Source of the DNA: a phage
Strand: one strand, 5' to 3'
NCBI GenBank assembly: GCA_024683775.1
Contig: GCA_024683775.1_4106.1
DNA length: 64,000 nucleotides
Part shown: positions 1 through 64,000 of the stretch, piece by piece
Position numbering within the stretch: the first letter of the stretch is position 1
Layout of the letters: every line of letters starts with the position of its first letter
Notes under the pieces: model-generated
What the model was told of the DNA's origin: nothing
What the model saw: only the letters and a program-made list of their open reading frames with translations
Database searches by the model: none
Made by a program: the position numbers and the translations under genes

Positions 1-64
1 AATTAATCAGTGTAGATGATGAAAGTATCGATCTATTCACTTCATATAACTAATACGAGCTTCT

Positions 65-484
65 ATGAAAACAATCAAAACACATTTCAAAGACACGTGG
101 ACAGAAGTAAGTACTGGTAATATTCAAGATATTTTATACAGTACTGAAACTATTCATGTCTATGACGAAGAGACAGCAGCGGAGCAGTTAAAGGTATTGC
201 ATCGTAGTGTAGGTGAACACACCGAGTACGGTGTTAAACATACTCGTGAATTGGTAAGTACTGATCATATTGACACCTGTACTGTAAATCTATCAAAAGA
301 AGAAATGTTTGATTTTATTCTAAACAATACTTTAGCAATTCAACCAGATGGATCACTATACAGTAAAACAGATGGTACACAAGTTCATAAAAAGTACAAT
401 GTGACCATCAATGATACGGTGATGTCTGGATATGATTTAGTTGATGCAATCAACGAGTACGTTTCTATGCAGAGGTTGAAATGA
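65..484 (+). CDS. hypothetical protein
   Basis: 139-aa ORF at head of the + strand gene chain; stop overlaps next start. Confidence 0.5.
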   Translation: MKTIKTHFKDTWTEVSTGNIQDILYSTETIHVYDEETAAEQLKVLHRSVGEHTEYGVKHTRELVSTDHIDTCTVNLSKEEMFDFILNNTLAIQPDGSLYSKTDGTQVHKKYNVTINDTVMSGYDLVDAINEYVSMQRLK

Positions 485-846
485 TTAATCTGATATATTT
501 TACAATTATTTGTTGCATTACTATTGTACTTTGTCGTCTAATTCATGTATACTCATATCATAAAGCGTTGAGAATCGAACAAGAGATTTACAACGAAAAC
601 CGTGAGCCAGAGCCAGAGAAGCTACCCCGCTCACCATATGCATTGAAGCGTGAGATGCATTCGGTGAGTAAGAAGTGGGGTTATGCAATAACCAAGCATG
701 GTTATATCGACACTGCTGCAAATGGCTATTTTCAAATTCACTATGATCTTTCAGTTGCGATTGGAATTTTATGGGAAATGGAGGATATAGGTGGTTATGA
801 GCGTACTAAATTTCCAAACTTACAAAATGATCCAGGAACTTCATGA
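481..846 (+). CDS. hypothetical protein with N-terminal hydrophobic segment
   Basis: 121-aa ORF, ATGA overlap with upstream gene. Confidence 0.45.
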   Translation: MINLIYFTIICCITIVLCRLIHVYSYHKALRIEQEIYNENREPEPEKLPRSPYALKREMHSVSKKWGYAITKHGYIDTAANGYFQIHYDLSVAIGILWEMEDIGGYERTKFPNLQNDPGTS

Positions 847-1000
847 AGAACATGATATAATTATAGATGTAGAAAAGAAGGAAGTTGTTATGAAGAAGCA
901 AGCATATCGCATCTTAGACAACTTCTATCTTAAGGCATTTATAATGAAGTTCTGTGCAGACGAGCACTTAACAGGACGTGTTATACGCAAGGAGTCGTAG
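791..1000 (+). CDS. hypothetical small protein (start uncertain, possibly internal Met at 827)
   Basis: 69-aa ORF overlapping the previous gene in another frame. Confidence 0.3.
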   Translation: MVMSVLNFQTYKMIQELHEEHDIIIDVEKKEVVMKKQAYRILDNFYLKAFIMKFCADEHLTGRVIRKES

Positions 1001-1342
1001 ATGGACATGAGTTCAACAATTCAGTACTTGAGCGAGAATTTTGTCAAAATCATTTCACGTGGTGGTATGATTGTGCATCCTGAAACTGAAGATATGTATA
1101 TCATTCGTTTTGATGCAAATTCTTATGATCAAGTACTTGTTGTTTCGAAATTAGTAGGTTATAATGAAGTCGTTCAGTTCTGCTGTACTGAGTTCGGTAT
1201 CTATATTAAAGATGCAGAAACCAATGAGATTTCACATTATTTTTATCACACACTGATGGGTACTAAAGATTTTGGATTGAAATTCAATGATTTAGTACAA
1301 TGTCACTATATGTTTAAAACATACCCAGCATCTGGGAAATAA
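1001..1342 (+). CDS. hypothetical protein
   Basis: 113-aa ORF in + chain. Confidence 0.5.
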   Translation: MDMSSTIQYLSENFVKIISRGGMIVHPETEDMYIIRFDANSYDQVLVVSKLVGYNEVVQFCCTEFGIYIKDAETNEISHYFYHTLMGTKDFGLKFNDLVQCHYMFKTYPASGK

Positions 1343-1353
1343 GGAGTAACAAT

Positions 1354-2169
1354 ATGAGCAACATTTTCTTCAAAACCATTTCCTTCAAAAAAGAATCTTA
1401 CTCTTACGCTTATGTAGATGGTAAAGTACTCAATATCGTTCTAGATGGTGTTGATGTACCTGTTCAATTTACCAGTCATCAAGAAGCGATTGAGGGTGCT
1501 CAAGAGCTTAACAGCTTACTAAATGGTATTGAGAAGAAACCTGAAGTTAAATCTGACCTTGATTTATTGGTTGACAAAATTAAAAGTGGTGAACTATTAT
1601 CAATTCTAGACCAGTGTAATGAAAAATTACGTGGTGTTGTTGGTGATGTACGTACTACAGTTCAAGATCGTCTACTTGAGCAAGCATTCAAAGAAGTTAC
1701 TAAGAAAACTGAAGAACGTGTTGAAGGTATGATTAAAAACATTGATGACGTTCTCACTCATATGTTCACCAAGCCATACGAATCAAGTACTGATTCTGAA
1801 GAGAAACAAGAAGAACCAGTAGAACGCACCAAGCCATCTATTGTTACTAAAGTTAAACATAGTTTTGGTTCACTGGATGATGTATTTGGATTTACAAATG
1901 TACGTGTTAGTACTGATGAAAAGCCAGAAGTTGATGAAATGCTAATTGGTGACATGACAACTGGACAACTCAAAAAAGAGATTGATACCTTTGTTAATGA
2001 ACTAATTAGTTCTGAACGTGCTGAAAATATGTTTAGCAGTATTTCAGCAAACTTCGGCAAAGAAGCAACTGAGCAAGCAGTACAGGCATTCAAAGATTTG
2101 ATTTACACTGTTGCAATTGCTAATCCAGAACAAACACTGGAAGAAGTTCTACGTAAAAACTTCAAATAA
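1354..2169 (+). CDS. hypothetical acidic protein
   Basis: 271-aa ORF preceded by AAGGAG-like RBS; followed by hairpin terminator. Confidence 0.6.
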   Translation: MSNIFFKTISFKKESYSYAYVDGKVLNIVLDGVDVPVQFTSHQEAIEGAQELNSLLNGIEKKPEVKSDLDLLVDKIKSGELLSILDQCNEKLRGVVGDVRTTVQDRLLEQAFKEVTKKTEERVEGMIKNIDDVLTHMFTKPYESSTDSEEKQEEPVERTKPSIVTKVKHSFGSLDDVFGFTNVRVSTDEKPEVDEMLIGDMTTGQLKKEIDTFVNELISSERAENMFSSISANFGKEATEQAVQAFKDLIYTVAIANPEQTLEEVLRKNFK

Positions 2170-2182
2170 GATATAGATAAAA

Positions 2183-2212
2183 GAAAAGCCACTACAATGT
2201 AGTGGCTTTTTT
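2183..2212. terminator. bidirectional intrinsic terminator between convergent genes
   Basis: GCCACTAC-AAT-GTAGTGGC hairpin flanked by an A-run upstream and TTTTTT downstream. Confidence 0.65.
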
Positions 2213-2213
2213 G

Positions 2214-3371
2214 TTATGCGTTATAACCAACAATGACTACAGTACAGCCAAATGGTTCAACAACTTTTAATACAACATTATCATCTGCATCGAGTTCAAC
2301 TTCACTTAGAACAACATGATTGTCTTCAGCATAGACTTGAACTTGTGGGAGGATTTTACCATGTTCACTGGCAGGAATGGACAGTGTGTACATAGAATCA
2401 CCATCATCTACCCAATCACTATCGGTATACGTGTTGTGATATGGAGTGGTGTGTAAGGTTTTACCAATAATACTCAATGAGATTGGAGCATCATCAGTTT
2501 GGTACACAGTAATATTACCGCTAGGATCTACAATGAGGTCTACTCCAATTTGGAATAAATCACCACTGTATGCTTGTAGAGCAAGATACTCACCACGCTC
2601 ATGCACAGTAGCTGGTACAGTTGCCATGTACATACCATCGGACGTGTACTCAAACTGAGATAGAAGTACTGAAGTAACGAAGTCAATATCTTCGCCGCTT
2701 TCTAGTATATCAAATTCAATAGTTTTGGTATTATATATGTCAGAAGTGAGTATGATGGTTCCTTTACCGGATTGAGTAATTGGATCAACTGGAATACTAA
2801 AAACATCATCAATTATTTCAGTTGTGAAGTACTCGGTTCCGTCAGGAAGTATAACGGTAATACGCATTCCAGTTGTATCAATGGCTGAACCTGCGTTGAA
2901 TAGGCGACCACCTACCAAATCATCACCTACGAACGTTGGGAACATAAGGATGTTGTCTATATCTCTATCTATAATCCCGCATTCAGGGGTGTACATATTA
3001 TATAGTGTTTGTGAACTACCTAGAATTGTTTTGTGCAAAAGAAACTTATAAACAAACCCAGTAGGATCTGATTCAAGTTTAGCATCTGAGTATCCTCTTA
3101 CGAAAAAAGAGTTCTTTCTTATTTCACTTAGGATTTGGTCATTAGTTTTGTTGTAGTTTAATTGATATCCTTGTATATCCTTTGTTGTAATTTGTACTTT
3201 ACGATAAATTACATTACTTACAGGATCAAGTAAATCATATAATCTATGGCTTCTCTGACGATAGATTCGAACATTTTTGAGTTTAGTCCCATCGTTGAGA
3301 ATTGCACCATCGACTACATATCCACATTCACCGAACTTATATTGTCCAGCAGCAGCAATCGATCTTGACAT
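2214..3371 (-). CDS. hypothetical protein (385 aa)
   Basis: long ORF with GGAGGG RBS; opposite orientation to the surrounding + strand block. Confidence 0.6.
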   Translation of the reverse strand: MSRSIAAAGQYKFGECGYVVDGAILNDGTKLKNVRIYRQRSHRLYDLLDPVSNVIYRKVQITTKDIQGYQLNYNKTNDQILSEIRKNSFFVRGYSDAKLESDPTGFVYKFLLHKTILGSSQTLYNMYTPECGIIDRDIDNILMFPTFVGDDLVGGRLFNAGSAIDTTGMRITVILPDGTEYFTTEIIDDVFSIPVDPITQSGKGTIILTSDIYNTKTIEFDILESGEDIDFVTSVLLSQFEYTSDGMYMATVPATVHERGEYLALQAYSGDLFQIGVDLIVDPSGNITVYQTDDAPISLSIIGKTLHTTPYHNTYTDSDWVDDGDSMYTLSIPASEHGKILPQVQVYAEDNHVVLSEVELDADDNVVLKVVEPFGCTVVIVGYNA

Positions 3372-3433
3372 TCATCCCTCCATTGGTATAATTATTATAA
3401 CGTATTTATTCTAGATAGGTAAAAAAGCACCTT

Positions 3434-3462
3434 GACTGAGTTGTGTTTTTGACGTATACTTA
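3434..3462 (+). promoter_or_regulatory. sigma70-like promoter (TTGACT-N17-TATACT)
   Basis: hexamers read directly upstream of the 3488 gene. Confidence 0.45.
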
Positions 3463-3487
3463 AATGGAATATCAATAAGGGGATTTT

Positions 3488-4072
3488 ATGAGTGTTGTAG
3501 AAAAACGTTTAGTACTGAAAAATGGTAAAATGACTGTTAAGCTATACAAAGATGAAGCTGATTCTTTTATGGCTAAAGCAATTGAGAAATCCGAACGATA
3601 TAAAATTCTTGCACCTGCAAGTAAATCGCCGTATGGGTTTAATCACGCTCACAGTCATTTTGTTGGTATGGTATGTGAACATGCTTCATTTGTACTTTTT
3701 AATGAAATTGAAAACTATTCAGGTATTGCACTTAACATCGATCCAGCGTTCCAAAGTGATGGACGTGATGGGGAATGTGATATCAAAGTAAACAACTTAA
3801 GAATTGAAGTGAAAGGTATCAAGTACAAATCGTGGACCGACTTTGGACCATGTGTTAGTACTCGACAGTTAAAAAATATACAGAAAAAAGCTGACGTTAT
3901 TCTGTGGGTATTGTATAATGAGAAAAAGCAAGAATTCACATTTGAGGGATTCAACTATGTAAAAGACATTAGTTCGATTCCAGTTGTGCTAACAGGTGTA
4001 CCAGGGCGACCAATGATTGAAAATCACCCAGTACTGAGTATTATTAAACCACTTCAGGAGTTACCATTATGA
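3488..4072 (+). CDS. hypothetical protein, weak PD-(D/E)xK nuclease-like motif
   Basis: 194-aa ORF; motif D-x-E-C-D-I-K ... I-E-V-K only weakly suggestive. Confidence 0.5.
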   Translation: MSVVEKRLVLKNGKMTVKLYKDEADSFMAKAIEKSERYKILAPASKSPYGFNHAHSHFVGMVCEHASFVLFNEIENYSGIALNIDPAFQSDGRDGECDIKVNNLRIEVKGIKYKSWTDFGPCVSTRQLKNIQKKADVILWVLYNEKKQEFTFEGFNYVKDISSIPVVLTGVPGRPMIENHPVLSIIKPLQELPL

Positions 4073-4296
4073 TTACTGCCACTGTATATCAAGATATTAA
4101 TGAAGAATTTAATTCTAAAATTGCATTTTTATCCTTTCCCGTATTGCCAGCTATTGGTGCTACGTTGAATCTTACAATCTGTGGCTTTGAAAAATACTAT
4201 GAAGTACTAGATATTGAGTACTGTGCCGATGTTTATTCATGCAACAGTGAGATTGCTATTCCTGTGCAAATCGACATTATTGTAAAAGAGGTTTGA
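4069..4296 (+). CDS. hypothetical small protein
   Basis: 75-aa ORF, ATGA overlap. Confidence 0.45.
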   Translation: MITATVYQDINEEFNSKIAFLSFPVLPAIGATLNLTICGFEKYYEVLDIEYCADVYSCNSEIAIPVQIDIIVKEV

Positions 4297-4757
4297 TTAT
4301 GTTTAAACACTTTCTAGTAATCACTGCTGTTGTATTCAGTACTTCCTGCTTCGTTGCACCAGTACATGCGGAAGACCAGCGTCAAACAATCAAGACGATT
4401 GGAACAGGGAAAGCCCAACCAAAACGTACTGCTGAAGAATACATGCCTGAGATGCGTGAACGTTACCGCCAGCAATACCGTGAAAAACATGCTAATGATA
4501 AGCCTATCAAAAAGCATAAATGGAATGTAGTCAAATCGCCATCGTTTTGTGCTGGGTATGCTAAGGTTAAGGATGAACAGCACAACAAGCAGTACTATAA
4601 AGATATGTACACATTCTATGATTCGAGGATCTCGGATGATGACATGATGGCTGCTAAGGTTGATAAAGAAGAATTTCTTCAGGGTTATGACATGACCGAT
4701 GATGACAAGATCATGGAATGTGTTGAAGTATATGAAAAATACAGAGGTTTTGAATGA
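4293..4757 (+). CDS. hypothetical secreted protein
   Basis: N-terminal signal-peptide-like segment MIMFKHFLVITAVVFSTSCFVAPVHA. Confidence 0.5.
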   Translation: MIMFKHFLVITAVVFSTSCFVAPVHAEDQRQTIKTIGTGKAQPKRTAEEYMPEMRERYRQQYREKHANDKPIKKHKWNVVKSPSFCAGYAKVKDEQHNKQYYKDMYTFYDSRISDDDMMAAKVDKEEFLQGYDMTDDDKIMECVEVYEKYRGFE

Positions 4758-5197
4758 CACTTTTGCTGATTCTAGGTTTATTAGTGTCATATTTCATTTT
4801 TCTTAACATCTTCTCTGATGCATCACATTTTGCATATGCTTCAGCTATTGCAAAACACGAAGGGATAAAGAAGTATATTCCTGCATTGTTATTCTCATAT
4901 ATGTACCATCCAAGGTACTTTACACTAGGTGTGTTTGACAAGTATGTATACGACGAAAAAGCACTCAATGAAATTGAATACTTTGTAAGAACTCATGCTA
5001 ATAACAATCCAAAATCATTAATTAACTTTACTGATAATCGTAAACGTGTTAGTATTAGAAGTGACTTGTATCCTACCAGTCACTTTCATCTAGGCGATTG
5101 TAGTGTGTACAGAGTTAGATACGAAAACTTACTGTTACCACCATCACATATAAGATACATAGAAAAATACTTGTTGAAATGTGTTGACTCCAAATAG
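4754..5197 (+). CDS. hypothetical protein with N-terminal TM segment
   Basis: 147-aa ORF, ATGA overlap. Confidence 0.45.
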   Translation: MTLLLILGLLVSYFIFLNIFSDASHFAYASAIAKHEGIKKYIPALLFSYMYHPRYFTLGVFDKYVYDEKALNEIEYFVRTHANNNPKSLINFTDNRKRVSIRSDLYPTSHFHLGDCSVYRVRYENLLLPPSHIRYIEKYLLKCVDSK

Positions 5198-5250
5198 TAA
5201 ATGGCAGTATAATAGCTTCGTACCGCAATAACTGACAAGAGGATTTAACG

Positions 5251-5709
5251 ATGGACGTATTAGCTACTCAATTCAAACGCAACGCAGAAGAACGTGAAGG
5301 TTACCTAAGTATCAGTGAAGTGGTTGAAGATGGATTCAAGCAGTACATTTTCAACAGTGCAATTAAACTGAAGCCAACAAAAGATTCACCGGATCGCAGC
5401 TTCACAAAGTGGATTGCATTCTGGGAAGAGTCACCAATTGCAATCGAAATGACTGTCATTACTACAGTACTGGAAACTGGTTACATCAAAGCAATTGTAG
5501 TTGATAAGAAAGTTCGCACTCTTGATGAAATCGGGACATACCCAGCACGTAACTCTAAAGTATTTGGGTGTTTAGTTGATGGTAAGTTTATGATTGAAAA
5601 AGATGCTAAGAACTATGTAATTGATAAACTACAAACCAGTGCTACTAAACAGGAAGTCGTAGACCAGAACGCAGTGGATGCTATTAAAAAGGCATGGGGA
5701 CTGAAATAA
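5251..5709 (+). CDS. hypothetical protein
   Basis: 152-aa ORF. Confidence 0.5.
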   Translation: MDVLATQFKRNAEEREGYLSISEVVEDGFKQYIFNSAIKLKPTKDSPDRSFTKWIAFWEESPIAIEMTVITTVLETGYIKAIVVDKKVRTLDEIGTYPARNSKVFGCLVDGKFMIEKDAKNYVIDKLQTSATKQEVVDQNAVDAIKKAWGLK

Positions 5710-6131
5710 TGTTCACACTTAGCAATGCAAAGTATCTATTTCTTATTGCTATTATTGGTTGGGTTATGGCTCCAGTGCTTAATGCACTGGGGTTTCCAGA
5801 CGGACATAAACTTGTAAATGTTTCAGGTGTAATCCAGGGCATTTCATGGTATTCATTGATTATATTTTCTATATGTATTCATACATTTGCACGTGATTAC
5901 CGCCGTCTGCTTTTTGTTAAAGTATTCGGTACTAAGAGATATAGTTTTGTGTTTACATTTATTTTAATACCATGTATTATCTATGCTTTTGTATTTGATT
6001 ACTATACTTATCTGTGGGTGTGTGGTTCTATGTTTGTTATGTTGGAATATACAAGAACTGTTCAAAACTCATATGCTGATGAGTATTATGATCTTGAAGT
6101 TAAACGAAAATTAACGGAGCTAAACAAATGA
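5709..6131 (+). CDS. hypothetical membrane protein
   Basis: multiple hydrophobic segments; start taken at ATG overlapping upstream stop (TAATG). Confidence 0.45.
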   Translation: MFTLSNAKYLFLIAIIGWVMAPVLNALGFPDGHKLVNVSGVIQGISWYSLIIFSICIHTFARDYRRLLFVKVFGTKRYSFVFTFILIPCIIYAFVFDYYTYLWVCGSMFVMLEYTRTVQNSYADEYYDLEVKRKLTELNK

Positions 6132-6553
6132 GGGGATACAATAAGATTTGTATTTTTGTATTTTTAGTTTGTGCAATCAATACATTTGGATATTACTGTA
6201 CTGAAAACAACATTTCATATGGTTTAAATCCTTTGTGGTTTACAATTGCCAATGTAGCACAAATTGGTATTGCTGTTATGTCTGCACTTATGTTCTGTCC
6301 AATTGTCACTATGGATACTGAACATGAAAGGCTTGGATTTATCCGTGATACTGGAGACGAACCTTACAGTAGATTGATTGTGTTGTATCCATTTATTGTT
6401 ATTTTAGGTACTAACATCCAACTTGGGTCTTTATCTAATAGTGTTACTTCAGCAGCCATTACAGTCTTTGCATTCACATTTTTTATGGTACACAAATCAG
6501 TACTCAAATGGCACATCACCAAAATGGCAGAGAAAGGTACAGAAAACAGTTGA
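6128..6553 (+). CDS. hypothetical membrane protein
   Basis: 141-aa ORF with hydrophobic segments. Confidence 0.45.
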   Translation: MRGYNKICIFVFLVCAINTFGYYCTENNISYGLNPLWFTIANVAQIGIAVMSALMFCPIVTMDTEHERLGFIRDTGDEPYSRLIVLYPFIVILGTNIQLGSLSNSVTSAAITVFAFTFFMVHKSVLKWHITKMAEKGTENS

Positions 6554-6612
6554 CGTGAGTTATTGAGTCATATATAATTATTACATCAAAACGGGGAAAT
6601 GGTAAGGAACTT

Positions 6613-6864
6613 ATGAACATCGATAAGGTCAAAGAACTTAGTGAAGCACTAATTAAGAACGAAGAAGCTTGTGAAGAACTTCGCAGTACTATCAAAGTTG
6701 AGTACGCACGTCTTCAAGCTATGCTTCAGGAATCCGAATGGGTTGTAACTAAATCAATCGAAGCTATCTATAAGGATATCGAATCCCTTTTCAATAAGAA
6801 AAGCAAGTTTGAATCTGATTCATATAACAAGCGTAAAGAATTGAATTCAGTACTCGGTATCTAA
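6613..6864 (+). CDS. hypothetical small protein
   Basis: 83-aa ORF. Confidence 0.45.
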   Translation: MNIDKVKELSEALIKNEEACEELRSTIKVEYARLQAMLQESEWVVTKSIEAIYKDIESLFNKKSKFESDSYNKRKELNSVLGI

Positions 6865-6938
6865 AAGTATTTGACTTAACCAATAACATGGAGTACAATG
6901 TGCTCCTACTTTAATCAAAATCCTAAAAGGAAAACATT

Positions 6939-7199
6939 ATGAAATCTATCCTCGTTGCTGTAAACCTGGTTGCTTCCCCATCTTTCAACTTCAAACAAGT
7001 TGTTGCTGATAATCTGAAGAACATTTGCCCTAACGCTGAATTGACTTTCTGTGTGTTTGATTCAGAAAAAGTAACAACTGTTGATCTAAACTATCTTTTG
7101 AACGAAGTACAAAGTATTTCTGGTGAAAGTAATTTGGAAGTACTGAACTCCGTTGCTGATGACTATGATGATACACTTGTAATTTCGGAGAAATTCTAA
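6939..7199 (+). CDS. hypothetical small protein
   Basis: 86-aa ORF. Confidence 0.45.
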   Translation: MKSILVAVNLVASPSFNFKQVVADNLKNICPNAELTFCVFDSEKVTTVDLNYLLNEVQSISGESNLEVLNSVADDYDDTLVISEKF

Positions 7200-7204
7200 A
7201 TCCA

Positions 7205-7624
7205 ATGCTTAGATTTATACATTACTTAATCAGTAAGGTTTTTGGGTATCAAACTGTGGAGGACAAGGCTAATCTAGCACACAAAATCTTCACAGCTTTG
7301 TGTTCTGGTGATTATCCTGTATTGAATAAGTACTGTAAATCTAAAGCATGTATTGACATAATGGCACTTCGTATATATGAGTGCCAGTTCAATAGATACA
7401 ATTTTTACCAGTACAGATATGATAAAGATGATTTTGATAGCATTGTAATGCTAAAGAATTTATGTAATAATAAAAAGAATATTCATATATCTGAATTTGT
7501 TGCATTGTATTTTTATTTAAAAAGTTCATTGTATATGAATTCAATGCAACGATTTGATACTAGAATTAATGTATTCAACGATAAAGAATTTTATATCTAT
7601 GATAAATTTTTAGATAAGGTTTAA
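7205..7624 (+). CDS. hypothetical protein
   Basis: 139-aa ORF. Confidence 0.45.
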   Translation: MLRFIHYLISKVFGYQTVEDKANLAHKIFTALCSGDYPVLNKYCKSKACIDIMALRIYECQFNRYNFYQYRYDKDDFDSIVMLKNLCNNKKNIHISEFVALYFYLKSSLYMNSMQRFDTRINVFNDKEFYIYDKFLDKV

Positions 7625-7625
7625 T

Positions 7626-8123
7626 ATGACGACTGTTTATATTGATAAACGCTTGGGAGTATTACTTACTGATTCAAAAGTGACATCAACTGAGCAACGT
7701 TCATTTTTGAACCTATTCCCGTTGAAGCCAAAACTTAGTTATGGTGTAGTTTCACAAAAAACATTGTATGTACACGACCGACTGTTTAGTGCTTGCGGTG
7801 AAGTTAGTGAAATTAACAAAGTACTGAGATACTTGATTTCACAAGAGACTGTGATACCAGACCGCAAGGCGAGTTGTCACTGTGTTCTTGTGTCAAAAGA
7901 TTACATCATTCACTTAATCGTTAATAAGGGTAAGTTTACCAAGAAGATTGATTATCTCCATAATGATTATACATTCTTTATGGGTAGTGGTGGTGAATAC
8001 ATGCTTGATGCAGCAGTACATGAAGAGTATAATACTCTTCTTGATAAGGTATTTGATACCTTCATGGATGTTCATAACCATGATATCTATACCGATGATA
8101 ATATTAATGTATACCGTTTTTGA
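7626..8123 (+). CDS. hypothetical protein
   Basis: 165-aa ORF. Confidence 0.5.
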   Translation: MTTVYIDKRLGVLLTDSKVTSTEQRSFLNLFPLKPKLSYGVVSQKTLYVHDRLFSACGEVSEINKVLRYLISQETVIPDRKASCHCVLVSKDYIIHLIVNKGKFTKKIDYLHNDYTFFMGSGGEYMLDAAVHEEYNTLLDKVFDTFMDVHNHDIYTDDNINVYRF

Positions 8124-8145
8124 TTTCATTCATTAGGAGAAGTAA

Positions 8146-9111
8146 GTGAAAAAGCTTGATTTAAATGCAATTTCTGAAGAAGTACTGGATGAGTGTTTTG
8201 CTAGTGAAGAAGTCAACGTATTAGAGGCTCTTGATTCCGTCGAAGAAGAAGAACATGACGGTCACAAGTTTGAGAAACCAAAAACAGGTATCAGCTTAAC
8301 TCGCCCTAAAGGGATAACGAATGAAATGCTCATCCAAGCAGTGCGTGATGGTATTGACGTTGAAAAGAACATTGACCTTTTGGTTCGCTACAACTATCCA
8401 ATGGTAGTAAGTGTTGCACGTAAGTGTACATGTTTTATCCCATTTGAAGATAAGATTTCTTATGGTGTTGAAGGTTTAATGCGAGCAATTCATACGTTCG
8501 ACACTACCAAAAATGTTAAGTTCATTACATATGCAACAACAACTGTGTACATGACAATCTATAACGAAAGTGCAGATGCTAATTATCTAGTGCATTTCCC
8601 ACGTTATATGAGTGTTAATAACATTTATGTGAAACGTTGTGTAGAAGAGTATCAAAGGAAACATGGTAAATACCCAACTCCTGAGATGGTGTCAAAAGAG
8701 ACTGGTATTGAGATTCAACACGTTAAGAATTGTCTAACTTACAGTAACACTTATGTAGCATTGAATATGAAAATGAGTAATGATTCAGAAAGTACATTAT
8801 CTGACATTGTTACTTCAGTTGAACCTGATTACAACTTAGGCGTAGAAACTGTCAGTACCCCACTGGTACAAAGTATTGCAGAAATGATGAGTAACCTATC
8901 TGCCAAAGACCGTGAATTGATTGAACGTGTACATGGTATTGGTTCTTATTCTGAACCCGAAACGCTACGAGAAATCATTGAGAGTGGTTTTGAAGATGAG
9001 AAGGGTAAGGTCATGACTGCTCGTTCTTCATTGCACCGTAAGTACTCTGAAGCAATGGAACGACTGCGTAAGATGGTTAAGACAAAAGGTTATGAGTTCG
9101 AAGATTTTTAA
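8146..9111 (+). CDS. sigma-70-family RNA polymerase sigma factor-like protein
   Basis: region 2-like block GLMRAIHTFD...KFITYAT and C-terminal region 4-like HTH (MTARSSLHRKYSEAMERLRK); GTG start with GGAG RBS. Confidence 0.6.
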   Translation: MKKLDLNAISEEVLDECFASEEVNVLEALDSVEEEEHDGHKFEKPKTGISLTRPKGITNEMLIQAVRDGIDVEKNIDLLVRYNYPMVVSVARKCTCFIPFEDKISYGVEGLMRAIHTFDTTKNVKFITYATTTVYMTIYNESADANYLVHFPRYMSVNNIYVKRCVEEYQRKHGKYPTPEMVSKETGIEIQHVKNCLTYSNTYVALNMKMSNDSESTLSDIVTSVEPDYNLGVETVSTPLVQSIAEMMSNLSAKDRELIERVHGIGSYSEPETLREIIESGFEDEKGKVMTARSSLHRKYSEAMERLRKMVKTKGYEFEDF

Positions 9112-9118
9112 GATTAAA

Positions 9119-9144
9119 GGGTTGACTTCGGTCAGCCTTTTTTT
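9119..9144 (+). terminator. intrinsic terminator (GGTTGAC-TTCG-GTCAGCC plus T7)
   Basis: stem-loop with UUCG tetraloop followed by T-run directly after the sigma-like gene. Confidence 0.7.
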
Positions 9145-9771
9145 ATGGGACAAATTTATTAATGGTGATACAATGATCTATGTACAATCACAATGACAGT
9201 ACTGGTACTGACAATCTTCCCCTACTTCACTTGAAAATGTAAAGGATAGATGAGCTTTTCATTGTAGCGAACAGCAAAAGAAACCCGTTAGATGTGGGCA
9301 TAGTTTGAACCCCTCACGGCAATGCGGCTGTATAAAGAACCACGTTAGGATAGCTGGTGGTTCCTCGATAGACATATAAGGATAACACCTTACGAATTAT
9401 CTAAGGGAGAGTTATCGAATTTTGTACAGGAAAGTTGCGTCCAAAATTTGAGTACTCACATTAAGTATTTGATTGCATAGATACTTAATGAAGATACACT
9501 ATGTTTAAAAGTGTAGACCGTCATATGAAACTGAAGTAGAGAGAAACAGGATGACCCGCTTTCGCACTCGTTATGAGTAATCTTCAATGCAATAGCTCTG
9601 ATACCATCAGCGTCAAATTTCCCTCCGTGCGGGGGGAAGAAAAATCCCTTCCTCAAATCCCGTCAATATTAAAAGTCCTTGACAGTTATGATTCATTCGC
9701 GTAGAATACGTAGTATTAGAAGCGAACAGACATCTCGAAGAGATGGATGATTAACCATTGAGGAATATCTA

Positions 9772-9981
9772 ATGAATTCAGTAATCTTTTTAATTATTGC
9801 TCTTTCACCACAATCTGGTGTACAAATCACCCCAATGAATTCAATGAATCAATGCATTGCAGTACGTGACAGTACGTATGAACAAGTAAACAGCGTTTCA
9901 CTTAGAACAGTTGGTGAAGAATTAATGTGGTGTTACAATAGTAATACTAAAGAAAAACTAATTGTTGGACAAACAGAATGA
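9772..9981 (+). CDS. hypothetical small protein
   Basis: 69-aa ORF. Confidence 0.4.
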   Translation: MNSVIFLIIALSPQSGVQITPMNSMNQCIAVRDSTYEQVNSVSLRTVGEELMWCYNSNTKEKLIVGQTE

Positions 9982-10208
9982 GTTATGGTGTTCGTTTTGA
10001 GATTCGTTCTATTGTTATCAATGACGAGAAACAAGCATCGTTGGATGGCGATATACGAGAACTATATCTATCATGTATCCGTGCGAAATCTGAAGCAGAT
10101 GCCTTAGTACAAATGTATAGTTTTAACTTTTCAAATGGATTCTATTTGGTACGAGTTATTGAAGTGAAAAAAGTACTTATTGGTTGTAGCATAGAAGGAT
10201 TAATGTAA
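9978..10208 (+). CDS. hypothetical small protein
   Basis: 76-aa ORF, ATGA overlap. Confidence 0.4.
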   Translation: MSYGVRFEIRSIVINDEKQASLDGDIRELYLSCIRAKSEADALVQMYSFNFSNGFYLVRVIEVKKVLIGCSIEGLM

Positions 10209-10209
10209 A

Positions 10210-11004
10210 ATGAGCACTATAGATGAATTGATTCGCCGGAATTCAAAATACTACGACCCATCAGAAATTGTCGGCAACATTACTAAATCTGAGTTCGGCC
10301 CAAATACTCGAAAACTCATTCATGTAATGTCACGTGATGGCTTTAAATGTGATTGTTGTGGTGAATCCAATGTGGTATTCACTTTACATAAGCACAGTAC
10401 TAAAGACCGTTATAAATTCAGACCTTATGTACTTAAAGGGAAACGCCTTGTACGCATGACGTTAGACCATAATGTACTGGACTGTCTTCAGGGCGGTAAT
10501 GATAAAGAGAACATGACCGCATTGTGTGAGGATTGTAACGCATTACGCCAGCATAAGTTTGCTGAGTACAGTGAGTTTAAGCACTGGTATCATAACGCTG
10601 ATCGTTCTATCGAGCCTGACGTTAACTACTGCTTCATTGAGTATATTAAGAATGCTAAAGATACGTACATTCTTAAATCAATGTCACCTATTACAGTGTT
10701 CCCTGAGAATCTATTCAGTACTATGCAGCGTGATTTTAAACGTGGTATCATTAATGCATTCAAACATTTAGACAAAGGTATCAAGCACTTTGAGGTGCAA
10801 TGCTTAAATGAAGGAATGAATCGTTTAGTACAAATTTACATGAAATCATTTATAGGTGTTGACACCGCACGTCTACCAGTATATAATTACTTTATTGAAA
10901 GCGAAGAAGGTGAATCACTTCGTGATTATGGTGAAAGATTTAATAATAAAGTTTTCACTGCAATCGCAAACGAGATTCATTACTATAAACCATATGTAAT
11001 TTAA
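10210..11004 (+). CDS. HNH endonuclease-like protein (putative homing endonuclease)
   Basis: Cys-pair plus His/Asn motif (CDCCG ... LDHNVLDC ... CEDCN) typical of HNH-type nucleases. Confidence 0.45.
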   Translation: MSTIDELIRRNSKYYDPSEIVGNITKSEFGPNTRKLIHVMSRDGFKCDCCGESNVVFTLHKHSTKDRYKFRPYVLKGKRLVRMTLDHNVLDCLQGGNDKENMTALCEDCNALRQHKFAEYSEFKHWYHNADRSIEPDVNYCFIEYIKNAKDTYILKSMSPITVFPENLFSTMQRDFKRGIINAFKHLDKGIKHFEVQCLNEGMNRLVQIYMKSFIGVDTARLPVYNYFIESEEGESLRDYGERFNNKVFTAIANEIHYYKPYVI

Positions 11005-11018
11005 TTAGAGGATATATC

Positions 11019-11201
11019 ATGCAAATCATCATTCTTATCGTAGGTATCATTCTTGGTGTATATGGTCACTCCTGGATGAACGAGAAGTTCCCTAATACCC
11101 GTCCTGAGTATTGCAGTACTAATGTATTCCAGAATGGTGAGAAACCAAAGGATAGTATTGGTAAGAAACTGGACAAAGTACTTGACGTAATCAACGAATA
11201 A
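11019..11201 (+). CDS. hypothetical small protein with N-terminal TM segment
   Basis: 60-aa ORF. Confidence 0.4.
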   Translation: MQIIILIVGIILGVYGHSWMNEKFPNTRPEYCSTNVFQNGEKPKDSIGKKLDKVLDVINE

Positions 11202-11210
11202 GGGTAAAGT

Positions 11211-11411
11211 ATGTTTAAATCAAATACAAATGTTGGTAAGAAGGTTCAATTACTTGAGGATGTATCCACCTTGAGTGGAATTTTCCCAAGAGGTCACATC
11301 ATGACTATTATTGCCGAAACATCCCGTGGGTGGGATTTGGAAGATGCTGATGGTAATCGCATCCTTGAGGCTGGATTCTATGGTCATCGTGAATATAAAA
11401 TCATTGATTAA
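11211..11411 (+). CDS. hypothetical small protein
   Basis: 66-aa ORF. Confidence 0.4.
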   Translation: MFKSNTNVGKKVQLLEDVSTLSGIFPRGHIMTIIAETSRGWDLEDADGNRILEAGFYGHREYKIID

Positions 11412-11420
11412 GGATGCAAC

Positions 11421-11504
11421 ATGACTTTAGAGATTGTCTTTGGTATTGTTAGCTTAGTCGTCTGTGTGGGTTGGTTTGGGTATCTGATGATTTTTGGTGA
11501 TTAA
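11421..11504 (+). CDS. 27-aa hydrophobic micro-peptide (below ORF-track cutoff)
   Basis: ATG with AAGGA RBS; translated by hand as MTLEIVFGIVSLVVCVGWFGYLMIFGD. Confidence 0.3.
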   Translation: MTLEIVFGIVSLVVCVGWFGYLMIFGD

Positions 11505-11507
11505 TAC

Positions 11508-11535
11508 TTGACATAAGATATCAGTACTGTATAAT
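11508..11535 (+). promoter_or_regulatory. sigma70-like promoter TTGACA-N16-TATAAT with CAGTACTG spacer
   Basis: consensus hexamers read directly; followed by ~90-nt leader before the 11629 gene. Confidence 0.6.
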
Positions 11536-11628
11536 GTTTATATCAAAGGGAATGCAGTGAAAGGAAAGACAGCATAATCGTACTCGTCACTGCGTTTCCA
11601 CCCTTTTAAATTAAATGAGGAATTAACT

Positions 11629-11937
11629 ATGTTTCAAACTAACACTCAAGGTTTTGTAATCATCGATTTGAACCAAAACAGCGGTTATTGGATGAAACCT
11701 ACTGACGCATGTATGCAGTTTGATTTTTTAGGTTACAGGATTAGTGTAAGTACTGGTGCTTCTGTACTGCGTGGTGGTTGTATCGTTGAACATCTGGTAA
11801 CAGATCCTGAAGGCCGTGAGTATGAAATCGCAGGTTCAGTACAAGATGCCATTATGTTTGTATGTCAGCGTGAAATGAATAGTTCGAATTCAAATGCACT
11901 GACTCATGCTCTTTCTCAAGAAGTGGAGGTTCGTTAA
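11629..11937 (+). CDS. hypothetical protein
   Basis: 102-aa ORF. Confidence 0.5.
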   Translation: MFQTNTQGFVIIDLNQNSGYWMKPTDACMQFDFLGYRISVSTGASVLRGGCIVEHLVTDPEGREYEIAGSVQDAIMFVCQREMNSSNSNALTHALSQEVEVR

Positions 11938-12188
11938 TGAAATATATCGTAGCAGTACTCGTTGCATTTTTACTCACTGCATGTGACGCTTCAACCAAAG
12001 AACGCACAAGTGATTTTATTCTCCCTATTGAATTACAAGAAGCAGGATGTAAGATTTATCGTATGCAAAAGGACGGTGCTGGCGTAACCTTGTATACAGT
12101 TTATTGCCCTAATGCAAATACCAGTACTGGATACAGCAGCGGTAAAACACGAATCAATACTTCAGTGATTAATGGAGTACAACAATGA
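11937..12188 (+). CDS. putative lipoprotein
   Basis: signal peptide with lipobox-like LTAC. Confidence 0.5.
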   Translation: MKYIVAVLVAFLLTACDASTKERTSDFILPIELQEAGCKIYRMQKDGAGVTLYTVYCPNANTSTGYSSGKTRINTSVINGVQQ

Positions 12189-12553
12189 GCCTTGATACAA
12201 CCCGTGCAACAGATTTATTAACTCGTCTGAATGATGAAGAATATCTTGCTGAAATAAAGTACAAGCTTGAAAAACTGGCACGAAGTGCTGAAGTAATTGA
12301 AGTTAAAGGTCATTTACCAATGGATCAATTCCATACGTTCAAAGAAGATATGGTTTATTATCCAAATGAAATTTGGATTGAGTGGGAACATTGGACTAAC
12401 AAAACTCTACGCATTGAAGGTTATTGTGTAAATTATGAATCTGAACCTGGTGATGTTACAAAAACTCTCTCCATTTGGTGTACAAAAACACATGAACTAG
12501 TTGAGGTGAATTTGAATTATATGAAAGGTTTCCGTTGGGGTGATGTTAAATGA
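12185..12553 (+). CDS. hypothetical protein
   Basis: 122-aa ORF, ATGA overlap. Confidence 0.45.
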   Translation: MSLDTTRATDLLTRLNDEEYLAEIKYKLEKLARSAEVIEVKGHLPMDQFHTFKEDMVYYPNEIWIEWEHWTNKTLRIEGYCVNYESEPGDVTKTLSIWCTKTHELVEVNLNYMKGFRWGDVK

Positions 12554-12825
12554 TTAAAAAACTATTGACAGTTGTCTTTGTATTCTGTACAATGTTTCTT
12601 ACAGCATGTAATGATGACGGCAGGTTTAGTGCAAAAGACTTAGTTCGTCAGGATTGTACATTCACAGGTAAGTCTTTTATTAACGAGTATGAGGTATGTA
12701 CACAATCAGGCCGTATCTGTGGTGGTTGGGAAAAACGTCAGGAGAGATTGTATGTATATGAATGCCCTGGACATCTCAACAAAGTACTAAGCACACACAA
12801 ACTTGTTTATGATAAGGTTGAATAA
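12550..12825 (+). CDS. putative lipoprotein
   Basis: signal peptide with lipobox-like LTAC. Confidence 0.5.
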   Translation: MIKKLLTVVFVFCTMFLTACNDDGRFSAKDLVRQDCTFTGKSFINEYEVCTQSGRICGGWEKRQERLYVYECPGHLNKVLSTHKLVYDKVE

Positions 12826-13040
12826 TGACTACCAATGAAATGATGCAGGTTATTTGGGATAAAGGTTGTGATATTAAAATCACTAGTACTGATGTTCGTG
12901 TATTCAAAACTGAATATATGGAGTACTTGGACCTTGATACTTATAATAATATTGTATCAATTGAACACAAAGGTGCAGTACTGGAAACAATTGACGTAGT
13001 ACTGAAGAAAGCTACCGACCTATTAGGAGCGGCAGTGTGA
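12825..13040 (+). CDS. hypothetical small protein
   Basis: 71-aa ORF. Confidence 0.45.
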   Translation: MTTNEMMQVIWDKGCDIKITSTDVRVFKTEYMEYLDLDTYNNIVSIEHKGAVLETIDVVLKKATDLLGAAV

Positions 13041-13183
13041 ATAACAAAGAGTGGGAAGAGTACCGTAAGAAGTGCAGGGAGTTTGATAAAGAACTAACTG
13101 GTACAGTGAATGCAGTAATGTGGGTATCTGTAATTATTGCAGTTCTTGCGTTGGGTGCTATTATTATTAATAAATTATTCTAA
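13037..13183 (+). CDS. 48-aa small membrane peptide (GTG start, below ORF-track cutoff)
   Basis: hand translation gives a C-terminal hydrophobic helix VMWVSVIIAVLALGAIII. Confidence 0.25.
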   Translation: MNNKEWEEYRKKCREFDKELTGTVNAVMWVSVIIAVLALGAIIINKLF

Positions 13184-13193
13184 GGCGAATATC

Positions 13194-13394
13194 ATGTTTA
13201 CTTTATATCTCGCAGTAGTTCTCACCAATGGTGAAATCACTCGTACTATTGGTGAAGGTGTATATAAAACACCAGACCAGTGCTACTCTGCTACTCATTG
13301 GCCTCGCGATAGTGGGGATGAAACTCGCACTGAATTCAAATGCATGAAAGTAAAAGGTGATTTTGTTAACCTTAAGGTTATCGAGGCGAAATAA
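13194..13394 (+). CDS. hypothetical small protein with N-terminal hydrophobic segment
   Basis: ATG at 13194 preferred over upstream TTG start of the track ORF. Confidence 0.45.
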   Translation: MFTLYLAVVLTNGEITRTIGEGVYKTPDQCYSATHWPRDSGDETRTEFKCMKVKGDFVNLKVIEAK

Positions 13395-13909
13395 TGGATA
13401 TTAATGAGTTGTTGATCTTATTGTTTAATCGTGGAAATGATGTAAGACGTTCTGAATATCAAGACAAAATTCACATTGAAACTGATAAATGTTATGGTAA
13501 AACAACTCATGAGATTTTGAAGCCAAATGGCAAACGATATGCCGATGTATGTTTTCATGAACGAAGTGATGGTAGTGAAATAATCAGTACTGAAATTGTG
13601 TTTTATGATAGATCCTCGGCAGGTTCGTATGAAATAGAACTTATATATTGCCCTGGTTCAGAAACACACAATAAACGTCAGATATTATATGATGTTTATT
13701 CACCTCCAGGTGTAGCTGAATATTTTGTTATTGATTACAGTACTGAAGAAAGTGTGTTTCAACAGAGCTTGATTCATAACTTCCAGTTGAATGATCCAAA
13801 TGTACCAAAGTTGTTCAAACTACTCGATACTATCGATGTTGATTTTGAATTTGTTATGTGCATTAGAACTTCCTTGATCGATGAATTTATGGAACTACTT
13901 AATATATGA
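13394..13909 (+). CDS. hypothetical protein
   Basis: 171-aa ORF. Confidence 0.5.
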   Translation: MDINELLILLFNRGNDVRRSEYQDKIHIETDKCYGKTTHEILKPNGKRYADVCFHERSDGSEIISTEIVFYDRSSAGSYEIELIYCPGSETHNKRQILYDVYSPPGVAEYFVIDYSTEESVFQQSLIHNFQLNDPNVPKLFKLLDTIDVDFEFVMCIRTSLIDEFMELLNI

Positions 13910-14127
13910 ATCGTTACTACATTGTGTATGAGCATGTATCTGAGTTTAATAATGTACGTGGTTATAAGAAAGAAGTACAGAAGATTGATGTATTTGTTCG
14001 TGCATTAAGTCCAACACATGCACTATTTAAATTGTTTGATGAAGTAACTAAGTACAACACATCAAAAACACAACGCTATATTGAAACAGTACATAGTGTA
14101 ATACTCACTGAATATGATGGAGAATGA
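13906..14127 (+). CDS. hypothetical small protein
   Basis: 73-aa ORF. Confidence 0.45.
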   Translation: MNRYYIVYEHVSEFNNVRGYKKEVQKIDVFVRALSPTHALFKLFDEVTKYNTSKTQRYIETVHSVILTEYDGE

Positions 14128-14130
14128 CAA

Positions 14131-14349
14131 ATGAATTTATATCTAGTTGAAGGGTCAGTACAAGTATCCAAGCAAGACGGAGAAGGGTATCGTTTTTCAC
14201 ATGTAGAATATTTTAAGTACGTAGTAAAGGCCGATGGTCAGTACGACGCAGAAATTCAGGTTGAAGAATCATTCCGTAAGAAGAATGATATTGGTAAATT
14301 TGAATACCAAGACTTACAATTCACTGTATGGCCTAGTATTAATGACTAA
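14131..14349 (+). CDS. hypothetical small protein
   Basis: 72-aa ORF. Confidence 0.45.
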   Translation: MNLYLVEGSVQVSKQDGEGYRFSHVEYFKYVVKADGQYDAEIQVEESFRKKNDIGKFEYQDLQFTVWPSIND

Positions 14350-14557
14350 GATGTGGTGGTGTCATGGTGTCTACAATGTCTATGAATATGGTAGATTCAA
14401 AATGAGCAGTACCTATGCCAGACGTGTTAATGCGAAAACCCAAGTTGATGCTGCTTGTGAGATTGTAGAGTGGTATGCAGAGTTCAATGCAATTGAATAT
14501 ATGTACGAAATAGTTACAATAAATGTTGTACAAATTGACACGTCTTTGATACAATAA
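14342..14557 (+). CDS. hypothetical small protein
   Basis: internal ATG of track ORF 14234..14557 chosen to minimise overlap. Confidence 0.35.
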   Translation: MTKMWWCHGVYNVYEYGRFKMSSTYARRVNAKTQVDAACEIVEWYAEFNAIEYMYEIVTINVVQIDTSLIQ

Positions 14558-14590
14558 CTACATCAAAAAACAACTGCAACTGAGGATACT

Positions 14591-15253
14591 ATGTTAGTTA
14601 ATCTTAATTTCATCACTTCTCCTGATTGGGCATTGCGTGGTGTTTCTTTGAACTTTAAAGAAACTAATTTCGACTACATTGGTGATTGTACTTTAGTTAA
14701 TGCTAAATTTGATCCTCATCATCCTTTTTGGGCTGAAATTCATGATCCTAATGTAAACAATAGTACATCTGTTATGACTATTGTACAGACGAAACATACA
14801 GGTATCCTCGCAGGTTACAGACCAGGACATGCGATTGAACACTTCACTGATTATGATGTAGTAGATGAGTATCCAATGATCCATGAAGATGGAAGTTTAT
14901 ACACGTCAGAAGACTTCCGTGCTATCTTTAATAGTACTGATGACATTCTACCAAGTGGTCGTCCACGTCCTGAGTCTTATCTTATGCACTCGTCTTATGG
15001 TGTAGCAGATACGCTTGAACAGATTTTGACGAAGTACAAGAACCTTATTGAAGGTCCAGAAGAAATTGTCATGTGCTATCATCCAGTACTGAAGTCTGAC
15101 CAACCAGAGAGTGGTGGGTGGCGTTGGCATAAGAATGGTGAGTACATCGGTACTAAGCGTAGTAAAGAACGCTTTGAGTACTTGTATGATGAGCCAGATG
15201 TTGAGGTTGTTTTATGTTATAATTTTCTTAAGGTGAAAAAGAAATGTATCTAG
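14591..15253 (+). CDS. hypothetical protein
   Basis: 220-aa ORF. Confidence 0.55.
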   Translation: MLVNLNFITSPDWALRGVSLNFKETNFDYIGDCTLVNAKFDPHHPFWAEIHDPNVNNSTSVMTIVQTKHTGILAGYRPGHAIEHFTDYDVVDEYPMIHEDGSLYTSEDFRAIFNSTDDILPSGRPRPESYLMHSSYGVADTLEQILTKYKNLIEGPEEIVMCYHPVLKSDQPESGGWRWHKNGEYIGTKRSKERFEYLYDEPDVEVVLCYNFLKVKKKCI

Positions 15254-15486
15254 TATTGAGTTTTGTAGTTGCATTATTGTTTATGTTCTACCCTACACTA
15301 GTAGCAGTAGCCACTAAACGAAAGCTGGTGGATATCACTACTGTATTCTTGCTAAACGTGGCACTCGTTCTAGTGTCTATTATCATTCCCGTGAGCTTTA
15401 CGGTTATTGATATGGCATCTGTATTACTATTCGTCTTCAGTTATCTTATGCTTATTGAAGAAAAACCTGTTGACAAACGTTTGTAG
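15244..15486 (+). CDS. hypothetical small membrane protein
   Basis: two hydrophobic segments. Confidence 0.45.
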   Translation: MYLVLSFVVALLFMFYPTLVAVATKRKLVDITTVFLLNVALVLVSIIIPVSFTVIDMASVLLFVFSYLMLIEEKPVDKRL

Positions 15487-15497
15487 TACTGTATAAT
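15470..15497 (+). promoter_or_regulatory. sigma70-like promoter TTGACA-N16-TATAAT with CAGTACTG spacer
   Basis: hexamers read directly; lies inside the 3' end of the upstream ORF. Confidence 0.55.
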
Positions 15498-15544
15498 GGT
15501 TCTTGTAGTCTGAAACTTAACACTTAAACTTGAGGATATAAAAC

Positions 15545-15871
15545 ATGTTATCAGTTCTAATTTCAATTCCTGCTCTAATTCTGTTATGGGTTATGGTTTT
15601 CGAATTCTTCATTAAAGACGAAACCGAGCGTGATGAGTTTCGTGAGTTGTTTATGCTAGACTCACCTATTGCACGAATCTTCTTTGTTGTAGTACTTATT
15701 TCAGTACTGTCATGGTTAGTAAGTTTTGTATTACCAATTGGACCATTTGTTTCAATTATGAATTTAGTTGAGAACATTGTCGGTATTGTGTGGTTTATTA
15801 ATGCATTGTTTGCTGGTAAAGTTTCCATTTGGTTTGATATCTTGAAAGATAAACTAACTAGTAAGAAGTAA
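15545..15871 (+). CDS. hypothetical small membrane protein
   Basis: 108-aa ORF with hydrophobic segments. Confidence 0.5.
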   Translation: MLSVLISIPALILLWVMVFEFFIKDETERDEFRELFMLDSPIARIFFVVVLISVLSWLVSFVLPIGPFVSIMNLVENIVGIVWFINALFAGKVSIWFDILKDKLTSKK

Positions 15872-15949
15872 CGTTCAAAAAGTCTCTAATAGTATTAAAT
15901 ACTTCTGTACAAATAATATGTGCAGAAGTATTGCTCGTTAGAGGTTATA

Positions 15950-16315
15950 ATGAAAAAATATATAAGAATGATAATGGTGTTTGTAGTATTCATGCTTTAT
16001 TCAAGGTTCAGTACAGCCGTACCTGCTTACCTTGATTGTATGGGAAACGATGGAACATGGCATGTACTTTCTAATGACCCACAAAATGGAAACAATATTG
16101 TCGTAGATAATGAGGTTTACCGTTTCAGGGCCGAGAGTTTGATTGGGAATAAAAAGGTATCGACATATAAATCAGATGCTGGTATAATAGCAAATGTAAT
16201 ATTGATAGTGGACCCCAAGACAAAGGATGGGGATATTTACATAGTCATTTATCAAGATTCGTCGAACAAACGCGATCAGGATATTGATAAATTGAATATT
16301 CATTGTGAACTTTAA
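15950..16315 (+). CDS. hypothetical secreted protein
   Basis: ATG at 15950 with GAGG RBS; signal-peptide-like N-terminus. Confidence 0.5.
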   Translation: MKKYIRMIMVFVVFMLYSRFSTAVPAYLDCMGNDGTWHVLSNDPQNGNNIVVDNEVYRFRAESLIGNKKVSTYKSDAGIIANVILIVDPKTKDGDIYIVIYQDSSNKRDQDIDKLNIHCEL

Positions 16316-16325
16316 GGTATAACAA

Positions 16326-16709
16326 ATGATCAACGATGTAATGCTTTATGTATTAATTACTCCGATTCTTATTAACTCAGTAATAACTATTTCAATGGCA
16401 TTATTTGGTATAGTAGCAATTGTTTATGCGGTTAGTACTGGAAAGTATACTTTAATTAGTAAGGTTGATTCATGGTTCGCATCTGATAGTGTACCATATT
16501 CAGCTAGTATGATTACGATTGGTATTCTAATCGTTGCATTTACACTGCACTGTATTGGTTTTATTAATACAAGTATTTTTTCAGTTTTTATTGGTCTATC
16601 ATTATATCCATCACTTTGGTACTTGATTTATGTAATCGATGTTTGGTATAATAACTACAAGCAGTACAAAGTGAAGAAATCCATTTTATCCAAAGGAAAC
16701 AAATCATGA
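16326..16709 (+). CDS. hypothetical membrane protein
   Basis: 127-aa ORF with several hydrophobic segments. Confidence 0.5.
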   Translation: MINDVMLYVLITPILINSVITISMALFGIVAIVYAVSTGKYTLISKVDSWFASDSVPYSASMITIGILIVAFTLHCIGFINTSIFSVFIGLSLYPSLWYLIYVIDVWYNNYKQYKVKKSILSKGNKS

Positions 16710-17056
16710 AAGTAATTTTGTTTTTTGTTTGTATGATTATATGTGGTATGTCTTATGCAGAACCATTACCTGGACTAGTCTGTACTGAAGGTGATATTAA
16801 ACACATTTACCAAGGTGATAGCGATGACCATACTATCGTTTATATCGATGGTGAAGTGTATAATTTTGTTAAAGAACATACTGTAGGTGACATTAGTTTT
16901 ACGCAGTACTCGAATGATACTGATCCCAATATGCTTGCATTTCTTCAAGTTGATGTATATGAAGAAAGTAATGGCGAACAGTATGTTAAACTTGTGATGA
17001 TGCGTAAGGCAGCAAAACAGGCAACATTCGGTGGCTTGTGTAAATATGAGGACTAA
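16706..17056 (+). CDS. hypothetical secreted protein
   Basis: signal-peptide-like N-terminus MKVILFFVCMIICGMSYA. Confidence 0.5.
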   Translation: MKVILFFVCMIICGMSYAEPLPGLVCTEGDIKHIYQGDSDDHTIVYIDGEVYNFVKEHTVGDISFTQYSNDTDPNMLAFLQVDVYEESNGEQYVKLVMMRKAAKQATFGGLCKYED

Positions 17057-17060
17057 ACAT

Positions 17061-17252
17061 ATGTTGATTTATCAATGTGATAACATTCGTGTTATGCAGC
17101 ATCCCTACTTACAAATCTTTGATGTGCAGCAGTATATGGAAGGTGATGATCCAAGAACCTATGGTCGTAAGTATGATTACTTCACTGTAAAGCAGTGTCG
17201 TGACATCAAAGAAGTACGACAATTAGTTCAAGAACTTCAAAATAAAGGTTGA
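17061..17252 (+). CDS. hypothetical small protein
   Basis: ATG at 17061 with GAGGA RBS. Confidence 0.4.
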   Translation: MLIYQCDNIRVMQHPYLQIFDVQQYMEGDDPRTYGRKYDYFTVKQCRDIKEVRQLVQELQNKG

Positions 17253-17278
17253 CTTCGGTCAACCTTTTTTGTTATAAT
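17247..17278 (+). terminator. dual terminator-promoter element (hairpin GGTTGAC-TTCG-GTCAACC, T6, TATAAT)
   Basis: -35-like TTGACT lies inside the terminator stem; TATAAT 18 nt downstream. Confidence 0.7.
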
Positions 17279-17307
17279 TATTTCATCAACTACTGGGGAT
17301 TTTAATT

Positions 17308-17748
17308 ATGTACGTATATCGTTTTGAACTTAAATTCAGTTATATTGAACCTAACTTAGATCCAGCAAAAACAGTAGGGCCGTTCGCACGGTACTCTTCA
17401 CGATACAGTACTAAAAATGGATTTGACCGTTTGTGCATGACCACGCCTTCGCAATTCCAACCAGAACCAACTGAAGATGGAATCTATTCAATCAAACGTG
17501 GCTGGGCATTTGGCTGTCAGAGTTTGAATGATTTGTTTAAGTTCTTTACTATGGACTTGGGTAAATTACATCGTGCAGGGTTTGCTGTATCAGTATATGA
17601 AGTTCCTGATAATCATGTTGACATTGGTCGTAGTCAGGTTCAGTACTATTGTGGTAGTGCCAATCTGGTTCGTATCATGTCAGTGAGAGAAGCAAAGGAT
17701 GAGTACCGCCAAAGTAAAAGAGTAATACATGAGGCTGTATATGGATAA
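17308..17748 (+). CDS. hypothetical protein
   Basis: 146-aa ORF. Confidence 0.5.
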   Translation: MYVYRFELKFSYIEPNLDPAKTVGPFARYSSRYSTKNGFDRLCMTTPSQFQPEPTEDGIYSIKRGWAFGCQSLNDLFKFFTMDLGKLHRAGFAVSVYEVPDNHVDIGRSQVQYYCGSANLVRIMSVREAKDEYRQSKRVIHEAVYG

Positions 17749-18085
17749 GACTCAAATAGAATTAAAAAAATTTGTATCGTTTTATCTACCCAATGACCCA
17801 CGTTGTACACAATATGATGTTGCATATTACAATGCATTGACTACGCAGTTAATGAAGAAATTCAAACAATGTTTGACTGTATTCAATGATGATGGTAGAC
17901 GTAGATATAGAATCATTCCAATGAATGATGAAAACGATAACTACTTTGACTTTGATGTTGTTTTTAGAGCATACAGTGATGATAGAATAAAATTAAATTA
18001 TGAGCAAATAATGCTTGACCTGAGTGTTATCTGTGTTATAATTACTCACATAGCCGAACTTGATGGTTTAAAAGAATGGTATTAA
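17729..18085 (+). CDS. hypothetical protein
   Basis: 118-aa ORF; alternative start 17741. Confidence 0.45.
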   Translation: MRLYMDKTQIELKKFVSFYLPNDPRCTQYDVAYYNALTTQLMKKFKQCLTVFNDDGRRRYRIIPMNDENDNYFDFDVVFRAYSDDRIKLNYEQIMLDLSVICVIITHIAELDGLKEWY

Positions 18086-18099
18086 CTTAGAGGATAATC

Positions 18100-18366
18100 A
18101 TGAAGCTTAAATTACAATACAATGGTTTTACTTTGCGTAACGACACTGAGTTTGTCAATCGTTCACCAGGTGCCGAGTTGTTTTTGCGAGAGATGAACAT
18201 TCCTTTCGTCATCACTACTGTTGGTGACCGTGAAGTGCTACAATACGCAGAGCATCCAGTTATTGATGTTCCGTGGTATTCTGAGCATATGTATATGGAT
18301 ATGGCCCGTCGCTACGACTGTAAGTTCGTAGTTGAAGGTGATAAAATTACAGTCCAATTCAAATAA
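18100..18366 (+). CDS. hypothetical small protein
   Basis: 88-aa ORF. Confidence 0.45.
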   Translation: MKLKLQYNGFTLRNDTEFVNRSPGAELFLREMNIPFVITTVGDREVLQYAEHPVIDVPWYSEHMYMDMARRYDCKFVVEGDKITVQFK

Positions 18367-18377
18367 GGTAACTTAAA

Positions 18378-18671
18378 ATGATCAGTACTTCAGTAAATGC
18401 AAGCATCGTGGCAGACGTAGAAATGGTTAAAGAATGTACAGACGAAACCCTTCGCAACATGTACATCAATGATTTGATTTCAGAGTACGGAAGTCGTGGT
18501 GTTCATGAGTTTGTTCGCCTAAGCGGTGAATTGATGAAGAATCGCATTCGTATGAAGCTTAATGTGCATCCAAAAGCATGGGCGTTTACAATGAAGTACG
18601 CTGAAGATATTGTTGAATTGCGTCGCAATGATGTGTATAATCGTTTACACAATGGTACATTAAAGGACTAA
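18378..18671 (+). CDS. hypothetical small protein
   Basis: 97-aa ORF. Confidence 0.45.
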   Translation: MISTSVNASIVADVEMVKECTDETLRNMYINDLISEYGSRGVHEFVRLSGELMKNRIRMKLNVHPKAWAFTMKYAEDIVELRRNDVYNRLHNGTLKD

Positions 18672-18721
18672 ATTATAGGAATCCGTAAAAGGATTCCTGT
18701 TCTTGTTTATAAGGTAATAAA

Positions 18722-18946
18722 ATGAAATATCTAGTACTAGTACTGCTATTCTTGAGTACTGTTGTATGTGCTAAACCAAAGTATCATGTAGTGTGTATCA
18801 ACGAGATGGAAGGGTATACTGAAACATATAAGAACCATATTGTTGAAGTTGCAGCCCAAGGTTCCTATGGGACCATCATCTTCCTTAAGAACAATGTGAT
18901 TGTTCAGTACAAAAAAGATTCAAATTGTAAAGTGACTAAAAATTGA
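18722..18946 (+). CDS. hypothetical small secreted protein
   Basis: signal-peptide-like N-terminus MKYLVLVLLFLSTVVCA. Confidence 0.45.
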   Translation: MKYLVLVLLFLSTVVCAKPKYHVVCINEMEGYTETYKNHIVEVAAQGSYGTIIFLKNNVIVQYKKDSNCKVTKN

Positions 18947-19016
18947 TCTAGATCAATTTTTCAGATATTCTCTGTAAATAATAGCAGTACAGAACATTAT
19001 TTTACGGAGGTGTAAT

Positions 19017-19253
19017 ATGGAAACTATAATCATCATATGTGCGTTGTTTGCATTTTTGGTAATGTGGTCACCAACATTCATTGCATATAAAATGAAAAAT
19101 AAAAATGCAGAAGCAATTATGTACGTAAACTTATGTTGCATACTAACTTATGGAATACTTTTATTCTTTACTGAATTTACATTAATCCCAGTAGTAGTTT
19201 GTTCATCAATGTTTATTTGGTTGTTTCTGCTTTATGAATCTATTAAAAAATAA
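19017..19253 (+). CDS. hypothetical small membrane protein
   Basis: 78-aa ORF with two hydrophobic segments. Confidence 0.45.
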   Translation: METIIIICALFAFLVMWSPTFIAYKMKNKNAEAIMYVNLCCILTYGILLFFTEFTLIPVVVCSSMFIWLFLLYESIKK

Positions 19254-19307
19254 AAGATATAGGGTTGGTAATATGCCATCCCTTTTACTTTATGTGGGGT
19301 TTAATTA

Positions 19308-19880
19308 ATGAATAGAAAAGGTAAGTTTAAAGTATCAAAGAAGAACAAAAGTTCTAGATTTAGACCTATAACTTTAACTTTTAAGGCTAAAGAAGAATTA
19401 ACTGCACTTAGTAAAAAGATAATTTCATCTAAGATTAAAGTATCATACGTAAATTCGGTAAAATTTCAGAAGGTTAAACCACAAGACAAACTCATTTCAC
19501 TTATATTTAAACGTAATGATTTTGAGATATTAGTAGATGATTATAGAGCCTATAATGCTGGATTCATTCATGTCACTTGTAATACCGAACTAACTGAGTT
19601 GGAACATTTGACATGTATCATAAGTGTAGATAACGGTGTGGTGAAGTACAATTTTTTACATTTTACCAATATCAATAATGGAATGGGTGTACAATCCAGA
19701 CCTATAGTACCTACATGTGATGTAACTAATTTAGCAAAGCTCAATGAAGAAGAATATTTTCAAGAAAGCATTGTAACTGAGCATTTAGATGCTATAATAG
19801 CAACTTACAAAGAATGCATATGGGTTTTGAATGCGATAAAGCCCAAATTGTGTTTAATGAATGTCGTTCGTGATTTATAA
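19308..19880 (+). CDS. hypothetical protein
   Basis: 190-aa ORF. Confidence 0.5.
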   Translation: MNRKGKFKVSKKNKSSRFRPITLTFKAKEELTALSKKIISSKIKVSYVNSVKFQKVKPQDKLISLIFKRNDFEILVDDYRAYNAGFIHVTCNTELTELEHLTCIISVDNGVVKYNFLHFTNINNGMGVQSRPIVPTCDVTNLAKLNEEEYFQESIVTEHLDAIIATYKECIWVLNAIKPKLCLMNVVRDL

Positions 19881-19893
19881 CTGGAGATGAAGT

Positions 19894-20337
19894 ATGGGTT
19901 GGATTAACGTTAATAGCATTGAGCTAAATGAGCAAGACATATTTGCCTTTGTTAATTTGGTAGAGAACATTGCTATTAAAGGTCGTCTGTTTAGTTCATC
20001 GGACGGTAAAAAATGGATCTCTCTTATGAACGACAATGGCGAGATTTATGACGTTATGCAACTACCTCATTGGGCTTATAAGAATACATCTGATGATGTG
20101 ATGGCTGCTGTTATGCGTGAGTTTGAGAAGCTGCCAGGTGGTGATATTAAGAACATCGTATTCAATGCAGAACGCATGAACTACACACCAGAGCAGCTTC
20201 AACAGTTGGCAATTGCTGCCTATCAAGCTGCCATTAAGAAACCTGAATGTGTGATATTAAAGTACACACCGAACTTGAAGTTAACACTAGAAGATATGGA
20301 TTCCTTTATCTTCAGTTCAGAACTTAAACAGTACTGA
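19894..20337 (+). CDS. hypothetical protein
   Basis: 147-aa ORF. Confidence 0.5.
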   Translation: MGWINVNSIELNEQDIFAFVNLVENIAIKGRLFSSSDGKKWISLMNDNGEIYDVMQLPHWAYKNTSDDVMAAVMREFEKLPGGDIKNIVFNAERMNYTPEQLQQLAIAAYQAAIKKPECVILKYTPNLKLTLEDMDSFIFSSELKQY

Positions 20338-20448
20338 TTTGACTTTGGAACAACCATTTCATATGTGATATAATCTTAAGTGTCTGTTGAAATAAACAGC
20401 ACATGAAGTATAAATATTAAAGTAATTTATCTCTTTAAGGAGTATGAA

Positions 20449-20832
20449 ATGGTTGATAAATGGAATAAGAAAGATCCATCGCATGATGTGGATATTTCTG
20501 GAATTGATAATGCACATAAGCATAAGTATCTTGATTCACTAGGTCTACTAAAGCCTGACCAAAGTCTTGCACATGATCGTCCTTCACGTGAAAAAGCTTT
20601 CAGTCTAGAATCACTAGGCCATGAATTGAATCGTGTATTTGAAGATCATCCAATTTATGTACGTGATATCATTGAGAAACTTAAAGTGACTCCTAAAGAG
20701 CACTTCAAGGCAACAGTACACGCAGCATTCCGTGCACTACATGAAGCACTAAAGAAAACTCATAACCTTCGCAAGATTCATGATGACATCGTGAACTCTA
20801 TTGAAGGCGAAAAACATAAGTTTAAAAAATAA
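20449..20832 (+). CDS. hypothetical protein
   Basis: 127-aa ORF; extended -10-like TGATATAAT upstream near 20365. Confidence 0.5.
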   Translation: MVDKWNKKDPSHDVDISGIDNAHKHKYLDSLGLLKPDQSLAHDRPSREKAFSLESLGHELNRVFEDHPIYVRDIIEKLKVTPKEHFKATVHAAFRALHEALKKTHNLRKIHDDIVNSIEGEKHKFKK

Positions 20833-20838
20833 TTAAAA

Positions 20839-20872
20839 GGGGTTGACTTCAGTCAGCCCTTTGTCGTATAAT
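20839..20872 (+). terminator. dual terminator-promoter element
   Basis: GGGTTGAC-TTCA-GTCAGCCC hairpin, then TATAAT 18 nt after the embedded TTGACT. Confidence 0.6.
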
Positions 20873-20919
20873 ATTTTCATCAAGTGATACAAAATACAAA
20901 CAACGTGAGGTATTAAATT

Positions 20920-21033
20920 ATGCAAGGTACTAAATTCATCATCGCTGCCCTAATCGCTGCTGTTGTAGTGGGTACAGTATGTTATTCAATTGACACCTAT
21001 ATCAATACACCTAGTGTTGAACAAACCAAATAA
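20920..21033 (+). CDS. 37-aa hydrophobic micro-peptide (below ORF-track cutoff)
   Basis: ATG with GAGG RBS; hand translation MQGTKFIIAALIAAVVVGTVCYSIDTYINTPSVEQTK. Confidence 0.35.
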   Translation: MQGTKFIIAALIAAVVVGTVCYSIDTYINTPSVEQTK

Positions 21034-21041
21034 GGGATATC

Positions 21042-21299
21042 ATGGCTGAAACATTATCACTATATGCGTTAGTACTGTTATTTGTCGGATTTCTTCCCGC
21101 ACTCATTACAGCCATTCGTGTTGTTAAACATGAAGCTGCATTGATTGTATGTAGTATTGGGTCGAACATTCTATTGTATTTCTTTTTGACAAATACTATT
21201 GTACTGTTTGCTTTCTTTATCATGATTCTGTGGGTACTTGTAATTCTCGGATTCTTCATTTGGTCATTGGTTGATCCTAAGAAAAAACAGGAGAAGTGA
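21042..21299 (+). CDS. hypothetical small membrane protein
   Basis: 85-aa ORF with hydrophobic segments. Confidence 0.45.
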   Translation: MAETLSLYALVLLFVGFLPALITAIRVVKHEAALIVCSIGSNILLYFFLTNTIVLFAFFIMILWVLVILGFFIWSLVDPKKKQEK

Positions 21300-21300
21300 A

Positions 21301-21597
21301 ATGAAATTAATTATTGTAATGATGATGTGTTTGGCTTTCCCAGTACTGGCTACTCCTAATCTGGACTGCACACTGTTGCGTTCAGATGGTGACACACTTG
21401 AAATCAACACATATGAACTCTTTGGTCCAAGTGTAGTGGAGAATGAAACCACCTACAATTTCAAAGCTATTGACTTTGAAGGTAATGTTCCAGTACTAAC
21501 TACAATGACTATTGACAAAACTACTTTACTCGGACGAATCACCACACAACGCGGAGAAAGTAAAACATTCACAGCGAAAGCTGACTGTAACTACTAA
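21301..21597 (+). CDS. hypothetical small secreted protein
   Basis: ATG at 21301 with GGAG RBS; signal-peptide-like N-terminus. Confidence 0.45.
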   Translation: MKLIIVMMMCLAFPVLATPNLDCTLLRSDGDTLEINTYELFGPSVVENETTYNFKAIDFEGNVPVLTTMTIDKTTLLGRITTQRGESKTFTAKADCNY

Positions 21598-21618
21598 TGG
21601 TATAGTACAGTGAAAATA

Positions 21619-21649
21619 GGGTTGACTTCGGTCAACCTTTATATATAAT
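21619..21649 (+). terminator. dual terminator-promoter element
   Basis: GGGTTGAC-TTCG-GTCAACC hairpin, then TATAAT 16 nt after the embedded TTGACT. Confidence 0.65.
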
Positions 21650-22190
21650 GGAAGAAATAAACATGGAACGTTGGAAATTAATTCCTGATTATGACTATTC
21701 AATTTCTGATCATGGAAGAGTAAGAAACGAACAAACTGGATATATAAGTTGTGGATTTAAAAATAAAGATGGGTATGTGAAGGTCGATTTGTATCGCAAT
21801 TCTGTGAAAAATAGAAAGGCGATTCATCGACTAGTAGCTGAAGCATTTTTACCACCACCCACACAGAAACAGTTACAGTGGGCAAGTAGAACAAAGAAAA
21901 AAGTTGTTCACATAAACCATAAAGATTGTAATAGAAGTAACAATCACTATTTGAATTTGGAATGGAACACAGCATCTGAAAACGTACTATATTCTTATTC
22001 ACATGGTAACGCAACAACTAATCGTGGTGCTGCTGTGTTGACATGGGAAATTGTAAGAGAAATAAGAAAAGATTATAATGATAATTATAATGATGTGATA
22101 GAATATGCACGAGAAAATTGTAATAAATACCGTGTATGTAAAAAAACAATACGTCGTATTTTATACAATCAAACATGGATAGAGGATTAA
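21648..22190 (+). CDS. HNH homing endonuclease-like protein
   Basis: N-terminal WKLIPDY...GRVRN motif and HINHKDCNRSNNHYLNLEW...EN HNH-type motif. Confidence 0.65.
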   Translation: MEEINMERWKLIPDYDYSISDHGRVRNEQTGYISCGFKNKDGYVKVDLYRNSVKNRKAIHRLVAEAFLPPPTQKQLQWASRTKKKVVHINHKDCNRSNNHYLNLEWNTASENVLYSYSHGNATTNRGAAVLTWEIVREIRKDYNDNYNDVIEYARENCNKYRVCKKTIRRILYNQTWIED

Positions 22191-22194
22191 AAAT

Positions 22195-23688
22195 ATGCCA
22201 CAAGATAATGGGGATATGAAACATCGTAATGGTGGACTAGTACAACACTCGGATAAATGGGCCGACCGAAATCGTCGCAAAAATAGTTATCAAGCAGGAC
22301 AAGGTTCACGTGGTTCACGTAATCAAGGGACAGGTTTAGCTGGTAAGGCAAACGCAGAAGCAGGTGAAGTTAAGAGTACTGAGAACATGACTGAGCTAGA
22401 AAAGCTACGTTATGTTAACTCATTAGGTCTTCTTAACGCAACACAGAAACAACGCCTTGCTGATATGGAACGTGCTGAGAAAGAACAAGCAGTTCCTAAA
22501 GAAGAACCAAAACCAGAAGCTCCTAAAGCAGCTAACCCTGTTAAAGAGTTATCTGATAACTTAGGTAAGATCTTTGCTAACAAACCACAGTTGATTCAGG
22601 GTATTGTCAAAGCACTACAGGCAGTTCCTAAAGAAGAACTCAAAGGTAAAGCACAAGCTGTACTTGATGCAATGAAAGGTAATAAGAGCACTGAACCCAC
22701 TGAAGTATTCAGTACTATCATGCGTGCACTTGAAGGTACACACAAAGAAGATTCGAAAGAACCTGAACAGGGTGAAGCAAGTCTTGATGGTATTCTTAAA
22801 ACTTTTGATAGTATTGGTAAAGCAGACCGTGCTAATGCCCAGCAAGTCAAGAATGTACTGGCTAAACTTGAAAACCGTTTAGAAGGTAAAGACGATAAGG
22901 TTAAGCTCGTATCAGATGCAGTTAACAGTGCACTTAAATCTTATGTACAAGGTGAGAAAAGTCGCTTCGTAACAGCTATGGATGCTGCATTCAACACTAT
23001 GAAAAAGTATGAAGCAGAACATGGTGAGAAAGTGACACCTGATGGATATCTACTACGTAAAGATGAAGAAGGTGCAGTTGAACAGAAAGATGTTGAGCCT
23101 GAGCAAGAAGATCTACCTGATACCGTTGATATGGATGGATACATTCATCGTCCTGAGATGGAAGAGTTTGGGTCAGATAAAGAAGGTTTTGAACATGCAA
23201 TGGCAGTATATAAAGCATTAGTTAAAAATCCAGATTATGCTAACCGTTTTGTTGACGAGTTTGATAGTGCATGGAATAACTACAAAGACAAAGGTTATGA
23301 CTTCCCTGCTGAAGCTGCATTCTTTGAACTTGGTAAACTATTAGCTAAACATGGAATTGACGTTGGTTCATCTGATTCTGACGGTATGGAAGAAGAACAT
23401 CTTGAAATGACTGATAAATCAATTCATGAACTTCAAAAGTTAATGATGTGGATATCCGAGATTGGTAAAAAAGCAGGTGCTGATAGTAAAAGTATCAACA
23501 AAAATATTAGTTGGATTAAAGATAATGTTGGTAACAATGCTCGTAAACTTCAAAAGGCTTGGGCTGATTTAGTAAATGGTGCAGATGATGTTGACATTGA
23601 ATCACCAGAAGCATATGAGTATGCACTAACTACACTTGATAACTCATTCAAAGAGTACGACCGTGGTGTTGGAAAGGATAAAAAATAA
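22195..23688 (+). CDS. hypothetical highly charged protein (497 aa)
   Basis: long ORF with basic Arg/Gly/Ser-rich N-terminus and Lys/Glu/Asp-rich body. Confidence 0.6.
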   Translation: MPQDNGDMKHRNGGLVQHSDKWADRNRRKNSYQAGQGSRGSRNQGTGLAGKANAEAGEVKSTENMTELEKLRYVNSLGLLNATQKQRLADMERAEKEQAVPKEEPKPEAPKAANPVKELSDNLGKIFANKPQLIQGIVKALQAVPKEELKGKAQAVLDAMKGNKSTEPTEVFSTIMRALEGTHKEDSKEPEQGEASLDGILKTFDSIGKADRANAQQVKNVLAKLENRLEGKDDKVKLVSDAVNSALKSYVQGEKSRFVTAMDAAFNTMKKYEAEHGEKVTPDGYLLRKDEEGAVEQKDVEPEQEDLPDTVDMDGYIHRPEMEEFGSDKEGFEHAMAVYKALVKNPDYANRFVDEFDSAWNNYKDKGYDFPAEAAFFELGKLLAKHGIDVGSSDSDGMEEEHLEMTDKSIHELQKLMMWISEIGKKAGADSKSINKNISWIKDNVGNNARKLQKAWADLVNGADDVDIESPEAYEYALTTLDNSFKEYDRGVGKDKK

Positions 23689-23698
23689 ACATTTAAAA

Positions 23699-23723
23699 GG
23701 TTGACTTCGGTCAACCTTTTTTT
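23699..23723 (+). terminator. intrinsic terminator (GGTTGAC-TTCG-GTCAACC plus T7)
   Basis: hairpin and T-run immediately after the 497-aa gene. Confidence 0.7.
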
Positions 23724-23759
23724 GTAAATATTGTAGAGGGTTTTATAAGAGGTAATGCA

Positions 23760-24011
23760 ATGTTTAAATATGTTTTATTTTCACTTGTATTGTTTACTGA
23801 TATAGTTTATAGTACTGAATACCAGTGCTCTATTGCTAGACAGGAGTTTAGAAACGGTGAGTTCTATACCAAGTCTTACACTAGAGGATTGGTACATGAC
23901 AATAATAAAACTATAGGGTTCAATGCATTTGATAACAAAGATCGATATACGTCTGGAATACTATCTGAACGTAAGTCGGATGTAATAGGTATCGAGCATG
24001 AATTCCGGTGA
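23760..24011 (+). CDS. hypothetical small secreted protein
   Basis: signal-peptide-like N-terminus. Confidence 0.45.
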   Translation: MFKYVLFSLVLFTDIVYSTEYQCSIARQEFRNGEFYTKSYTRGLVHDNNKTIGFNAFDNKDRYTSGILSERKSDVIGIEHEFR

Positions 24012-24372
24012 CACAGTTGCAATGTGTAATGATATTGAGAGTACTAAGAAAGTATATACTAATGGTGAAAATACCTTTAGATTCCACAATCTTACTACCA
24101 ATGAAAGTTTATACTTCTACAACTGTAAAGAGTTCATTAAACCTGTGGATAACTCATGTGATATGCCGGAGCCAAAAGCTGCTGTATGTGAGGAACCACA
24201 ATCCAAAGCTGACAAAGATTCAAAAGATAAGAAAGACAAAGCTGACAAATTGGATAAAAAAGAAAACAAAAAGAAAGCTAAAGATGATAAAGATAAAAAG
24301 TCCCCTAAGCCAAATCCATTTGAAAAGCCAAAGAATGAAAAGCCAAAACCAGACATGACATGTAAAATATAA
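23998..24372 (+). CDS. hypothetical protein with Lys/Asp-rich low-complexity C-terminus
   Basis: 124-aa ORF with KDKKDKADKLDKKENKKKAKDDKDKK tail. Confidence 0.45.
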   Translation: MNSGDTVAMCNDIESTKKVYTNGENTFRFHNLTTNESLYFYNCKEFIKPVDNSCDMPEPKAAVCEEPQSKADKDSKDKKDKADKLDKKENKKKAKDDKDKKSPKPNPFEKPKNEKPKPDMTCKI

Positions 24373-24379
24373 AAGAAAA

Positions 24380-24412
24380 GGGTTGACTTCGGTCGGCCCT
24401 TTTTGCTATAAT
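24380..24412 (+). terminator. dual terminator-promoter element
   Basis: GGGTTGAC-TTCG-GTCGGCCC hairpin, T-run, then TATAAT. Confidence 0.65.
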
Positions 24413-24438
24413 CATTTCATCAACTACTGGAGGCAAAC

Positions 24439-24852
24439 ATGTTAAAAGTTATTTTCCGTTCTATCAGTTCATTACTTCTTATGATTAGTTCAGTTTCTTA
24501 TGCAAATGAAGTATCTGACTTGTTTGAGAAGAATTACCCAACTGCACAAGAGATGGGTGTTTTAAAATGCAAGCTAACTTCGTACAACATCATCGGCAGT
24601 AAACTTGTACTGGAACATGAACGTAGTACACCAATCCCTCTAGTAGAAGAAGGCAGTACCTTTAGCTTCAAGTACGGGGTGAACGTAACATCTGGTGTAA
24701 TGAACAATGTTGATGCAGAGACTGGTTCAACATGGAGTACTAGCGGTAAAGATGTGTTTCATCGTATGCGTGAAAATGGTAAACTGAAGTACGTATATGA
24801 AAGTTCATTCATGAAACGTGTATTCATTATAAAAAATTGTGTACCAGCATAA
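24439..24852 (+). CDS. hypothetical secreted protein
   Basis: signal-peptide-like N-terminus. Confidence 0.5.
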   Translation: MLKVIFRSISSLLLMISSVSYANEVSDLFEKNYPTAQEMGVLKCKLTSYNIIGSKLVLEHERSTPIPLVEEGSTFSFKYGVNVTSGVMNNVDAETGSTWSTSGKDVFHRMRENGKLKYVYESSFMKRVFIIKNCVPA

Positions 24853-24863
24853 GGAACAACATC

Positions 24864-25139
24864 ATGCGTTCATTTGAAAACTTAATCGGTAAACTTCGCT
24901 TACAAGAAATTGAAGATGATGTGAAGGAATTATCTGAAACTAAGAGTTACATTCATTTAGATGAACTGTTTATTAAGTACGGTGAGATTGGTTTTAAGTC
25001 ATTATTTGTTTTTGTCATGAAGGTGCATAGTTTAAAGTACTTTGATTTGAGTTCAAAAGACGGACAACCAAATCTGTATTACATGTATTATCTTAAGAAC
25101 ATAGACGAAGCTAATACATTATTCTTAGAATATATGTAG
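24864..25139 (+). CDS. hypothetical small protein
   Basis: ATG at 24864 with AGGA RBS. Confidence 0.45.
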   Translation: MRSFENLIGKLRLQEIEDDVKELSETKSYIHLDELFIKYGEIGFKSLFVFVMKVHSLKYFDLSSKDGQPNLYYMYYLKNIDEANTLFLEYM

Positions 25140-25148
25140 GGGGTAAAA

Positions 25149-25487
25149 ATGGAACATCATTTTGAATTAATTAATAAGGTATCATTTTATGTAGTATCGT
25201 TAATTTGGGTGTATTACATGTTTTGTTACATTATTGCATTCTTCCGATACACAACCTTGTATCAACGCATATACTACGATGCACCCATTTCATTTATGAT
25301 GTTCTGTGCATGTACGTGGGGGATAATTGAAGCACTGGTATGTGGATATAGTACTGACGAATTAAATCTCGTATCGGGGTTGACATTACTAACAATTGCC
25401 ATTATGATAGCTACTGTTCCGATATTTTTGCTCTTTAAACTGCTTCATCGTATTGATGAGTGGCGTAATAAAATCCCTGAAAAGTAA
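25149..25487 (+). CDS. small membrane protein, paralog family B member 1
   Basis: 3-4 hydrophobic segments; C-terminal EWRNKIPEK tail shared with paralogs. Confidence 0.55.
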   Translation: MEHHFELINKVSFYVVSLIWVYYMFCYIIAFFRYTTLYQRIYYDAPISFMMFCACTWGIIEALVCGYSTDELNLVSGLTLLTIAIMIATVPIFLLFKLLHRIDEWRNKIPEK

Positions 25488-25496
25488 GGATTGATA

Positions 25497-25838
25497 ATGA
25501 TTTTTTACACTAATGCGTTTGCTTATGCCGTTGCATCAATCTACATTGTGTACTTCTTATTTGGTGGAGTACTGTACTTCTTTAAGTACAAAACATTGTT
25601 TAACCGAATGTATCCAAATCATCCAATTGTAGTAGTACTTTTGATTATTTCTGTTGCTCACATCATTGTAGAAACAATAATGGGTATCAGTGCAGTACAT
25701 TACAGTCTAGGTACTATTGTAATTATTACTATGATCATCGCATACATTTTAGTAATGGGTTTTGGTTTATTTGGAAATGTAGCAATGAAATTGTATAATC
25801 GAATCAAAACATTACGTGATAATCTACCGGAGCGTTGA
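25497..25838 (+). CDS. small membrane protein, family B member 2
   Basis: C-terminal LRDNLPER tail; ATG at 25497. Confidence 0.55.
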   Translation: MIFYTNAFAYAVASIYIVYFLFGGVLYFFKYKTLFNRMYPNHPIVVVLLIISVAHIIVETIMGISAVHYSLGTIVIITMIIAYILVMGFGLFGNVAMKLYNRIKTLRDNLPER

Positions 25839-25839
25839 G

Positions 25840-26184
25840 ATGTATAATTTAAATTTAATATCATATATCATAACAACACTGTTTACTTTCTATGCCTTTG
25901 TTGGTATACTCCTACTGTACTTTAAATTTTATAAACTTTTTGATCGTTTTTATCCGTCATTAGAACATGAATTCTTATTAGTGATGTACATATGTCTAAC
26001 GTTTATGTCTACATTTTTCACTGCATCTGATGGTATCATTGGTATTAAAGCTGAAGAACCAAATGGGAGTACGCTTGTTGCCTTTATTCTGGTAGGATTT
26101 TTCAGTACTTATATTACCTTTATTTCAGGATGTACCGTGATTGATTATCTTGTGAAATTACGAGATAAAATGCCAAATCGATAG
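25840..26184 (+). CDS. small membrane protein, family B member 3
   Basis: C-terminal LRDKMPNR tail; ATG at 25840 with GGAG RBS. Confidence 0.55.
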   Translation: MYNLNLISYIITTLFTFYAFVGILLLYFKFYKLFDRFYPSLEHEFLLVMYICLTFMSTFFTASDGIIGIKAEEPNGSTLVAFILVGFFSTYITFISGCTVIDYLVKLRDKMPNR

Positions 26185-26193
26185 GGGATTGCT

Positions 26194-26451
26194 ATGTTTG
26201 CATTGCGTAATAAAAATACAAAAGAGATTCTGTGTATCTCAACAGTATGGGATTGTGCAGGAAGTGAAATGATTCTCGAAGAAGGTTCAGGTGATTGTGT
26301 TTATGTTGTTCAGGATCGTCGCGAACTGGAATCATTACTTGACGAATTTAATGCTGGTGGAAATCCTAAAAGTACTCAATTCCCTGAGATCAGGAATCCA
26401 GCACCACCAGGCTCTTATGAAATTCTACAACTGTGGGAGATGGATAAGTAA
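26194..26451 (+). CDS. hypothetical small protein
   Basis: 85-aa ORF. Confidence 0.45.
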   Translation: MFALRNKNTKEILCISTVWDCAGSEMILEEGSGDCVYVVQDRRELESLLDEFNAGGNPKSTQFPEIRNPAPPGSYEILQLWEMDK

Positions 26452-26831
26452 TGCGTCAAATGCACAAAGTAACCGAGCTAAACAAGCGTCTGATTAAACA
26501 ATCAATGTTTGAGGATAAAGAGTCTTACTATAACTTCAAACGTGCTGTAGAGGCTGCTATCCACATTCAGAAGCTTAAAGATAGTGGATGTATTATTCTC
26601 GAAAATGGTTCTGACGTTGTTACTGATGACTTCAGTGTAGCGTTTGATGTTTCACCTGATGGTTCGCTATCAATGCCACGCTTAGGGACTGGTGACATGA
26701 CTGTGTGGGTAGGTTTCACTATGGGGAATGTACCAGGCACGGTGTATGTAGATGATGCTGAGTTGAAAGAAAGCTTCAAAAACTTATCGCATCTTGAACC
26801 ACAATACGCACATGAAATGAATTTATTTTGA
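26451..26831 (+). CDS. hypothetical protein
   Basis: 126-aa ORF. Confidence 0.5.
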   Translation: MRQMHKVTELNKRLIKQSMFEDKESYYNFKRAVEAAIHIQKLKDSGCIILENGSDVVTDDFSVAFDVSPDGSLSMPRLGTGDMTVWVGFTMGNVPGTVYVDDAELKESFKNLSHLEPQYAHEMNLF

Positions 26832-26832
26832 G

Positions 26833-26860
26833 TTGACAAACTCATTCAGTACTGTATAAT
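26833..26860 (+). promoter_or_regulatory. sigma70-like promoter TTGACA-N16-TATAAT with CAGTACTG spacer
   Basis: hexamers read directly; followed by leader hairpin GGGGATGA-ACTTC-TCATCCCC at 26870..26890. Confidence 0.6.
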
Positions 26861-26907
26861 GTTTATCAAGGGGATGAACTTCTCATCCCCACAATCGAGG
26901 AATTGTC

Positions 26908-27462
26908 ATGATTACTTTTAAGAAAACTGCTAACCACATCCATGAGATCTACATTAACGGTCACAAAGCTGGCCTTCTTCGTTTACTCGCCCATCATCCG
27001 AATATTACCGTATCTGATAATGAACCTAAAGATTGGCGTGTATTTTTCTTTGGAAAGTACAGTGATTTTCAAGTATCAAACCTGAAGAACATTCGTTCAG
27101 TATGCACGTTAACTGAAATTAAAGAAAAGTTAACCAAAGCATTGAAAACTAATCCAGATAGTGTTCTTCCACCTGATAACTTTGTAGAGAAAGGATATGC
27201 CTTAGCTCATTTCAAAGATGGTACTATTCAATCTATCAGTACTGAATATGAATATCAATGGACTGAGTACTTCACTTATGGATCGCGTAATACATTGATG
27301 GCTTCACGTAGTAAATTGGAAGAAGTACTGACTCGTATGAATGAACGCGAGCGTCAATTTTATGACAAACCAGAAATGTGGAGTTCAACTTACATTGACC
27401 GTATTGACTATGTTATTATGACTCCAATCTTTGACACTGCTTACTATGATTCTTTGAAATAA
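26908..27462 (+). CDS. hypothetical protein
   Basis: 184-aa ORF downstream of promoter and leader hairpin. Confidence 0.55.
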   Translation: MITFKKTANHIHEIYINGHKAGLLRLLAHHPNITVSDNEPKDWRVFFFGKYSDFQVSNLKNIRSVCTLTEIKEKLTKALKTNPDSVLPPDNFVEKGYALAHFKDGTIQSISTEYEYQWTEYFTYGSRNTLMASRSKLEEVLTRMNERERQFYDKPEMWSSTYIDRIDYVIMTPIFDTAYYDSLK

Positions 27463-27473
27463 GGATAACTTAT

Positions 27474-27650
27474 ATGAAACTACGTACTCGTAATCGACTG
27501 ATGGATGCACTGTACCATGAACAGCTTTCACTGAATGAAGTGAAGCGTCAGTTAATGTACACATATCTGTTACCCGCTCGCATTGCAAAACAACGTGCTA
27601 AAGAATTGCTGAAAGAAGCAATCGAGTACTGGGAATCTGATTCGTACTAA
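27474..27650 (+). CDS. 58-aa hypothetical protein (below ORF-track cutoff)
   Basis: ATG at 27474 filling an otherwise empty gap; hand translation MKLRTRNRLMDALYHEQL... Confidence 0.35.
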   Translation: MKLRTRNRLMDALYHEQLSLNEVKRQLMYTYLLPARIAKQRAKELLKEAIEYWESDSY

Positions 27651-27678
27651 TTGTCACGTTAATTAAGTGAGGCGATAA

Positions 27679-27930
27679 ATGAAAATTTTATTAGTTCTAA
27701 TACTACTAATTGTTTTACCATTTACGTTAGTATCCCCTGAACTTGCATGGAATGTGTTTGTGTACTTACTATGTACTATTGTAGTAAATGGTATCTTGTT
27801 CTTAGTTCTATTCATAAATGGAATAGGACACGGTGGAGGATGGACCAGTACTGCTGATATTGTACATAAAACCACTATGTCTTTATTTGTAGTGTGGAAT
27901 TTATTCTGGACTTGGTTTGTGTTCTTCTAA
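27679..27930 (+). CDS. hypothetical small membrane protein
   Basis: 83-aa ORF with hydrophobic segments. Confidence 0.45.
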   Translation: MKILLVLILLIVLPFTLVSPELAWNVFVYLLCTIVVNGILFLVLFINGIGHGGGWTSTADIVHKTTMSLFVVWNLFWTWFVFF

Positions 27931-27939
27931 TTAAAAAAT

Positions 27940-28311
27940 ATGAATATAGATTTGAAAGGTGCAACCCGAACTGTCATACTCATTGGGGAATATGCTATCA
28001 AGATTCCAACCTTTAAAAGTTGGAAGCTATTCTTAACAGGGATGATAGCTAACCTCAATGAACGTTCTTGGATGCAGTACTCCAAGCGTAGTGATAGTGG
28101 TATCTGCCCTACGTTGTGGTCATCATGTACTGGACTAGTAACTGTACAGAAACGTTGTAAGCCAGTACAACATAGGGGTTTATTTTGGGTGGAGTTGTGT
28201 GCTTTAGCATTGGATTCAGAGTTGAGTACTGACTTCTTCTATTCAGATGCGAAGCCAGAAAACTTTGGGTATCTGGGTGGTAAGTTAGTTAAACTTGATT
28301 ATGGAGATTAA
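27940..28311 (+). CDS. hypothetical protein
   Basis: 123-aa ORF. Confidence 0.5.
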   Translation: MNIDLKGATRTVILIGEYAIKIPTFKSWKLFLTGMIANLNERSWMQYSKRSDSGICPTLWSSCTGLVTVQKRCKPVQHRGLFWVELCALALDSELSTDFFYSDAKPENFGYLGGKLVKLDYGD

Positions 28312-28312
28312 T

Positions 28313-28600
28313 ATGTACGCACTGTATAATAAAGAAAAGAAACAATTTGCTAAGGTTGAAAAATCGATTGATACATTTGGCATGTTTAAGTACTGTATTG
28401 TGACGGACCCATATGCTAACTTGTATTACGTTCTTGATGACGTATCAGTACTGCAACGATTGCTTGAACGTTCCAAAAGCCAATGCCAAGGTATCCATGA
28501 TGGTTCAACTTATGAAACACCTGAGTGTTCCTATGGCTATCTGGATGGGTATGAGATTGTGAAGTTGGGTGCATTGTTGAATAAATGGATTAAACAATGA
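28313..28600 (+). CDS. hypothetical protein
   Basis: ATG at 28313 with GGAG RBS. Confidence 0.45.
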   Translation: MYALYNKEKKQFAKVEKSIDTFGMFKYCIVTDPYANLYYVLDDVSVLQRLLERSKSQCQGIHDGSTYETPECSYGYLDGYEIVKLGALLNKWIKQ

Positions 28601-29010
28601 AGAAGTGTATCACGTGTAATATTGAAAAAGACATTAGTGAATTTGGTATAAGAAGTGATACTGGGAAACATAGAAATACATGCAAAGGTTGTAGTAATAT
28701 TACCAGTAAGAGAACCAGAAATAAAAAAACTGATGTAAAAACACTTGAAGAAATCAAAAGAAAAAATAAAGATTTCATGACCAGAGTTAAATCATTTTAT
28801 GGTTGTAGTGTTTGTATGATGAAGTATCCAGAATGTTTAGACTTTCACCATCTTGACCCTAATACCAAAGAACATACACCAAGTTCTATGTTCAGTAAAA
28901 GTCGAGAATCTATCAAAGATGAAATTCGAAAGTGTATGATTCTTTGTTCTAATCACCATCGCATGGTACATTCTGGTAGACTATGTTTGATTGAAAGAAA
29001 AAAGGGTTGA
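28597..29010 (+). CDS. HNH endonuclease
   Basis: CxxC zinc-knuckle pairs plus DFHHLDP ... CSNHHRMVH motif; stop codon lies inside the downstream terminator stem. Confidence 0.65.
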   Translation: MKKCITCNIEKDISEFGIRSDTGKHRNTCKGCSNITSKRTRNKKTDVKTLEEIKRKNKDFMTRVKSFYGCSVCMMKYPECLDFHHLDPNTKEHTPSSMFSKSRESIKDEIRKCMILCSNHHRMVHSGRLCLIERKKG

Positions 29011-29036
29011 CTTCGGTCAGCCCTTTTTGCTATAAT
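29004..29036 (+). terminator. dual terminator-promoter element
   Basis: GGGTTGAC-TTCG-GTCAGCCC hairpin, T5, then TATAAT 18 nt after the embedded TTGACT. Confidence 0.7.
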
Positions 29037-29064
29037 CATTTCATCGAAACGAGAGGATGAATAC

Positions 29065-29580
29065 ATGACACGCATTAACTTAGTACACGTTAAAGAACTT
29101 GCTGACCAACATCTGATGGCTGAATATCGTGAACTCCCACGTGTGTTTGGTGCTGTACAAAAACATGTTCAAGCACGTAAGCGAGTCCGTGATTTCAAAA
29201 TTAACAGTACTTACCTGTTAGGTTCAGGTCATGTAACATTCTTCTACAACAAGTTATTGTACTTACAGAAGCGTCATATTGATATTGTTAACGAATGTTT
29301 GCGTCGTGGGATGAAGATTCAAAACACTGAAGTAAACGACATTAGCGGATTCCCTACTGAGTTTTGTAATGACTACGTACCATCGGAGTCAGAGATTAAA
29401 ATGTCTCGTGAGCGTTTGATTGAGAAGCTACAGATGAAGCCTACGTGGTATAAGTTTACTGATGTTGAACGCCCACAGTACGTTAAAGATATGCAGGACG
29501 TAAGTAGTAATATAGAATCTAGTACTGATATGTTCGACGAAATTGAAGAACAAATCAAAGATGAAATGAATAATTATTAA
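29065..29580 (+). CDS. denV: pyrimidine dimer DNA glycosylase (T4 endonuclease V homolog)
   Basis: N-terminus [35 protein letters not shown]...GHVTFFY matches the T4 endoV sequence as I recall it; carries an extra acidic C-terminal extension. Confidence 0.88.
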
Positions 29581-29587
29581 AGGTAAG

Positions 29588-29619
29588 GGTTGACTTCGGT
29601 CAGCCCTTTTTGCTATAAT
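29588..29619 (+). terminator. dual terminator-promoter element
   Basis: GGGTTGAC-TTCG-GTCAGCCC hairpin, T5, then TATAAT. Confidence 0.7.
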
Positions 29620-29647
29620 TATTTCATCAACTGATGAGGATAACGAA

Positions 29648-30418
29648 ATGACCAGAGAAGCCCGTAGCATTCAAATCCAGAAAAACTTCAACTCCATGAT
29701 GGTTGCTCTTGAGTGTTTGCTCGATGATAGCAGTACTGTAAAAAGTATGGTTGTCAGCGGTGCACCTGGTGTTGGTAAGACTTACACCCTGTCACAACGC
29801 CTCCAGAAAGCTCATGACGCAGCAGAATGGAACGTAGCTACTATCAGTGGTAAGATGACTACTCTTGCTCTGTATGAAGTTCTGTACAAGAATCGTCACA
29901 GCACCAACGTATTAGTACTGGATGATATGGACAGCATCTTTGATTCAGAAGACGGTATGAACCTGCTCAAAGCAGTACTGGACAGCGGTAAACGTACTGT
30001 GTCTTACATGACTAGCTCTAAGTACTTAACTACCAACGGTATCCCTAACAGCTTTGATTTTAACGGTCGTATCGTATTCATTACTAACAAAGATTTGGCA
30101 CTGAATGCTAAAGCTAAAACCAAAATGTCTGCTCACTATGCTGCTCTTATGTCTCGCTCTGTGTATGTTGACTTACAGATCCAGACTAAAAGCGATATCA
30201 TGATTCACATTGAAAACGTAATGAACAAGACCAACATCCTGTCAACTAAAGGTGTTAATAGTAATGGTAGCAAAGCAATCCTGAATTGGATGCTGAAACA
30301 TGAAGATGCACTTCGTGCTCCTTCACTGCGTATGCCTCTGTTGATTTCAGCAGTATACAACAACAACCCGTATGATTGGGAAGAGCAGTGCGAAAACTTG
30401 TTCCTTGAGAAAATTTAA
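29648..30418 (+). CDS. P-loop NTPase (AAA-type ATPase-like)
   Basis: Walker A GAPGVGKT and Walker B-like VLVLDDMD. Confidence 0.6.
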   Translation: MTREARSIQIQKNFNSMMVALECLLDDSSTVKSMVVSGAPGVGKTYTLSQRLQKAHDAAEWNVATISGKMTTLALYEVLYKNRHSTNVLVLDDMDSIFDSEDGMNLLKAVLDSGKRTVSYMTSSKYLTTNGIPNSFDFNGRIVFITNKDLALNAKAKTKMSAHYAALMSRSVYVDLQIQTKSDIMIHIENVMNKTNILSTKGVNSNGSKAILNWMLKHEDALRAPSLRMPLLISAVYNNNPYDWEEQCENLFLEKI

Positions 30419-30427
30419 TTACATGTA

Positions 30428-30456
30428 TTGACAGTACTACCATAGTGTAGTACTAT
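30428..30456 (+). promoter_or_regulatory. sigma70-like promoter TTGACA-N17-TACTAT
   Basis: hexamers read directly upstream of the family B cluster. Confidence 0.5.
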
Positions 30457-30485
30457 AACTTAATATTCACCACCGGAGATACGAT

Positions 30486-30824
30486 ATGCTTGAGTTTTTT
30501 AATTCAGATACAATGCTTAGTATTACTTTGATTTATCTGTTTGGTTTTTTCTTTTATCATGCACTAGTTGTAGTACTATGGTATTTTAAAAAGAAAATCG
30601 TTTTCAAACTGTATCCTGATGGAAACATTTCACTACTTCTTTTCACTATTATCCAAGGTATGTTTGCAATTGTTGGTCTTATCGCACACTTAATTTATTG
30701 TGCTAATCCACAGTTGAACTCAATATCACAATATATTGTATTCCTTGGATTACTAATTTGGGTGCTGATATACTTGTTTAATCTCATCATTAATGGTAGA
30801 GCAAAAATTCGTGGGGACTTCTAA
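30486..30824 (+). CDS. small membrane protein, family B member 4
   Basis: hydrophobic segments; basic C-terminus. Confidence 0.5.
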   Translation: MLEFFNSDTMLSITLIYLFGFFFYHALVVVLWYFKKKIVFKLYPDGNISLLLFTIIQGMFAIVGLIAHLIYCANPQLNSISQYIVFLGLLIWVLIYLFNLIINGRAKIRGDF

Positions 30825-31171
30825 TGTTTGAATCTTATCTTGAGTTTTTAAAGAGTAGTTCTGTTGCACATTCAATTGCAGGGATTATTCTAACAGGTTA
30901 TGTAACATTTTGGGTAGTTATGTTTCTAGGATGGTATTTTAAACGACAATTCTATAAGCGTAATGGTGAAGATTTTATGAATTCTTTCATTAATCAATCG
31001 TTGTTTGCATCAACATTGATAGCATGTATTGTAGCAACACTCACAGGAAAGGTACTGCCAGCATTCTCCGCAGTTTACGGTACATTGGGTATGATATGTG
31101 TAGTTTTTTACTTGACCATTAAACTTTGTTGTGTTATGATTGAACTTCGAAACAAGATACCGGAGGAATGA
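30824..31171 (+). CDS. small membrane protein, family B member 5
   Basis: C-terminal ELRNKIPEE tail. Confidence 0.55.
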   Translation: MFESYLEFLKSSSVAHSIAGIILTGYVTFWVVMFLGWYFKRQFYKRNGEDFMNSFINQSLFASTLIACIVATLTGKVLPAFSAVYGTLGMICVVFYLTIKLCCVMIELRNKIPEE

Positions 31172-31506
31172 TGGAATATTTTTTACACTTACTGCCGTGG
31201 TATATGAAAGTTAGTACTATGTACTATATTCTTAGTGCTGGATTCTACTTTCTGATGTGGTTCTTCAAACGACCAATTTCAGTATTCATCTCTGATAACA
31301 TGCTGCAATTAAAATTACACGCATGGTTTGGTATGGCGATGTTCATGCCTATTATTCACTACTCAATGATTAGTAGAGGGTTCCGTTCCAATGGTGAACC
31401 AATTATATTAGTATTCTATTGGGGTTCAACTATTGCATATGTAAGTTTGTTGTTGTTCCCAGTCGTTCATAAATTACGTGCTAAAGTTCCTGATGCGAGG
31501 TACTAA
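31168..31506 (+). CDS. small membrane protein, family B member 6
   Basis: C-terminal KLRAKVPD tail. Confidence 0.55.
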   Translation: MMEYFLHLLPWYMKVSTMYYILSAGFYFLMWFFKRPISVFISDNMLQLKLHAWFGMAMFMPIIHYSMISRGFRSNGEPIILVFYWGSTIAYVSLLLFPVVHKLRAKVPDARY

Positions 31507-31820
31507 TGGATATCGTAACATTGATTTACACGCTTTATTCATTCTATTTTATTATGTGTTGGGTTGGATTTTTATTTGTATTGAAGATGTTTGATTATGT
31601 TGAAAAACAGATAAAAGAATTTTGTATTCCTTTTATTGGGTCAACCATAATTAGTATTACTTGTTTGTATTATTTGGTATGTGATCCACCTGTTAATACA
31701 GCAATGATTGACTTCATGTTATTACCAACAACTGTTATTTTTTTATGTAGTCTGATGCCACCGATTAGTCGTGGGCTAACCGAATTTAGACGCAATCAAA
31801 AGCGTAAACGAGGGATGTGA
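31506..31820 (+). CDS. small membrane protein, family B member 7
   Basis: hydrophobic segments; basic C-terminus. Confidence 0.5.
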   Translation: MDIVTLIYTLYSFYFIMCWVGFLFVLKMFDYVEKQIKEFCIPFIGSTIISITCLYYLVCDPPVNTAMIDFMLLPTTVIFLCSLMPPISRGLTEFRRNQKRKRGM

Positions 31821-32188
31821 TGGAAATTGCACTTATTATATTAACTGCTATGTTGTTTATTAGTACAATTGTTATTATTGGCAAGTTCTTCTGTGTATCC
31901 TTCTTGGAAACCGTATACGATGAAATTGCTGATGACTATGAATTACATGCAGGATTTTTTACTACGTATTGGATTAGTTTATTACTACTTATCACTGTAT
32001 GGATTTTACATATATTCAAATGGGGTATGGTAGATGGTGATCCAGTACTGGCAATTATCTGTGTAGTGTTTGGTCTACTCGGTGGTGCTGTCCATAATCT
32101 GATGGTAATTTGGCAAACCGTACAATATGTATTAGTTCCACATTTTCAGAGAATGCACCAAAGCATCAAATACCGCAAACGAGGATAA
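31817..32188 (+). CDS. small membrane protein, family B member 8
   Basis: hydrophobic segments; basic C-terminus. Confidence 0.5.
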   Translation: MMEIALIILTAMLFISTIVIIGKFFCVSFLETVYDEIADDYELHAGFFTTYWISLLLLITVWILHIFKWGMVDGDPVLAIICVVFGLLGGAVHNLMVIWQTVQYVLVPHFQRMHQSIKYRKRG

Positions 32189-32189
32189 C

Positions 32190-32552
32190 ATGAATAATAT
32201 TGAATTATCTTTTATTGGTCAATTAATGGTAATGGCGTATACATTTATCTTCTCACTGAATGCATTCGTGTGCATTGGGAAATACTTCCATAAGCGACCA
32301 TTATCAAATATATATGATGTAATACAAAGGAGATATAGTCCAGCATATACTGTGTTGAGTACAGCATTCAATTTTGGTTTTATTCTAATGCTGGTTGCAT
32401 TATTAACATCGAGTTCGAATTTTATAACATTTGGTATTATGGTATGTTCACTAACACTGTGTGTGGTTATTCTCTGTGCATCCGTTGAGTTGCTGGCATG
32501 GATGTATAATAAGATTTCCGAAATCCATGAGCGTTTAGGTAAGAGGAACTAA
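32190..32552 (+). CDS. small membrane protein, family B member 9
   Basis: hydrophobic segments; basic C-terminus. Confidence 0.5.
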   Translation: MNNIELSFIGQLMVMAYTFIFSLNAFVCIGKYFHKRPLSNIYDVIQRRYSPAYTVLSTAFNFGFILMLVALLTSSSNFITFGIMVCSLTLCVVILCASVELLAWMYNKISEIHERLGKRN

Positions 32553-32553
32553 A

Positions 32554-32925
32554 ATGAGTTATCGTGAAATATTTTCGATCATTACTATTATTGTGTTTAG
32601 TTTAGGTTCTTTGATTTGGTTATTGTATTACTTCTGTGTAACCCCAGTATATAATATGCTAAATTCAGTTCGCTCTGATGTTGGTATTGTTTCTTTTATT
32701 ATCTTCATGGCATATTATATGCTAAGTATCACAGGTTTGGTTTCGGTTGTTATCTTTGACCTTGGACCGAATCAAGATGGCATGGAGATGTGGGAATTGA
32801 TAACGATGTTTGCATGTATGATACCTGCATTTGGTGTATGTGCTGGTGTATTTTATGGGTTGTGTAAAGGTGTGAACTACTTAAAAAATATCCACAATAC
32901 TATTCGTAAAAAACGTATGTTATAA
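32554..32925 (+). CDS. small membrane protein, family B member 10
   Basis: hydrophobic segments; basic C-terminus. Confidence 0.5.
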   Translation: MSYREIFSIITIIVFSLGSLIWLLYYFCVTPVYNMLNSVRSDVGIVSFIIFMAYYMLSITGLVSVVIFDLGPNQDGMEMWELITMFACMIPAFGVCAGVFYGLCKGVNYLKNIHNTIRKKRML

Positions 32926-32961
32926 TAAAAAATCCAGTACTATAATAGTACTGGATTAATT

Positions 32962-34086
32962 TTAATTATCTAAGCCACCAATTACACTGAACTGTGTGGT
33001 AACGTCTGAACTATTATCTATGTAAGTTCTTCTACCAACATAATATAGTTGTCCTTTTGCTTGAATAAAAGTTACGGTCCCTGTATTAAATGTTATAATA
33101 TCATTGTATGTAATGTCAGGTGGTAGTGCTGCTGATAACGCAGTAACTTTACTTAATGCAGCACTAGTACTACCATTTATACCAGCAGCAATACTACCAG
33201 TACCATAGAACTTATTATCTTTACCAATGAATACGTTGGCTGATGCTTGTGTAGCTGATGTTATTGCCTTACCAATTTGGAATGCGGTTCCTATGGTGTA
33301 TGGTGTGCTCCTGGCAGCGTCTATGCTTTGTGTATATCCATCCCCTAGCTGACCATTAACTTTGTCACCACATGAGTATAGAGTACCATTGAGGCTGTAT
33401 ATGATCCCACGGTTAGAGAAGCTAACAGCTTCTGCATTAGTCCATACTGGTGCGGTGTATGAGTTTACACGACTCGCGGTAGTTCCTAGACCTAGTATAC
33501 CATATGTGTTATCACCACATCCAAACCATTGCCCAGAACTGTTTTGATAGAACACTGAACGTTCTGTTGATTCCATGCGTACAGCATCCACAGCACCACT
33601 TTTAACGAACGAAGTGGATGAGGATGTAGTACCAGTACCCAATGCACCATAAGTGTTTGTACCAATCGCATAGATTGATCCTAGTGGTGTCATAACACGT
33701 ATGCAGTTATATCCCAATTGAACTTTACATTCAAATAGGTTGTCCCATATTTCAGGAACAGCAGAAAATAAATTTGTAATTTCGAACCATGATGTTGTCG
33801 AACCAGTTAATCCTATACTGCTTTTGTTTCCTAAAATGAAAACAGTTTTGTCCTTCTTAATTATCCATGATGATAGGAAACCTATCTCACAGCTATGAAC
33901 ATTTGATTCTATTTGGGTAATATAATACTTAACTGTGTTATCACCCATGAATGCCGCAGCACCGGATGCAAAAAGGTTTCCAGTTTGTTTATTTAAAATG
34001 TAGTTATTGTTTCCATATACACTAACATCATAAGAACTTTCTTGTTTTTCGTTCCCATAATCAAATAACAATACGAAAGGTAACAT
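32962..34086 (-). CDS. MLPF-leader RCC1-like beta-propeller paralog A1 (FDYGN subtype)
   Basis: N-terminus MLPFVLLFDYGN; GDNTYGILGLG and GDKVNGQLGDG repeat motifs; AAGGAG RBS. Confidence 0.65.
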   Translation of the reverse strand: MLPFVLLFDYGNEKQESSYDVSVYGNNNYILNKQTGNLFASGAAAFMGDNTVKYYITQIESNVHSCEIGFLSSWIIKKDKTVFILGNKSSIGLTGSTTSWFEITNLFSAVPEIWDNLFECKVQLGYNCIRVMTPLGSIYAIGTNTYGALGTGTTSSSTSFVKSGAVDAVRMESTERSVFYQNSSGQWFGCGDNTYGILGLGTTASRVNSYTAPVWTNAEAVSFSNRGIIYSLNGTLYSCGDKVNGQLGDGYTQSIDAARSTPYTIGTAFQIGKAITSATQASANVFIGKDNKFYGTGSIAAGINGSTSAALSKVTALSAALPPDITYNDIITFNTGTVTFIQAKGQLYYVGRRTYIDNSSDVTTQFSVIGGLDN

Positions 34087-34163
34087 GATAAAATCTCCTT
34101 GTGTTATACTTTATTTAATCATTTTATAATGTACAATTTTACAGCGATTTAATTGAGGTACTC

Positions 34164-34814
34164 ATGAATAAAAGAAGTAAGTTCTATCAAGAATATTTCA
34201 CTAAACATAAACGATTCACAAAAAAATACTTTACATCATCCCACCGACCAGTTGCAAGTTACAAACGTCCTAATACTAACTATCTTGCTGGTGGCAAGTT
34301 TAGTGCAAAGTTCGAATTACTTATGCGTGAAAAGAATATCAAGATGCATTACGCAGAGACGAGAAAAAACTCATCAATTATTTGCTCTGATTTTCTTGAG
34401 TACGGTTGCTTAACTTATAAATTCAATGATGTATATTTGTATATTGATGTTGATTGTAACAGTACTCTTATGTTTGAGATTTCAATTCACCCAAATCACA
34501 ACCGTTATATAAACATTAACTTGATTGATAAAGTACTGATTGGTATATCTAGTACTGATGGTGGTGGATTTGAATTTATTGCTTCAAAATATGATGAAGA
34601 TTTCGTACTTTACCCAGTACTTGATGATGTGAAAGATATTCTCAATTCATTAAAAGGAAGTCAATACAAATTACCTGAAGAACAGCTATTTCAGTACTCA
34701 CTTATTCATGATGATATCGAGATATACTTAGAGTGTGCGAGAATCTTGGAGTATCTTTATAATGAACTAACAACAACTGGTAAAGTGACTGCATTCACAT
34801 TATATAATATGTAA
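34164..34814 (+). CDS. hypothetical protein embedded in the - strand array
   Basis: 216-aa ORF diverging from A1, with TATAAT-like box and GAGG RBS upstream. Confidence 0.5.
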   Translation: MNKRSKFYQEYFTKHKRFTKKYFTSSHRPVASYKRPNTNYLAGGKFSAKFELLMREKNIKMHYAETRKNSSIICSDFLEYGCLTYKFNDVYLYIDVDCNSTLMFEISIHPNHNRYININLIDKVLIGISSTDGGGFEFIASKYDEDFVLYPVLDDVKDILNSLKGSQYKLPEEQLFQYSLIHDDIEIYLECARILEYLYNELTTTGKVTAFTLYNM

Positions 34815-34821
34815 AAGAAAT

Positions 34822-34841
34822 GCCAGTACTCAAGTACTGGC
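34822..34841. terminator. array hairpin GCCAGTACT-CA-AGTACTGGC (bidirectional)
   Basis: perfect 9-bp stem built from two AGTACT sites, between convergent genes. Confidence 0.55.
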
Positions 34842-34847
34842 ATTATA

Positions 34848-35981
34848 TTAAACTGGTGGAGAATTATATGGCTCAAATTTATAAGTTGTCGTAGTAGTAC
34901 CAGCAAGGACGTTGTTAGCTAGTATGTACATAGTCCTGTAGTCGATTACCACCACAGTAATACTACCACCAAAAGCATAGTCTGTTATGTTATTAGTGTT
35001 GAATGGTAAATTAGATGAACTGGTCCATGTATTAGCTGTTGTGCTATTTGTACCATTGGAATAGCCGACACTAGATGTACCAGTTGTCCATAAGTTTCCA
35101 TCATTGAACAACGATACATGGTTAGCTGTATATGATTTATTAGGTATAGAACTATCAATTGGTGTATTCCAAACTTTAGTAACCCATGTTGTAACTTCTG
35201 TATTATTAGTAACGCCATTACCTAATGAACCATTTATTGGTATACCTCTTATATAAGAAGTGTTAGTACTAGGGTCAACATATCCAAATGTATATGTATC
35301 AAATGCAAATTGAAAACAATCAGAACTCGGTAATGTGTACAGTAATGTATATGAAGACGTGATTATTGATGAATTTGTACCGTTCACGCCTTGGTATAAA
35401 ATACCACTAGCCAATATTTGATTATTATTTTTTGTTATAGTGTTCATTAACGGATATGTTTTCACATCACGCACATCATTAGTCACATATGTTTGTGTTG
35501 ATAATGCAACTTTACTACCATTACCTATAACCCCTGTATTTGCACCACTCCCATAAAGTGAACCATCATTCAAAAGAACCATTGTAACATTACCATTTCC
35601 CGTAATTGTTTTAATATTACTAACATCCACCGCAGCAAATACAGTTGATGTTAAATCAGTGAAACGTGTATAATGTGATGTTGTGCCATTGATTGGTGTC
35701 GCAAAACCAGAATACAAAATTCTATTTTCTTTGGTAATAAGGAATGTTCCAGTAACACCGTTTGAATGGATATCAATAATATTATCGCCCATTAATACCC
35801 AATCACTTACGAATGTTGTACCAGCACCCAACCCATATGTCGTATTGTATCCACGTCCATACACTCTACCATCACTGAGTAATGTTACCACACATTGACC
35901 ACCACCACCAAGTATAACTTTTTGGATAGTACTCTTTACTTTTACATTCCCGTACTTAACCATTCTTGCAAAAGGTAACAT
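34848..35981 (-). CDS. MLPF-leader RCC1-like paralog A2 (VKYGN subtype)
   Basis: N-terminus MLPFARMVKYGN; Gly/Ser/Thr/Asn-rich repeats; only 12 nt downstream of A3. Confidence 0.65.
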   Translation of the reverse strand: MLPFARMVKYGNVKVKSTIQKVILGGGGQCVVTLLSDGRVYGRGYNTTYGLGAGTTFVSDWVLMGDNIIDIHSNGVTGTFLITKENRILYSGFATPINGTTSHYTRFTDLTSTVFAAVDVSNIKTITGNGNVTMVLLNDGSLYGSGANTGVIGNGSKVALSTQTYVTNDVRDVKTYPLMNTITKNNNQILASGILYQGVNGTNSSIITSSYTLLYTLPSSDCFQFAFDTYTFGYVDPSTNTSYIRGIPINGSLGNGVTNNTEVTTWVTKVWNTPIDSSIPNKSYTANHVSLFNDGNLWTTGTSSVGYSNGTNSTTANTWTSSSNLPFNTNNITDYAFGGSITVVVIDYRTMYILANNVLAGTTTTTYKFEPYNSPPV

Positions 35982-35993
35982 AATTATTCTCTC

Positions 35994-37112
35994 CTATATT
36001 ACTATTTTTTCTTCAGTATATATTAATGCTTTATCTGATGTAGTGTAGCTAGGTATTGGGAACAATCTACCTGCAACATAACATATGTCATTTTCTATAT
36101 AATATGATGAATATGTACTGTCAAAGAATATAGGCTCTATTGAAGTTGGTGCATTGATCATCTTAGTAAATGCTGGAACCGGTCCAGGTGTAAAACTTGC
36201 ATTTGTACTGGTAAACCCATAATTATCGGAAACTGCTGACACATAATAATCGGTTCCATTCTGGATTATTATTTTTGCTGCAACCGAACTACTATTATAA
36301 ACGATTTTAGGAAATGCAAATGTGGCTGCATTATATGTGAATGGTAACGAACAAGAAACTAAAGTTGCAGTTGCACCAGACACTGATGTTCCATATTTAT
36401 TGTTGACGTTTCCTCTGGCAAATACACCACTAGCGGTATTAAGCACTACAACAGCAACTGTTGCTGAATAACCCAAAACCCCTGTTGCAATTTGGGTAAA
36501 CCCAGTGGAACTAGGTATTTGACTAGCGTTTGGGTTTCCAGAACCATAAAGAACACCAGAATTAGTTAATGCCCATACGTTTGCATACATTAATTTGAAT
36601 GACTTGACATCACTGACTATCGTATTTTTAACAAAAGATGTACTACTACTTGGTGTGCTCATTCCAAATATATATTGCGTATTCGTACCAATGAACCACA
36701 ATTCTCCTAAGTTTGTCAGTACCCCTATACAGTTACGTAACGCATTAACTTGAACATCAATTATTGTACCAGTTACTGCATTAAAAATCGAACTACAATT
36801 AACAAATATATTACTTGTTGGATAACCAAATGCAGTAGTTTCACCGCTGCACATATACTGACCGTCTTTGAGTTTTAAAAATGTCCACGTAGGTGAATAG
36901 TAAAAGTCATCAACATTTTCATATATCAAAGTCCACTTATCAGCCGATGTAGTAACATCACCAAACTTACCATTTGTATTTGGTCCCGCAGCATATAATT
37001 TACCACTTGTTGTTAAGAATAAAATACCACTAGTTCCGTCCGTGACCATTTTACGTATTTTCGTAACTTCTCTTACATTTCCGTACTTAACCATTCTTGC
37101 AAAAGGTAACAT
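35994..37112 (-). CDS. MLPF-leader RCC1-like paralog A3 (VKYGN subtype)
   Basis: N-terminus MLPFARMVKYGN; preceded by conserved hairpin/A+T-box/AAGGAGG cassette. Confidence 0.65.
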   Translation of the reverse strand: MLPFARMVKYGNVREVTKIRKMVTDGTSGILFLTTSGKLYAAGPNTNGKFGDVTTSADKWTLIYENVDDFYYSPTWTFLKLKDGQYMCSGETTAFGYPTSNIFVNCSSIFNAVTGTIIDVQVNALRNCIGVLTNLGELWFIGTNTQYIFGMSTPSSSTSFVKNTIVSDVKSFKLMYANVWALTNSGVLYGSGNPNASQIPSSTGFTQIATGVLGYSATVAVVVLNTASGVFARGNVNNKYGTSVSGATATLVSCSLPFTYNAATFAFPKIVYNSSSVAAKIIIQNGTDYYVSAVSDNYGFTSTNASFTPGPVPAFTKMINAPTSIEPIFFDSTYSSYYIENDICYVAGRLFPIPSYTTSDKALIYTEEKIVI

Positions 37113-37157
37113 AATTCCCTCCTTTATTCTTTATACTATATTTAATCAAAAAGAAAA

Positions 37158-37176
37158 GCCAGTACTCTGTACTGGC
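37158..37176 (-). terminator. array cassette hairpin GCCAGTAC..GTACTGGC plus T-run
   Basis: inverted repeat read directly; T-rich tract follows on the - strand. Confidence 0.5.
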
Positions 37177-37182
37177 ACTATA

Positions 37183-38532
37183 TTACAACAAATGTATTTC
37201 TGTGAGTGTTTGATATGTTACACCGTTGTACACACCTCTCCAATATACCTTACCTTCAGTACTAACCACTAATAATCCATATGTTGTAAACCCAAGAGTA
37301 CCACCAACATACATAGCATCTTTGATTTTAATACCAATGTCTTCATATGTAAATGAAGCGACTGCTCCCGCTTGCCATGAAGGACTAGCATAGTAATCAC
37401 TATAAACACCATGTGCTTTATATATTGATGTTGTTCCGGGTTCAAAAATTACAGTTCCACAGTAGTTCATTCGTATTTTGGTACTGGATGAAGTTGGTAC
37501 ATTTATACCTACATCATCTTTAATCCCTGTAGTTAGGACGTTAAAACCACCCGCTACACGGTTGACGTCATTCGCACCGATTAGAAACATACCAACGTTG
37601 TAGCCCATATAATACACACTACTTGTACCATTCCAGAAAGAAAAACCACCACCATTACCACAGCGATATAGTTGTGAATTTGAGCAGTACATCATGCCTT
37701 CGTTTGTTGCATCAAAATCATCTGCTGTTCCGATTACAGCCACTGTAGTCCACGTTTTAATCACTTGGTTTGTACTAGCTGGTTTTTGTATACCATATCG
37801 TATATTATATCCCTTACCTACGATTGTACCATCTTCTAATTTGGCATAAAGTACAGGTCTATTACCAACAAAATACACATTATTATGTGACATGTCTATT
37901 GTGCATCTTAATGAAACTGCTTTTTGTGTCAATTGATTATCTTTAGTAAAAGAAGTAAAGTAGTAATCTGATGTGGAGTTGTTTATTAAACCTTGAATCG
38001 ACAAACCCATATACCAGATTTCACCATTAGTGTTCAATGCTGCCAAAATACAACTATATTTTGAAGTGTATGCTGGGGTTAATGATGTTGCTGGACCTTT
38101 ATCATATCCACCACAGAATACCATTTCCACAACTTCACCTACGTTAGAAAAATAAGAAGATACATTTATAAAACCATTTGTTATAAAAGGTGCTGTAGTT
38201 ATACTTGAATGTGTGAATATTCCATTTGCATATACACCACAAAAATGATATGAACCATCATTATCTTTAACTATTATTCCATTTGATAGTAGCCAAAAAT
38301 TGTTTACATTTTTTCGTACTAATTCAATTCCTGTACCATTGGTTGGTGTTATACCAAAAGAAACATATTTTGTTTGACCAATACCATATAAATTTCCATT
38401 TGATGCTAATATTGCACCAAACCAATTACCACCACCATTCCTATCATGACCCATACCAATGGAGTCGAATTTCTTTACAGTTGGAACATCTACTGTATTC
38501 CCATAATCAAATAATCTAACAAAAGGTAACAT
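37183..38532 (-). CDS. MLPF-leader paralog A4 (FDYGN subtype, 449 aa)
   Basis: N-terminus MLPFVRLFDYGN; longer, more divergent body. Confidence 0.6.
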   Translation of the reverse strand: MLPFVRLFDYGNTVDVPTVKKFDSIGMGHDRNGGGNWFGAILASNGNLYGIGQTKYVSFGITPTNGTGIELVRKNVNNFWLLSNGIIVKDNDGSYHFCGVYANGIFTHSSITTAPFITNGFINVSSYFSNVGEVVEMVFCGGYDKGPATSLTPAYTSKYSCILAALNTNGEIWYMGLSIQGLINNSTSDYYFTSFTKDNQLTQKAVSLRCTIDMSHNNVYFVGNRPVLYAKLEDGTIVGKGYNIRYGIQKPASTNQVIKTWTTVAVIGTADDFDATNEGMMYCSNSQLYRCGNGGGFSFWNGTSSVYYMGYNVGMFLIGANDVNRVAGGFNVLTTGIKDDVGINVPTSSSTKIRMNYCGTVIFEPGTTSIYKAHGVYSDYYASPSWQAGAVASFTYEDIGIKIKDAMYVGGTLGFTTYGLLVVSTEGKVYWRGVYNGVTYQTLTEIHLL

Positions 38533-38542
38533 ATATTCCTCC

Positions 38543-49478: not shown

Positions 49479-50651
49479 TTATGGTAAAATAATAGCTTGT
49501 AACGAACTCATACCCAATGTTGGAACACTCGCCTGTGGTGCTGGTGCATTCACTTTTGGTGATGAAACCGCATATGTCATTCCTGAACCCAAATCTGGAT
49601 CAAAAACTACAGCACAATAATTCCCACTATATATAAGTCCATTCTTGTATCCTTGTGCACTTTGAATGCATTTCGTGAACGTCCCAATATCTGTAGTGGC
49701 ATTTATTAAGTTCCTCCCACGATAACCGCAGGTGTATATGAAATTATCATCGCCTATGTACATACTAGAATCCCCAGCAGAACTACATAGATACGACATA
49801 TAAGCACGCATGTTTTTAGGAGCAACTGACAATGTACCAGCATAGAATTTATTATTCGAACCCGAAATATCACCATCACCCAAAGCACCAAAACTCCCCC
49901 AACCAGTACCATAATATCTCTTATCACTCAAGAATATAATACAGTTGTTATTACACATCTTGACTTGATATATCAATGAAGGATCAACCCCAGGGAATGA
50001 TTCAGTGTATGTTAGAACAGCCAGATCAGTACTAGCATTACATTGATGATATGTATTAGTACCAGAGGACAATATTGTACCATCAACTAATAGAATCCTC
50101 GAAGTGCCAGTACCAGCAATACAAGCAACAGCATTACCTGTATATATTTGTCTGAAAGTAAAGAAACCAACAGTCTTACTCCCCTGTCCACTCCAACCAG
50201 TATTATCAACACCACATGCCCATACTGAACCATCTTGCATGATCATCATTACACCATAACGTTCTATTGAAATATAGACAATCTTCGTAGTATCAACTGC
50301 ACTAAATCTAGAAGTTATATCAGTCCAAACCTTTACACTCACCGCCGTCGCACCGAAAGTAGGATCTTCCCCTGCTATCATTATCCTACCATTGTTAGTC
50401 AGATACATTGTCTGACTATAACCAGTACTACAAAACTTAACACTATCAGTCTCTGGAACTTTTAACCACTCGTTGTAACGTGTTACGTTAGTGTTATTAC
50501 CTAACTGATAATAGTTATTCATCCCAGATACATATAACACACCATCCTTTATTAAACTATAAGTCGCACTATAGTCACTACAGGTATAACGTGTACCCAC
50601 AGGTGGCTCAACGACGTTCCCATAATCAAACATTCTAACAAAAGGTAACAT
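49479..50651 (-). CDS. MLPF-leader paralog A14 (FDYGN subtype)
   Basis: N-terminus MLPFVRMFDYGN. Confidence 0.65.
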   Translation of the reverse strand: MLPFVRMFDYGNVVEPPVGTRYTCSDYSATYSLIKDGVLYVSGMNNYYQLGNNTNVTRYNEWLKVPETDSVKFCSTGYSQTMYLTNNGRIMIAGEDPTFGATAVSVKVWTDITSRFSAVDTTKIVYISIERYGVMMIMQDGSVWACGVDNTGWSGQGSKTVGFFTFRQIYTGNAVACIAGTGTSRILLVDGTILSSGTNTYHQCNASTDLAVLTYTESFPGVDPSLIYQVKMCNNNCIIFLSDKRYYGTGWGSFGALGDGDISGSNNKFYAGTLSVAPKNMRAYMSYLCSSAGDSSMYIGDDNFIYTCGYRGRNLINATTDIGTFTKCIQSAQGYKNGLIYSGNYCAVVFDPDLGSGMTYAVSSPKVNAPAPQASVPTLGMSSLQAIILP

Positions 50652-50724
50652 AATAAAATCTCCGTAATTAAATTATATAGTATTTACAAAAAATACCAGT
50701 ACATATTTCAGTACTGACCTATTA

Positions 50725-51846
50725 TTAAAAGGGCAACGGTAACTCAGTAAAAGTACTTACGTCCGGTAAACCATACATTGAATTAGCATCACCACAGTAA
50801 TACCACTTCGTAGAATCATGTACCACCGATAAACGCTGTGCACATAACACTTCCTGTATGTCATTAAACACCATCGGGACTAACTCATATGTATCCGCAT
50901 ATGAAGATTCACCACCACTCGCATGAAAAGTATTCGTCCCAGCATAAAATAACTGATTAGTGTTCTTACCCACAGCAAATGTCATCAATATCCCATCATT
51001 CGCCCATAAAGAAGAAAACTTATCAACACTACCAGAAAGCTCTGTGTAAGTACTCGTAATGGCACTCGCAGCCGCCGCATTACCCATCTGTTTATTCAAG
51101 TTCTGTCCAGCAATAAAATATCTCGTGCGTGCACTAGAATCAGTATATAATAACCCAGTGTTCGTAGTCATCATTCCAATGTCCTTAATCGTCATACCAG
51201 TCTGTGAATAACTTAGATACGAAGTTAAACTACCATTATTACCCAACGAACCGTTATCACTCATGCCACAACGATGTAATATACCACTTGTATCAACGTA
51301 GATAGTACTAACTAAACTCGTATACAACTCTTGTACATTATTCGCAATAAACACAGCAGTCGCCTTATTAGTAACCCCACCAAATGATAGGTTATTATCA
51401 AATCCCTTAGCGTATAATTGATTATTAGTAGTAACTAACCCAATCGCGTAATAAGATATTTTCATATCCCTTACAGTACTCAAATCTACTACCCCAAATT
51501 GATGCGTAACATCTGTCCATGTGAAAATCTGTGCACTACCAACACCACCCGTTTCAAACCATTTGTCACCACAGTACAATATGCGATTATCCTTAGTAAA
51601 GATAACTGTTACCAATCCACTACCACACGCAAACTTTACATCACTTCTAACCTTCGTCCAATCAAGTACATAGGTAGTGGTGTTATTACCTATACCTAAC
51701 TTGCCATAACGGTTATAACCACGCACCCACAAATCACCACTCTTAGTAATTAATAGTAATGCGTCTCCTGTACTTATTATTCGAAATCCCGAACTAGGAT
51801 CAGGTACTTCATTTCCATAATCAAACATTCTAACAAAAGGTAACAT
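50725..51846 (-). CDS. MLPF-leader paralog A15 (FDYGN subtype)
   Basis: N-terminus MLPFVRMFDYGN; body closely related to A18. Confidence 0.65.
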   Translation of the reverse strand: MLPFVRMFDYGNEVPDPSSGFRIISTGDALLLITKSGDLWVRGYNRYGKLGIGNNTTTYVLDWTKVRSDVKFACGSGLVTVIFTKDNRILYCGDKWFETGGVGSAQIFTWTDVTHQFGVVDLSTVRDMKISYYAIGLVTTNNQLYAKGFDNNLSFGGVTNKATAVFIANNVQELYTSLVSTIYVDTSGILHRCGMSDNGSLGNNGSLTSYLSYSQTGMTIKDIGMMTTNTGLLYTDSSARTRYFIAGQNLNKQMGNAAAASAITSTYTELSGSVDKFSSLWANDGILMTFAVGKNTNQLFYAGTNTFHASGGESSYADTYELVPMVFNDIQEVLCAQRLSVVHDSTKWYYCGDANSMYGLPDVSTFTELPLPF

Positions 51847-51891
51847 AATTCCCTCCTTTATTCATTATACTATATTTAATCAAAAATAAAA

Positions 51892-51910
51892 GCCAGTACA
51901 GAGTACTGGC
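51892..51910 (-). terminator. array cassette hairpin
   Basis: GCCAGTACAGAGTACTGGC inverted repeat. Confidence 0.45.
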
Positions 51911-51917
51911 ATAGTAT

Positions 51918-53045
51918 TCAAAAAGGTAAATCAATTTGCTTAGTAATAATAGTATCTAACGGTATTGAACACAATGAGAAATTCTTTCCACCCGTATTTT
52001 CAGGATTATATCCATTCATCCATACATTATTACCTTCGTAAAATGTATTCCAGTATAAAGACCCACTATATCGTGTATTCGAATTGAACGATGTAAAATT
52101 GAATTCTTGAAATGCTGTAAAATATGGAAGGGAACTTGAACTACTTCCCGTAAATGGGGTATGCCCAGTTGCTATTAGTTTGTTTGTATCTGCATTAATT
52201 AAAAATACAACACTAGTCGAATAGTCCAACGAATCAGGATGATATATATTACTCATATCACCTATAGTAAAACCAACATCAAAAACTTTACTATGTGCAC
52301 CACTACCAGCAAAAGTAGTTCCAGTTGCATATATTTTATTATCAGATGTTATCATTACAAAACCAACACCAGAAACAAAACTGCATTTTATATCATAAGA
52401 TATATCATCAAACAACGGAACAAATGTGGTTGCATCACCCGATGTTGCTTTAACTTGAAAGCTGTTATTTGAACCTGAACCATATACAGTTCCATCGTTT
52501 TTAATCTTAAACAATGTATCGCCAAGGTAACCGCCAAATATATTATCCACATTAGTGTCAAGTACAGTCCACGCTGAAACATAATTTTTATGTCCTAAAC
52601 CTAATGTACCACTTCGATTCCATCCTCTTCCATAAAGTGTTCCGTCTTTCATTAATATAAATGCTGTATAACCACATAACATTTTTTTAATTTGGGTAAC
52701 ATCTATACCAGTGAAATACACAGCCCAGTCAGTATATCCTTGTTGGAAAGTATTAGAATTCGTGAATGCATATGTTGAACCTGAACCATATATTTTATCA
52801 CCTTTAATAACAACGGAAAACGATCCTAACCATAAGTCATCAACTTCAGTTGTGATTTGTTGAACTGCTCCTAACGATACAAACTGTGTACTTAAACCCG
52901 CATTATAGTTTGAATCTTCACCGTGTGCATATACAGTGCCATCTTGCATTAGAAACATTTCAAGAGTGTAACTAACAACACTTTTCTTTATATTATTAAC
53001 TTCGATTATATTCCCATAATCAAACATTCTAACAAAAGGTAACAT
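51918..53045 (-). CDS. MLPF-leader paralog A16 (FDYGN subtype)
   Basis: N-terminus MLPFVRMFDYGN. Confidence 0.65.
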   Translation of the reverse strand: MLPFVRMFDYGNIIEVNNIKKSVVSYTLEMFLMQDGTVYAHGEDSNYNAGLSTQFVSLGAVQQITTEVDDLWLGSFSVVIKGDKIYGSGSTYAFTNSNTFQQGYTDWAVYFTGIDVTQIKKMLCGYTAFILMKDGTLYGRGWNRSGTLGLGHKNYVSAWTVLDTNVDNIFGGYLGDTLFKIKNDGTVYGSGSNNSFQVKATSGDATTFVPLFDDISYDIKCSFVSGVGFVMITSDNKIYATGTTFAGSGAHSKVFDVGFTIGDMSNIYHPDSLDYSTSVVFLINADTNKLIATGHTPFTGSSSSSLPYFTAFQEFNFTSFNSNTRYSGSLYWNTFYEGNNVWMNGYNPENTGGKNFSLCSIPLDTIITKQIDLPF

Positions 53046-53087
53046 AATTCCCTCCTTTATTCATTATACTATATTTAATCAAAAAAA

Positions 53088-53106
53088 GCCAGTATCAAGT
53101 ACTGGC
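53088..53106 (-). terminator. array cassette hairpin
   Basis: GCCAGTATCAAGTACTGGC inverted repeat. Confidence 0.45.
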
Positions 53107-53114
53107 ATATTAAT

Positions 53115-54263
53115 TTACTGCACAAATGACATATCGACTTCGGTATAATTAAGAACGTTCTGTCCAGCACTACCACCCATTACTACAAATGAAGCACCCG
53201 AATAATATAACTTCGAAGTGTCAGTAAGTATAAGTGAACCAGATGGAGTGCGTACCAAATTACACGAAGTATTAAACGAAGTATATGAAGGAGTATAGGA
53301 GTACTGATTATTATTATTACCAACACCTAATTGCCCAAACCTATTCGATCCAGAAGCATATAGAACTTCATCTGCTTTGACAATATGTGATGCCATGTTA
53401 CCAACACAAGTATATAGAGTATAAACTCCTGAACTCAATAATGTCGGAGTTTTATATTGTATATCAGTAGAAGAGGAAGTACCACCTGTACCAAATTCGT
53501 TCCCATATTGTGCACCGAACTGTTTACCACAAGCGTACAAATTATTATCCGATTTGATAAAAAATGTACTCTGATAACTTACATTAAAATCTATAACATC
53601 CGAAGAAATCATCGTCACCCCAGTAATAGAAGTTTGATTGCCCGTGCCCAACTGGTAGTAATAGTTAAAACCACAACCCCATAAAGTATTATCTTCTCGC
53701 AAATAAATGTTACCAACAGCCTTTTTAACCGAAGTTATAGTATCTACTCTTTTGAATGTGTTAAAAGAATTAATGTTTGTGCCATCACCAAATGATGATA
53801 TGTTCGATATATTGTTAGCTCCACAACAATACAATGTACCATCGTTTGTTATCAAATTCACCTTCATATCATAAAAACTACTCATGTATTTTATATCAGA
53901 AACATTAATACCACTTGATGTTATCCACGTAGTACAGTCCGTCCACAAAGTTTTTCTATCAGTTACACCAGTGAATGCCTTCGTGTTACCAGTGATAAAA
54001 ACTTTTCCAGTACCTTTCTCTTCATACAATTGACAATCACTACTGTTATCTTCCAATAGAACTCGTTTAACATTCTCCGCACAAAGAATAAATTTACTCG
54101 ATGCTACACCTGTACCAGTACCCCAATTCGTCGCAGAAGATGCATACAACTTGTCAGTATAAGTATCATGAAGATACATAGAATCACTGGAATATATTTT
54201 ATAACGACCAGAGTTGGTAGGAGCTTCATTTCCATAATCAAACATTCTTACAAAAGGTAACAT
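53115..54263 (-). CDS. MLPF-leader RCC1-like paralog A17 (FDYGN subtype)
   Basis: start set at MLPFVRMFDYGN at 54263; GSNRFGQLGVG motif. Confidence 0.65.
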   Translation of the reverse strand: MLPFVRMFDYGNEAPTNSGRYKIYSSDSMYLHDTYTDKLYASSATNWGTGTGVASSKFILCAENVKRVLLEDNSSDCQLYEEKGTGKVFITGNTKAFTGVTDRKTLWTDCTTWITSSGINVSDIKYMSSFYDMKVNLITNDGTLYCCGANNISNISSFGDGTNINSFNTFKRVDTITSVKKAVGNIYLREDNTLWGCGFNYYYQLGTGNQTSITGVTMISSDVIDFNVSYQSTFFIKSDNNLYACGKQFGAQYGNEFGTGGTSSSTDIQYKTPTLLSSGVYTLYTCVGNMASHIVKADEVLYASGSNRFGQLGVGNNNNQYSYTPSYTSFNTSCNLVRTPSGSLILTDTSKLYYSGASFVVMGGSAGQNVLNYTEVDMSFVQ

Positions 54264-54307
54264 ATTCCCTCCCTTATTCATTATACTATATTTAATCAAA
54301 AAGAAAA

Positions 54308-54327
54308 GCCAGTACTCAAGTACTGGC
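54308..54327 (-). terminator. array cassette hairpin
   Basis: GCCAGTACTCAAGTACTGGC perfect inverted repeat. Confidence 0.5.
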
Positions 54328-54333
54328 CTGTAT

Positions 54334-55470
54334 TTAAATTATTGTTGGTAATGGTAATGGTATAAATTCATCACTCGATGGCAAACCATATAACGTAGTT
54401 GCATTTCCAGAATAATACCATCCAGTTGAATCTTGCACTATAGATAGATAGGCTAACGATACCACCTTTGTTATATCATTAAACCCGTGTGGTACTTCTT
54501 TGAATGCAGATGAATATTCAACACCAGGATCACCAGAAGATAGTGTATTGTTAGTACCAGCATAATATAAAGTATTGCCATCTGTGCTTATAGCAAAAGA
54601 AAGAACAGAGTTATTCATATCACTCCACAAATCCCTAAACCTGCCTCTATATCCGGTTAATTCTGTATACGAATATACGTTTGTGGTATTTGAAGAAGAA
54701 TTACCTAGTTGATAATTTCTATTTTGACCTGCTATAACATATCTAGTGATACCATTAGTATCATAATATAATATACCAGAGTTTAATGTTGACATACCAA
54801 CTGCACATTCGGATGCAAATTCGGGAGCAGAGTACAAATTATAAGAAGTTAAATTTGTGCTAGTACCCAATGCTCCAGTATTGCTTATACCACAGCGGTA
54901 GTAACCACCAGTAGTACTAGAATATATAGTACCAGATAGAGAAGTGTAGAATTTTGAAACATTTGACGCAACTAATACAGCATTAACTTTGCTTGTTGAA
55001 CCACCAAATGATTGGTTATTATCATATCCTTTAGCATATAATCTATTATCATTTGTAAGTAATCCTACACAATAATAAGTTATTTTCATTTCACGAACTG
55101 TGCTTAGATTCACTGCACTAAATTGTGTCGTAACATCTTTCCATGTAACAACTTTAGAACTTGTCGAACCACCAGATTCAAACCATTGATCACCACAGTA
55201 GAAAATTTTATTATCTACAGTTAATACAACGCATACTAAATTACTAGCACAAGCAAACTTAACATCATCTCTAACTTTAGTCCACTCGGTTACATTCACT
55301 ATAGTATCAGTTCCTATACCTAATTTGCCATACGCATTATTACCACGCACCCATAATTCATTATCCTCGGTTATTAGTAATAATGAATTAGCACCTGCAA
55401 CAATATCACGTATTTTTAGTTTATCTGGTGCTACGTTCCCGTACTTAACCATTCTTGCAAAAGGTAACAT
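54334..55470 (-). CDS. MLPF-leader paralog A18 (VKYGN subtype), first gene of the array
   Basis: N-terminus MLPFARMVKYGN; extended -10-like TGATATAAT and AAGGAG RBS upstream. Confidence 0.65.
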   Translation of the reverse strand: MLPFARMVKYGNVAPDKLKIRDIVAGANSLLLITEDNELWVRGNNAYGKLGIGTDTIVNVTEWTKVRDDVKFACASNLVCVVLTVDNKIFYCGDQWFESGGSTSSKVVTWKDVTTQFSAVNLSTVREMKITYYCVGLLTNDNRLYAKGYDNNQSFGGSTSKVNAVLVASNVSKFYTSLSGTIYSSTTGGYYRCGISNTGALGTSTNLTSYNLYSAPEFASECAVGMSTLNSGILYYDTNGITRYVIAGQNRNYQLGNSSSNTTNVYSYTELTGYRGRFRDLWSDMNNSVLSFAISTDGNTLYYAGTNNTLSSGDPGVEYSSAFKEVPHGFNDITKVVSLAYLSIVQDSTGWYYSGNATTLYGLPSSDEFIPLPLPTII

Positions 55471-55520
55471 ATTTCTTCTCCTTTATTCATTATATCATAT
55501 TTACCTCAAAAAGAAAACCC

Positions 55521-55549
55521 TTGACACCCTTTCAGTACTGATGTACTAT
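55521..55549 (+). promoter_or_regulatory. sigma70-like promoter TTGACA-N17-TACTAT in the divergent hub
   Basis: hexamers read directly, 25 nt upstream of the first mini-protein gene. Confidence 0.5.
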
Positions 55550-55574
55550 AGAAGGAATATAAGGAGAACTGCAC

Positions 55575-55802
55575 ATGACAAATACTTTTAAGTACTACCT
55601 CAATACTCTAAATGAACTAGAGTACGCGAAGTTTCTCGCGGATAGTTCGTGGCTAATTGAGCTAAAAACACATAACAGTACTGGATGTAACCTTATGCTG
55701 AACAATGCACTTGATACCCTTGTAGTGAGTATTTTACACAGCACCATCTGCGGGGATAGCAATAAACAATTATCAAAAATCTTAGTACTGGTAGCTCTAT
55801 GA
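55575..55802 (+). CDS. mini-protein paralog C1
   Basis: 75 aa; N-terminal MTNTFKYYLNTL; AAGGAG RBS. Confidence 0.5.
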   Translation: MTNTFKYYLNTLNELEYAKFLADSSWLIELKTHNSTGCNLMLNNALDTLVVSILHSTICGDSNKQLSKILVLVAL

Positions 55803-56011
55803 ACACTATGAACATTGAACAGTACTACATTGATGCACTACCAACAAAAGGTCTACGAGAAAGCCTACTGTATACACAAAATAATTATATAAACTTCAAA
55901 CATTGTCCTAAACTCTTGAACTCGTACAGGAATAATAAAATAAGAAATGCTGTACAAGGGGTAGAAAGTATGCAATACTATTACATCCTAACCCTTTTAA
56001 TCGAGCACTAA
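55799..56011 (+). CDS. mini-protein paralog C2
   Basis: 70 aa; N-terminal ...EQYYIDALP; ATGA overlap. Confidence 0.5.
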   Translation: MNTMNIEQYYIDALPTKGLRESLLYTQNNYINFKHCPKLLNSYRNNKIRNAVQGVESMQYYYILTLLIEH

Positions 56012-56012
56012 T

Positions 56013-56198
56013 ATGTATAAAGAATTCTACTGTAGTAAGCTGCACAAACAATACAGAGATTCATTTCCCAATGAACCTATGGATATGAATAGTCCCTTTT
56101 ATAAATTTGACTTCAGACTGGAGACACGTTATGCAATAGAACATCAATTTCCTGAAACTAAGTACTTATCTATCATGAACCTCATCTTTAAGTTCTAA
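56013..56198 (+). CDS. mini-protein paralog C3
   Basis: 61 aa; N-terminal MYKEFY. Confidence 0.45.
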   Translation: MYKEFYCSKLHKQYRDSFPNEPMDMNSPFYKFDFRLETRYAIEHQFPETKYLSIMNLIFKF

Positions 56199-56209
56199 AA
56201 GAGTACTAT

Positions 56210-56422
56210 ATGAAAACTATGAACATACACCAGTACTACTTAGATATTCTCCCTAAAGATGTACAGTTCATCCTTAAACAAGAATACAGTACTTTAAAAA
56301 ACCTTAAAAGAACCGCACCGAATGTATTAATCCTGCACCAAGAAAATGTAGTTGATAATATTCTACAAGGTGTACCAGGGACCGAGTACTTTAACATAAT
56401 AAGGCTAATTACATTACCATGA
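56210..56422 (+). CDS. mini-protein paralog C4
   Basis: 70 aa; close relative of C2. Confidence 0.5.
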   Translation: MKTMNIHQYYLDILPKDVQFILKQEYSTLKNLKRTAPNVLILHQENVVDNILQGVPGTEYFNIIRLITLP

Positions 56423-56604
56423 ATCATATATTATACTATTACCAAAATCTATCCGACAGGGACAAGTACACCCACAACTCCAATGTATGGTACTACAAAC
56501 GCGGTAGTATAAGAGACAAACAACATTACTTCTGTATTGCTATAAAAGAAGCACTAACAACTAAGTACACGTACAGAGCAGTACTGAAACTTATTGATAT
56601 GTAA
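56419..56604 (+). CDS. mini-protein paralog C5
   Basis: 61 aa; C-terminal YTYRAVLKLIDM. Confidence 0.45.
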   Translation: MNHILYYYQNLSDRDKYTHNSNVWYYKRGSIRDKQHYFCIAIKEALTTKYTYRAVLKLIDM

Positions 56605-56614
56605 AGAGAATACT

Positions 56615-56797
56615 ATGAGCATTGAATTGTACTTAAGTAAATTACAGCCTGGCGATAGATTCATCTACAATAAGTTCGAATTCAACTACAAGAACGGGAG
56701 CAACAAATATCGTCGAGGATACCTATATACAAGCACAAGAGATGCACAAAACGAAAAGTACACATACAGAGAAGTACTTAAACTAATCTCTATTTGA
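56615..56797 (+). CDS. mini-protein paralog C6
   Basis: 60 aa from ATG 56615; C-terminal YTYREVLKLISI. Confidence 0.45.
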   Translation: MSIELYLSKLQPGDRFIYNKFEFNYKNGSNKYRRGYLYTSTRDAQNEKYTYREVLKLISI

Positions 56798-56805
56798 GGT
56801 AATAT

Positions 56806-56991
56806 ATGAATACATTTGAGTACTATACAAATAAACTATCTATGCCTGAAAGATCTCATCTCTATGTGTGGAGAAATGCGTATAAAAGCGGCAATAAACT
56901 TATACAAAGAAATTCCCTTACAGTGTGTACAAATTTAATTAAAGCAGAGTACCGCACATATATTGAAGTACTCAAACTGATAGCAATATAA
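56806..56991 (+). CDS. mini-protein paralog C7
   Basis: 61 aa; MNTFEYY...EVLKLIAI. Confidence 0.5.
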   Translation: MNTFEYYTNKLSMPERSHLYVWRNAYKSGNKLIQRNSLTVCTNLIKAEYRTYIEVLKLIAI

Positions 56992-56999
56992 GGTACTCT

Positions 57000-57179
57000 A
57001 TGCAAGAATTCTATATCTATAACCTCCAGCACAAAGATAGATACAACTATAATAAATTCCAAAGGTACTACACAGTCGGGAACAAAAGAGATAAAAAACG
57101 TTATCTACTCTCGTGTACAGTAGAAGCACAAAACGAAAAGTACACGTACAGAGAAGTACTTAAACTAATCTTAATCTAA
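57000..57179 (+). CDS. mini-protein paralog C8 (59 aa, below ORF-track cutoff)
   Basis: hand translation MQEFYIYNLQHK...YTYREVLKLILI. Confidence 0.45.
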   Translation: MQEFYIYNLQHKDRYNYNKFQRYYTVGNKRDKKRYLLSCTVEAQNEKYTYREVLKLILI

Positions 57180-57186
57180 GGTAGAC

Positions 57187-57375
57187 ATGAACACTTTTGA
57201 GTACTACTTCAATAAACTAAACCACATAGAACAAAGTATGCACAACTCATTTATTCAGCACCATCAATCATCTGCACATGGAATTAAAAATATATCGATT
57301 GAGATTATCACTACCCGTGTACTGTCATCTGAACGTTATATGTATATTGATGTACTGAAACTCATCTCTATGTAA
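57187..57375 (+). CDS. mini-protein paralog C9
   Basis: 62 aa; MNTFEYY...DVLKLISM. Confidence 0.5.
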   Translation: MNTFEYYFNKLNHIEQSMHNSFIQHHQSSAHGIKNISIEIITTRVLSSERYMYIDVLKLISM

Positions 57376-57383
57376 GGAATAAT

Positions 57384-57563
57384 ATGCAAGAATACTATAT
57401 AGAACACATAAGCATTAAAGACCGTTTCATGTACGACACCTTCGTGAAGTACTACAACCTGGCAACTAATAGTACTAAAAATATTAATCTCAATAGCTGC
57501 ATTCATCACGCACTAACAAAAGATAATCCCTTCAGGGAAATCCTCGCTCTCGCATCTGTATAA
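57384..57563 (+). CDS. mini-protein paralog C10 (59 aa, below ORF-track cutoff)
   Basis: hand translation MQEYYIEHISIKDRF... Confidence 0.4.
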   Translation: MQEYYIEHISIKDRFMYDTFVKYYNLATNSTKNINLNSCIHHALTKDNPFREILALASV

Positions 57564-57574
57564 AGGAAAACCAA

Positions 57575-58234
57575 ATGAAACTTAATGCACACAGCAAACA
57601 ATACCTTAAGCACTTTAAATACCTCAACAGTATTCAAGCAGAATCTTTTACACCAGCATATACGTATCACCCAAATGTACTAAAGAAACGAAATAAAAAG
57701 AAAAAATCCAGAAATGTTCTCGTATCTAAGAACCTCAAATCGTACTTGAAGAAAAATAGTATAGCTCTTGCTTTTATTAATATCTATAATACTGATTTAA
57801 AAGTATTGAGTACTAATACCAGCACAAAAGCACTAAAGAATGCATCTATCTATATACACATTGATAATATCCCGTGCACTATAATTCTATCTTTCGGGAA
57901 TGTATACTTCTTCGGGAATTGTAATAGCACCCATGATATCAGTACTGCACAATTCCAAATCGGCGATATGTACTGCATGGGTTCAGAAAAAATACACGAT
58001 AACATGCACTTCTTCCAAAAGCAACGTACTAACGAAACTGATACAGTACTGCAATTCCTCAAAGAACTAGAACACAAAGAATTATCCGAGGAAGAAGAAT
58101 TCATGTACAGTACTGTAATCGATAATCCAGGACTCTATAAAAACGCGTACAAACTAACAAAACATGTACAGGAACTTATCAGTACTGATAAGAAATTTCA
58201 TCACCTCATTACGTATATTTCAAACTATGTATAA
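57575..58234 (+). CDS. hypothetical 219-aa protein inserted in the mini-protein array
   Basis: ORF with basic KKRNKKKKSR patch; unrelated to flanking paralogs. Confidence 0.5.
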   Translation: MKLNAHSKQYLKHFKYLNSIQAESFTPAYTYHPNVLKKRNKKKKSRNVLVSKNLKSYLKKNSIALAFINIYNTDLKVLSTNTSTKALKNASIYIHIDNIPCTIILSFGNVYFFGNCNSTHDISTAQFQIGDMYCMGSEKIHDNMHFFQKQRTNETDTVLQFLKELEHKELSEEEEFMYSTVIDNPGLYKNAYKLTKHVQELISTDKKFHHLITYISNYV

Positions 58235-58409
58235 AGAATACTACAAAGATAAAATCCCAATGCATCTACAACACCATATACCAAACGTTGCATTGGGTAT
58301 CAAAGATCACGCAAAGATAATGTTCCAACAATGTACTAAGTACACGCTCATATACGATGATAATCCATATATGCTGTACTACGTAGTAATGCTAACATTC
58401 AGGTACTAA
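58227..58409 (+). CDS. mini-protein paralog C11
   Basis: 60 aa from ATG 58227; MYKEYYKDKIP... Confidence 0.45.
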   Translation: MYKEYYKDKIPMHLQHHIPNVALGIKDHAKIMFQQCTKYTLIYDDNPYMLYYVVMLTFRY

Positions 58410-58410
58410 T

Positions 58411-58590
58411 ATGAATACTTATAAAGAATTCTACCTCTCGTACCTTAATTCCGATATAGTAACATCCAATACATTCAGTACTAAAATTATCTATAATGAA
58501 GTAATGAAAGAATGTATTAAAGGTGCTATTAACCCTAAAGATACGTATGACTTGTACTATGCAGTACTAACCCTTGTTTTCACGAAATAA
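58411..58590 (+). CDS. mini-protein paralog C12 (59 aa, below ORF-track cutoff)
   Basis: hand translation MNTYKEFYLSYL... Confidence 0.4.
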   Translation: MNTYKEFYLSYLNSDIVTSNTFSTKIIYNEVMKECIKGAINPKDTYDLYYAVLTLVFTK

Positions 58591-58598
58591 CACATAAT

Positions 58599-64000: not shown

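Follow-up and report, generated by a model that had tools for sequence, protein, structure and literature searches.

The window, the whole stretch of 64,000 nucleotides analysed here, comes from an Asteriusvirus, a 121Q/PBECO4-like jumbo coliphage, and shares 98-99% nucleotide identity with Escherichia phages EC.P1 and fEgEco12 and 92% with 121Q. The interval of interest begins with seven small ORFs (26194-28596), which are conserved in the Asteriusvirus relatives examined with the exception of 27679-27930 and have no part in anything mobile. A conserved small gene on the + strand (28313..28600; 121Q gp216 homologue, phrog_8563) ends at the left edge of an upstream variable site, its TGA overlapping the start codon of the HNH gene (ATGA) in the window. 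A perfect TTGACA-16-TATAAT promoter-like site (26833..26860, + strand) probably starts a unit spanning 26908-29010, of which the HNH gene is the last member.

The first-pass annotation had named an HNH endonuclease, a denV and a Walker-motif ATPase in this interval, and profile and structure matches bear out all three ORFs, in place and on the + strand. The free-standing HNH endonuclease gene (28597..29010, 137 amino acids, GC 31%) matches phrog_2255 'HNH endonuclease' (PHROG profile search, 2.5e-32); its match to Pfam HNH_2 was under threshold (15.1 bits vs 21), and no homologous solved structure was found by sequence. The motifs CxxC...DFHH...CxxxCSNHHxxxH are intact. The gene has no obvious Shine-Dalgarno sequence, and its translation probably relies on translational coupling.

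The denV gene (29065..29580, + strand) encodes a T4-type endonuclease V (pyrimidine-dimer glycosylase), matching T4 endonuclease V (PDB 2END; E=8e-54, residues 1-131), Pfam Pyr_excise (9e-15) and phrog_1183 (1e-58). Thr2, Glu23 and Arg3/22/26 are conserved, and the protein would act as a pyrimidine-dimer glycosylase/AP lyase. A second, short denV allele, without the acidic C-terminal tail of the window protein, circulates in the genus in some relatives.

The strongly conserved ATPase (29648..30418, + strand, 256 amino acids) carries Walker A (GAPGVGKT, G38-K44) and Walker B (VLVLDD, D92-D93) motifs. Its matches to several AAA/P-loop Pfam families are sub-threshold or marginal; it matches about 1,300 phage records (T4-like and RaK2-like) at roughly 38% identity, and the matching gene is annotated nrdC.10 in RaK2 and several T4-like genomes. 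An AlphaFold model (pLDDT 93.8) predicts an AAA+ fold, for which the nearest solved structures are RuvB, Orc1/Cdc6, RFC and Hda. It is a member of the NrdC.10 family of AAA+ proteins; T4 NrdC.10 is a conserved AAA-motif ORF of unknown function (PMC1524935). A sigma70-like promoter (TTGACA-17-TACTAT; 30428..30456, + strand), which is not a copy of the module described below and has no significant inverted repeat in the fold test (z=-1), lies 3' of the ATPase and precedes a membrane-protein gene array.

Stem-loop modules flanking denV

The first copy of a repeated module (28999..29064, + strand) lies between the HNH gene and denV and consists of a hairpin and a promoter followed by the conserved denV leader and RBS. 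The UUCG-tetraloop terminator hairpin occupies 29004-29023, with A/T runs at its flanks, and the promoter has its -35 (TTGACT) at 29007-29012 and an extended -10 (TGCTATAAT) at 29028-29036. The HNH stop codon had been reported to sit inside this module, and indeed its TGA (29008-29010) falls within the 5' arm of the hairpin GGGTTGAC-TTCG-GTCAGCCC; the HNH gene would borrow both the TGA and the terminator of the denV module. The second copy (29585..29647, + strand) lies between denV and the ATPase (hairpin 29587-29606, -35 29590-29595, -10 29614-29619), and a third (24378..24445, + strand), with one mismatch in the 33-nt core, lies upstream. The repetition proposed in the first-pass annotation is real, but the three genes do not each have their own copy, as only the HNH/denV and denV/ATPase gaps hold one.

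Near-identical modules start at 24380, 29004 and 29587; the 33-nt module occurs three times at ≤1 mismatch, against 0 expected (100 shuffles), and the hairpin core has eight + strand copies in the window, spread from 9.1 to 29.6 kb. Folding energies of the hairpin are -17 to -19 kcal/mol (z about -5), the promoter reads TTGACT-18-TATAAT with a TG extended -10, and the module fits the A3-4G3-loop-C3T3-4 stem-loop consensus of nt-1/KVP40 PeSLs (PMC4122927). Vibriophage ValKK3 (KVP40-like), Aeromonas phage 65, RaK2 and Erwinia phages have almost the same core. On these features we identify the module as a PeSL, the composite promoter/terminator or promoter-early stem-loop cassette known from T4-like phages (Arbiol et al. 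2010, PMC2839356; Comeau et al. 2014, PMC4122927). Each copy is predicted to form a strong intrinsic terminator (UUCG loop and U run) whose 5' arm and loop hold the -35 of an extended -10 sigma70 promoter close to consensus; early transcription arriving from upstream should end there and begin anew for the gene that follows. Across all 13 of the Asteriusvirus loci compared, denV and the ATPase are each preceded, ~40 nt before the ATG, by a copy or a loop variant of the module. Each of these two resident genes would form its own small transcription unit, with the PeSL cassettes as punctuation between backbone units.

Variable sites on either side of denV

At the upstream variable site, the HNH gene occupies exactly the interval from the gp216-homologue stop to the denV PeSL. 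An insertion of ~413 nt (28586..28998) carries the HNH gene and is absent from 121Q, PBECO4 and Turkey5, whose empty site reads GAATAAA directly followed by GAAAAGGGTTGAC. Ten phage records carry the complete gene and 7 further ones a 74-nt 3' remnant, which corresponds to a deletion between two AAGTGTAT repeats; in the remaining records the gene is absent or other small ORFs take its place. Alternative cargo at the site comprises an 89-aa ORF in BF17, Ecwhy_1 and CMSTMSU and 1.6 kb in JNE01. Because the left edge of the insertion lies outside any PeSL, with 4.6 kb to the closest copy upstream, PeSL x PeSL exchange did not bring in the HNH gene. No co-conversion tract could be demonstrated around the gene, the flanks being 94-100% identical in nearly all genomes whatever their HNH state. 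Only the HNH gene varies among the three genes; the pattern fits a free-standing, homing-type endonuclease gene, and the HNH gene would behave as such.

The downstream variable site is the denV-to-ATPase gap, which measures 67 nt in the window and three records, the only ones to share the direct denV-PeSL-ATPase junction (EC.P1, fEgEco12, ph0011). Ten further Asteriusvirus genomes have 2.1-4.0 kb there. The 13 relatives and the window show at least 10 distinct arrangements of cargo, most of them including genes assigned to the PHROG families 'endonuclease', 'HNH endonuclease' or 'homing endonuclease'. The gap is a cargo hot spot where relatives gain and lose DNA. Its junctions map inside the PeSL core or to its margin: the ATPase-side alignment starts at 29585, the first base of the PeSL, in 25 records among the matches listed; a half module (GGGTTGACTTCGGT, then (T/C)ACACAAAGG) follows denV and a full module precedes the ATPase in 121Q, UB, vB_Ec-M-J, Ecwhy_1 and JNE01; and BF17 has 2.8 kb of cargo framed by two full PeSLs. 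In its 5' part, PeSL copy 2 agrees with the sequence of relatives on the denV side, and in its 3' part with their ATPase-side PeSL; the copy would therefore be either a recombinant or the unsplit junction of this site.

As direct repeats that share an identical 33-nt core, the PeSL copies are proposed to recombine: DNA lying between two of them would be gained or lost through homologous exchange or through the insertion of ORF+PeSL cassettes. The window would represent the empty form of the gap, equal to the PeSL x PeSL product of a BF17-like arrangement (denV-PeSL-cargo-PeSL-ATPase), and this form may be ancestral or the result of a secondary deletion, both being compatible with the data. In the comparison of the window with 121Q, a PeSL core lies within 80 nt at 3/6 indel sites, a modest enrichment (binomial estimate p ~0.01-0.05) that selection for insertions at the borders of transcription units could explain without a mechanistic hot spot.

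Alternative explanations of the arrangement

The module could be a purely regulatory terminator/promoter and no substrate for recombination, with nearby indels tolerated at transcription-unit borders by a selection filter. This would agree with the modest breakpoint enrichment and with the left boundary of the HNH insertion and other upstream cargo, which is marked by the stop codon of a gene, not by a PeSL; recognition by host RNA polymerase alone can also explain the strong conservation of the core across distant phages. We nevertheless consider it unlikely, as several junctions fall inside the identical core, for example where the half module of five genomes stops at the loop, and the mixed origin of PeSL copy 2 is what a homologous crossover between repeats predicts. 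Moreover, PeSL-PeSL mini-circles have been demonstrated experimentally in RB49 and phi1, and the RB49 crossovers also map to the loop (PMC2839356).

Somewhat less probable still is that the phage has domesticated the HNH protein as a useful nuclease, which might for instance target DNA of the host or of competitors or join DenV in repair, and which selection would keep wherever it is present; it would then not be a selfish homing element. Its ORF is intact, its catalytic and zinc-binding residues are conserved in all five aligned copies (the window and four relatives), its pN/pS, although relaxed, is below 1 (0.37, window vs phage UB), and it adjoins a DNA-repair gene and is predicted to be co-transcribed with early genes. 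Against this, most genomes of the genus lack the gene, seven hold a 45-codon remnant, unrelated ORFs take its place at the same site, and related proteins (30-40% identity) are scattered through unrelated phage groups, often beside tRNA genes. Absence, remnants, replacement and scattered relatives are the usual pattern of selfish endonuclease genes.

The first-pass annotation had read the three genes as an island, with the HNH endonuclease driving mosaic insertion of its neighbours. The genes are adjacent, bracketed by repeated modules and unlike in GC content, and their exact adjacency is rare, denV lying directly beside the ATPase in only three database genomes, all of them HNH+. However, a single horizontally acquired island, carried in or mobilised by a homing endonuclease, is highly improbable and we reject it. 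The synteny comparison found denV and the ATPase in the same order in 13/13 Asteriusvirus genomes, HNH present or not, and Klebsiella phage RaK2 keeps the order denV, nrdC.10-like ATPase, membrane-protein array (81% amino acid identity for denV, 70% for the ATPase). In ph0011, ~3.4 kb filled by other genes separates HNH from denV, and the breadth of the ATPase family among T4-like and RaK2-like phages also argues against joint arrival; loss or absence of cargo explains the rare adjacency. Synonymous divergence between the window and UB is 0.06 for HNH, 0.11 for denV and 0.32 for the ATPase, and pN/pS likewise differs (about 0.1 for denV, estimates for which span about 0.1-0.26, and 0.05 for the ATPase, both indicating purifying selection), and therefore the three genes have different histories and levels of constraint. 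Of the proposed mosaicism, what stands is that HNH is variably present and insertion-like; there is no sign that it carried its neighbours in.

Our preferred explanation, which we hold to be probable as a whole, is that the interval is part of an early, + strand, hyperplastic region of the Asteriusvirus genome, in which resident backbone genes are punctuated by PeSLs and cargo is in flux between them. The region appears instructive but ordinary: only the small HNH gene reads as a mobile insertion, and denV and the vertically conserved ATPase as fixed backbone.

Comparison with known systems

The window DenV aligns end to end with T4 endonuclease V (PDB 2END, 1VAS) over residues 1-131 and keeps the N-terminal Thr2 and Glu23, but adds an acidic C-terminal tail of 36-40 residues that T4 DenV lacks. 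The ATPase belongs to phrog_1250, T4-like nrdC.10 genes being ~38% identical to it over almost the full length, and shares the predicted AAA+ fold; it differs in lacking roughly 75 N-terminal residues of the phrog_1250 profile (it matches positions 77-326) and in having denV and the membrane-protein array as genomic neighbours. Like known free-standing homing-type HNH genes, the HNH gene is a small intergenic ORF with an HNH motif, without its own promoter and of low GC, sporadically present among near-identical genomes and with degenerate copies. Unlike them, it reaches only 30-42% identity to HNH proteins outside Asteriusvirus and shows no clear co-conversion tract, its homing being putative.

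The modules share with T4-like PeSLs an intergenic stem-loop terminator, a near-consensus sigma70 early promoter, a leader and an RBS, multiple copies in hyperplastic early regions, and indels between close relatives whose ends fall within the element or at its border, the crossovers mapping near the loop. They also fit the nt-1/KVP40 consensus, and KVP40-like vibriophages hold near-identical copies. The bearer here is, however, a RaK2-like jumbo phage (Asteriusvirus), a group for which we found no mention of PeSLs in the literature searched. Finally, the -35 lies within the hairpin (5' arm and loop) in the present modules, whereas published figure legends put the stem-loop just upstream of the promoter.

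Conserved order of denV and the nrdC.10-like ATPase gene

Among the 64 phage records that match the window at 26000-31000 (megablast), the best matches are the Escherichia phages EC.P1 (98.9%) and fEgEco12 (98.2%), followed by 121Q and PBECO4 with identities of about 90-92%; these matches therefore place the source in Asteriusvirus, among the RaK2-like jumbo coliphages (about 350 kb). We compared the locus, at which the ORFs are tightly packed on the + strand, in 13 Asteriusvirus genomes, in Klebsiella phage RaK2 and in one Erwinia phage. The first-pass annotation had read an HNH endonuclease gene (28597-29010), denV (29065-29580) and a P-loop ATPase gene (29648-30418) as one mosaic island. 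We reject this island: denV and the ATPase gene stand in the same order in all 13 Asteriusvirus loci, each with a copy or a loop variant of a terminator-promoter module about 40 nt before its ATG, and the conserved synteny, which speaks against insertion as a block, extends to RaK2, where the order of denV, a variable stretch, nrdC.10 and an array of membrane proteins of about 115 aa is kept. The comparison indicates that denV and the ATPase gene are backbone genes and that the HNH gene alone is mobile. The identities given to the three genes hold, for the HNH gene by PHROG matches and motifs, for denV by PDB 2END and for the ATPase by its Walker A and B motifs. Composition (GC 0.31 in the HNH gene, 0.38 in denV, 0.42 in the ATPase gene and 0.35 in the window) was considered as a sign of an island and rejected, as the window profile is without a block-like anomaly. 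An Rfam scan of 24-31 kb gave just two far-sub-threshold chance matches.

The denV product matches T4 endonuclease V (PDB 2END) over residues 1-131 with E=8e-54, the Pfam family Pyr_excise (PF03013) with 55 bits (cutoff 23), and phrog_1183 with 1e-58. In T4 DenV, catalysis depends on the N-terminal amine of Thr2 together with Glu23, and Arg3, Arg22 and Arg26 contact DNA. All five residues are conserved in the window protein, and the stretches MTRINL... and AEYRELPRV are the same in both proteins of the alignment, so that the product is unambiguously predicted to be a T4-type endonuclease V, a pyrimidine-dimer glycosylase/AP-lyase. Its pN/pS is 0.09-0.19 against 121Q, UB, PBECO4 and phAPEC6, and 0.26 in the closer comparison with fEgEco12. 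Two C-terminal alleles occur in the genus, one of 171 aa with an acidic tail (the window, 121Q, UB, BF17, JNE01 and others) and one of about 144-145 aa (phAPEC6, WPEC3, WPEC5 and Turkey5); DenV has 147 aa in RaK2 and 138 aa in T4. The similarity of the window to the genomes with the short allele stops at about 29468, at the start of the denV 3' end (29468-29580). Part of the acidic tail (29529-29567) resembles the HNH 3' region (28887-28925; MFSKSRESIKDEI) at 29 of 39 nt and in the same frame. Derivation of the tail from an HNH fragment was rejected, with about 0.75 such 39-nt matches expected by chance in 10 kb by our estimate, and the similarity is probably a coincidence.

The ATPase ORF carries Walker A and B motifs, has weak AAA matches in Pfam and keeps G38, G41, G43, K44, D92 and D93 invariant in the alignment of homologues. 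It matches 1,310 phage records (tblastn), with 70% identity in RaK2, 45% in Erwinia Eneladusvirus and about 38% in T4-like phages, where the matches span 94-96% of its length. For the T4-like counterparts, several records give the name nrdC.10 and others the erroneous label 'thioredoxin', and the note for the gene in the RaK2 record likewise reads 'nrdC.10'. NrdC.10 has been described as an ORF that is conserved in T4-like phages and carries an AAA motif, its function not known (PMC1524935). Since a PDB sequence search gave only marginal P-loop matches, a structure was modelled from 38 homologues (pLDDT 93.8) and searched with Foldseek, which returned RuvB, Orc1/Cdc6, RFC, Hda and ClpA (E about 1e-5, TM about 0.5), with DnaA likewise among the nearest solved structures (TM about 0.5). 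The model has a standard AAA+ fold, an alpha-beta-alpha base with a helical lid, of a generic kind that these matches assign to no specific clade, and we infer a DNA-associated AAA+ remodeller or loader. Its pN/pS is 0.05 against 121Q, UB, PBECO4 and phAPEC6. In WPEC3, CMSTMSU, JNE01 and Turkey5 the nrdC.10-like allele has just 55-59% protein identity to the window (29585-30486), and its flanks in WPEC3 are 98-100% identical to the window; the allelic replacement extends from the denV 3' end to the point where the membrane-protein array begins.

This array comprises seven tandem paralogues at 30486-32925 that encode multi-pass proteins of 104-123 aa, and three more genes of the same kind lie in tandem at 25149-26184, the two arrays flanking the block with the three genes. 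Most of the array proteins have ...R(D/N)K(I/M)P(E/N)(K/R) as a basic C-terminal tail, and the array that follows the nrdC.10-like gene is kept in RaK2 (ORF308-316) and in Erwinia phage pEa_SNUABM_47. Between this + strand array and the convergent RCC1-like gene on the - strand (32962-34086) lies an inverted repeat with a perfect 12-bp stem (32931-32957), which scores as terminator-like on both strands, and near 33 kb the sign of the GC skew switches.

The HNH gene and its insertion site

The HNH ORF matches phrog_2255 'HNH endonuclease' with 2.5e-32 and four further HNH PHROGs; it scores 15.1 bits against Pfam HNH_2, under the 21-bit cutoff, and found no match in NCBIfam or in the PDB sequence search. 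On inspection, the motifs CSVC...DFHH...CMILCSNHHRMVH are kept in all five aligned copies (the window and four relatives), with His...Asn...His, flanked by Cys pairs, as the presumptive catalytic residues. The proposal of a mobile HNH gene at a terminator-promoter module is borne out. With the 418-nt insert as blastn query, it is complete in 10 records, represented by its last 74 nt alone in 7 more and absent elsewhere, and its TGA stop (29008-29010) lies within the 5' arm of the module hairpin. In 121Q, PBECO4 and Turkey5 the site is empty (...GAATAAA, then GAAAAGGGTTGAC...), so that the stop of the small conserved gp216 homologue (28313-28600) is followed directly by the module, and the genomes with the gene have about 413 nt inserted exactly at this junction. 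The remnant in phAPEC6 and WPEC5, also found in five other records, is a deletion between two AAGTGTAT repeats within the ORF that leaves 45 codons. Other cargo occupies the same point in BF17, Ecwhy_1 and CMSTMSU (an unrelated 89-aa ORF) and in JNE01 (1.6 kb with three ORFs). The pN/pS of the HNH gene is about 0.37, its synonymous divergence between the window and phage UB is 0.06 as compared with 0.32 for the ATPase gene, and in ph0011 it lies about 3.4 kb from denV with a methyltransferase gene included in between. The presence/absence pattern, the empty site, the remnants, the alternative cargo, the 31% GC, the pN/pS and the separation in ph0011 are hallmarks of a free-standing homing-type endonuclease gene, as which we putatively class it. 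The gene is without its own promoter or a clear RBS, and in the window its ATG overlaps the upstream gp216 stop (ATGA), which suggests low expression coupled to the upstream gene.

A clean co-conversion tract beside the HNH gene was not seen in the sliding identity table, and none is demonstrable there because almost all genomes have flanks with 94-100% identity; general mosaicism and the very high conservation of 26.7-28.2 kb dominate the table. The gp216 allele (28250-28600) is common to the window and the otherwise distant UB at 98.8-98.9%, the otherwise closest relatives of the window having about 92% identity in this region, and a 2-nt difference moves the gp216 stop into its overlap with the HNH start. 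This shared allele could be a trace of recombination or co-conversion beside the HNH gene. All three database genomes with denV directly beside the ATPase gene (EC.P1, fEgEco12 and ph0011) also carry the HNH gene; with n=3 and two of them close relatives, this co-occurrence may reflect shared ancestry. Further upstream, an ORF for an 83-aa membrane protein (27679-27930) is missing in UB and PBECO4 and present in most other relatives, a small presence/absence gene with no module adjoining.

PeSL modules and the variable stretch between denV and the ATPase gene

Copies of the module GGGTTGACTTCGGTCAGCCCTTTTTGCTATAAT with one mismatch or none lie at 24380, 29004 and 29587, 0 such copies being expected by chance. 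The module is intergenic and combines a stem-loop, which has a UUCG loop, a folding energy of -17 to -19 kcal/mol (z about -5) and a U run after it, with an overlapping sigma70-like promoter (TTGACT-18-TATAAT with a TG extended -10), an RBS and a start codon following. The hairpin core has eight copies in the window, all on the + strand at 9.1-29.6 kb, and nine in the corresponding 46 kb of 121Q. Each of the three genes had been credited with its own copy: the copies at 29004 and 29587 are confirmed, and after the ATPase gene there is no third copy and a different promoter-like site is found (30428-30456). We identify the module from its sequence as a PeSL, with predicted promoter and terminator functions. 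As described by Arbiol et al. (PMC2839356) and Comeau et al. (PMC4122927), the PeSL or 'promoter-early stem-loop' is a cassette of T4-like phages with a composite sigma70 promoter and terminator; PeSLs cluster in hyperplastic regions, ORFs are deleted, inserted or swapped when PeSLs recombine with each other, and PeSL mini-circles have been shown by experiment, some crossovers being at the loop. Promoter and terminator activity and mini-circles were measured in RB49 and phi1 only (PMC2839356).

The genes denV and ATPase stand 67 nt apart in the window, fEgEco12, EC.P1 and ph0011; ten further Asteriusvirus genomes have a gap of 2.1-4.0 kb, and RaK2 has one of 5 kb with 15 ORFs. The gap holds at least 10 different cargo arrangements, most of them with a large gene of a PHROG family named 'endonuclease', 'HNH endonuclease' or 'homing endonuclease'; for the relatives' large cargo ORFs, Pfam gave almost nothing informative and the PHROGs supplied the families. 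At the right edge, 25 records among the matches listed regain similarity to the window from 29585 on, where the PeSL begins. The left edge takes three forms, namely a half module that ends just past the loop (GGGTTGACTTCGGT, then (T/C)ACACAAAGG) in five genomes, a complete PeSL in BF17, and divergence from about 29468 in the genomes with the short denV allele. These edges indicate a cargo hot spot with PeSL boundaries. Over 34 kb aligned with 121Q there are six indel sites of 50 bp or more, of which three lie within 80 nt of a PeSL core and a fourth includes a core, a modest association (p about 0.01-0.05 by our own binomial estimate) on an approximate breakpoint count, as colinear chaining dropped the ATPase HSP because 121Q carries an extra ATPase paralogue downstream.

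How the short gap of the window arose can be read in two ways. The PeSL at 29587 joins the denV-side 5' sequence to the ATPase-side 3' leader, and a crossover between the two PeSLs of a BF17-like arrangement would produce it; a site that was never filled would account for it equally. A further proposal is that the PeSL hairpin does more than offer passive homology and serves as a site of recognition or landing for the diverse endonuclease genes found repeatedly just 5' of PeSLs. The window HNH gene has this position, as have large endonuclease-family or unassigned large ORFs whose ends lie no more than about 10 nt from the ATPase-side PeSL in vB_Ec-M-J, phAPEC6, Ecwhy_1, BF17 and JNE01. We hold this proposal to be quite improbable. 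Were it correct, breaks made by nucleases at PeSLs would drive cassette shuffling, the almost identical 30-35-nt core shared by RaK2-like phages, KVP40-like phages and Aeromonas phage 65 could be explained, and the 'specific protein' speculated on by Arbiol et al. would be supplied.

Proposed model and relation to known systems

We propose a model read from the sequence of the locus. Early transcription by host RNA polymerase would start from the PeSL at 24381 and from a consensus promoter-like site at 26833, pass through the small ORFs and the HNH gene and end at the 29004 hairpin, where the embedded promoter would restart transcription for denV; at 29587 it would stop and restart again for the ATPase gene. 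The PeSL repeats would serve as homology patches for gain and loss of cassettes, and the HNH gene probably arrived on the left side by endonuclease-type or illegitimate insertion. The analysis corrects a misreading at the level of annotation, with denV and the nrdC.10-like ATPase gene assigned to the backbone and the HNH gene alone to the mobile fraction, and provides base-resolved junctions with more than 10 alternative cargo arrangements at one site. The denV/nrdC.10 locus is thus a handy natural test bed for PeSL-mediated cassette exchange and homing-endonuclease turnover, and also for the choice of safe insertion sites in the engineering of these therapeutic-candidate phages.

PeSLs have so far been described in T4-like phages, and the present results extend them to the 350-kb RaK2-like jumbo phages, for which no mention was found in the literature searched. 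By megablast, 53 nt of the module match 93 records, including KVP40-like vibriophages, Aeromonas phage 65, RaK2 and Erwinia and Serratia Eneladusviruses, and the matched sequences are near-identical across the hairpin and T run, as is the core in Schizotequatrovirus ValKK3. In this KVP40-like Vibrio phage the near-identical core AAAGGGTTGACTTCGGTCAGCCCTTTT follows rIIB (1480-1580 of the extracted locus), and in Aeromonas phage 65 it directly precedes a putative UV-damage repair endonuclease gene (1480-1575 of the extracted locus); the core is conserved better than any protein that these phages have in common. Compared at the level of the published nt-1/KVP40 consensus (A3-4G3-loop-C3T3-4; TTGYVH-N17-TAWWAT; PMC4122927), the window sequence AAAAGGG-TTGACTTCGGTCAG-CCCTTTTT fits the stem-loop, whereas its promoter spacer is 18 nt and the published one N17. 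The components of the locus are all of known kinds, namely T4 DenV, NrdC.10, a free-standing HNH gene and PeSLs; modestly new are the base-level account of them for Asteriusvirus and the observation that distant phage lineages have a near-identical PeSL core.

Follow-up and report, generated by a model that had tools for sequence, protein, structure and literature searches.

A conserved 12-residue leader on an array of 18 RCC1-like genes in a giant Escherichia phage: a candidate virion-incorporation tag

The window analysed here, a 64,000-nucleotide stretch of DNA (contig GCA_024683775.1_4106.1), originates from an Asteriusvirus, a giant E. coli phage of the 121Q/PBECO4/phAPEC6 group. It contains an array of 18 leader-bearing RCC1-like genes on the - strand (32962..55470). 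A six-frame regex scan of the 64 kb identified 18 leader matches, all on the - strand between 34086 and 55470, and zero matches in the rest of the window. A preliminary description of this DNA had reported 18 co-oriented genes with an invariant leader of 12 amino acids. The number and the orientation were confirmed, but only 17 of the 18 genes are intact or truncated (member 14 is shortened to 264 aa) and one, member 9, is frameshifted. The conserved block comprises exactly codons 1–12 from the ATG on; it is nearly but not strictly invariant, follows the pattern M[LI]PF[VA][RL]x[FV][DK][YF]G[ND], and occurs in two classes, MLPFVRMFDYGN-like in 11 genes and MLPFARMVKYGN-like in seven.

All members are encoded on the - strand. 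Leader MLPFARMVKYGN is found in member 1 (54334..55470, 378 aa), the truncated member 14 (38928..39722), member 16 (35994..37112, 372 aa), and member 17 (34848..35981, 377 aa, translationally coupled). Leader MLPFVRMFDYGN is carried by member 2 (53115..54263, 382 aa when counted from the leader Met; in the ORF list it starts farther upstream, at a TTG at 54299), member 3 (51918..53045, 375 aa), member 4 (50725..51846, 373 aa, modelled), member 5 (49479..50651, 390 aa), and, each counted from the leader Met, member 6 (48273..49403, 376 aa), member 10 (43444..44622, 392 aa), and member 13 (39794..40963, 389 aa). Variants are present in member 7 (47060..48262, 400 aa, translationally coupled; MLPFARMVKFGN), member 8 (45942..47051, 369 aa from the leader Met, overlapping member 7; MLPFVRLFDYGN), member 11 (42214..43371, 385 aa; MIPFARIVKYGN, with several synonymous codon differences), member 12 (41035..42204, 389 aa, translationally coupled; MLPFARMVKYGD), member 15 (37183..38532, 449 aa; again MLPFVRLFDYGN), and member 18 (32962..34086, 374 aa; MLPFVLLFDYGN). 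In member 9 (44693..45872), an extra C near 45745 separates a leader ORF of 59 aa (45693–45872, leader at 45872) from a body ORF (44693–45769). The same split state is found in Ecwhy_1, EC.P1, WPEC3, and others, and member 9 is probably a pseudogene common to other isolates. The array is interrupted by a + strand gene of 216 aa (34164..34814, phrog_34359), which is not a member of the family.

Dispersed direct repeats of about 50–110 nt, spaced by about 1.2 kb, run through the array and consist of terminator, promoter-like box, RBS, and leader. In a representative intergenic cassette between members 4 and 3 (51847..51917, - strand), a terminator-like hairpin, GCCAGTACTCTGTACTGGC, with a T-run (51892–51910) is accompanied by the promoter-like box AAATATAGTATAA (51865–51877) and the RBS AAAGGAGG. 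This box has 10 copies in the window, all within the array. The translationally coupled members lack an upstream cassette and still keep the leader.

The bodies behind the leaders share only 16–27% pairwise identity. RCC1 repeat motifs had already been noticed in them and a seven-bladed propeller had been suggested, and both proposals were supported by profile searches and structure prediction. Among the Pfam entries of the RLD superfamily (PF00415, PF13540, PF25390), WD40_RLD, RCC1, or RCC1_2 is matched by 17 of the 18 genes. The WD40_RLD matches of these 17 have E-values from 1e-7 to 4e-23, all under the model's 150-bit whole-domain cut-off, and most of the 17 pass the gathering scores of RCC1 or RCC1_2. 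The remaining one, member 15, has no Pfam match, matches PHROG 4219 only (E = 2.1e-15), and yielded an all-beta model of low confidence (pLDDT 53). Member 4 matches the profile of PHROG 4219 ('regulator of chromosome condensation') over its full length (E = 2.3e-56), and its AF2 model (pLDDT 88.4, pTM 0.87) shows a propeller at residues 20–373, preceded by disordered residues 1–19 (pLDDT <50), so that the leader is predicted to lie outside the propeller fold. Foldseek returned the RLDs of UVR8, RCC1, RPGR, and HERC2 as best PDB matches of this model (TM 0.67–0.76, about 0.75 for UVR8 and RCC1; E down to 2e-19), a structural match with a sequence identity to RCC1 of about 15%. The array bodies are predicted to be RCC1-like seven-bladed beta-propellers, with a confident model for member 4 alone. 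RCC1-like domains are also contained in long phage proteins, one of which, from Pseudomonas phage Littlefix, carries a tail-fibre annotation.

The preliminary description took the arrangement for an undescribed one and suggested a comparison with related phages. This comparison led to a known array family with carriers in virions, and the array as such is not new: it is annotated in GenBank, corresponds to PHROG 4219, and is discussed by the papers on phAPEC6 and CBB, which also report its proteins from virions. The arrays of 'DNA condensation proteins' known from Asteriusvirus and Rak2-like phages (121Q_234–248, PBECO4, phAPEC6 gp001–010 and 549–551) represent the same family at the same locus, and the Asteriusvirus arrays have the same flanks as here, being bordered by a membrane-protein array at one end and a small-gene array at the other. 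Individual members match genes of vB_Ec-M-J, phAPEC6, and 121Q at 70–100% identity. The array in the window has 18 members compared with 10–15 at the array loci examined in these three phages, and of an 11-kb stretch taken from it, the best database record covers at most 66%. In the published literature found on these genes, neither the N-terminal tag nor its sharing by other folds is mentioned.

Nucleotide identity drops sharply at the end of the leader. Its three 12-nt blocks have mean pairwise identities of 0.96, 0.76, and 0.79, followed by 0.44 and then about 0.31 past the leader, and upstream identity is at most 0.54. Across genera, the tag can be generalised to the 12 residues M-[LI]-P-F-x-R-h-h-x-Y-[GA]-N, with D, K, E, Q, S, or T at position 9. 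Residues P3, R6, Y10, G11, and N12 are maintained across genera with freely varying synonymous codons, and selection on the leader acts at the peptide level. Orthologous bodies that are 91–97% identical can carry different leader classes in different phages, and in several orthologue pairs (42204/gp010, 47051/L002_2434) divergence is highest within the first 20 alignment columns. Leaders evolve in concert, being homogenised within a genome and swapped between orthologues.

The leader was also found on proteins other than RCC1-like propellers. At the syntenic locus of CBB, the same leader precedes several kinds of body, among them Kelch propellers and Laminin_G_3 proteins. When viral and metagenome contigs were scanned with degenerate patterns and the matches were clustered, 12 BLAST-unlinked body groups resulted, and all matches in these scans lie at the start of an ORF with an SD sequence ahead. 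As two glycine-rich groups look related by eye, we count at least 10 unrelated bodies in Rak2-like jumbo phages; Kelch propellers, lectin folds of the LamG/ConA-like type, and a glycine-rich protein are among them. A search of 1.84 billion proteins with a leader profile resulted in 55 clusters, of which three are repetitive false matches; in all others the match lies at the N-terminus or no more than a few residues from it, or follows a start that was called too far upstream. The leader thus behaves as a portable element, separate from the fold.

Carriers of the leader have been detected in virions of several phages. Mass spectrometry of phAPEC6 virions identified gp003, 005, 006, 007, 009, and 010 as well as gp549 and gp551 (PMC7247149 Table 1), and the leader was confirmed on the first six. 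One of them, gp007, is a truncated propeller of 269 aa orthologous to member 14 (PMC7247149 Table 1). For CBB, seven of nine leader carriers are virion proteins verified by mass spectrometry (PMC5259590), and gp001 of GAP32 is cited as a virion protein in the same paper. The MS protein table of JP4 (PMC12648861) contains MLPF in three sequences, of which JP4_581 and JP4_577 were inspected. A single virion preparation contained several of the leader-bearing members (PMC7247149, PMC5259590). Peptide counts per member are low in phAPEC6 and JP4 (1–5), and co-purification of single members is therefore possible. In the CBB virion data, the tryptic peptides LFEYANVIIPPNYK, YANVIVEYATK, and LLQYGNK from CBB_536, 548, and 553 span residues 7–20, 10–20, and 7–13; for residues 1–6 (MLPFxR), the peptide file contains no peptide. 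Leader residues 7–12 thus stay on mature CBB virion proteins, and a cleaved capsid-targeting propeptide of the T4 type is ruled out. The earlier idea of a processing signal, if one that is cut off, is accordingly not supported.

What was upheld from the preliminary description is a shared targeting or docking signal, as the tag is disordered in the model, is present on at least 10 unrelated bodies, and has carriers in phAPEC6, JP4, CBB, and GAP32 virions. It appears somewhat probable to us that the array encodes accessory virion proteins in which a retained tag for virion incorporation or docking is joined to interchangeable binding modules. Each protein would consist of the 12-residue tag, a short, flexible, and often Pro-rich linker, and a divergent RCC1-like propeller. 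The tag itself may mediate incorporation by binding to a putative site, shared by all carriers, on a structural part of the Rak2-like jumbo-phage particle, and any body bearing it would be loaded onto the particle. Propellers and lectin-like folds typically serve as scaffolds for binding, and the bodies would be the variable ligand-binding part, presumably exposed on the surface as adhesins and together forming a mixed accessory adhesion set per virion. The array would grow, shrink, and reshuffle via the roughly 100-nt repeats of terminator, promoter, RBS, and leader, and gene conversion would homogenise the leaders within a genome. Both capsid and sheath bear fibres in 121Q, phAPEC6, and CBB (PMC5646251, PMC7247149, PMC5259590).

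A location inside the head is unlikely but deserves most attention among the alternatives. The tag might act like the capsid-targeting sequence (CTS) of T4 and direct the proteins into the prohead via the scaffold or an inner body, where they would be kept alongside the DNA and might be ejected into the host as effectors or anti-defence binders. The T4 internal proteins are the closest precedent and, reportedly described by Mullaney and Black in 1996, join a short conserved N-terminal tag to divergent cargo at a hyperplastic locus. Like the array, IPI, IPII, IPIII, and Alt combine a tag of about 10 aa with fast-evolving, unrelated cargo that comes from a plastic locus and is carried in the virion, and a short N-terminal tag common to unrelated virion proteins is indeed present here. 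An inner body is present in 121Q and phAPEC6 (PMC5646251, PMC7247149), the phAPEC6 authors tentatively assigned the RCC1-like proteins to it (PMC7247149), and the low copy number in the MS data would fit as well. However, in T4 the prohead protease cuts the CTS off behind a Glu, whereas the array tag is retained in mature CBB virions, its removal at an L/I-x-E site being contradicted by the leader peptides found there. In the leader sequences compared across genera, a conserved Glu or L/I-x-E site is absent, and the two tags have zero sequence resemblance. The cargo differs too, as the array bodies are rigid propellers of 25–45 kDa, and in related phages lectin-type folds, large beta-rich structures typical of surface binding and unlike the T4 internal proteins. 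Moreover, W70 (137 kb), for which no inner body is reported, carries three such proteins (PMC11370258).

Improbable, in our view, is a tag that acts before or apart from assembly, as a chaperone handle, a stability or degradation signal, or a translation-initiation peptide, with virion association as a property of the body. The motif lies at the extreme N-terminus, and the identity of 0.96 over codons 1–4 within the genome could reflect a constraint on the initiation region. Yet each of at least 10 unrelated bodies would require a separate affinity for the virion, the truncated propeller still gets into virions, genera use different codons for the same conserved peptide, and the coupled members retain the leader without a cassette.

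Very little speaks for a correct database annotation, in which RCC1-type regulators of DNA or chromosome condensation organise the packaged genome. The Pfam and PHROG names point in this direction, and the genes were published as DNA-condensation candidates, suggested in PMC7247149 and repeated in PMC11370258. However, the name was transferred from the fold alone, the CBB locus and the tag carry Kelch and LamG bodies instead, and hypervariability together with a copy-number flux of 10 to 18 leader genes per locus examined misfits a core packaging role. RCC1 is active as an exchange factor for Ran, which to our knowledge is absent from bacteria and phages. Least credible is that the conserved 36 nt are a feature of the DNA, a gene-conversion or recombination tract by which the array is maintained, or the velcro strand of the propeller, without an addressing role: the leader is included in the dispersed repeats and homogenised within the genome, and many propellers are closed by an N-terminal strand, but the block starts at the ATG and ends exactly at codon 12, and the disordered leader model, the at least 10 unrelated bodies with their non-propeller folds, and the peptide conservation across genera with different codons largely refute such a reading.

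For the preferred explanation, a retained docking tag on binding modules, further parallels exist. The adaptor-bound spikes of SP6/K1-5 and the branched receptor-binding proteins of CBA120, G7C, and RaK2 likewise combine a constant N-terminal anchor with variable C-terminal modules for receptor binding and have several alternative modules per particle; a constant N-terminal element with variable distal domains, several kinds per virion, is also present here. Most of their anchors are folded domains, or segments by which trimeric fibres or beta-helices trimerise. The array, in contrast, uses a disordered 12-residue peptide on propellers and offers 18 alternatives, far above the number in these systems. 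Cohesin-dockerin assemblies and the Streptomyces umbrella particles with their diversified lectin sets (PMC13274773) also present many diversified modules for binding or catalysis on one scaffold by a common docking element, a form of bet-hedging by diverse lectins, and both serve as analogies only. These systems are non-viral and not homologous to the array, and dockerin is a folded domain of about 70 aa.

It is possible, though we would not yet call it probable, that the 12-residue MLPFxRhhxYGN is a self-sufficient, retained address label by which any protein would be placed on one shared docking site of Rak2-like jumbo-phage virions, a natural plug-and-display for a mixed and rapidly evolving set of at least 10 kinds of binding folds, and that other large myoviruses use private tags, such as MLEMLNL in Septuagintavirus. 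In this genus of non-jumbo phages within the Vequintavirinae, three tandem homologous RCC1-like propellers (W70_237–239, A54_119–121) share their own tag, MLEM[LM]NL[GS], unlike that of the array, and all three were found in virions (PMC11370258 Table 2). They constitute a parallel system, and the body of member 7 is 36% identical to A54_121 of phage A5-4.

The window derives from a jumbo coliphage of the Asteriusvirus type (121Q, PBECO4, phAPEC6), and for the gene family in its array the RCC1 annotation and the presence in virions are already known. In annotations, members go by "regulator of chromosome condensation" or "DNA condensation protein", and they belong to PHROG 4219. Eleven RCC1-like proteins were noted in phAPEC6, the virion proteome of which holds roughly 60 proteins identified by mass spectrometry and includes gp003, 005, 006, 007, 009, 010, 549, and 551 (PMC7247149). 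RCC1-like copies of 121Q and PBECO4 are listed in the paper on Pectobacterium phage CBB, according to which GAP32 gp001 was also detected in virions (PMC5259590). The virion mass spectrometry list of JP4 holds three MLPF-containing sequences, and the two that were inspected are leader-bearing members. The preliminary description had regarded the arrangement as not known from any phage system; as the array is annotated and its virion association published, it is not new. No mention of the N-terminal motif was found in the searched literature, a search for the motif string included. To the extent of this literature, three aspects are new: a retained N-terminal tag of 12 aa that is independent of the fold has been recognised, it evolves in concert within a genome, and a different myovirus lineage has a private tag of its own.

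Together, the listed ORFs and a motif scan of all six frames gave 18 matches to M[LI]PF[VA][RL]x[FV][DK][YF]G[ND], all on the minus strand at 34086-55470, and the scan found none in the rest of the window. Full-length proteins of 369-449 aa are encoded by 16 of the 18 array members (32962-55470). One member is truncated to 264 aa (38928-39722, minus strand), and member 9 (44693-45872, minus strand) is frameshifted by a single extra C (GGA-C-GGA-AAC) into a leader ORF (45693-45872) and a body ORF (44693-45769). A programmed frameshift is unlikely, as the extra C in GGA-C-GGA lies without a slippery run. The same split, annotated as two genes, is present in Ecwhy_1, EC.P1, WPEC3, SHEFM2K, and slurp01, and because several nearly identical isolates have it, member 9 is most simply an inherited pseudogene; these isolates are 99.5% identical, so that sharing of the split is uninformative on selection. 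The leader occurs in two classes, MLPFVRMFDYGN-like in 11 genes and MLPFARMVKYGN-like in seven. Of the 18 paralogues with an invariant 12-aa leader described earlier, the 18 leaders were thus confirmed by the scan, whereas one gene is frameshifted, one is truncated, and the leader is nearly but not strictly invariant. Conservation is confined to codons 1-12, with a mean pairwise nucleotide identity of 0.96, 0.76, and 0.79 in the three successive 12-nt blocks and about 0.31 in the bodies, and pairwise identity of the proteins is only 16-27%. Among the array loci examined, the window has the most leader genes with 18, followed by vB_Ec-M-J (15), the first 20 kb of phAPEC6 (12), and 121Q (10-11). 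For an 11-kb stretch of the array, coverage by any single database record is at most 66%, and the locus therefore turns over quickly.

As a statement about fold, the proposed RCC1-like propeller bodies proved right. Pfam RCC1, RCC1_2, or WD40_RLD is matched by 17 of the 18 members, while the 449-aa member matches PHROG 4219 only, and its structure model was of low confidence. The AlphaFold2 model of member 4 (50725-51846) was of high confidence (pLDDT 88.4, pTM 0.87), and Foldseek related it to the RCC1-like domains of UVR8, RCC1, RPGR, and HERC2 at TM scores of about 0.7-0.76. Residues 1-19, comprising leader and linker, lie outside the propeller with pLDDT below 50. A role of the leader as velcro strand of the propeller was rejected, as it is disordered in the model and also heads non-propeller folds.

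Such other folds are found in CBB, a Rak2-like jumbo phage (Mimasvirus), in which nine genes at the syntenic locus start with MLPF[SPAT][RI]xxxY[GA]N and encode Kelch propellers, proteins of the Laminin_G_3/ConA-like type, and further small beta proteins. In IMG/VR and JGI metagenomes, scans with degenerate patterns mostly returned contigs of jumbo-phage size or short contigs with the same gene arrays, the motif being located at ORF starts with a Shine-Dalgarno sequence upstream. Clustering of the bodies gave 12 groups not linked by BLAST, conservatively at least 10 families, of which the RCC1-like group is the largest (80 of 123 proteins). In an exhaustive search of 1.84 billion representative proteins, a profile of the leader hit only 55 clusters. 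Three of these are repetitive false hits, and the others match at the N-terminus itself, no more than a few residues from it, or behind an over-called upstream start.

At P3, R6, Y10, G11, and N12 the residues are kept across genera with variable synonymous codons, so that selection on the leader acts at the peptide level. Leaders are nearly identical within one genome. Orthologous bodies are 91-97% identical between phages, yet their leader class differs, and in several orthologue pairs no alignment block diverges more than the first 20 columns. The pattern is one of concerted evolution, with the address homogenised in each genome as the cargo diversifies.

N-terminal elements for virion targeting or anchoring are a known kind, exemplified by the capsid-targeting sequence of T4 and tailspike anchors. 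Among the nine CBB leader carriers, seven are structural proteins verified by mass spectrometry, LamG, Kelch, and unclassified bodies included, and phAPEC6 gp007, a truncated propeller of 269 aa, is still detected in virions. The evidence thus points to virion association tracking the tag rather than the fold. The peptide-level supplement for CBB virions contains LFEYANVIIPPNYK (CBB_536 residues 7-20), YANVIVEYATK (CBB_548 residues 10-20), and LLQYGNK (CBB_553 residues 7-13), all three preceded by R or K, which fits trypsin cleavage. These peptides hold leader residues, so mature particles have not lost the leader by cleavage at YGN or behind it. A cleaved T4-like propeptide was rejected on this ground, and the earlier suggestion of a processing signal, if taken as a cleaved one, is not supported, given the presence of leader residues from position 7 on.

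The best-supported reading is a retained docking or incorporation tag on interchangeable binding modules: the leader would serve as the docking or incorporation peptide and the bodies as the modules carried by it. Display of the modules on the virion surface is favoured, because the bodies are of lectin and propeller types, because RCC1-like domains form part of long phage proteins, including one with a tail fibre annotation, and because the leader is without processing. The main rival is an internal role resembling that of the T4 internal proteins, and an inner-body or DNA-ordering function of the RCC1-like proteins was put forward as speculation by the authors of the phAPEC6 study (PMC7247149). 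A literal role in chromosome condensation, as the annotation has it, is unlikely. Unassigned densities at hexon centres and capsid and sheath fibres were described for 121Q, phAPEC6, and CBB (PMC5646251, PMC7247149, PMC5259590).

Homologous propellers were found by tblastn in Septuagintavirus (Vequintavirinae, about 140 kb), where A54_121 shares 36% identity with window member 7 (47060-48262). Three tandem RCC1-like paralogues of Escherichia phage A5-4 (8007-11505) start with a common tag, MLEM[LM]NL[GS], which was not found elsewhere in the 145-kb genome and is unique to them. Their orthologues W70_237-239 are all virion proteins by mass spectrometry, with spectral counts of 141-233 compared with 467 for the portal (PMC11370258). 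An address code would lead one to expect such homologous cargo under tags specific to each lineage.

Provided that the tag suffices for incorporation, the "DNA condensation protein" class of large myoviruses would have to be reread as tagged accessory virion modules. The tag would also offer a handle for locating the docking component, which may relate to the unexplained capsid and sheath fibres of 121Q, phAPEC6, and CBB, and a 12-residue tool to display foreign proteins on jumbo phages. The concerted evolution pattern makes a role of accessory virion binders in host range or bet-hedging directly testable. Should the tag be ordinary, the result would still be useful, with the tag analysis alone being new.

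Most array genes form a unit of their own with a GCCAGTAC...GTACTGGC hairpin and T-run, a box AAATATAGTATAA, and the ribosome binding site AAAGGAGG; in combination, these elements make up dispersed direct repeats spaced by about 1.2 kb. Terminator-like sites number 26 (7.7 +/- 2.8 expected), and all 10 copies of the box lie within the array. A sigma-70 promoter scan was uninformative (92 sites vs 103.5 expected), which leaves the array-specific box as the better candidate for a promoter. Translational coupling to the upstream gene applies to at least four genes (starts 48262, 47051, 42204, and 35981), and those starting at 38532 and 34086 also lack the hairpin-and-box cassette. No tRNA genes or Rfam families were detected in the window.

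Seven tandem plus-strand genes (30486-32925) for hydrophobic membrane-type proteins of roughly 105-123 aa, assigned to several distinct PHROGs without function, converge on the array. Membrane-protein genes (CBB_539-547) likewise adjoin leader genes in the distant phage CBB, and this kept arrangement suggests a functional link. On the other side lie about 20 tandem plus-strand paralogues of 61-77 aa (55575-60372; e.g., phrog_11711), where GC skew is negative (-0.15 to -0.22) and AT skew strongly positive despite plus-strand ORFs, opposite to the other plus-strand genes of the window. The roughly 2 kb at 60400-62400 are devoid of convincing ORFs, tRNA, and Rfam matches, include a sign change in GC skew and tandem repeats (a 53-bp unit in 2.8 copies with 97% identity at 62201-62350), and could be an origin, genome end, or regulatory region. 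A lone minus-strand gene in a plus-strand block (2214-3371, 385 aa) matches phrog_10468 'virion structural protein' (E = 5e-157) and has no leader. Between members 17 and 18, a plus-strand gene (34164-34814, 216 aa) belongs to phrog_34359 without assigned function; vB_Ec-M-J has no annotation in the equivalent gap, and no relatedness of the 216-aa and 219-aa plus-strand genes was detectable.

Two leader-bearing proteins of related phages have no copy in the window. A glycine-rich protein of 244 aa (phrog_4474; phAPEC6 locus 7325-8056) starts with FTVPAGVTEISVCVISPGG, contains long Gly runs, and lies inside the phAPEC6 and 121Q arrays and two metagenome loci (L021 and L031); its frame is unannotated in the phAPEC6 record, where gp004 (7716-8018) is called in another frame. 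EcMJ_585 (301 aa, MLPFVRMFDYGN leader, annotated 'virion structural protein') is located at the array's upstream end in vB_Ec-M-J (28781-29686), the closest relative; by eye, its body appears Kelch-like.

Follow-up and report, generated by a model that had tools for sequence, protein, structure and literature searches.

What are the similar intergenic sequences that recur through a long and highly variable array of paralogous genes in a jumbo coliphage genome, and what might they do for the phage that carries them? The window analysed here, a stretch of 64,000 nucleotides, comes from a phage of the Asteriusvirus type (PBECO4/121Q/phAPEC6, Rak2-like) and holds 18 such genes of about 1.1 kb each, A to R (Table 1). 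They encode RCC1-like beta-propellers of 370-450 aa that match the Pfam families RCC1, RCC1_2 and RLD; an AF2 model of an array protein (pLDDT 83.9) finds UVR8, HERC2 and RCC1 in Foldseek at TM 0.66-0.77, and in phAPEC6 the array proteins are virion-associated, as found by mass spectrometry. Overall, we believe the recurring cassette is probably an intrinsic terminator, a late-class promoter lacking a -35 element and a ribosome-binding site, which together insulate transcription units and provide a homologous-recombination joint for the shuffling of whole genes.

A conserved intergenic cassette is present, far beyond chance. It spans about 70 bp between most array genes and combines terminator, promoter and ribosome-binding elements in a fixed order: the stop codon, a hairpin with a stem of 7-10 bp (GCCAGTAC-loop-GTACTGGC), a T-run, a TAAATA-N3-TATAAT box, GGAG and the ATG. 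Full cassettes lie at 11 junctions, with the box alone at two more sites and a terminal hairpin alone at another two. The 28-nt box ATTAAATATAGTATAATGAATAAAGGAG has eight matches at no more than one mismatch, all on the minus strand and six of them exact, where none is expected, and the six copies are identical despite a mean identity of only 21% aa among the paralogs. The core TAAATA-N3-TATAAT matches 17 times in the window against 3.5 expected, and 26 terminator-like hairpins fall in 36.0-55.9 kb against 7.7 expected. An independent repeat finder returned a 109-nt family of eight copies and an 85-nt family of 14. Repetition of a cassette between genes, as the first-pass annotation had proposed, is thereby borne out, and the conservation extends past the ribosome-binding site to hairpin, box and T-run across junctions. 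The literal hairpin that it placed in most spacers, GCCAGTACT-nn-AGTACTGGC, fared less well: it occurs only three times, at 34822, 44666 and 54308, and the remaining hairpins are variants with loops of 3-8 nt and stems of 7-10 bp. Nor are 'two AGTACT sites' a separate feature of the hairpin, since a palindrome inside a stem necessarily appears in both arms. The word AGTACT itself is 7-23x over-represented throughout the whole clade.

Table 1. Array genes, cassettes and related elements in the window (hairpin energies in kcal/mol; ATG, start of the downstream gene).
Feature	Coordinates	Strand	Hairpin	Box	Remarks
Array A..R	32962..55470	-			18 paralogous RCC1-like genes
ATGs, A-I	55470, 54263, 53045, 51846, 50651, 49403, 48262, 47051, 45872	-			I frameshifted
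ATGs, J-R	44622, 43371, 42204, 40963, 39722, 38532, 37112, 35981, 34086	-			N (39722) disrupted
Head-of-array promoter region	55471..55553	-	no stable hairpin on folding (z -0.19)	GTAAATATGATATAAT 55489-55503	then SD; same spacer holds a divergent plus-strand sigma-70-like promoter TTGACA-17-TACTAT, 55521-55549
Full cassette A>B	54264..54333	-	54306-54329 (-14.8)	54280-54294	T-run, SD; ATG 54263
Full cassette B>C	53046..53114	-	53088-53106	53063-53077	ATG 53045
Full cassette C>D	51847..51917	-	51892-51910 (-13)	51864-51878	ATG 51846
Variant cassette D>E	50652..50724	-	GTCAGTAC-8 nt loop-GTACTGGT 50695-50718	GTAAATACTATATAAT 50672-50686	SD GGAG; ATG 50651
Variant cassette E>F	49404..49478	-	ATACCAGTAC-loop-GTGCTGGTAT 49447-49474 (-15.3)	GTAAATACATTATAAT 49425-49439	ATG 49403
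Cassette-less F>G	48263..48272	-			10-nt spacer; TAA stop overlaps SD (TAAGGAG); operon-internal
Cassette-less G>H	47052-47059	-			operon-internal
Full cassette H>I	45873..45941	-	45917-45935	45890-45904	ATG 45872
Full cassette I>J	44623..44692	-	44663-44688 (-16.2)	44639-44653	ATG 44622
Full cassette J>K	43372..43443	-	degenerate, about 43417-43440 (-4.8)	intact, 43390-43404	ATG 43371
Cassette-less K>L	42205-42213	-			operon-internal
Full cassette L>M	40964..41034	-	41007-41029 (-14.4)	40980-40994	ATG 40963
Full cassette M>N	39723..39793	-	39767-39789	39740-39754, with TATAAC	ATG 39722
Full cassette O>P	37113..37182	-	37158-37176	37130-37144, with TATAAA	ATG 37112
Cassette-less P>Q	35982-35993	-			operon-internal
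Terminal cassette remnant past Q	34799..34847	-	perfect, 34819-34844 (-16.2)	degenerate TACATATTATATAAT 34799-34813	T-run; no SD or ATG next; plus-strand gene 34164-34814 ends there
Promoter-like box before R	34087..34125	-	none	TAAATAAAGTATAAC 34103-34117	SD
Terminator of R	32931..32957	.	ATCCAGTACT-ATTAT-AGTACTGGAT, then T6		between convergent genes; member of CCAGTACT stem family
Sole perfect TAAATA-N3-TATAAT box outside array	3372..3408	-		3394-3408

Conservation continues beyond the start codon. The first 36 nt (12 codons) of each array gene belong to the repeated module and encode a tag, MLPF(V/A)R(M/L)(FD/VK)YGN; mean pairwise identity is 94% over nt 1-12 and about 80% over nt 13-36, and then drops to about 30%, against a chance value of 27%. 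With the cassette, the tag makes up a module of some 100-110 bp, near-identical among genes otherwise unrelated at the DNA level, so that the earlier description of an intergenic unit of about 65 bp holds for the cassette but stops 36 nt short of the module's end in each gene. Where a cassette is present the tag contributes to the joint; where there is none, the joint consists of the tag alone. The same N-terminal tag is common to RCC1-like, Kelch and LamG virion proteins.

The hairpin and T-run have the anatomy of an intrinsic terminator. Hairpins lie 6-12 nt past each stop codon on GC-containing stems; 11 of 12 have folding energies of -9.6 to -16.2 kcal/mol (z -2 to -5.3) and a T-run downstream, and the T-run is found at every hairpin, on the transcribed strand only. 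Among the distinct stop-to-box segments of six phages, 40 of 43 fold at -7.9 to -17.5 kcal/mol, with loops free to vary and stems retained, and compensatory stem changes are seen in Salmonella phage Munch (GCTAGTAC/GTACTAGC and GACAGTACT/AGTACTGTC). For the related phage vB_EcoM_G17, the same hairpins are annotated in GenBank as ARNold terminators. We would therefore expect Rho-independent termination to close the transcript of each upstream gene, and a strong GGAG(G) ribosome-binding site to open translation of the next. Cassette positions predict the units A|B|C|D|E|F-G-H|I|J|K-L|M|N-O|P-Q|R, in which most genes would be insulated late transcription units with promoters of their own, and a few operons of two or three genes, with short spacers, would be translationally coupled. 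The first-pass annotation had likewise foreseen terminator, promoter and Shine-Dalgarno cassettes with a mixture of mono- and polycistronic units, which this anatomy supports; it recognised most cassette sites but missed those before 54263 and 49403, and of the five junctions it listed as lacking a cassette, two (its A8-A7 and A12-A11) do carry one. Cassette-less junctions, with spacers of 5-36 nt, precede the genes at 48262, 47051, 42204, 35981 and 38532.

The class of the predicted promoter is a more delicate matter. The box is kept as TAAATA-N3-TATAAT across genera, in Munch and in IMG/VR contig 359777, and as TAAATA-N3-ATA in CBB- and GAP32-like genes, although spacers and UTRs differ; it matches 73 times inside six arrays, against six matches, mostly chance, in 122 kb of flanks and a single match in the 50-kb structural region of phAPEC6. 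No conserved -35 at 16-18 nt and no TGn extension accompany it in the window, and a sigma-70 scan for -35/-10 pairs overlaps a cassette only once (CTGACA-17-TATAGT, 43423-43395), where the -35 is supplied by the degenerate J>K hairpin; lacking a -35 element, the predicted promoter is not sigma-70-like. The T4-type late consensus is matched in the TAAATA core only, the box reading ATTAAATA or TGTAAATA and not TATAAATA. The motif (T)ATAAATA stands upstream of the phAPEC6 genes for the major capsid protein, scaffold, protease and baseplate. Among the putative late promoters tabulated in the CBB paper are GTAAATACATAATA, ahead of CBB_552, and GTAAATACAGGATA, ahead of CBB_553, and both of these genes bear the tag. 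The most likely reader of such a late-class promoter would be host core RNA polymerase with a gp55-like late sigma factor of the phage.

It is possible, but in our judgment unlikely, that the cassette instead carries a host sigma-70 promoter, with TATAAT as its -10 and the T-run acting in the manner of an UP element, and that expression is early or constitutive. The perfect TATAAT hexamer is fixed in nearly all copies and has T-rich sequence upstream, and the comparable elements published for T4-like phages are sigma-70 elements (PMC2839356, PMC4122927). In addition, a strictly conserved downstream TATAAT is no general feature of the late promoters of other phAPEC6 structural genes, so that the hexamer might be a sigma-70 -10, might serve in both capacities, or might be read by the sigma-70-family factor that the phage itself encodes at 8146-9111. 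Against early expression, the genuine early promoters of the window are canonical (TTGACA-N16/17-TATAAT, as in TTGACA-16-TATAAT at 61040), the gene products are virion proteins, and the CBB authors class the promoters of CBB_552 and CBB_553 as late. TAAATA, moreover, is as invariant as TATAAT among the 13 window copies, and the scan picks up none of the cassette promoters, its one overlap, at J>K, drawing its -35 from the hairpin.

The comparison of related phages is consistent with a second role for the late-class cassette. Six arrays hold 85 genes in 38 gene families, and gene order is shared only in part. Homology blocks of five related phages have 37 ends inside the array; each lies at -49..+75 nt relative to an ATG, and gene bodies contain none (0/37). 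Block ends necessarily run through any conserved segment; the result shows whole gene bodies to be the units of exchange and does not locate every crossover. Internal breakpoints all map either to the cassette or to the opening ~45 nt of the coding sequence, in keeping with the first-pass suggestion that the cassettes are recombination substrates, and the cassette marks the points of whole-gene swaps between related phages. The same gene can be preceded by a cassette in one genome and lack it in the next. The variant O>P cassette also stands before gene Q in EC.P1 and vB_Ec-M-J, which in EC.P1 maps a crossover to a 32-nt identical tag. Orthologous gene bodies bear genome-typical tags, and different cassettes in different genomes; tag identity is 85.4% within and 84.0% between genomes, a small excess reached by 5 of 2000 permutations. 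Because the module is the only homology between non-orthologous neighbours, it would be the crossover site for the recombination machinery of the phage, presumably of T4 type (phAPEC6 encodes UvsX, gp46/47-like proteins and EndoVII), and crossovers within it would delete, insert, replace or reorder whole gene bodies. The same recombination would homogenise cassettes and tags within a genome, although tags specific to a lineage might equally have co-evolved with a docking partner, in place of gene conversion.

We think it very unlikely that the hairpins are instead targets of site- or structure-specific recombination, in the manner of integron attC, or sites for a CAGTACTG-recognising protein. 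Such targets would fit the imperfect palindrome that bounds each gene-sized unit, the loops in both orientations (CTTGAG vs CTCAAG, GTACTTGATAC vs GTATCAAGTAC), the half-hairpin at the EC.P1 junction Z>O, and the 7-23x excess of the stem word AGTACT in the clade, as expected of a protein-binding site. Nevertheless, exchange has occurred with no hairpin at F>G, F>d and F>H, P was deleted within the 32-nt tag, stems are unrelated in CBB- and GAP32-like cassettes, and the strand-restricted T-runs are those of terminators, while T4-type homologous recombination is well served by 100 bp of near-identical sequence (PMC2839356). Array genes are tandem paralogs and phage mRNAs are stabilised by 3' stem-loops, but a passive relic of recent duplication, or a 3' stabiliser or processing site beside an A+T box with no promoter function, is hardly credible when gene bodies have diverged to ~30% ungapped nt identity (near chance) with cassette and tag still at 80-100%, the two-part box persists in other genera although its spacers differ, and the box is also found hairpin-free, both at array heads and ahead of an unrelated virion gene.

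Among known elements, the nearest is the PeSL/PmSL cassette (promoter-early/-middle stem-loops) of the T4-like phages RB49/phi1, T4/PST and KVP40/nt-1 (Arbiol et al. 2010 PMC2839356; Comeau et al. 2014 PMC4122927). It shares the order of upstream stop codon, stem-loop terminator, promoter, Shine-Dalgarno and ATG, the conservation over about 100 bp, the many copies clustered in a hyperplastic region and lying at the edges of insertions, deletions and replacements among close relatives, the degraded 'half' elements, and the proposed mechanism, in which the recombination system of the phage itself acts on homologous copies and a shuffled gene carries along its own promoter and terminator. With that precedent already known, what is new here is the conserved 5' coding tag as part of the joint, which the first-pass annotation missed, and a predicted promoter that has no -35 and is not sigma-70-like; with a TAAATA core of the T4/Rak2-type late class and a fixed TATAAT, the array cassette would be the 'late' counterpart (PlSL) of PeSL/PmSL. 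It also differs in flanking ~1.1-kb paralogous virion-associated beta-propeller genes and not small early ORFans, and in its clade, Rak2-like jumbo phages (Asteriusvirus) and not Straboviridae. PeSLs have been shown by experiment to act as promoters and terminators and to yield mini-circles, whereas for the array cassettes promoter and terminator activity is predicted.

Other systems offer partial parallels. Lambdoid 'morons' (an intrinsic terminator, then a promoter) and integron cassettes are likewise self-contained units with their own expression signals or a hairpin-forming repeat at their bounds, but morons have no conserved flanking repeats able to mediate exchange, and integron cassettes are promoterless and need an integrase and attC; the array units carry putative promoters, and no integrase is implicated. 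The T4 internal-protein (IP) genes share a conserved N-terminal capsid-targeting sequence. The polymorphic IP locus (Repoila et al. 1994, as cited in PMC4122927) likewise comprises highly variable, exchangeable genes for virion-packaged proteins, in which a short 5' stretch of coding sequence and the regulatory sequence at the flanks are conserved, and whose shuffling between related phages is proposed to alter host range. IPs, however, are small and head-internal and have their tag cleaved by the prohead protease, in contrast to the array's propellers of 370-450 aa. Finally, the one perfect box outside the array precedes a solitary virion structural gene on the minus strand (2214-3371; phrog_10468, E 4.6e-157) with its own terminator at 2188-2206.

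The spacers of the array of 18 minus-strand RCC1-like paralogs (genes A to R in order of transcription, X>Y denoting a junction) carry a conserved cassette that comprises a hairpin, a T-run, a box of the form TAAATA-N3-TATAAT and a Shine-Dalgarno (SD) sequence, with 13 copies in the 22 kb of the array. The first-pass annotation had proposed such an element, and it is borne out by counts that exceed chance for the 28-mer box (8 matches in the window, 0 expected), for TAAATA-N3-TATAAT (17 in the window, 3.5 expected) and for terminator-like sites (26 found, 7.7 expected), as well as by independent repeat finding, which returned families of 109 nt (8 copies) and 85 nt (14 copies). Read on the minus strand, the array ATGs are preceded by canonical cassettes, variant cassettes or partial copies (see the table), with cassette-less junctions besides. 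The literal hairpin string GCCAGTACTnnAGTACTGGC, which had been taken as the repeated unit, does not hold up: this 20-mer has just three exact copies, and the hairpin family is thus defined by structure, not by string. The idea of cassette-less junctions stands in part, in that two of the five so named were misassigned, the true set being F>G, G>H, K>L, P>Q and fragment>O. A 104-bp 'repeat_region' entered without comment in the GenBank record of UE-S1 fits the size of the module described below. No Rfam family matched anywhere in the window.

Coordinates of the cassettes and of other features in the window
Feature	Position	Strand	Description
Canonical cassettes (n = 9)	before starts 54263, 53045, 51846, 45872, 44622, 43371, 40963, 39722, 37112	-	stop codon, GCCAGTAC-loop-GTACTGGC, TTTTCTTTTT, (G)ATTAAATATAGTATAATGAATAAAGGAG(G), 5-7 nt, ATG
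Variant cassettes (n = 2)	before starts 50651, 49403	-	longer loop; GTAAATAC-N2-TATAAT
Partial copies, box without hairpin	array head (55470); before last gene (34086)		
Partial copy, hairpin with decayed box	34819-34844 (hairpin 34822-34841)		after gene Q
Terminator of last gene R	32931-32957		hairpin of the same family as the cassettes
Loop orientation pair	53088-53106; 45917-45935		GCCAGTACTTGATACTGGC vs GCCAGTATCAAGTACTGGC, exact reverse complements
Loop orientation pair	54308-54327; 44666-44685		CTTGAG vs CTCAAG, exact reverse complements
Tag, examples	51811-51846; 37077-37112		first 36 nt of array genes
Sole sigma-70 scan match overlapping a cassette	43423-43395		-35 from the degenerate J>K hairpin
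Canonical early promoter	61040-61067		TTGACA-16-TATAAT
Sigma-70-family factor	8146-9111	+	phrog_351; Pfam regions 2 and 3 only
Virion structural gene	2188-3408	-	phrog_10468; box 3394-3408; terminator hairpin 2188-2206
Gene I	44693-45872	-	frameshift at T6 run near 45700
Gene N	38569-39722	-	264 aa plus 97-aa fragment in other frame
Gene inside the array	34164-34814	+	216 aa; phrog_34359; no Pfam match
ATPase gene	29648-30418	+	256 aa; P-loop/AAA/STAND-like
Small paralogs	55500-64000	+	~60-75 aa, dense; some start MNTFEYY
Hairpin with 14-bp stem	61197-61230		stem made of CAGTACTG
Densest AGTACT region	56000-64000		

Conservation of the spacers beyond the ribosome-binding site is likewise upheld, and it also runs past the ATG. 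ATG-anchored mean pairwise nucleotide identity of the array genes is 94-96% over nt 1-12 and about 80% over nt 13-36, falling to about 45% over nt 37-48 and about 30% beyond, where chance is 27%. From this profile the repeated module consists of hairpin, T-run, box, SD and the first 12 codons, about 100-110 bp in all. Recent duplication as the source of the similarity is ruled out, since the gene bodies, the remainder of each CDS, are near chance identity. All 18 genes open with ATG TTA CCT TTT (MLPF), and the 12 codons encode an N-terminal tag, M(L/I)PFxR(M/L/I)xxY(G/A)N. In the AlphaFold (AF2) model of gene D, residues 1-18 have pLDDT below 50, and the tag is accordingly modeled as a flexible peptide outside the propeller. 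The tag is common to the RCC1-like genes and to a tandem array of Kelch/LamG proteins of phage CBB, annotated 'structural protein' in GenBank; the CBB publication includes mass spectrometry of virions. When the tag is searched as a degenerate DNA pattern in IMG/VR, most Rak2-like jumbo contigs turn out to have such arrays.

The gene bodies themselves have both the repeat signatures and the fold of seven-bladed RCC1-like beta-propellers. Pfam finds RCC1, RCC1_2 and RLD repeats, with PF00415 and PF13540 above cut-offs in several paralogs; the gene D model, built from 16 window paralogs, is a seven-bladed RCC1-like propeller (pLDDT 83.9), for which Foldseek returns UVR8, the HERC2 RLD and RCC1 (E 1e-18 to 1e-15, TM up to 0.77). 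Records annotate these genes as 'regulator of chromosome condensation / DNA condensation protein', protein identity among the paralogs is 14-51% (mean 21%), and in phAPEC6 the array proteins are present in virions by mass spectrometry. Megablast of the array region against phage genomes matched only Asteriusvirus-type jumbo coliphages and Salmonella phages, with relatives including PBECO4, 121Q, phAPEC6, G17, Turkey3 and EC.P1 at 84-98% identity. Any single record covers 15-34% of the 22-kb query, and the array is thus a mosaic.

The cassette hairpins have the features of intrinsic (Rho-independent) terminators: a G+C-containing stem of at least 5 bp, a loop of 3-8 nt and an immediate U-run, placed after a stop codon on the transcribed strand. 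They lie 6-12 nt past the stop codon with the T-run on the transcribed strand alone, and 11 of 12 in the window fold at -9.6 to -16.2 kcal/mol. Across six phages, 40 of the 43 distinct stop-to-box segments form a stable hairpin, and the stems are conserved while the loops are free to vary, even occurring in both orientations. Compensatory stem variants are found in Salmonella phage Munch (GCTAGTAC/GTACTAGC and GACAGTACT/AGTACTGTC), CBB- and GAP32-like genes have unrelated stems at the equivalent position, and in the G17 record (MK327931) the array's hairpins were marked by its authors as ARNold terminators (-10 to -12.8 kcal/mol). The two pairs of exact reverse-complement forms in the window suggest flip-type inversions or template switching at palindromes.

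With regard to the box, we lean toward a late-class promoter of the T4/Rak2 type, which has no -35 element. Rak2-like phages are far relatives of T4 with a gp55-like late sigma factor and a sigma-70-family factor (PMC5259590). Both a gp55-like sigma factor and the motif before virion genes are found in phAPEC6, where gp237c has the annotation late sigma factor and the genes for major capsid protein, scaffold, protease and baseplate are preceded by (T)ATAAATA. Compared with the late consensus TATAAATA, the TAAATA core of the box is invariant and the first two positions differ (ATTAAATA, TGTAAATA, GGTAAATA); in the CBB table of putative late promoters (Table S7), (A/C/G)TAAATA is accepted, and the entries include GTAAATACATAATA in front of CBB_552 and GTAAATACAGGATA in front of CBB_553, two genes that bear the tag in our analysis. 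Together with the virion mass spectrometry of array proteins, the phAPEC6 motif and these tag-bearing CBB genes argue for the late class. TAAATA and TATAAT are kept at N3 spacing across the window copies (O>P reads TATAAA), and both hexamers persist in Munch and in an uncultivated 359,777-bp contig despite different spacers and UTRs, a pattern that points to selection acting on both boxes and not to homogenisation alone. Box matches number 73 inside arrays and 6 outside, the latter mostly chance; the one perfect extra-array box in the window stands before a solitary virion structural gene on the minus strand. That gene lies inside a plus-strand block of small genes, and its own terminator hairpin is unrelated to those of the cassettes.

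The main alternative is that the box is a sigma-70 -10 element, or that it has dual use. The sigma-70-family factor encoded in the window has no detected region 4, and for this reason it might recognise promoters without a -35. A full sigma-70 promoter model for the cassettes is rejected because the -35 is missing: no conserved -35 element and no TGn extension is present in the cassettes, and a sigma-70 scan detected no cassette promoters, with one overlapping match. Early promoters elsewhere in the window are canonical, and a TTGACA-17-TACTAT diverges from the array head. A chimallivirus (Goslar-type) identity, and with it promoters of a phage multisubunit RNA polymerase, was dropped when BLAST placed the phage in Asteriusvirus (Rak2-like). 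No regulatory RNA structure is predicted in the 5'UTR plus the first 45 nt (z -1.35 to +0.83).

If the cassettes terminate and initiate as predicted, their positions support the proposed mix of single-gene units and operons of two to three genes, with A, B, C, D, E, I, J, M and R standing alone and F-G-H, K-L, N-O and P-Q grouped. Within the operons, spacers measure 5-13 nt and the stop codon overlaps the SD (TAAGGAG), an arrangement suggestive of translational coupling at these internal junctions. Given the degenerate J>K hairpin, J-K-L may be co-transcribed as well.

Gene order has been compared between the window and the complete arrays of five relatives (G17, UE-S1, Turkey3, vB_Ec-M-J and EC.P1), and the suggestion that the cassettes are recombination substrates for gene gain, loss and shuffling is well supported. 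Gene bodies clustered at 75% or more amino-acid identity form 38 families among the 85 genes of the six arrays, which hold 9-18 genes each in an order only partly shared. In blastn of the window against each of the five, all 37 internal block ends fall within -49 to +75 nt of a start codon, and none lies inside a gene body. For genes B, D, G, H and Q, the cassette found in one phage corresponds to a short spacer in another, and downstream of gene F, beyond an identical 3' end, SD and tag, the next gene is G, d or H. The O>P cassette, recognizable by its TATAAA, stands before Q in EC.P1, which places a P-deleting crossover within the 32-nt identical tag. Hairpin loops at the orthologous junctions C>D and H>I differ between phages, and half a hairpin is left at junction Z>O of EC.P1. 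Orthologous bodies of 90-98% identity bear tags that differ by genome (gene B, VRMFD, ARMMN or GRMVK; gene O, VRLFD, ARMIK or ARMVK), and the observed excess of genome-typical tag types was reached in 5 of 2000 permutations. Taken together, the block ends and the swaps of junctions and tags show whole gene bodies as the units of exchange and the module as the joint, with cassettes and tags apparently exchanged or homogenised themselves. The phAPEC6 genome encodes UvsX, gp46/47-like proteins and EndoVII. The module accounts for the fact that Asteriusvirus genomes, 97-98% identical elsewhere, vary most in the 'chromosome condensation/RCC1' arrays.

Two genes of the array are disrupted. In gene I the frameshift leaves 59 aa and a stop, with the rest of the propeller in another frame; the split recurs in EC.P1 and reflects either a pseudogene or, possibly, programmed slippage. 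Gene N has its disruption in common with G17, and the vB_Ec-M-J orthologue is intact (392 aa). Together these disruptions point to birth-and-death turnover. The plus-strand gene inside the array stops 8 nt from the hairpin after gene Q, and its position is identical in Turkey3, EC.P1, UE-S1 and G17.

The closest known elements are the PeSL/PmSL of T4-like phages, conserved stretches of ~100 bp with stop codon, stem-loop terminator, promoter, SD and ATG, which cluster in hyperplastic regions, border indels and replacements and occur as degraded half-elements, and for which promoter and terminator activity and recombination mini-circles were shown experimentally (PMC2839356, PMC4122927). The Asteriusvirus cassette is alike in anatomy and behaviour: a stem-loop adjoins a promoter followed by SD and the next start codon, many copies cluster in a hyperplastic region, and copies stand at the borders of indels and replacements between close relatives. 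One defining feature of PeSL is missing, namely the sigma-70-like early promoter (-35 TTGACA/TTTACW, N17, -10, AT-rich upstream). Unlike PeSL, the module also extends into coding sequence, flanks large paralogous virion genes and occurs in Rak2-like phages, and the element is best described, provisionally, as a late-promoter, tag-linked variant of the PeSL recombination/regulatory cassettes. A second analogue is the T4 internal-protein locus, whose genes likewise have an N-terminal targeting segment in common. Comeau et al. cite that locus as an earlier example (PMC4122927). Integrons differ in having an integrase gene, attC-type imperfect palindromes with conserved R/L boxes and promoterless cassettes, whereas here the hairpin is a simple 8-bp stem with a T-run, every unit has a promoter, and exchange occurs at hairpin-less junctions too. 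Terminators (G17) and the repeat (UE-S1) are on record as bare features in two GenBank records, and one paper notes differences in 'chromosome condensation regulators' among close relatives; in the literature searched we found no earlier description of the Asteriusvirus cassettes or of the AGTACT enrichment in these phages. Overall, the original observation is confirmed and its interpretation supported, with refinements, and exact coordinates are now available for promoter, terminator and recombination experiments.

The 105-nt module occurs at 397 places in 44 phage records, with 4-15 copies per genome in Asteriusvirus-type records and 1-2 in weakly matching ones. Strong matches are all in Asteriusvirus-type E. 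coli or Salmonella phages; Munch, 7t3, SE_PL and a Klebsiella phage match partially, and in CBB the match is confined to the tag-coding part. The tag and the AGTACT signature are more surprising leads than the cassette itself. The tag is a candidate virion-docking peptide and, if it is such a signal, would be usable for foreign-domain display on these phages. Cassette stems are built from the AGTACT word (CAGTACTG). A joint reading, tentative and in our estimate rather doubtful, is that cassette and tag form a recombinase-free 'plug-and-display' joint across Rak2-like jumbo phages, docking and a role for an CAGTACTG-binding protein included. A gene for an RCC1-like, Kelch or LamG binding domain, once recombined in, would automatically be terminated, transcribed late and translated; its product would then dock on the virion via the disordered peptide M(L/I)PFxRxxxY(G/A)N; and CAGTACTG, the stem word over-represented clade-wide, could also be recognised by a clade-specific DNA-binding protein with a stimulatory effect on exchange. 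Were this so, it would allow integron-like rapid change of 9-19 virion surface proteins, perhaps for host or environment adhesion. The element itself carries the PeSL idea, that regulatory cassettes also serve as linkers for recombination, beyond the small early ORFans of T4-like phages to a virion-protein array, plausibly late-expressed, of another clade, the jumbo phages described here.

AGTACT, in the context (C)AGTACT(G), is the sole outlier among all 64 six-base palindromes in the window, with 218 occurrences against about 22 expected (about 10x). Sites fall in each of the three reading frames and are denser in intergenic DNA; as a codon pair, AGT-ACT is found 83 times against 16.7 expected, and an order-3 Markov model expects 90 AGTACT. 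Codon usage as the source of the excess is ruled out by these frame, intergenic, codon-pair and Markov counts. Every Rak2-like lineage sampled, CBB, Munch, 121Q and uncultivated contigs among them, has a 5-23x excess, and T4 stands at 0.35x. Conservation of AGTACT sites between relatives shows a weak trend (0.78 vs 0.70; 0.81 vs 0.74).

No tRNAs were found in the window. Homologues of the ATPase are inconsistently annotated as 'clamp loader of DNA polymerase' or 'transcriptional regulator FleQ', and the region of small plus-strand paralogs is probably early.

Follow-up and report, generated by a model that had tools for sequence, protein, structure and literature searches.

Tagged beta-propeller genes of a jumbo coliphage form a probably shuffled cassette array

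Why should a long row of strongly diverged phage genes begin with almost the same twelve residues, in two forms that are interleaved along the DNA? The question is raised by 18 tandem RCC1-like beta-propeller genes (A1-A18), recognized from the list of open reading frames and their translations on the minus strand of the window, that is, the whole stretch of 64,000 nucleotides that was analysed. The phage is an Asteriusvirus (121Q/PBECO4-like) jumbo coliphage for which megablast returned matches to Asteriusvirus phages only; its host, E. coli, has neither Ran nor the nucleosome. The coordinates 50725-55470 to which the earlier note had assigned the feature contain A15-A18 only, the array as a whole spanning 32962-55470. 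It is transcribed from A18 towards A1, with a plus-strand ORF (34164-34814) as its sole interruption. All 18 genes were recovered with the starts given previously (Table 1). The frameshift in A10, which is also present in phage EC.P1, leaves only the 358-aa 3' part of this gene in the ORF list, and the listed ORF of A5 covers 38928-39722, its remainder being located in another frame to about 38540 by tblastn with the intact 392-aa orthologue of phage J and by alignment of the frameshift site.

Table 1. Genes and intergenic cassettes of the propeller array (positions in the window).
Feature	Coordinates	Strand	Length (aa)	Description
A1	32962..34086	-	374	leader MLPFVLLFDYGN; own divergent promoter region
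A2	34848..35981	-	377	V-type leader; coupled to A3
A3	35994..37112	-	372	V-type leader
A4	37183..38532	-	449	leader MLPFVRLFDYGN; coupled to A5 remnant
A5	38533..39722	-		V-type leader; frameshifted near codon 259
A6	39794..40963	-	389	F-type leader
A7	41035..42204	-	389	leader MLPFARMVKYGD; translationally coupled to A8
A8	42214..43371	-	385	leader MIPFARIVKYGN
A9	43444..44622	-	392	F-type leader
A10	44693..45872	-		F-type leader; 1-nt frameshift after codon 43; closest paralogue A7
A11	45942..47051	-	369	leader MLPFVRLFDYGN
A12	47060..48262	-	400	leader MLPFARMVKFGN
A13	48273..49403	-	376	F-type leader; first of coupled A13-A12-A11 unit
A14	49479..50651	-	390	F-type leader
Cassette A15/A14	50652..50724	-		type 2: hairpin and GTAAATACTATATAATTTAATTACGGAGATTTTATT before ATG
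A15	50725..51846	-	373	leader MLPFVRMFDYGN (51811-51846); closest paralogue A18
Cassette A16/A15	51847..51917	-		type 1, as A17/A16
A16	51918..53045	-	375	leader MLPFVRMFDYGN (53010-53045)
Cassette A17/A16	53046..53114	-		terminator hairpin, promoter-like TAAATATAGTATAAT, Shine-Dalgarno
A17	53115..54263	-	382	leader MLPFVRMFDYGN (54228-54263)
Cassette A18/A17	54264..54333	-		hairpin GCCAGTACTTGAGTACTGGC and T-run, then TTGATTAAATATAGTATAATGAATAAGGGAGGGAAT directly before ATG; terminator-like site 54329-54306
A18	54334..55470	-	378	leader MLPFARMVKYGN (leader DNA 55435-55470)

The leaders divide as described before, eleven genes beginning with MLPFVR[ML]FDYGN (V5/F8/D9 leaders: A1, with L6, and A4, A6, A9, A10, A11, A13-A17) and seven with M[LI]PFAR[MI]VK[YF]G[ND] (A5/V8/K9 leaders: genes A2, A3, A5, A7, A8, A12, A18). 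Positions 5, 8 and 9 co-vary perfectly among the 18 leaders of the window, with zero intermediates. The reported interleaving is also apparent, since the order FVVFVFVVFFFVFFFFFV comprises 10 runs, as in a random order (P<= 0.69, P>= 0.51). Leader conservation is far above chance: four of the first 12 alignment columns are invariant and four more nearly so, whereas the remaining ~365 columns contain four invariant positions and have a mean column identity of 26%. The subtypes, real in the window, are nevertheless not fixed classes: relatives and public data contain about 45 leader variants, which differ mostly at positions 5, 8 and 9 but also at 2 and 7, and only the clade of the window phage has the VFD/AVK pair. 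Among 78 leader-bearing representatives (clusters at 50% identity or less), M1, P3, F4, Y10 and N12 never change and R6 and G11 hardly do, whereas positions 2, 5, 7, 8 and 9 vary. The resulting tag consensus, M-[LI]-P-F-x-R-[MIL]-x-x-Y-G-N, is encoded by 36 nt.

The bodies that follow share a median amino-acid identity of 27%. The two similar pairs singled out by the earlier note are real, A15/A18 having 50% amino-acid identity along the entire body and A7/A10 37-38%, including the GMN..SELG and FHYIKDG.YYRCG stretches, and every other pair stands at 32% or lower. These pairs had been taken as signs of recent duplication, an age that is not borne out: synonymous divergence is saturated in both (dS 1.67 for A15/A18 and 1.48 for A7/A10), and none of the 30-codon windows exceeds 72% nucleotide identity. 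Orthologues display a median dN/dS of 0.21, and we read the bodies as old, strongly diverged paralogues, each under purifying selection.

Two discrete leader forms with three perfectly linked positions could in principle represent ancient subfamilies that co-diverged with their bodies and were later interleaved by scrambling of the gene order; consistent with this, 5/6 bodies shared with EJP2 retain their V5/acidic or A5/other class. However, bodies of the same leader type are no more similar to each other than to bodies of the other type (difference -22 to -24; upper-tail p 0.99), the nearest body neighbour has the same leader type in only 1/18 cases, both closest pairs are leader-discordant, and the type switches between phages in orthologues (assigned at a threshold of at least 70% amino-acid identity, many above 95%) such as those of A17, A11, A4, A6, A15 and A18. 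We find the ancient-subfamily scenario scarcely credible. The window by itself gives no proof of recombination; the two discordant close pairs have a chance probability of about 0.25.

Nine related phages were used for these leader and body comparisons. Orthologous bodies at 99-100% nucleotide identity were found to carry different leaders and upstream cassettes, with sharp identity breaks in or beside the leader or the intergenic terminator-promoter cassette. The A4 body is 100% identical in nucleotide sequence to its Turkey3 counterpart from about +70, with unrelated leader and upstream DNA, and the 400 nt upstream of A4 are homologous to junctions of 121Q and G17 that run into other bodies. 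Genes 121Q_19432 and G17_15409 present the reciprocal arrangement, 400 nt of 100% identical upstream sequence and 85% identical leaders being followed by unrelated bodies. Blocks shared between the window phage and EJP2 or G17 begin at the leader end and terminate 50-100 nt past the stop codon, inside the cassette or leader that follows. Similarly, the A17 orthologue carries leader MLPFARMVKYGN in 121Q (body 91-97% identical in nucleotides) and MLPFARMMNYGN in G17 and PBECO4, the A18 orthologue of G17 carries MLPFVRMLNYGN (body 98-100% identical) and the A15 orthologue of EJP2 carries MLPFARMMTYGN behind a different promoter cassette (body 99-100% identical in nucleotides). A6 and its G17 orthologue share 90% identity over the upstream 60 nt, 83% in the leader, 100% in the linker and 92-95% in the body; A16 is identical to its phage J orthologue. 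In A6/G17 and A18/G17 both flanks are conserved, so that the event may have been a short-patch conversion or a crossover, which are indistinguishable here, and simple point mutation may account for part of the leader differences, for example FD to FN in EJP2 A13.

Over 12 positions, leaders of cross-clade orthologues differ on average as much (2.60) as those of non-orthologues (2.77), with 2.15 differences between same-clade non-orthologues, and a body identity of 96% is paired with a leader identity of 86%. By this measure leader variants track the phage clade, not the body. Strict co-divergence of leaders and bodies, the pattern that the earlier note had set against its own proposal, is contradicted both by the mosaic orthologues and by the lack of a positive leader/body association in the window. 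Sequence comparison, mostly with relatives, thus strongly supports leader/body recombination; the repeated duplication proposed alongside it is a fair description of an 18-paralogue array, once the word "recent" is dropped.

Exchange also extends to the content of the locus. Six of the nearest relatives cover 86-100% of the 24 kb adjoining the array at 98.5-99.2% identity, and two further relatives cover 93% at 97.5% and 72% at 98.9%, whereas for a 24.5-kb query containing the hypervariable array the coverage by any one phage is at most 31%. Comparison of 8 phages shows shuffled gene order and content in the array and distinguishes 42 body groups. Kelch propellers of J and Turkey3 bear the tag as well (Pfam scores of 94 and 59 bits; a 296-aa Kelch member of Turkey3 reaches only 42 bits, under the 50-bit cut-off), as does a 245-aa protein without a Pfam match. 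RCC1-like proteins make up 72 of the 75 tagged representatives, and Kelch accounts for 1. The tag is portable between body folds.

The breakpoints direct attention to the DNA between the genes. Nine near-identical 26-nt promoter/SD boxes and seven exact CCAGTAC...GTACTGG hairpins were located, all in the array or at its edges, with 0 expected in each case, and within 49400-55700 a terminator-like site follows each gene. The type-2 cassette also precedes A13 and most EJP2 array genes; the coupled A13-A12-A11 unit has no cassettes inside. The promoter-like box reads [A/G/T]TAAATA-N3-TATAAT and has no -35 element. In a scan for the sigma-70 -35/-10 consensus, matches were not enriched (30 against 32.2 expected) and none fell at the cassettes. 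Because the box lacks a sigma-70 -35 and resembles that of the virion structural gene at 2214-3371, the cassette promoter is probably not of the early class. The G17 annotators have likewise called terminators at the array.

Conservation runs unbroken from the intergenic cassette into the coding region, and this raises the possibility that the 5' end of each gene, from promoter and SD through codon 12, is a nucleic-acid element (a translation-initiation or regulatory region, or a recombination linker) encoding a functionless peptide. Leader DNA is indeed conserved beyond codon bias, rare codons being fixed in it (GGG is used in 13/18 leaders versus a frequency of 0.11 in bodies), TAC and AAG are fixed in the V-type leaders, and the breakpoints indicate that the leader stretch does serve as a recombination site. 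Yet synonymous variants are tolerated (AGA/AGG, GGG/GGA, AAT/AAC, TAT/TAC, CCT/CCA/CCG, TTA/TTG), position 7 undergoes several nucleotide changes and still encodes M, L or I, and the 6 nt by which the A8 leader differs from that of A18 amount to 4 synonymous changes and 2 conservative replacements. The amino-acid pattern is kept throughout the 78 representative clusters, and the leader is retained by the coupled genes A2, A4, A7, A11 and A12, which have no cassette. These features suggest that the tag is constrained at the protein level, and we consider a purely nucleic-acid role improbable.

If the tag acts as a protein, its position relative to the fold becomes relevant. Of the 14 members scanned, most scored above the gathering cut-off for PF00415 and/or PF13540 (A18, A17, A16, A13, A12, A8, A7, A1); A15, A3 and A2 matched PF25390 only, or fell below cut-off, PF25390 remaining under its 150-bit cut-off in every member scanned. 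A4 gave no Pfam match and instead matched PHROG 4219, which is a match of the array family. AlphaFold2 returned beta-propellers for A18 (pTM 0.86, residues 1-10 at pLDDT 48) and A15 (pTM 0.87, residues 1-19 under pLDDT 50); the best PDB folds by Foldseek, for A18, were UVR8, HERC2 RLD, RPGR and RCC1 (E-values 1e-15 to 1e-19, TM-scores 0.65-0.77). The bodies of about 360 aa are thus predicted to adopt an RCC1-type beta-propeller, and in both models the tag lies outside it as a low-confidence tail (pLDDT 43-48). Propellers often close by pairing of N- and C-terminal strands, and the array proteins have a conserved C-terminal motif, F-x-x-[IL]-x-L-P, so the leader might be an integral "velcro" strand conserved for folding only. 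We regard this as very improbable: residues 1-16 of A18 and 1-19 of A15 are modelled off the fold at pLDDT values under 50, in contrast to the confident propeller, the same tag occurs on Kelch propellers with a different blade architecture, and a near-invariant structural strand would be unexpected where the other blades are ~25% conserved.

A candidate destination for tagged propellers is the virion. In the phAPEC6 study, virion mass spectrometry detected eight proteins of about 30-42 kDa (gp003, 005, 006, 007, 009, 010, 549 and 551), with 1-5 unique peptides each, six named "DNA condensation protein" and two "hypothetical protein" (PMC7247149). Judging by name, size and gene number, we take these to be putative array members; at such peptide counts some may be co-purifying contaminants. 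The same paper counts eleven RCC1-like proteins, reports several of them from virions, and names tandem duplication as a way for genomes to reach jumbo size (PMC7247149). By analogy with these relatives, the propellers are probably virion-associated.

Virion association would also be compatible with a tag that anchors the propellers on the virion exterior, where they might sit, for instance, at the base of the "hairy" capsid or tail appendages and work as adhesins or as accessories in receptor binding, the array then being a host-range locus and not a source of internal, ejected proteins. Tandem genes with a shared N-terminus and a variable C-terminus resemble those of multi-tailspike phages, bacterial RCC1-like homologues often have secretion or surface domains (T9SS, FN3, Ig), and hypervariable content is typical of host-recognition genes. 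The phAPEC6 virions also show unassigned fibres and decoration densities (PMC7247149). On the other hand, 12 tail residues plus a linker of about 8 offer little length for anchoring a protein stably on the outside, the AlphaFold2 models of A18 and A15 predict neither a fibrous nor a trimerisation domain, and the phAPEC6 peptide counts as reported are low. An exterior anchor thus appears unlikely, although less so than the nucleic-acid and velcro alternatives.

The best explanation of the whole, to which we assign a probability of roughly 0.7, is a cassette array in which tagged propellers, probably virion-associated, are shuffled. Each cassette consists of a terminator hairpin, a promoter-like box with Shine-Dalgarno, the 36-nt leader and a body of about 360 aa. 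Conserved cassette and leader would provide the homology for recombination that replaces, reorders, gains and loses bodies, within one genome and between co-infecting relatives. The same exchanges would spread leader variants among paralogues, so that the free tag positions 5, 8 and 9 look genome-specific, and would have left the clade of the window phage with two common variants, VFD and AVK, regardless of body relatedness. This recombination and cassette part, drawn from the alignments, is highly probable. The tag itself would be a structurally free N-terminal docking peptide acting as protein, and its most likely role may be to bring propellers into the virion in the manner of the T4 capsid-targeting sequence; we propose this targeting role tentatively, at slightly less than even odds. 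On this view the array would encode polymorphic binding or effector proteins that the virion carries and that are subject to diversifying pressure. A more specific version, in which the tag is a virion- or capsid-targeting signal that loads hypervariable, horizontally traded propeller effectors for delivery with the DNA, and positions 5, 8 and 9 form a genome-specific code co-evolving with the docking partner, is doubtful. If true, it would constitute a jumbo-phage counterpart of the T4 internal-protein system, drawing on at least 75 distinct bodies in public data.

Several known systems can be compared with this array. RCC1-like domain proteins (RCC1, UVR8, HERC2 RLD, RPGR) share with it the Pfam RCC1 repeats and the predicted RCC1-type fold, but sequence identity is only 13-18%, and "regulator of chromosome condensation" and "DNA condensation protein" are database labels that came by transfer of names. 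A branched tailspike or fibre set, in which an N-terminal anchor domain precedes a trimeric fibre or beta-helix receptor-binding body, was considered and rejected: each model is one propeller preceded by about 20 flexible N-terminal residues, and AlphaFold2 and Foldseek predict neither fibre nor beta-helix. The RCC1-like array annotated in phAPEC6, 121Q and PBECO4 (PMC7247149) is the same locus and family; the available text of that paper makes no mention of the conserved 12-residue tag and its variants, the cassette structure, the Kelch members or the leader-centred recombination breakpoints.

The T4 internal proteins IPI, IPII and IPIII and their polymorphic relatives (PMC3012670) resemble the array in that a variable locus encodes highly diverse proteins which all start with a short conserved peptide, and in virion presence, which for the array is probable from the reported phAPEC6 mass spectrometry. 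They differ in that the T4 capsid-targeting sequence has no sequence similarity to the tag, a consistent L/I-x-E protease site after the tag was not found in the 18 sequences, and T4 internal proteins are small and basic whereas the array bodies are propellers of about 40 kDa. The T4-type PeSL elements (PMC2839356, PMC4122927) are likewise composite intergenic repeats of stem-loop terminator, promoter and Shine-Dalgarno in a hyperplastic region, and differences between close relatives break at these repeats, resulting in modular shuffling of the intervening genes; in the array, too, breakpoints between relatives fall at the cassettes. Unlike PeSL, the array has a box without a sigma-70 -35 that resembles the box of a virion structural gene, its repeat continues into the coding region for 36 nt that encode a conserved peptide tag, and it shuffles paralogues of one fold where PeSL shuffles unrelated ORFans.

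Every gene of the tandem propeller array (A1-A18, numbered by ascending coordinate, in exact agreement with the earlier note, and transcribed from A18 to A1) begins with a 12-residue leader, or tag, that is MLPFVR[ML]FDYGN in 11 of the 18 genes (A1 having L at position 6) and M[LI]PFAR[MI]VK[YF]G[ND] in the other seven. Positions 5, 8 and 9 are perfectly linked across the 18 genes, reading VFD in the former (F-type) and AVK in the latter (V-type). The earlier note had described the two types as interleaved rather than clustered, and their succession along the array indeed comprises 10 runs, as random order gives. When the 18 proteins were aligned, four columns were invariant and four more nearly so within the first 12, versus four invariant columns in the other ~365, where mean column identity was 26%. 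The 36 nt encoding the leader are likewise conserved, including rare codons: GGG is found in 13/18 leaders as compared to 0.11 in the bodies (the propellers that follow), and TAC and AAG codons are fixed in V-type leaders. Despite this DNA conservation, the constraint acts on the peptide, since synonymous variants are present, position 7 alternates between M, L and I via multi-nucleotide changes, and the six nucleotides that differ between the A8 and A18 leaders amount to four synonymous and two conservative substitutions.

Megablast searches with the region under study and the whole array as queries identified the source as an Asteriusvirus (121Q/PBECO4-like) jumbo coliphage, all matches being confined to this genus (33 records from phages of Escherichia and 4 from phages of Salmonella). 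The array had previously been annotated merely as "regulator of chromosome condensation". Most members scanned matched Pfam RCC1 or RCC1_2 above the cut-off, with PHROG 4219 matching too, and AlphaFold2 models of A18 and A15 were confident beta-propellers (pTM 0.86 and 0.87) whose closest PDB folds were UVR8, the HERC2 RLD, RPGR and RCC1. Two members are frameshifted. The A10 frameshift corresponds to an extra C in ATGCGTGGA-C-GGAAACC, downstream of which the frame is open for 358 codons; a read error is excluded, as phage EC.P1 carries this sequence unchanged (260/261 nt). The extra base of A5 was also found in phages 121Q and G17, the gene of phage J being intact (392 aa), and since the part downstream of the frameshift is still 82% identical at the protein level, this could be either recent decay or a programmed frameshift. 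The opposite-strand ORF lying within the array is annotated at the same position in phages Turkey3, BF17 and EC.P1.

Features of the window and, where a locus is named, of related phages
Feature	Coordinates	Strand	Description
Tandem propeller array A1-A18	32962-55470	-	18 genes, intact members 369-449 aa
A10	44693-45872	-	1-nt frameshift after codon 43, site about 45741-45743
A5	38533-39722	-	Frameshift near codon 259; remainder of gene in another frame
ORF, 216 aa, PHROG 34359	34164-34814	+	Opposite strand, between A2 and A1
Kelch-repeat tagged propellers, 296-315 aa	L001 32781-33686; L003 11043-11933, 12007-12954	-	Occupy array slots
Box ATAAATA-CGT-TATAAT	3394-3408	-	Upstream of virion structural protein gene 2214-3371 (-), PHROG 10468
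Second tandem family	55575-60372	+	About 22 small ORFs, 59-77 aa
ORF-poor stretch, about 2 kb	60400-62400		Tandem repeats

Within the window, body similarity was no higher inside a leader type than between types. The nearest body neighbour had the opposite leader type in 17/18 cases (p = 0.0005); this negative association was not robust, being lost once the hub genes A18 and A10 were removed and absent in phages EJP2, Turkey3, BF17 and J. The arrays of nine relatives supplied the decisive evidence that leaders and bodies are uncoupled, CMSTMSU being left out of the orthologue analysis because its record is full of frameshifts. Grouping bodies at ≥70% amino acid identity in eight phages yielded 42 groups, with gene order and content shuffled. 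Orthologous bodies were found behind different leaders: A15 carries VFD in the window vs AMT in EJP2 (bodies 99-100% identical in nucleotides), A18 carries AVK vs VLN in G17 (bodies 98-100% identical), and for A17 the window has VFD and 121Q has AVK, with G17 and PBECO4 both having AMN. The earlier note had called for an analysis of recombination breakpoints, and the joints proved sharp and located in or next to the leader or the cassette, the intergenic terminator-promoter-SD unit. A4 and its Turkey3 orthologue are 100% identical from about +70 on, with unrelated leader and upstream sequences; between 121Q and G17, 400 nt at 100% identity extend up to an ATG, followed by leaders at 85% and then by unrelated bodies. 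Blocks common to this phage and EJP2 or G17 start at the leader end or the cassette and stop 50-100 nt beyond the stop codon, in the following cassette or leader.

Among orthologues, a body identity of 96% goes alongside a leader identity of 86%, the leader dropping faster and reaching a plateau near 79-80%. Leaders of orthologues from different clades differ at 2.60 positions, compared to 2.77 for non-orthologues and 2.15 for non-orthologues of the same clade. On these comparisons, the tag evolves in concert through exchange among paralogues, and bodies are exchanged between genomes. The bodies of A13, A14 and A15 show a dS of 0.004-0.07 with EJP2 (0.53 for A9), although EJP2 does not figure in the list of the 14 best matches to the flanking 24 kb, which indicates that individual cassettes have been exchanged horizontally between lineages in recent times.

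The earlier note had combined recombination with recent duplication, and only the former stood. The similar distant pairs that it pointed out, A15/A18 (50% amino acid identity) and A7/A10 (37-38%), are real, are the sole pairs above 32% and have discordant leaders in both cases. Their synonymous divergence is saturated (dS 1.67 and 1.48, respectively) and nucleotide identity is ≤72% in every 30-codon window of these closest paralogue pairs; the lack of high-identity tracts between paralogue bodies, together with these dS values, led us to reject recent duplication. The array bodies are old paralogues, and each of them is maintained, since the median dN/dS for array orthologues in other phages is 0.21.

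The tag is not restricted to one fold. It also heads Kelch-repeat propellers in J, BF17, EJP2 and Turkey3 (Pfam Kelch scores of 94 and 59 bits for a cut-off of 50, and 42 bits for a third, from Turkey3), the J copy being annotated 'virion structural protein', and, among the relatives' array genes scanned, a 245-aa protein without Pfam match. A 36-residue N-terminal profile searched against 1.84 billion proteins yielded 80 representatives (of clusters at 50% identity). In 78 of them the strict tag pattern stands at the predicted N-terminus or close to it, and a further one has MFPF; 72 of the 75 scanned were RCC1-like and one was Kelch. Over these representatives no variation is seen at M1, P3, F4, Y10 and N12 and hardly any at R6 and G11, the variable positions being 2, 5, 7, 8 and 9. 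The resulting 45 variants show that the two subtypes of the window are a clade-specific snapshot rather than universal classes, and a strict two-class scheme (V5 with acidic 9 vs A5 with basic 9) is contradicted by ALE, ALK, VIK, VFN and other combinations. An exact-pattern scan of IMG/VR gave no support for leader copies at other sites of the genome, as it returned solely the 121Q array and one chance antisense match on an unrelated contig. In the AlphaFold2 models the tag lies outside the fold, within a low-confidence tail (residues 1-16 in A18 and 1-19 in A15, the first 10-20 residues having a pLDDT of 43-48).

Upstream of most array genes lies a near-identical cassette, in which the hairpin GCCAGTAC(n)GTACTGGC is accompanied by a T-run and followed by a promoter-like/SD element. 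In type 1 cassettes TTGATTAAATATAGTATAATGAATAAAGGAGGnAAT abuts the ATG, and type 2 cassettes (GTAAATACnnTATAAT...GGAGATTTTAnTT) lie upstream of A13 and A14; A2, A4, A7, A11 and A12 are instead coupled straight to the preceding gene. A terminator-like site follows every gene within 49400-55700. Neither a sigma-70 -35 box nor sigma-70 promoters were detected in the cassettes. The box [A/G/T]TAAATA-N3-TATAAT is common to the array cassettes and to the virion structural gene listed in the table, the sole minus-strand gene of the window besides the array, and hints that both may be served by one class of promoters specific to the phage, perhaps late ones.

In phAPEC6 virions, mass spectrometry detected gp003, 005, 006, 007, 009, 010, 549 and 551, of about 30-42 kDa and with 1-5 unique peptides each; six of them bear the name "DNA condensation protein" and the other two are called "hypothetical protein" (PMC7247149). 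By name, size and gene number at the record ends, we assign these eight to the array; entries for array proteins were not found in a second virion proteome (JP4 supplements). The free invariant N-terminus, the portability across folds, the structural-gene promoter box and the strong turnover of bodies make it the most economical model that the tag would be a docking peptide bringing a polymorphic propeller set into the virion, an inferred step to which we give a probability of roughly 0.4-0.5. If so, the tag would be a 12-residue handle by which proteins of choice could be loaded into the particle of a 350-kb phage and would offer a direct route to the role of the propellers, be it anti-defence, host takeover or adhesion. 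The genome-specific variants of the tag amount to a natural experiment through which the docking partner could be sought by co-variation.

As a query, the adjacent 24 kb was covered to 100% by EC.P1 at 99.2% identity and to 86-97% by five other close relatives; coverage of the array was ≤31% in every phage and 18% in EC.P1. The array is the genome's variable spot, and the modular scheme explains why, in jumbo phages whose genomes are otherwise nearly the same, this locus varies far more than any other part. The second tandem family, also present in relatives, directly adjoins the array and comprises two or three paralogous groups with common N- and C-terminal motifs (e.g. MNxHKEYY...LLIYRY and ...YTYREVLKLI). 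The ORF-poor stretch contains repeats of 53 bp x 2.8 at 62201-62350 (97% matches) and of 24 bp x 3 at 61482-61553, and scanning it turned up no tRNA and nothing credible in Rfam.

The phAPEC6 paper counted eleven RCC1-like proteins in the array and cited it as a case of tandem duplication (PMC7247149), the fEgEco12 paper limits itself to remarking on two 'chromosome condensation regulators' differing strongly between close phages, and the Sharanji paper on Asteriusvirus makes no mention of it; in the searchable literature, neither the tag nor its variants nor any leader-centred mosaicism turned up. The recombination behaviour is the same as that of the PeSL (promoter-early stem-loop) cassettes of T4-type phages (PMC2839356), from which the array differs in that its promoter is not sigma-70-like, its repeat runs on into the gene, where it encodes a peptide tag, and what is shuffled are paralogues with a single fold. 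T4 internal proteins have as their sole common feature a capsid-targeting sequence (CTS; PMC3012670), a resemblance that would hold if the propellers sit inside the head rather than on the surface; no T4-type cleavage motif was found after the tag in the array sequences. The array, recast as a defined modular system of terminator, promoter, tag and propeller with mapped recombination joints, combines PeSL-like shuffling with a CTS-like tag.

Follow-up and report, generated by a model that had tools for sequence, protein, structure and literature searches.

Back-to-back promoters of probably different temporal class in a divergent intergenic hub of an Asteriusvirus jumbo phage

Promoter classes have been described in several phages with which the region studied here can be compared. 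The late promoters of T4 (TATAAATA) depend on the sigma factor gp55, gp33 and the gp45 clamp. In the Rak2-like jumbo phages CBB and GAP32 three classes have already been predicted: an RpoD-like early class, a TGAAACG-type class and a late class with the motif ATAAATA (PMC5259590). RpoD-like promoters with UP-like A/T tracts are predicted before clusters of short hypothetical ORFs in CBB, for which homologues of gp33 and gp45 were reported as undetected (PMC5259590). Phage PA5oct is dependent on host RNA polymerase, and TTGAC/TATAATA motifs are found at the RNA-seq-mapped starts of many of its small early genes (PMC7318152). For Asteriusvirus, the literature that we searched yielded no paper describing early and late promoter classes, no transcript map, promoter description or palindrome report, and no 5'-end or time-course RNA data for any member.

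We analysed a 64,000-nucleotide stretch of phage DNA (the window) that contains a short intergenic region, the hub, from which two arrays of paralogous genes diverge. Near the hub the window is 97-98% identical to the Escherichia phages vB_Ec-M-J, WPEC3 and fEgEco12 and ~90% identical to slurp01, G17 and 121Q, all of which are Asteriusvirus, jumbo coliphages of 350-385 kb. On this sequence identity we assign the window to Asteriusvirus (121Q/PBECO4/phAPEC6-like jumbo coliphages). A 301-bp query found the hub in 37 Asteriusvirus records, 33 of them with at least 80% coverage and roughly 88-93% identity, and a search of IMG/VR for more divergent hubs returned 121Q alone. The record of phage A4 opens exactly at the hub, but with A4_246 as the first locus tag, which shows a record simply re-opened at this point; we rejected it as evidence for a physical genome end. 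A first-pass annotation had placed a 104-bp gap between the start of the RCC1-like gene A18 at 55470 (-) and that of the first mini-gene at 55575 (+), with TTGACA-N17-TACTAT on the plus strand and TGATATAAT followed by AAGGAG on the minus strand; these coordinates were confirmed and every motif lies where it was said to be. The two arrays are also real, with 18 RCC1-like genes on the minus strand and 21 mini-genes together with one 219-aa gene on the plus strand. The features used below are as follows.

2214-3371, minus strand: lone RCC1-like copy outside the array
8146-9111, plus strand: phage-encoded RpoD-like sigma factor with sigma-70 regions 2 and 3 (phrog_351), in the early region
32962-55470, minus strand: RCC1-like array of 18 genes (Pfam RCC1/RCC1_2, phrog_4219)
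54306..54329, minus strand: intrinsic terminator of A18, a 10-bp stem GGCCAGTACT/AGTACTGGCT followed by UUUUCUUUUU (-14.8 kcal/mol, z = -3.7)
54334..55470, minus strand: A18, an RCC1-like beta-propeller paralog of 378 aa with an ATG start; positional orthologue of phAPEC6 gp549
55471..55574, no strand: divergent intergenic hub, 104 bp, between two ATG-started ORFs
55478..55483, minus strand: ribosome-binding site (RBS) AAGGAG of A18, 7 nt 5' of the ATG
55489..55497, minus strand: TGATATAAT, earlier read as an extended -10, within the conserved cassette and downstream of TAAATA
55498..55503, minus strand: TAAATA, proposed T4-type late-promoter core for A18, invariant in paralogs and orthologues
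55508..55517, no strand: A-tract AAAAAGAAAA, at -48..-39 of the plus-strand promoter; on the minus strand, the T-run inherited with the RCC1 cassette
55521..55526, plus strand: -35 hexamer TTGACA of the putative rightward early promoter, the same in all 11 orthologous hubs, that of the distant EJP2 among them
55533..55540, no strand: a palindrome, CAGTACTG, within the promoter spacer; 9/11 hubs have it, JNE01 and Turkey5 having lost it
55544..55549, plus strand: -10 hexamer TACTAT, 17-nt spacer from the -35; 10/12 consensus match
55561..55566, plus strand: RBS AAGGAG of the first mini-gene, 8 nt 5' of the ATG
55575..55802, plus strand: first mini-gene, an ORF of 75 aa with an ATG start
55575..60372, plus strand: operon-like cluster of 22 genes, 21 mini-genes (~60 aa) and one 219-aa gene, with gaps of at most 11 nt

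We think it likely that the hub carries back-to-back promoters that differ in temporal class. On the right-hand side, a promoter of the host sigma-70 type, composed of the A-tract, TTGACA, a 17-nt spacer and TACTAT, would start a transcript near 55556 that runs through 22 tightly packed genes, presumably as an early unit, whose mini-gene products would be tiny, fast-evolving, non-virion proteins. Leftwards, a -35-less promoter of the T4 late type, with its TAAATA core at 55503-55498, would be read by host RNA polymerase carrying a phage gp55-like late sigma factor; the predicted transcript would start near 55491, cover A18 only and end at the hairpin 54329-54306. The minus-strand array would be made up of at least 13 tandemly amplified copies of an expression cassette, of which the leftward half of the hub is one. 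What the sequence shows directly is the motifs and their conservation, the repeated cassette, the depletion of TAAATA and its link to virion genes, and the terminators; we infer the sigma factor that acts at each promoter, the transcript starts and the timing.

Raw motif matches are weak evidence in this DNA because it is AT-rich (35% G+C), and a generic promoter scan of the window returned 65 sites compared with 64.4 expected in shuffles. Support for the hub motifs comes instead from their position, their conservation among orthologues and their membership of repeated motif classes. The hub as a whole is conserved no better than the flanking genes (9-14% divergence) and its conservation is focal. 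Searches for other kinds of element were negative: no credible RNA element came from ARAGORN over the whole window or from Rfam over 54-64 kb at a permissive threshold, the minus strand of the hub folds no better than shuffled sequence (z = -0.8) when examined for a terminator, and no further copies of its plus-strand half occur in the window.

The leftward half belongs to a cassette, found in at least 13 copies, that consists of a terminator, T-run, TAAATA, TATAAT, RBS and RCC1-like gene. TAAATA lies 25-30 nt 5' of the ATG in 13 RCC1 genes, and in 12 of 13 cassette copies it is preceded by a hairpin (GCCAGTAC-loop-GTACTGGC) and T-run; no gene lies upstream of the hub copy on its strand, and this copy has kept the T-run and not the hairpin. 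The 45 nt upstream of cassette RCC1 genes are 68% identical as compared to 42% for the coding sequences, and the 26-mer TAAATATAGTATAATGAATAAAGGAG occurs nine times at up to three mismatches, with none expected, always on the minus strand and inside the RCC1 array. The bare string TGNTATAAT has three minus-strand occurrences in the window, close to the ~4 of a rough hand estimate from composition. Real start codons of RCC1-like genes (54263, 49403, 45872, 44622 and 40963, minus strand) could be recognised by the conserved cassette and a common ATGTTACCTTT start; for several of the genes the longest-ORF starts, e.g. 54299, 44790, 45769 and 41029, lie too far upstream. Public records name these genes "regulator of chromosome condensation".

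Comparison of the copies distinguishes the two candidate elements for A18. TAAATA reads the same in all 13 paralogs and all 11 orthologues. TATAAT is present in 9/13 paralogs and 8/11 orthologues, its variants being TATAAC (twice) and TATAAA (once) among the former and TATAAC in JNE01 and Turkey5 and GATGAT in ph0011 among the latter. None of the 12 other cassette-bearing paralogs, which read TAGTATAAT or variants of it, has the TG of the extended -10. Thus the extended -10 that had been proposed for A18 exists as a sequence, with the full TGnTATAAT pattern at the hub, but it does not hold up as the promoter of A18: neither TG nor the ends of the -10 are conserved among copies in which TAAATA never varies. 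Probably TGATATAAT belongs to the initiation region; at most it would be a weak secondary -10 for sigma-70. Upstream of the hub TAAATA there is no -35-like hexamer, and the hub GTAAATA (55504-55498) agrees with six of the eight positions of the T4 motif and six of the seven positions of the ATAAATA predicted for relatives.

TATAAT is nevertheless also well conserved and could give sigma-70 activity. It is conceivable that the cassette genes have dual promoters, a weak -35-less sigma-70 promoter (TATAAT plus the upstream T-rich tract) combined with the late TAAATA, in which case the RCC1-like proteins would be made both early and late. Retention of TATAAT in most copies, the CTGGCT-16-TATAGT-like arrangement in the cassette copy at 43423 and the gain of TG by the hub copy alone are what such a promoter might leave behind, yet several copies that keep TAAATA have lost the last T of the -10, a -35 is missing, and 'tata' strings also follow ATAAATA at the unrelated late genes gp192c, gp231c, gp244 and gp253, which suggests that they form part of the late promoter's initiation region. 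We therefore hold dual promoters to be unlikely and favour a leftward promoter that is late only.

The behaviour of TAAATA across genomes points in the same direction. In the window, 150 kb of phAPEC6, RaK2 and GAP32, the motif is 2-10-fold depleted on both strands (observed/expected 0.10-0.49), and among the 15 hexamers that share its composition none is rarer. The copies that remain are placed selectively, with 47% lying 10-60 nt before an RBS-bearing start codon as compared to 4-14% for other hexamers. In phAPEC6, the genes preceded by TAAATA include those for the major head/capsid protein, the scaffold, the prohead protease, gp231c, a baseplate wedge protein, the 3323-aa gp245, the tail-fibre protein gp256 and the large terminase, and 22 of the 47 TAAATA-preceded genes encode virion proteins identified by mass spectrometry (Table 1, PMC7247149). 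The phAPEC6 protein gp237c matches the gp55-family late sigma factors (phrog_234, E = 8e-18); this match was obtained in the relative, as the gene lies outside the window. The features of a late-promoter class are thus found together, namely a -10 element without a -35, placement before virion and packaging genes with avoidance elsewhere, and, in phAPEC6, a gp55-family sigma. By these sequence measures, TAAATA behaves genome-wide as a late-promoter core.

Within the window, the 3-7-fold depletion of TAAATA on both strands stands beside the absence of several GC-rich palindromes: CGTACG, GGTACC, AGCGCT, AGGCCT and GTCGAC are each missing where ~6.5 copies are expected, which is consistent with restriction-site avoidance.

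Rightwards, the promoter reading advanced by the first-pass annotation is supported by the sequence. Alignment of 11 orthologous hubs, including that of EJP2, shows TTGACA fixed in all 11, and the -10 reads TACTAT, TACAAT, TAGAAT or TATAGT, so that its middle bases drift while TA..AT, the most important positions for sigma-70, is kept in 11/11. The hexamers with their 17-nt spacing are therefore accompanied by conservation, and matches to the sigma-70 consensus also exceed chance on this strand. At 11/12 or better, the plus strand of the window holds 20 matches as compared to 2.9 in Markov simulations, and it holds six perfect 12/12 matches as compared to 0.1; matches on the minus strand are at chance (two and zero, respectively). 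Most of the strong plus-strand matches lie 25-95 nt ahead of plus-strand genes. At the hub's own level of 10/12 the excess is only twofold (53 versus 27.5 simulated), so a lone match of this quality is ~50% informative. The A-tract, which spans -48..-39, is UP-element-like and may act as a proximal UP element.

Elsewhere on the plus strand the element GGG-TTGACT-TCGG-TCAGCCC-TTTTTGC-TATAAT recurs, at 17249, 20843, 21622, 24383, 29007 and 29590. Its terminator hairpin has a UUCG loop, and the -35 of an 11/12 sigma-70 promoter is part of the stem; terminator and promoter are therefore fused into one module between early genes.

A protein with sigma-70 regions 2 and 3 is encoded at 8146-9111, which allows another reading of the rightward promoter, in which this phage RpoD-like sigma rather than host sigma-70 would recognise it and the mini-gene operon would be delayed-early or middle. 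Compared with the 12/12 promoters, the hub promoter is indeed weaker, and its CAGTACTG stands in another register. However, its -35 is the perfect host consensus, and the second promoter class of relatives is predicted to have another -35, TGAAACG (PMC5259590). We judge recognition by the phage sigma to be quite improbable and favour a host sigma-70-type promoter facing the plus-strand array.

The genes served by this promoter form, most likely, a single 4.8-kb operon, to judge from the sequence. The 22 genes look like one operon because the gaps between them are at most 11 nt, too short to fit a further promoter, and within the cluster no intergenic promoter, terminator or late motif was seen. 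All 21 mini-genes align as one superfamily, in two BLAST clusters and with a partial match to phrog_11711, and their products share an N-terminal KEYY..L, a central F..CT and a C-terminal Y..L.LI motif. Substitutions fall most often at third codon positions, though also commonly at first and second positions, and this excess at the third position argues that the mini-genes are coding. The AlphaFold model of a mini-protein has four helices (pLDDT 91.6); it found no structural relative in the PDB, and BFVD returned members of its own family only. The mini-proteins have no Pfam match, and their sole PHROG match is to a family of unassigned function. In tblastn, the family is found in Asteriusvirus only. 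That these proteins act in early host take-over is a guess from genomic context.

The mini-gene cluster also differs in composition from other plus-strand genes, with negative GC skew (-0.15 to -0.22) and strong positive AT skew (+0.19) at 56001-60000, which probably results from proteins rich in N, K, Y, H, Q and T. Beyond it lies ~2 kb without long ORFs (60373-62407). Within this stretch lie a 53-bp tandem repeat (62201-62350; 2.8 copies), repeats of GTAATCA, the recurring motifs ATTTTGGGCG and GATAGTTCCCC and many copies of CAGTACTG. Strong promoters occur there on both strands, and one of them, a perfect 12/12 match at 61040, has no ORF behind it. The stretch has no Rfam or tRNA match, and could be an origin, a regulatory region or a non-coding RNA.

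The first-pass annotation had also suggested that two paralog families radiating from one hub constitute a single functional locus. Several lines of evidence argue against this. The minus-strand array contains at least 13 promoter cassettes with hairpin terminators and does not have the layout of a single transcription unit starting at the hub. A18 has its own terminator, with the next late-promoter cassette directly 3' of it, and the hub would therefore drive A18 only. The plus-strand cluster is plausible as one unit from the hub, but the two gene families do not co-occur as one locus would demand: EJP2 has at least 13 RCC1-like genes and an orthologous hub, with TAAATA leftwards and TTGACA-N9-CAGTACTG-TATAGT rightwards, but no mini-gene homologue. 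GAP32 has a single RCC1-like gene, on the minus strand and with GTAAATA, that diverges from plus-strand early genes. In vB_Ec-M-J, the mini-genes are 97-98% identical to those of the window while the hub is 8.7% diverged, and the hub-adjacent minus-strand gene encodes a different, 301-aa 'virion structural protein' (region 7267-8275, compared with 54334-55575 of the window); this change of neighbour together with the hub divergence marks the hub as a mosaic or recombination boundary. The products differ as well. The phAPEC6 virion contains the RCC1-like proteins gp003, gp005, gp006, gp007, gp009, gp010, gp077, gp549 and gp551, most of them detected by 1-5 unique peptides (PMC7247149); the mini-proteins gp540c-548c are not in that virion proteome (PMC7247149).

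A single bidirectional region, sigma-70-dependent on both sides with TGATATAAT as the extended -10 of A18 and co-expressing the arrays as one locus, is accordingly very improbable: TGATATAAT is a perfect extended -10 in the correct orientation and the arrays stay juxtaposed in 36 of the 37 hub-holding records, but TG is missing from the other 12 paralog cassettes, 4/13 paralogs and 3/11 orthologues have an altered TATAAT, a start ~7 nt past TATAAT would leave a leader of roughly 11-12 nt that begins inside the RBS, the minus strand has no excess of sigma-70 matches, A18 and each following gene or gene group have a terminator and a cassette of their own, respectively, EJP2 is missing the mini-genes, and RCC1-like proteins occur in virions where mini-proteins do not. 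One functional locus is not supported, and we regard the two arrays as separate modules that lie side by side by happenstance and probably differ in temporal class. As a divergent region of early and late promoters the hub is nothing unusual, the kind being known, and its leftward half is one copy of the amplified late cassette. For the RCC1-like genes, expansion by copying of whole promoter-gene-terminator cassettes offers a concrete picture of how a jumbo genome grows.

Two other divergent junctions were observed in the window. At 3372-3487 a late RCC1-like gene lies to the left and a plus-strand gene to the right, towards which two sigma-70-like promoters face. A weaker form of the same layout is found at 34087-34163, where the promoter scan gave no match of 9/12 or better. 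The late motif at these junctions is ATAAATA or TTAAATA.

The spacer of the rightward promoter contains the palindrome CAGTACTG, whose loss from two orthologous hubs indicates that it is dispensable for the promoter. Its core, AGTACT, is the commonest hexamer in the window, with 218 copies (observed/expected 10) that are densest at 55001-64000, and CAGTACTG itself is 70-fold over-represented there. Other 6-bp palindromes of the window are at or below expectation, several GC-rich ones being absent. AGTACT is enriched 4.7-8.5-fold in phAPEC6, 7-fold in RaK2 and 15-fold in GAP32; across Asteriusvirus, Alcyoneusvirus and Mimasvirus the over-representation is 5-15-fold. When the window is compared with phAPEC6, site conservation is 70% for AGTACT and 44-46% for control hexamers. 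Copies occur in all three reading frames, with about twice the density in non-coding DNA; their spacing is random (geometric) and almost even through genes, and the only flank preference is for C/G. AGTACT also forms terminator stems. The 12/12 promoters at 11508, 26833 and 61040 have CAGTACTG immediately next to the -10, and at the 15470 promoter the one-mismatch variant TAGTACTG is found.

Three explanations of this signal were rejected. A LexA box is contradicted by the inverted order of the half-sites and, by inspection, by the lack of any pair of copies with the needed spacing. Occurrence in all three frames and the higher density in non-coding DNA speak against a codon or dipeptide artefact, and the near-even spread through genes with geometric spacing against a promoter-specific element. 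No report of an AGTACT signal was found in the literature searched, and we know of no protein that binds or modifies this sequence. One may speculate that a phage-encoded protein binds or modifies DNA at AGTACT, as part of a genome-wide system that switches the hub and the strongest early promoters, although we consider this rather unlikely. Were it so, the system could serve early shut-off, in the manner of stoperators, or self-marking, either of which would be undescribed in virulent jumbo phages. The hub itself is ordinary, and the clade-wide AGTACT signal is likelier to lead somewhere new.

Another short sequence, the E. coli Chi octamer GCTGGTGG, was seen five times on the plus strand of the window and once on the minus strand, where a rough hand estimate for the plus strand is ~0.2. 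In GAP32, nine copies occur in 50 kb, ~41-fold above composition.

The uptake signal sequence (USS) of Haemophilus, the DNA uptake sequence (DUS) of Neisseria and the stoperators of mycobacteriophages are dispersed genomic signal sequences. By analogy, AGTACT would resemble them in being short, many-fold over-represented, present in all frames, able to form terminator stems as inverted pairs and apparently maintained by selection; it differs in being a palindrome in a clade of virulent phages. For the rightward promoter, the related phage PA5oct provides a parallel, and with it indirect support, in its TTGAC/TATAATA early motifs and small early genes, but it is of another family and host, and the spacer of the hub promoter holds the CAGTACTG palindrome. 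For the annotation of these therapy-candidate coliphages, the two classes supply a usable set of rules, in which TAAATA 25-60 nt before a start codon would mark late genes and consensus sigma-70 promoters would mark early blocks of small genes. The leftward class shares with T4 late promoters an AT-rich, -10-only element without a -35, situated a few tens of nt 5' of virion and packaging genes, avoidance of the motif elsewhere and a gp55-family sigma in the lineage. It is unlike them in that the core in this genus is TAAATA with a variable preceding base (A, T or G; G in the hub) and in that the gp33 and gp45 homologues are reported undetected in the relative CBB (PMC5259590). CBB and GAP32 have the same pairing of RpoD-like promoters and UP-like tracts before short ORFs with ATAAATA before structural genes; Asteriusvirus differs from them in that its late cassette and the RCC1-like gene have been amplified together, at least 13-fold.
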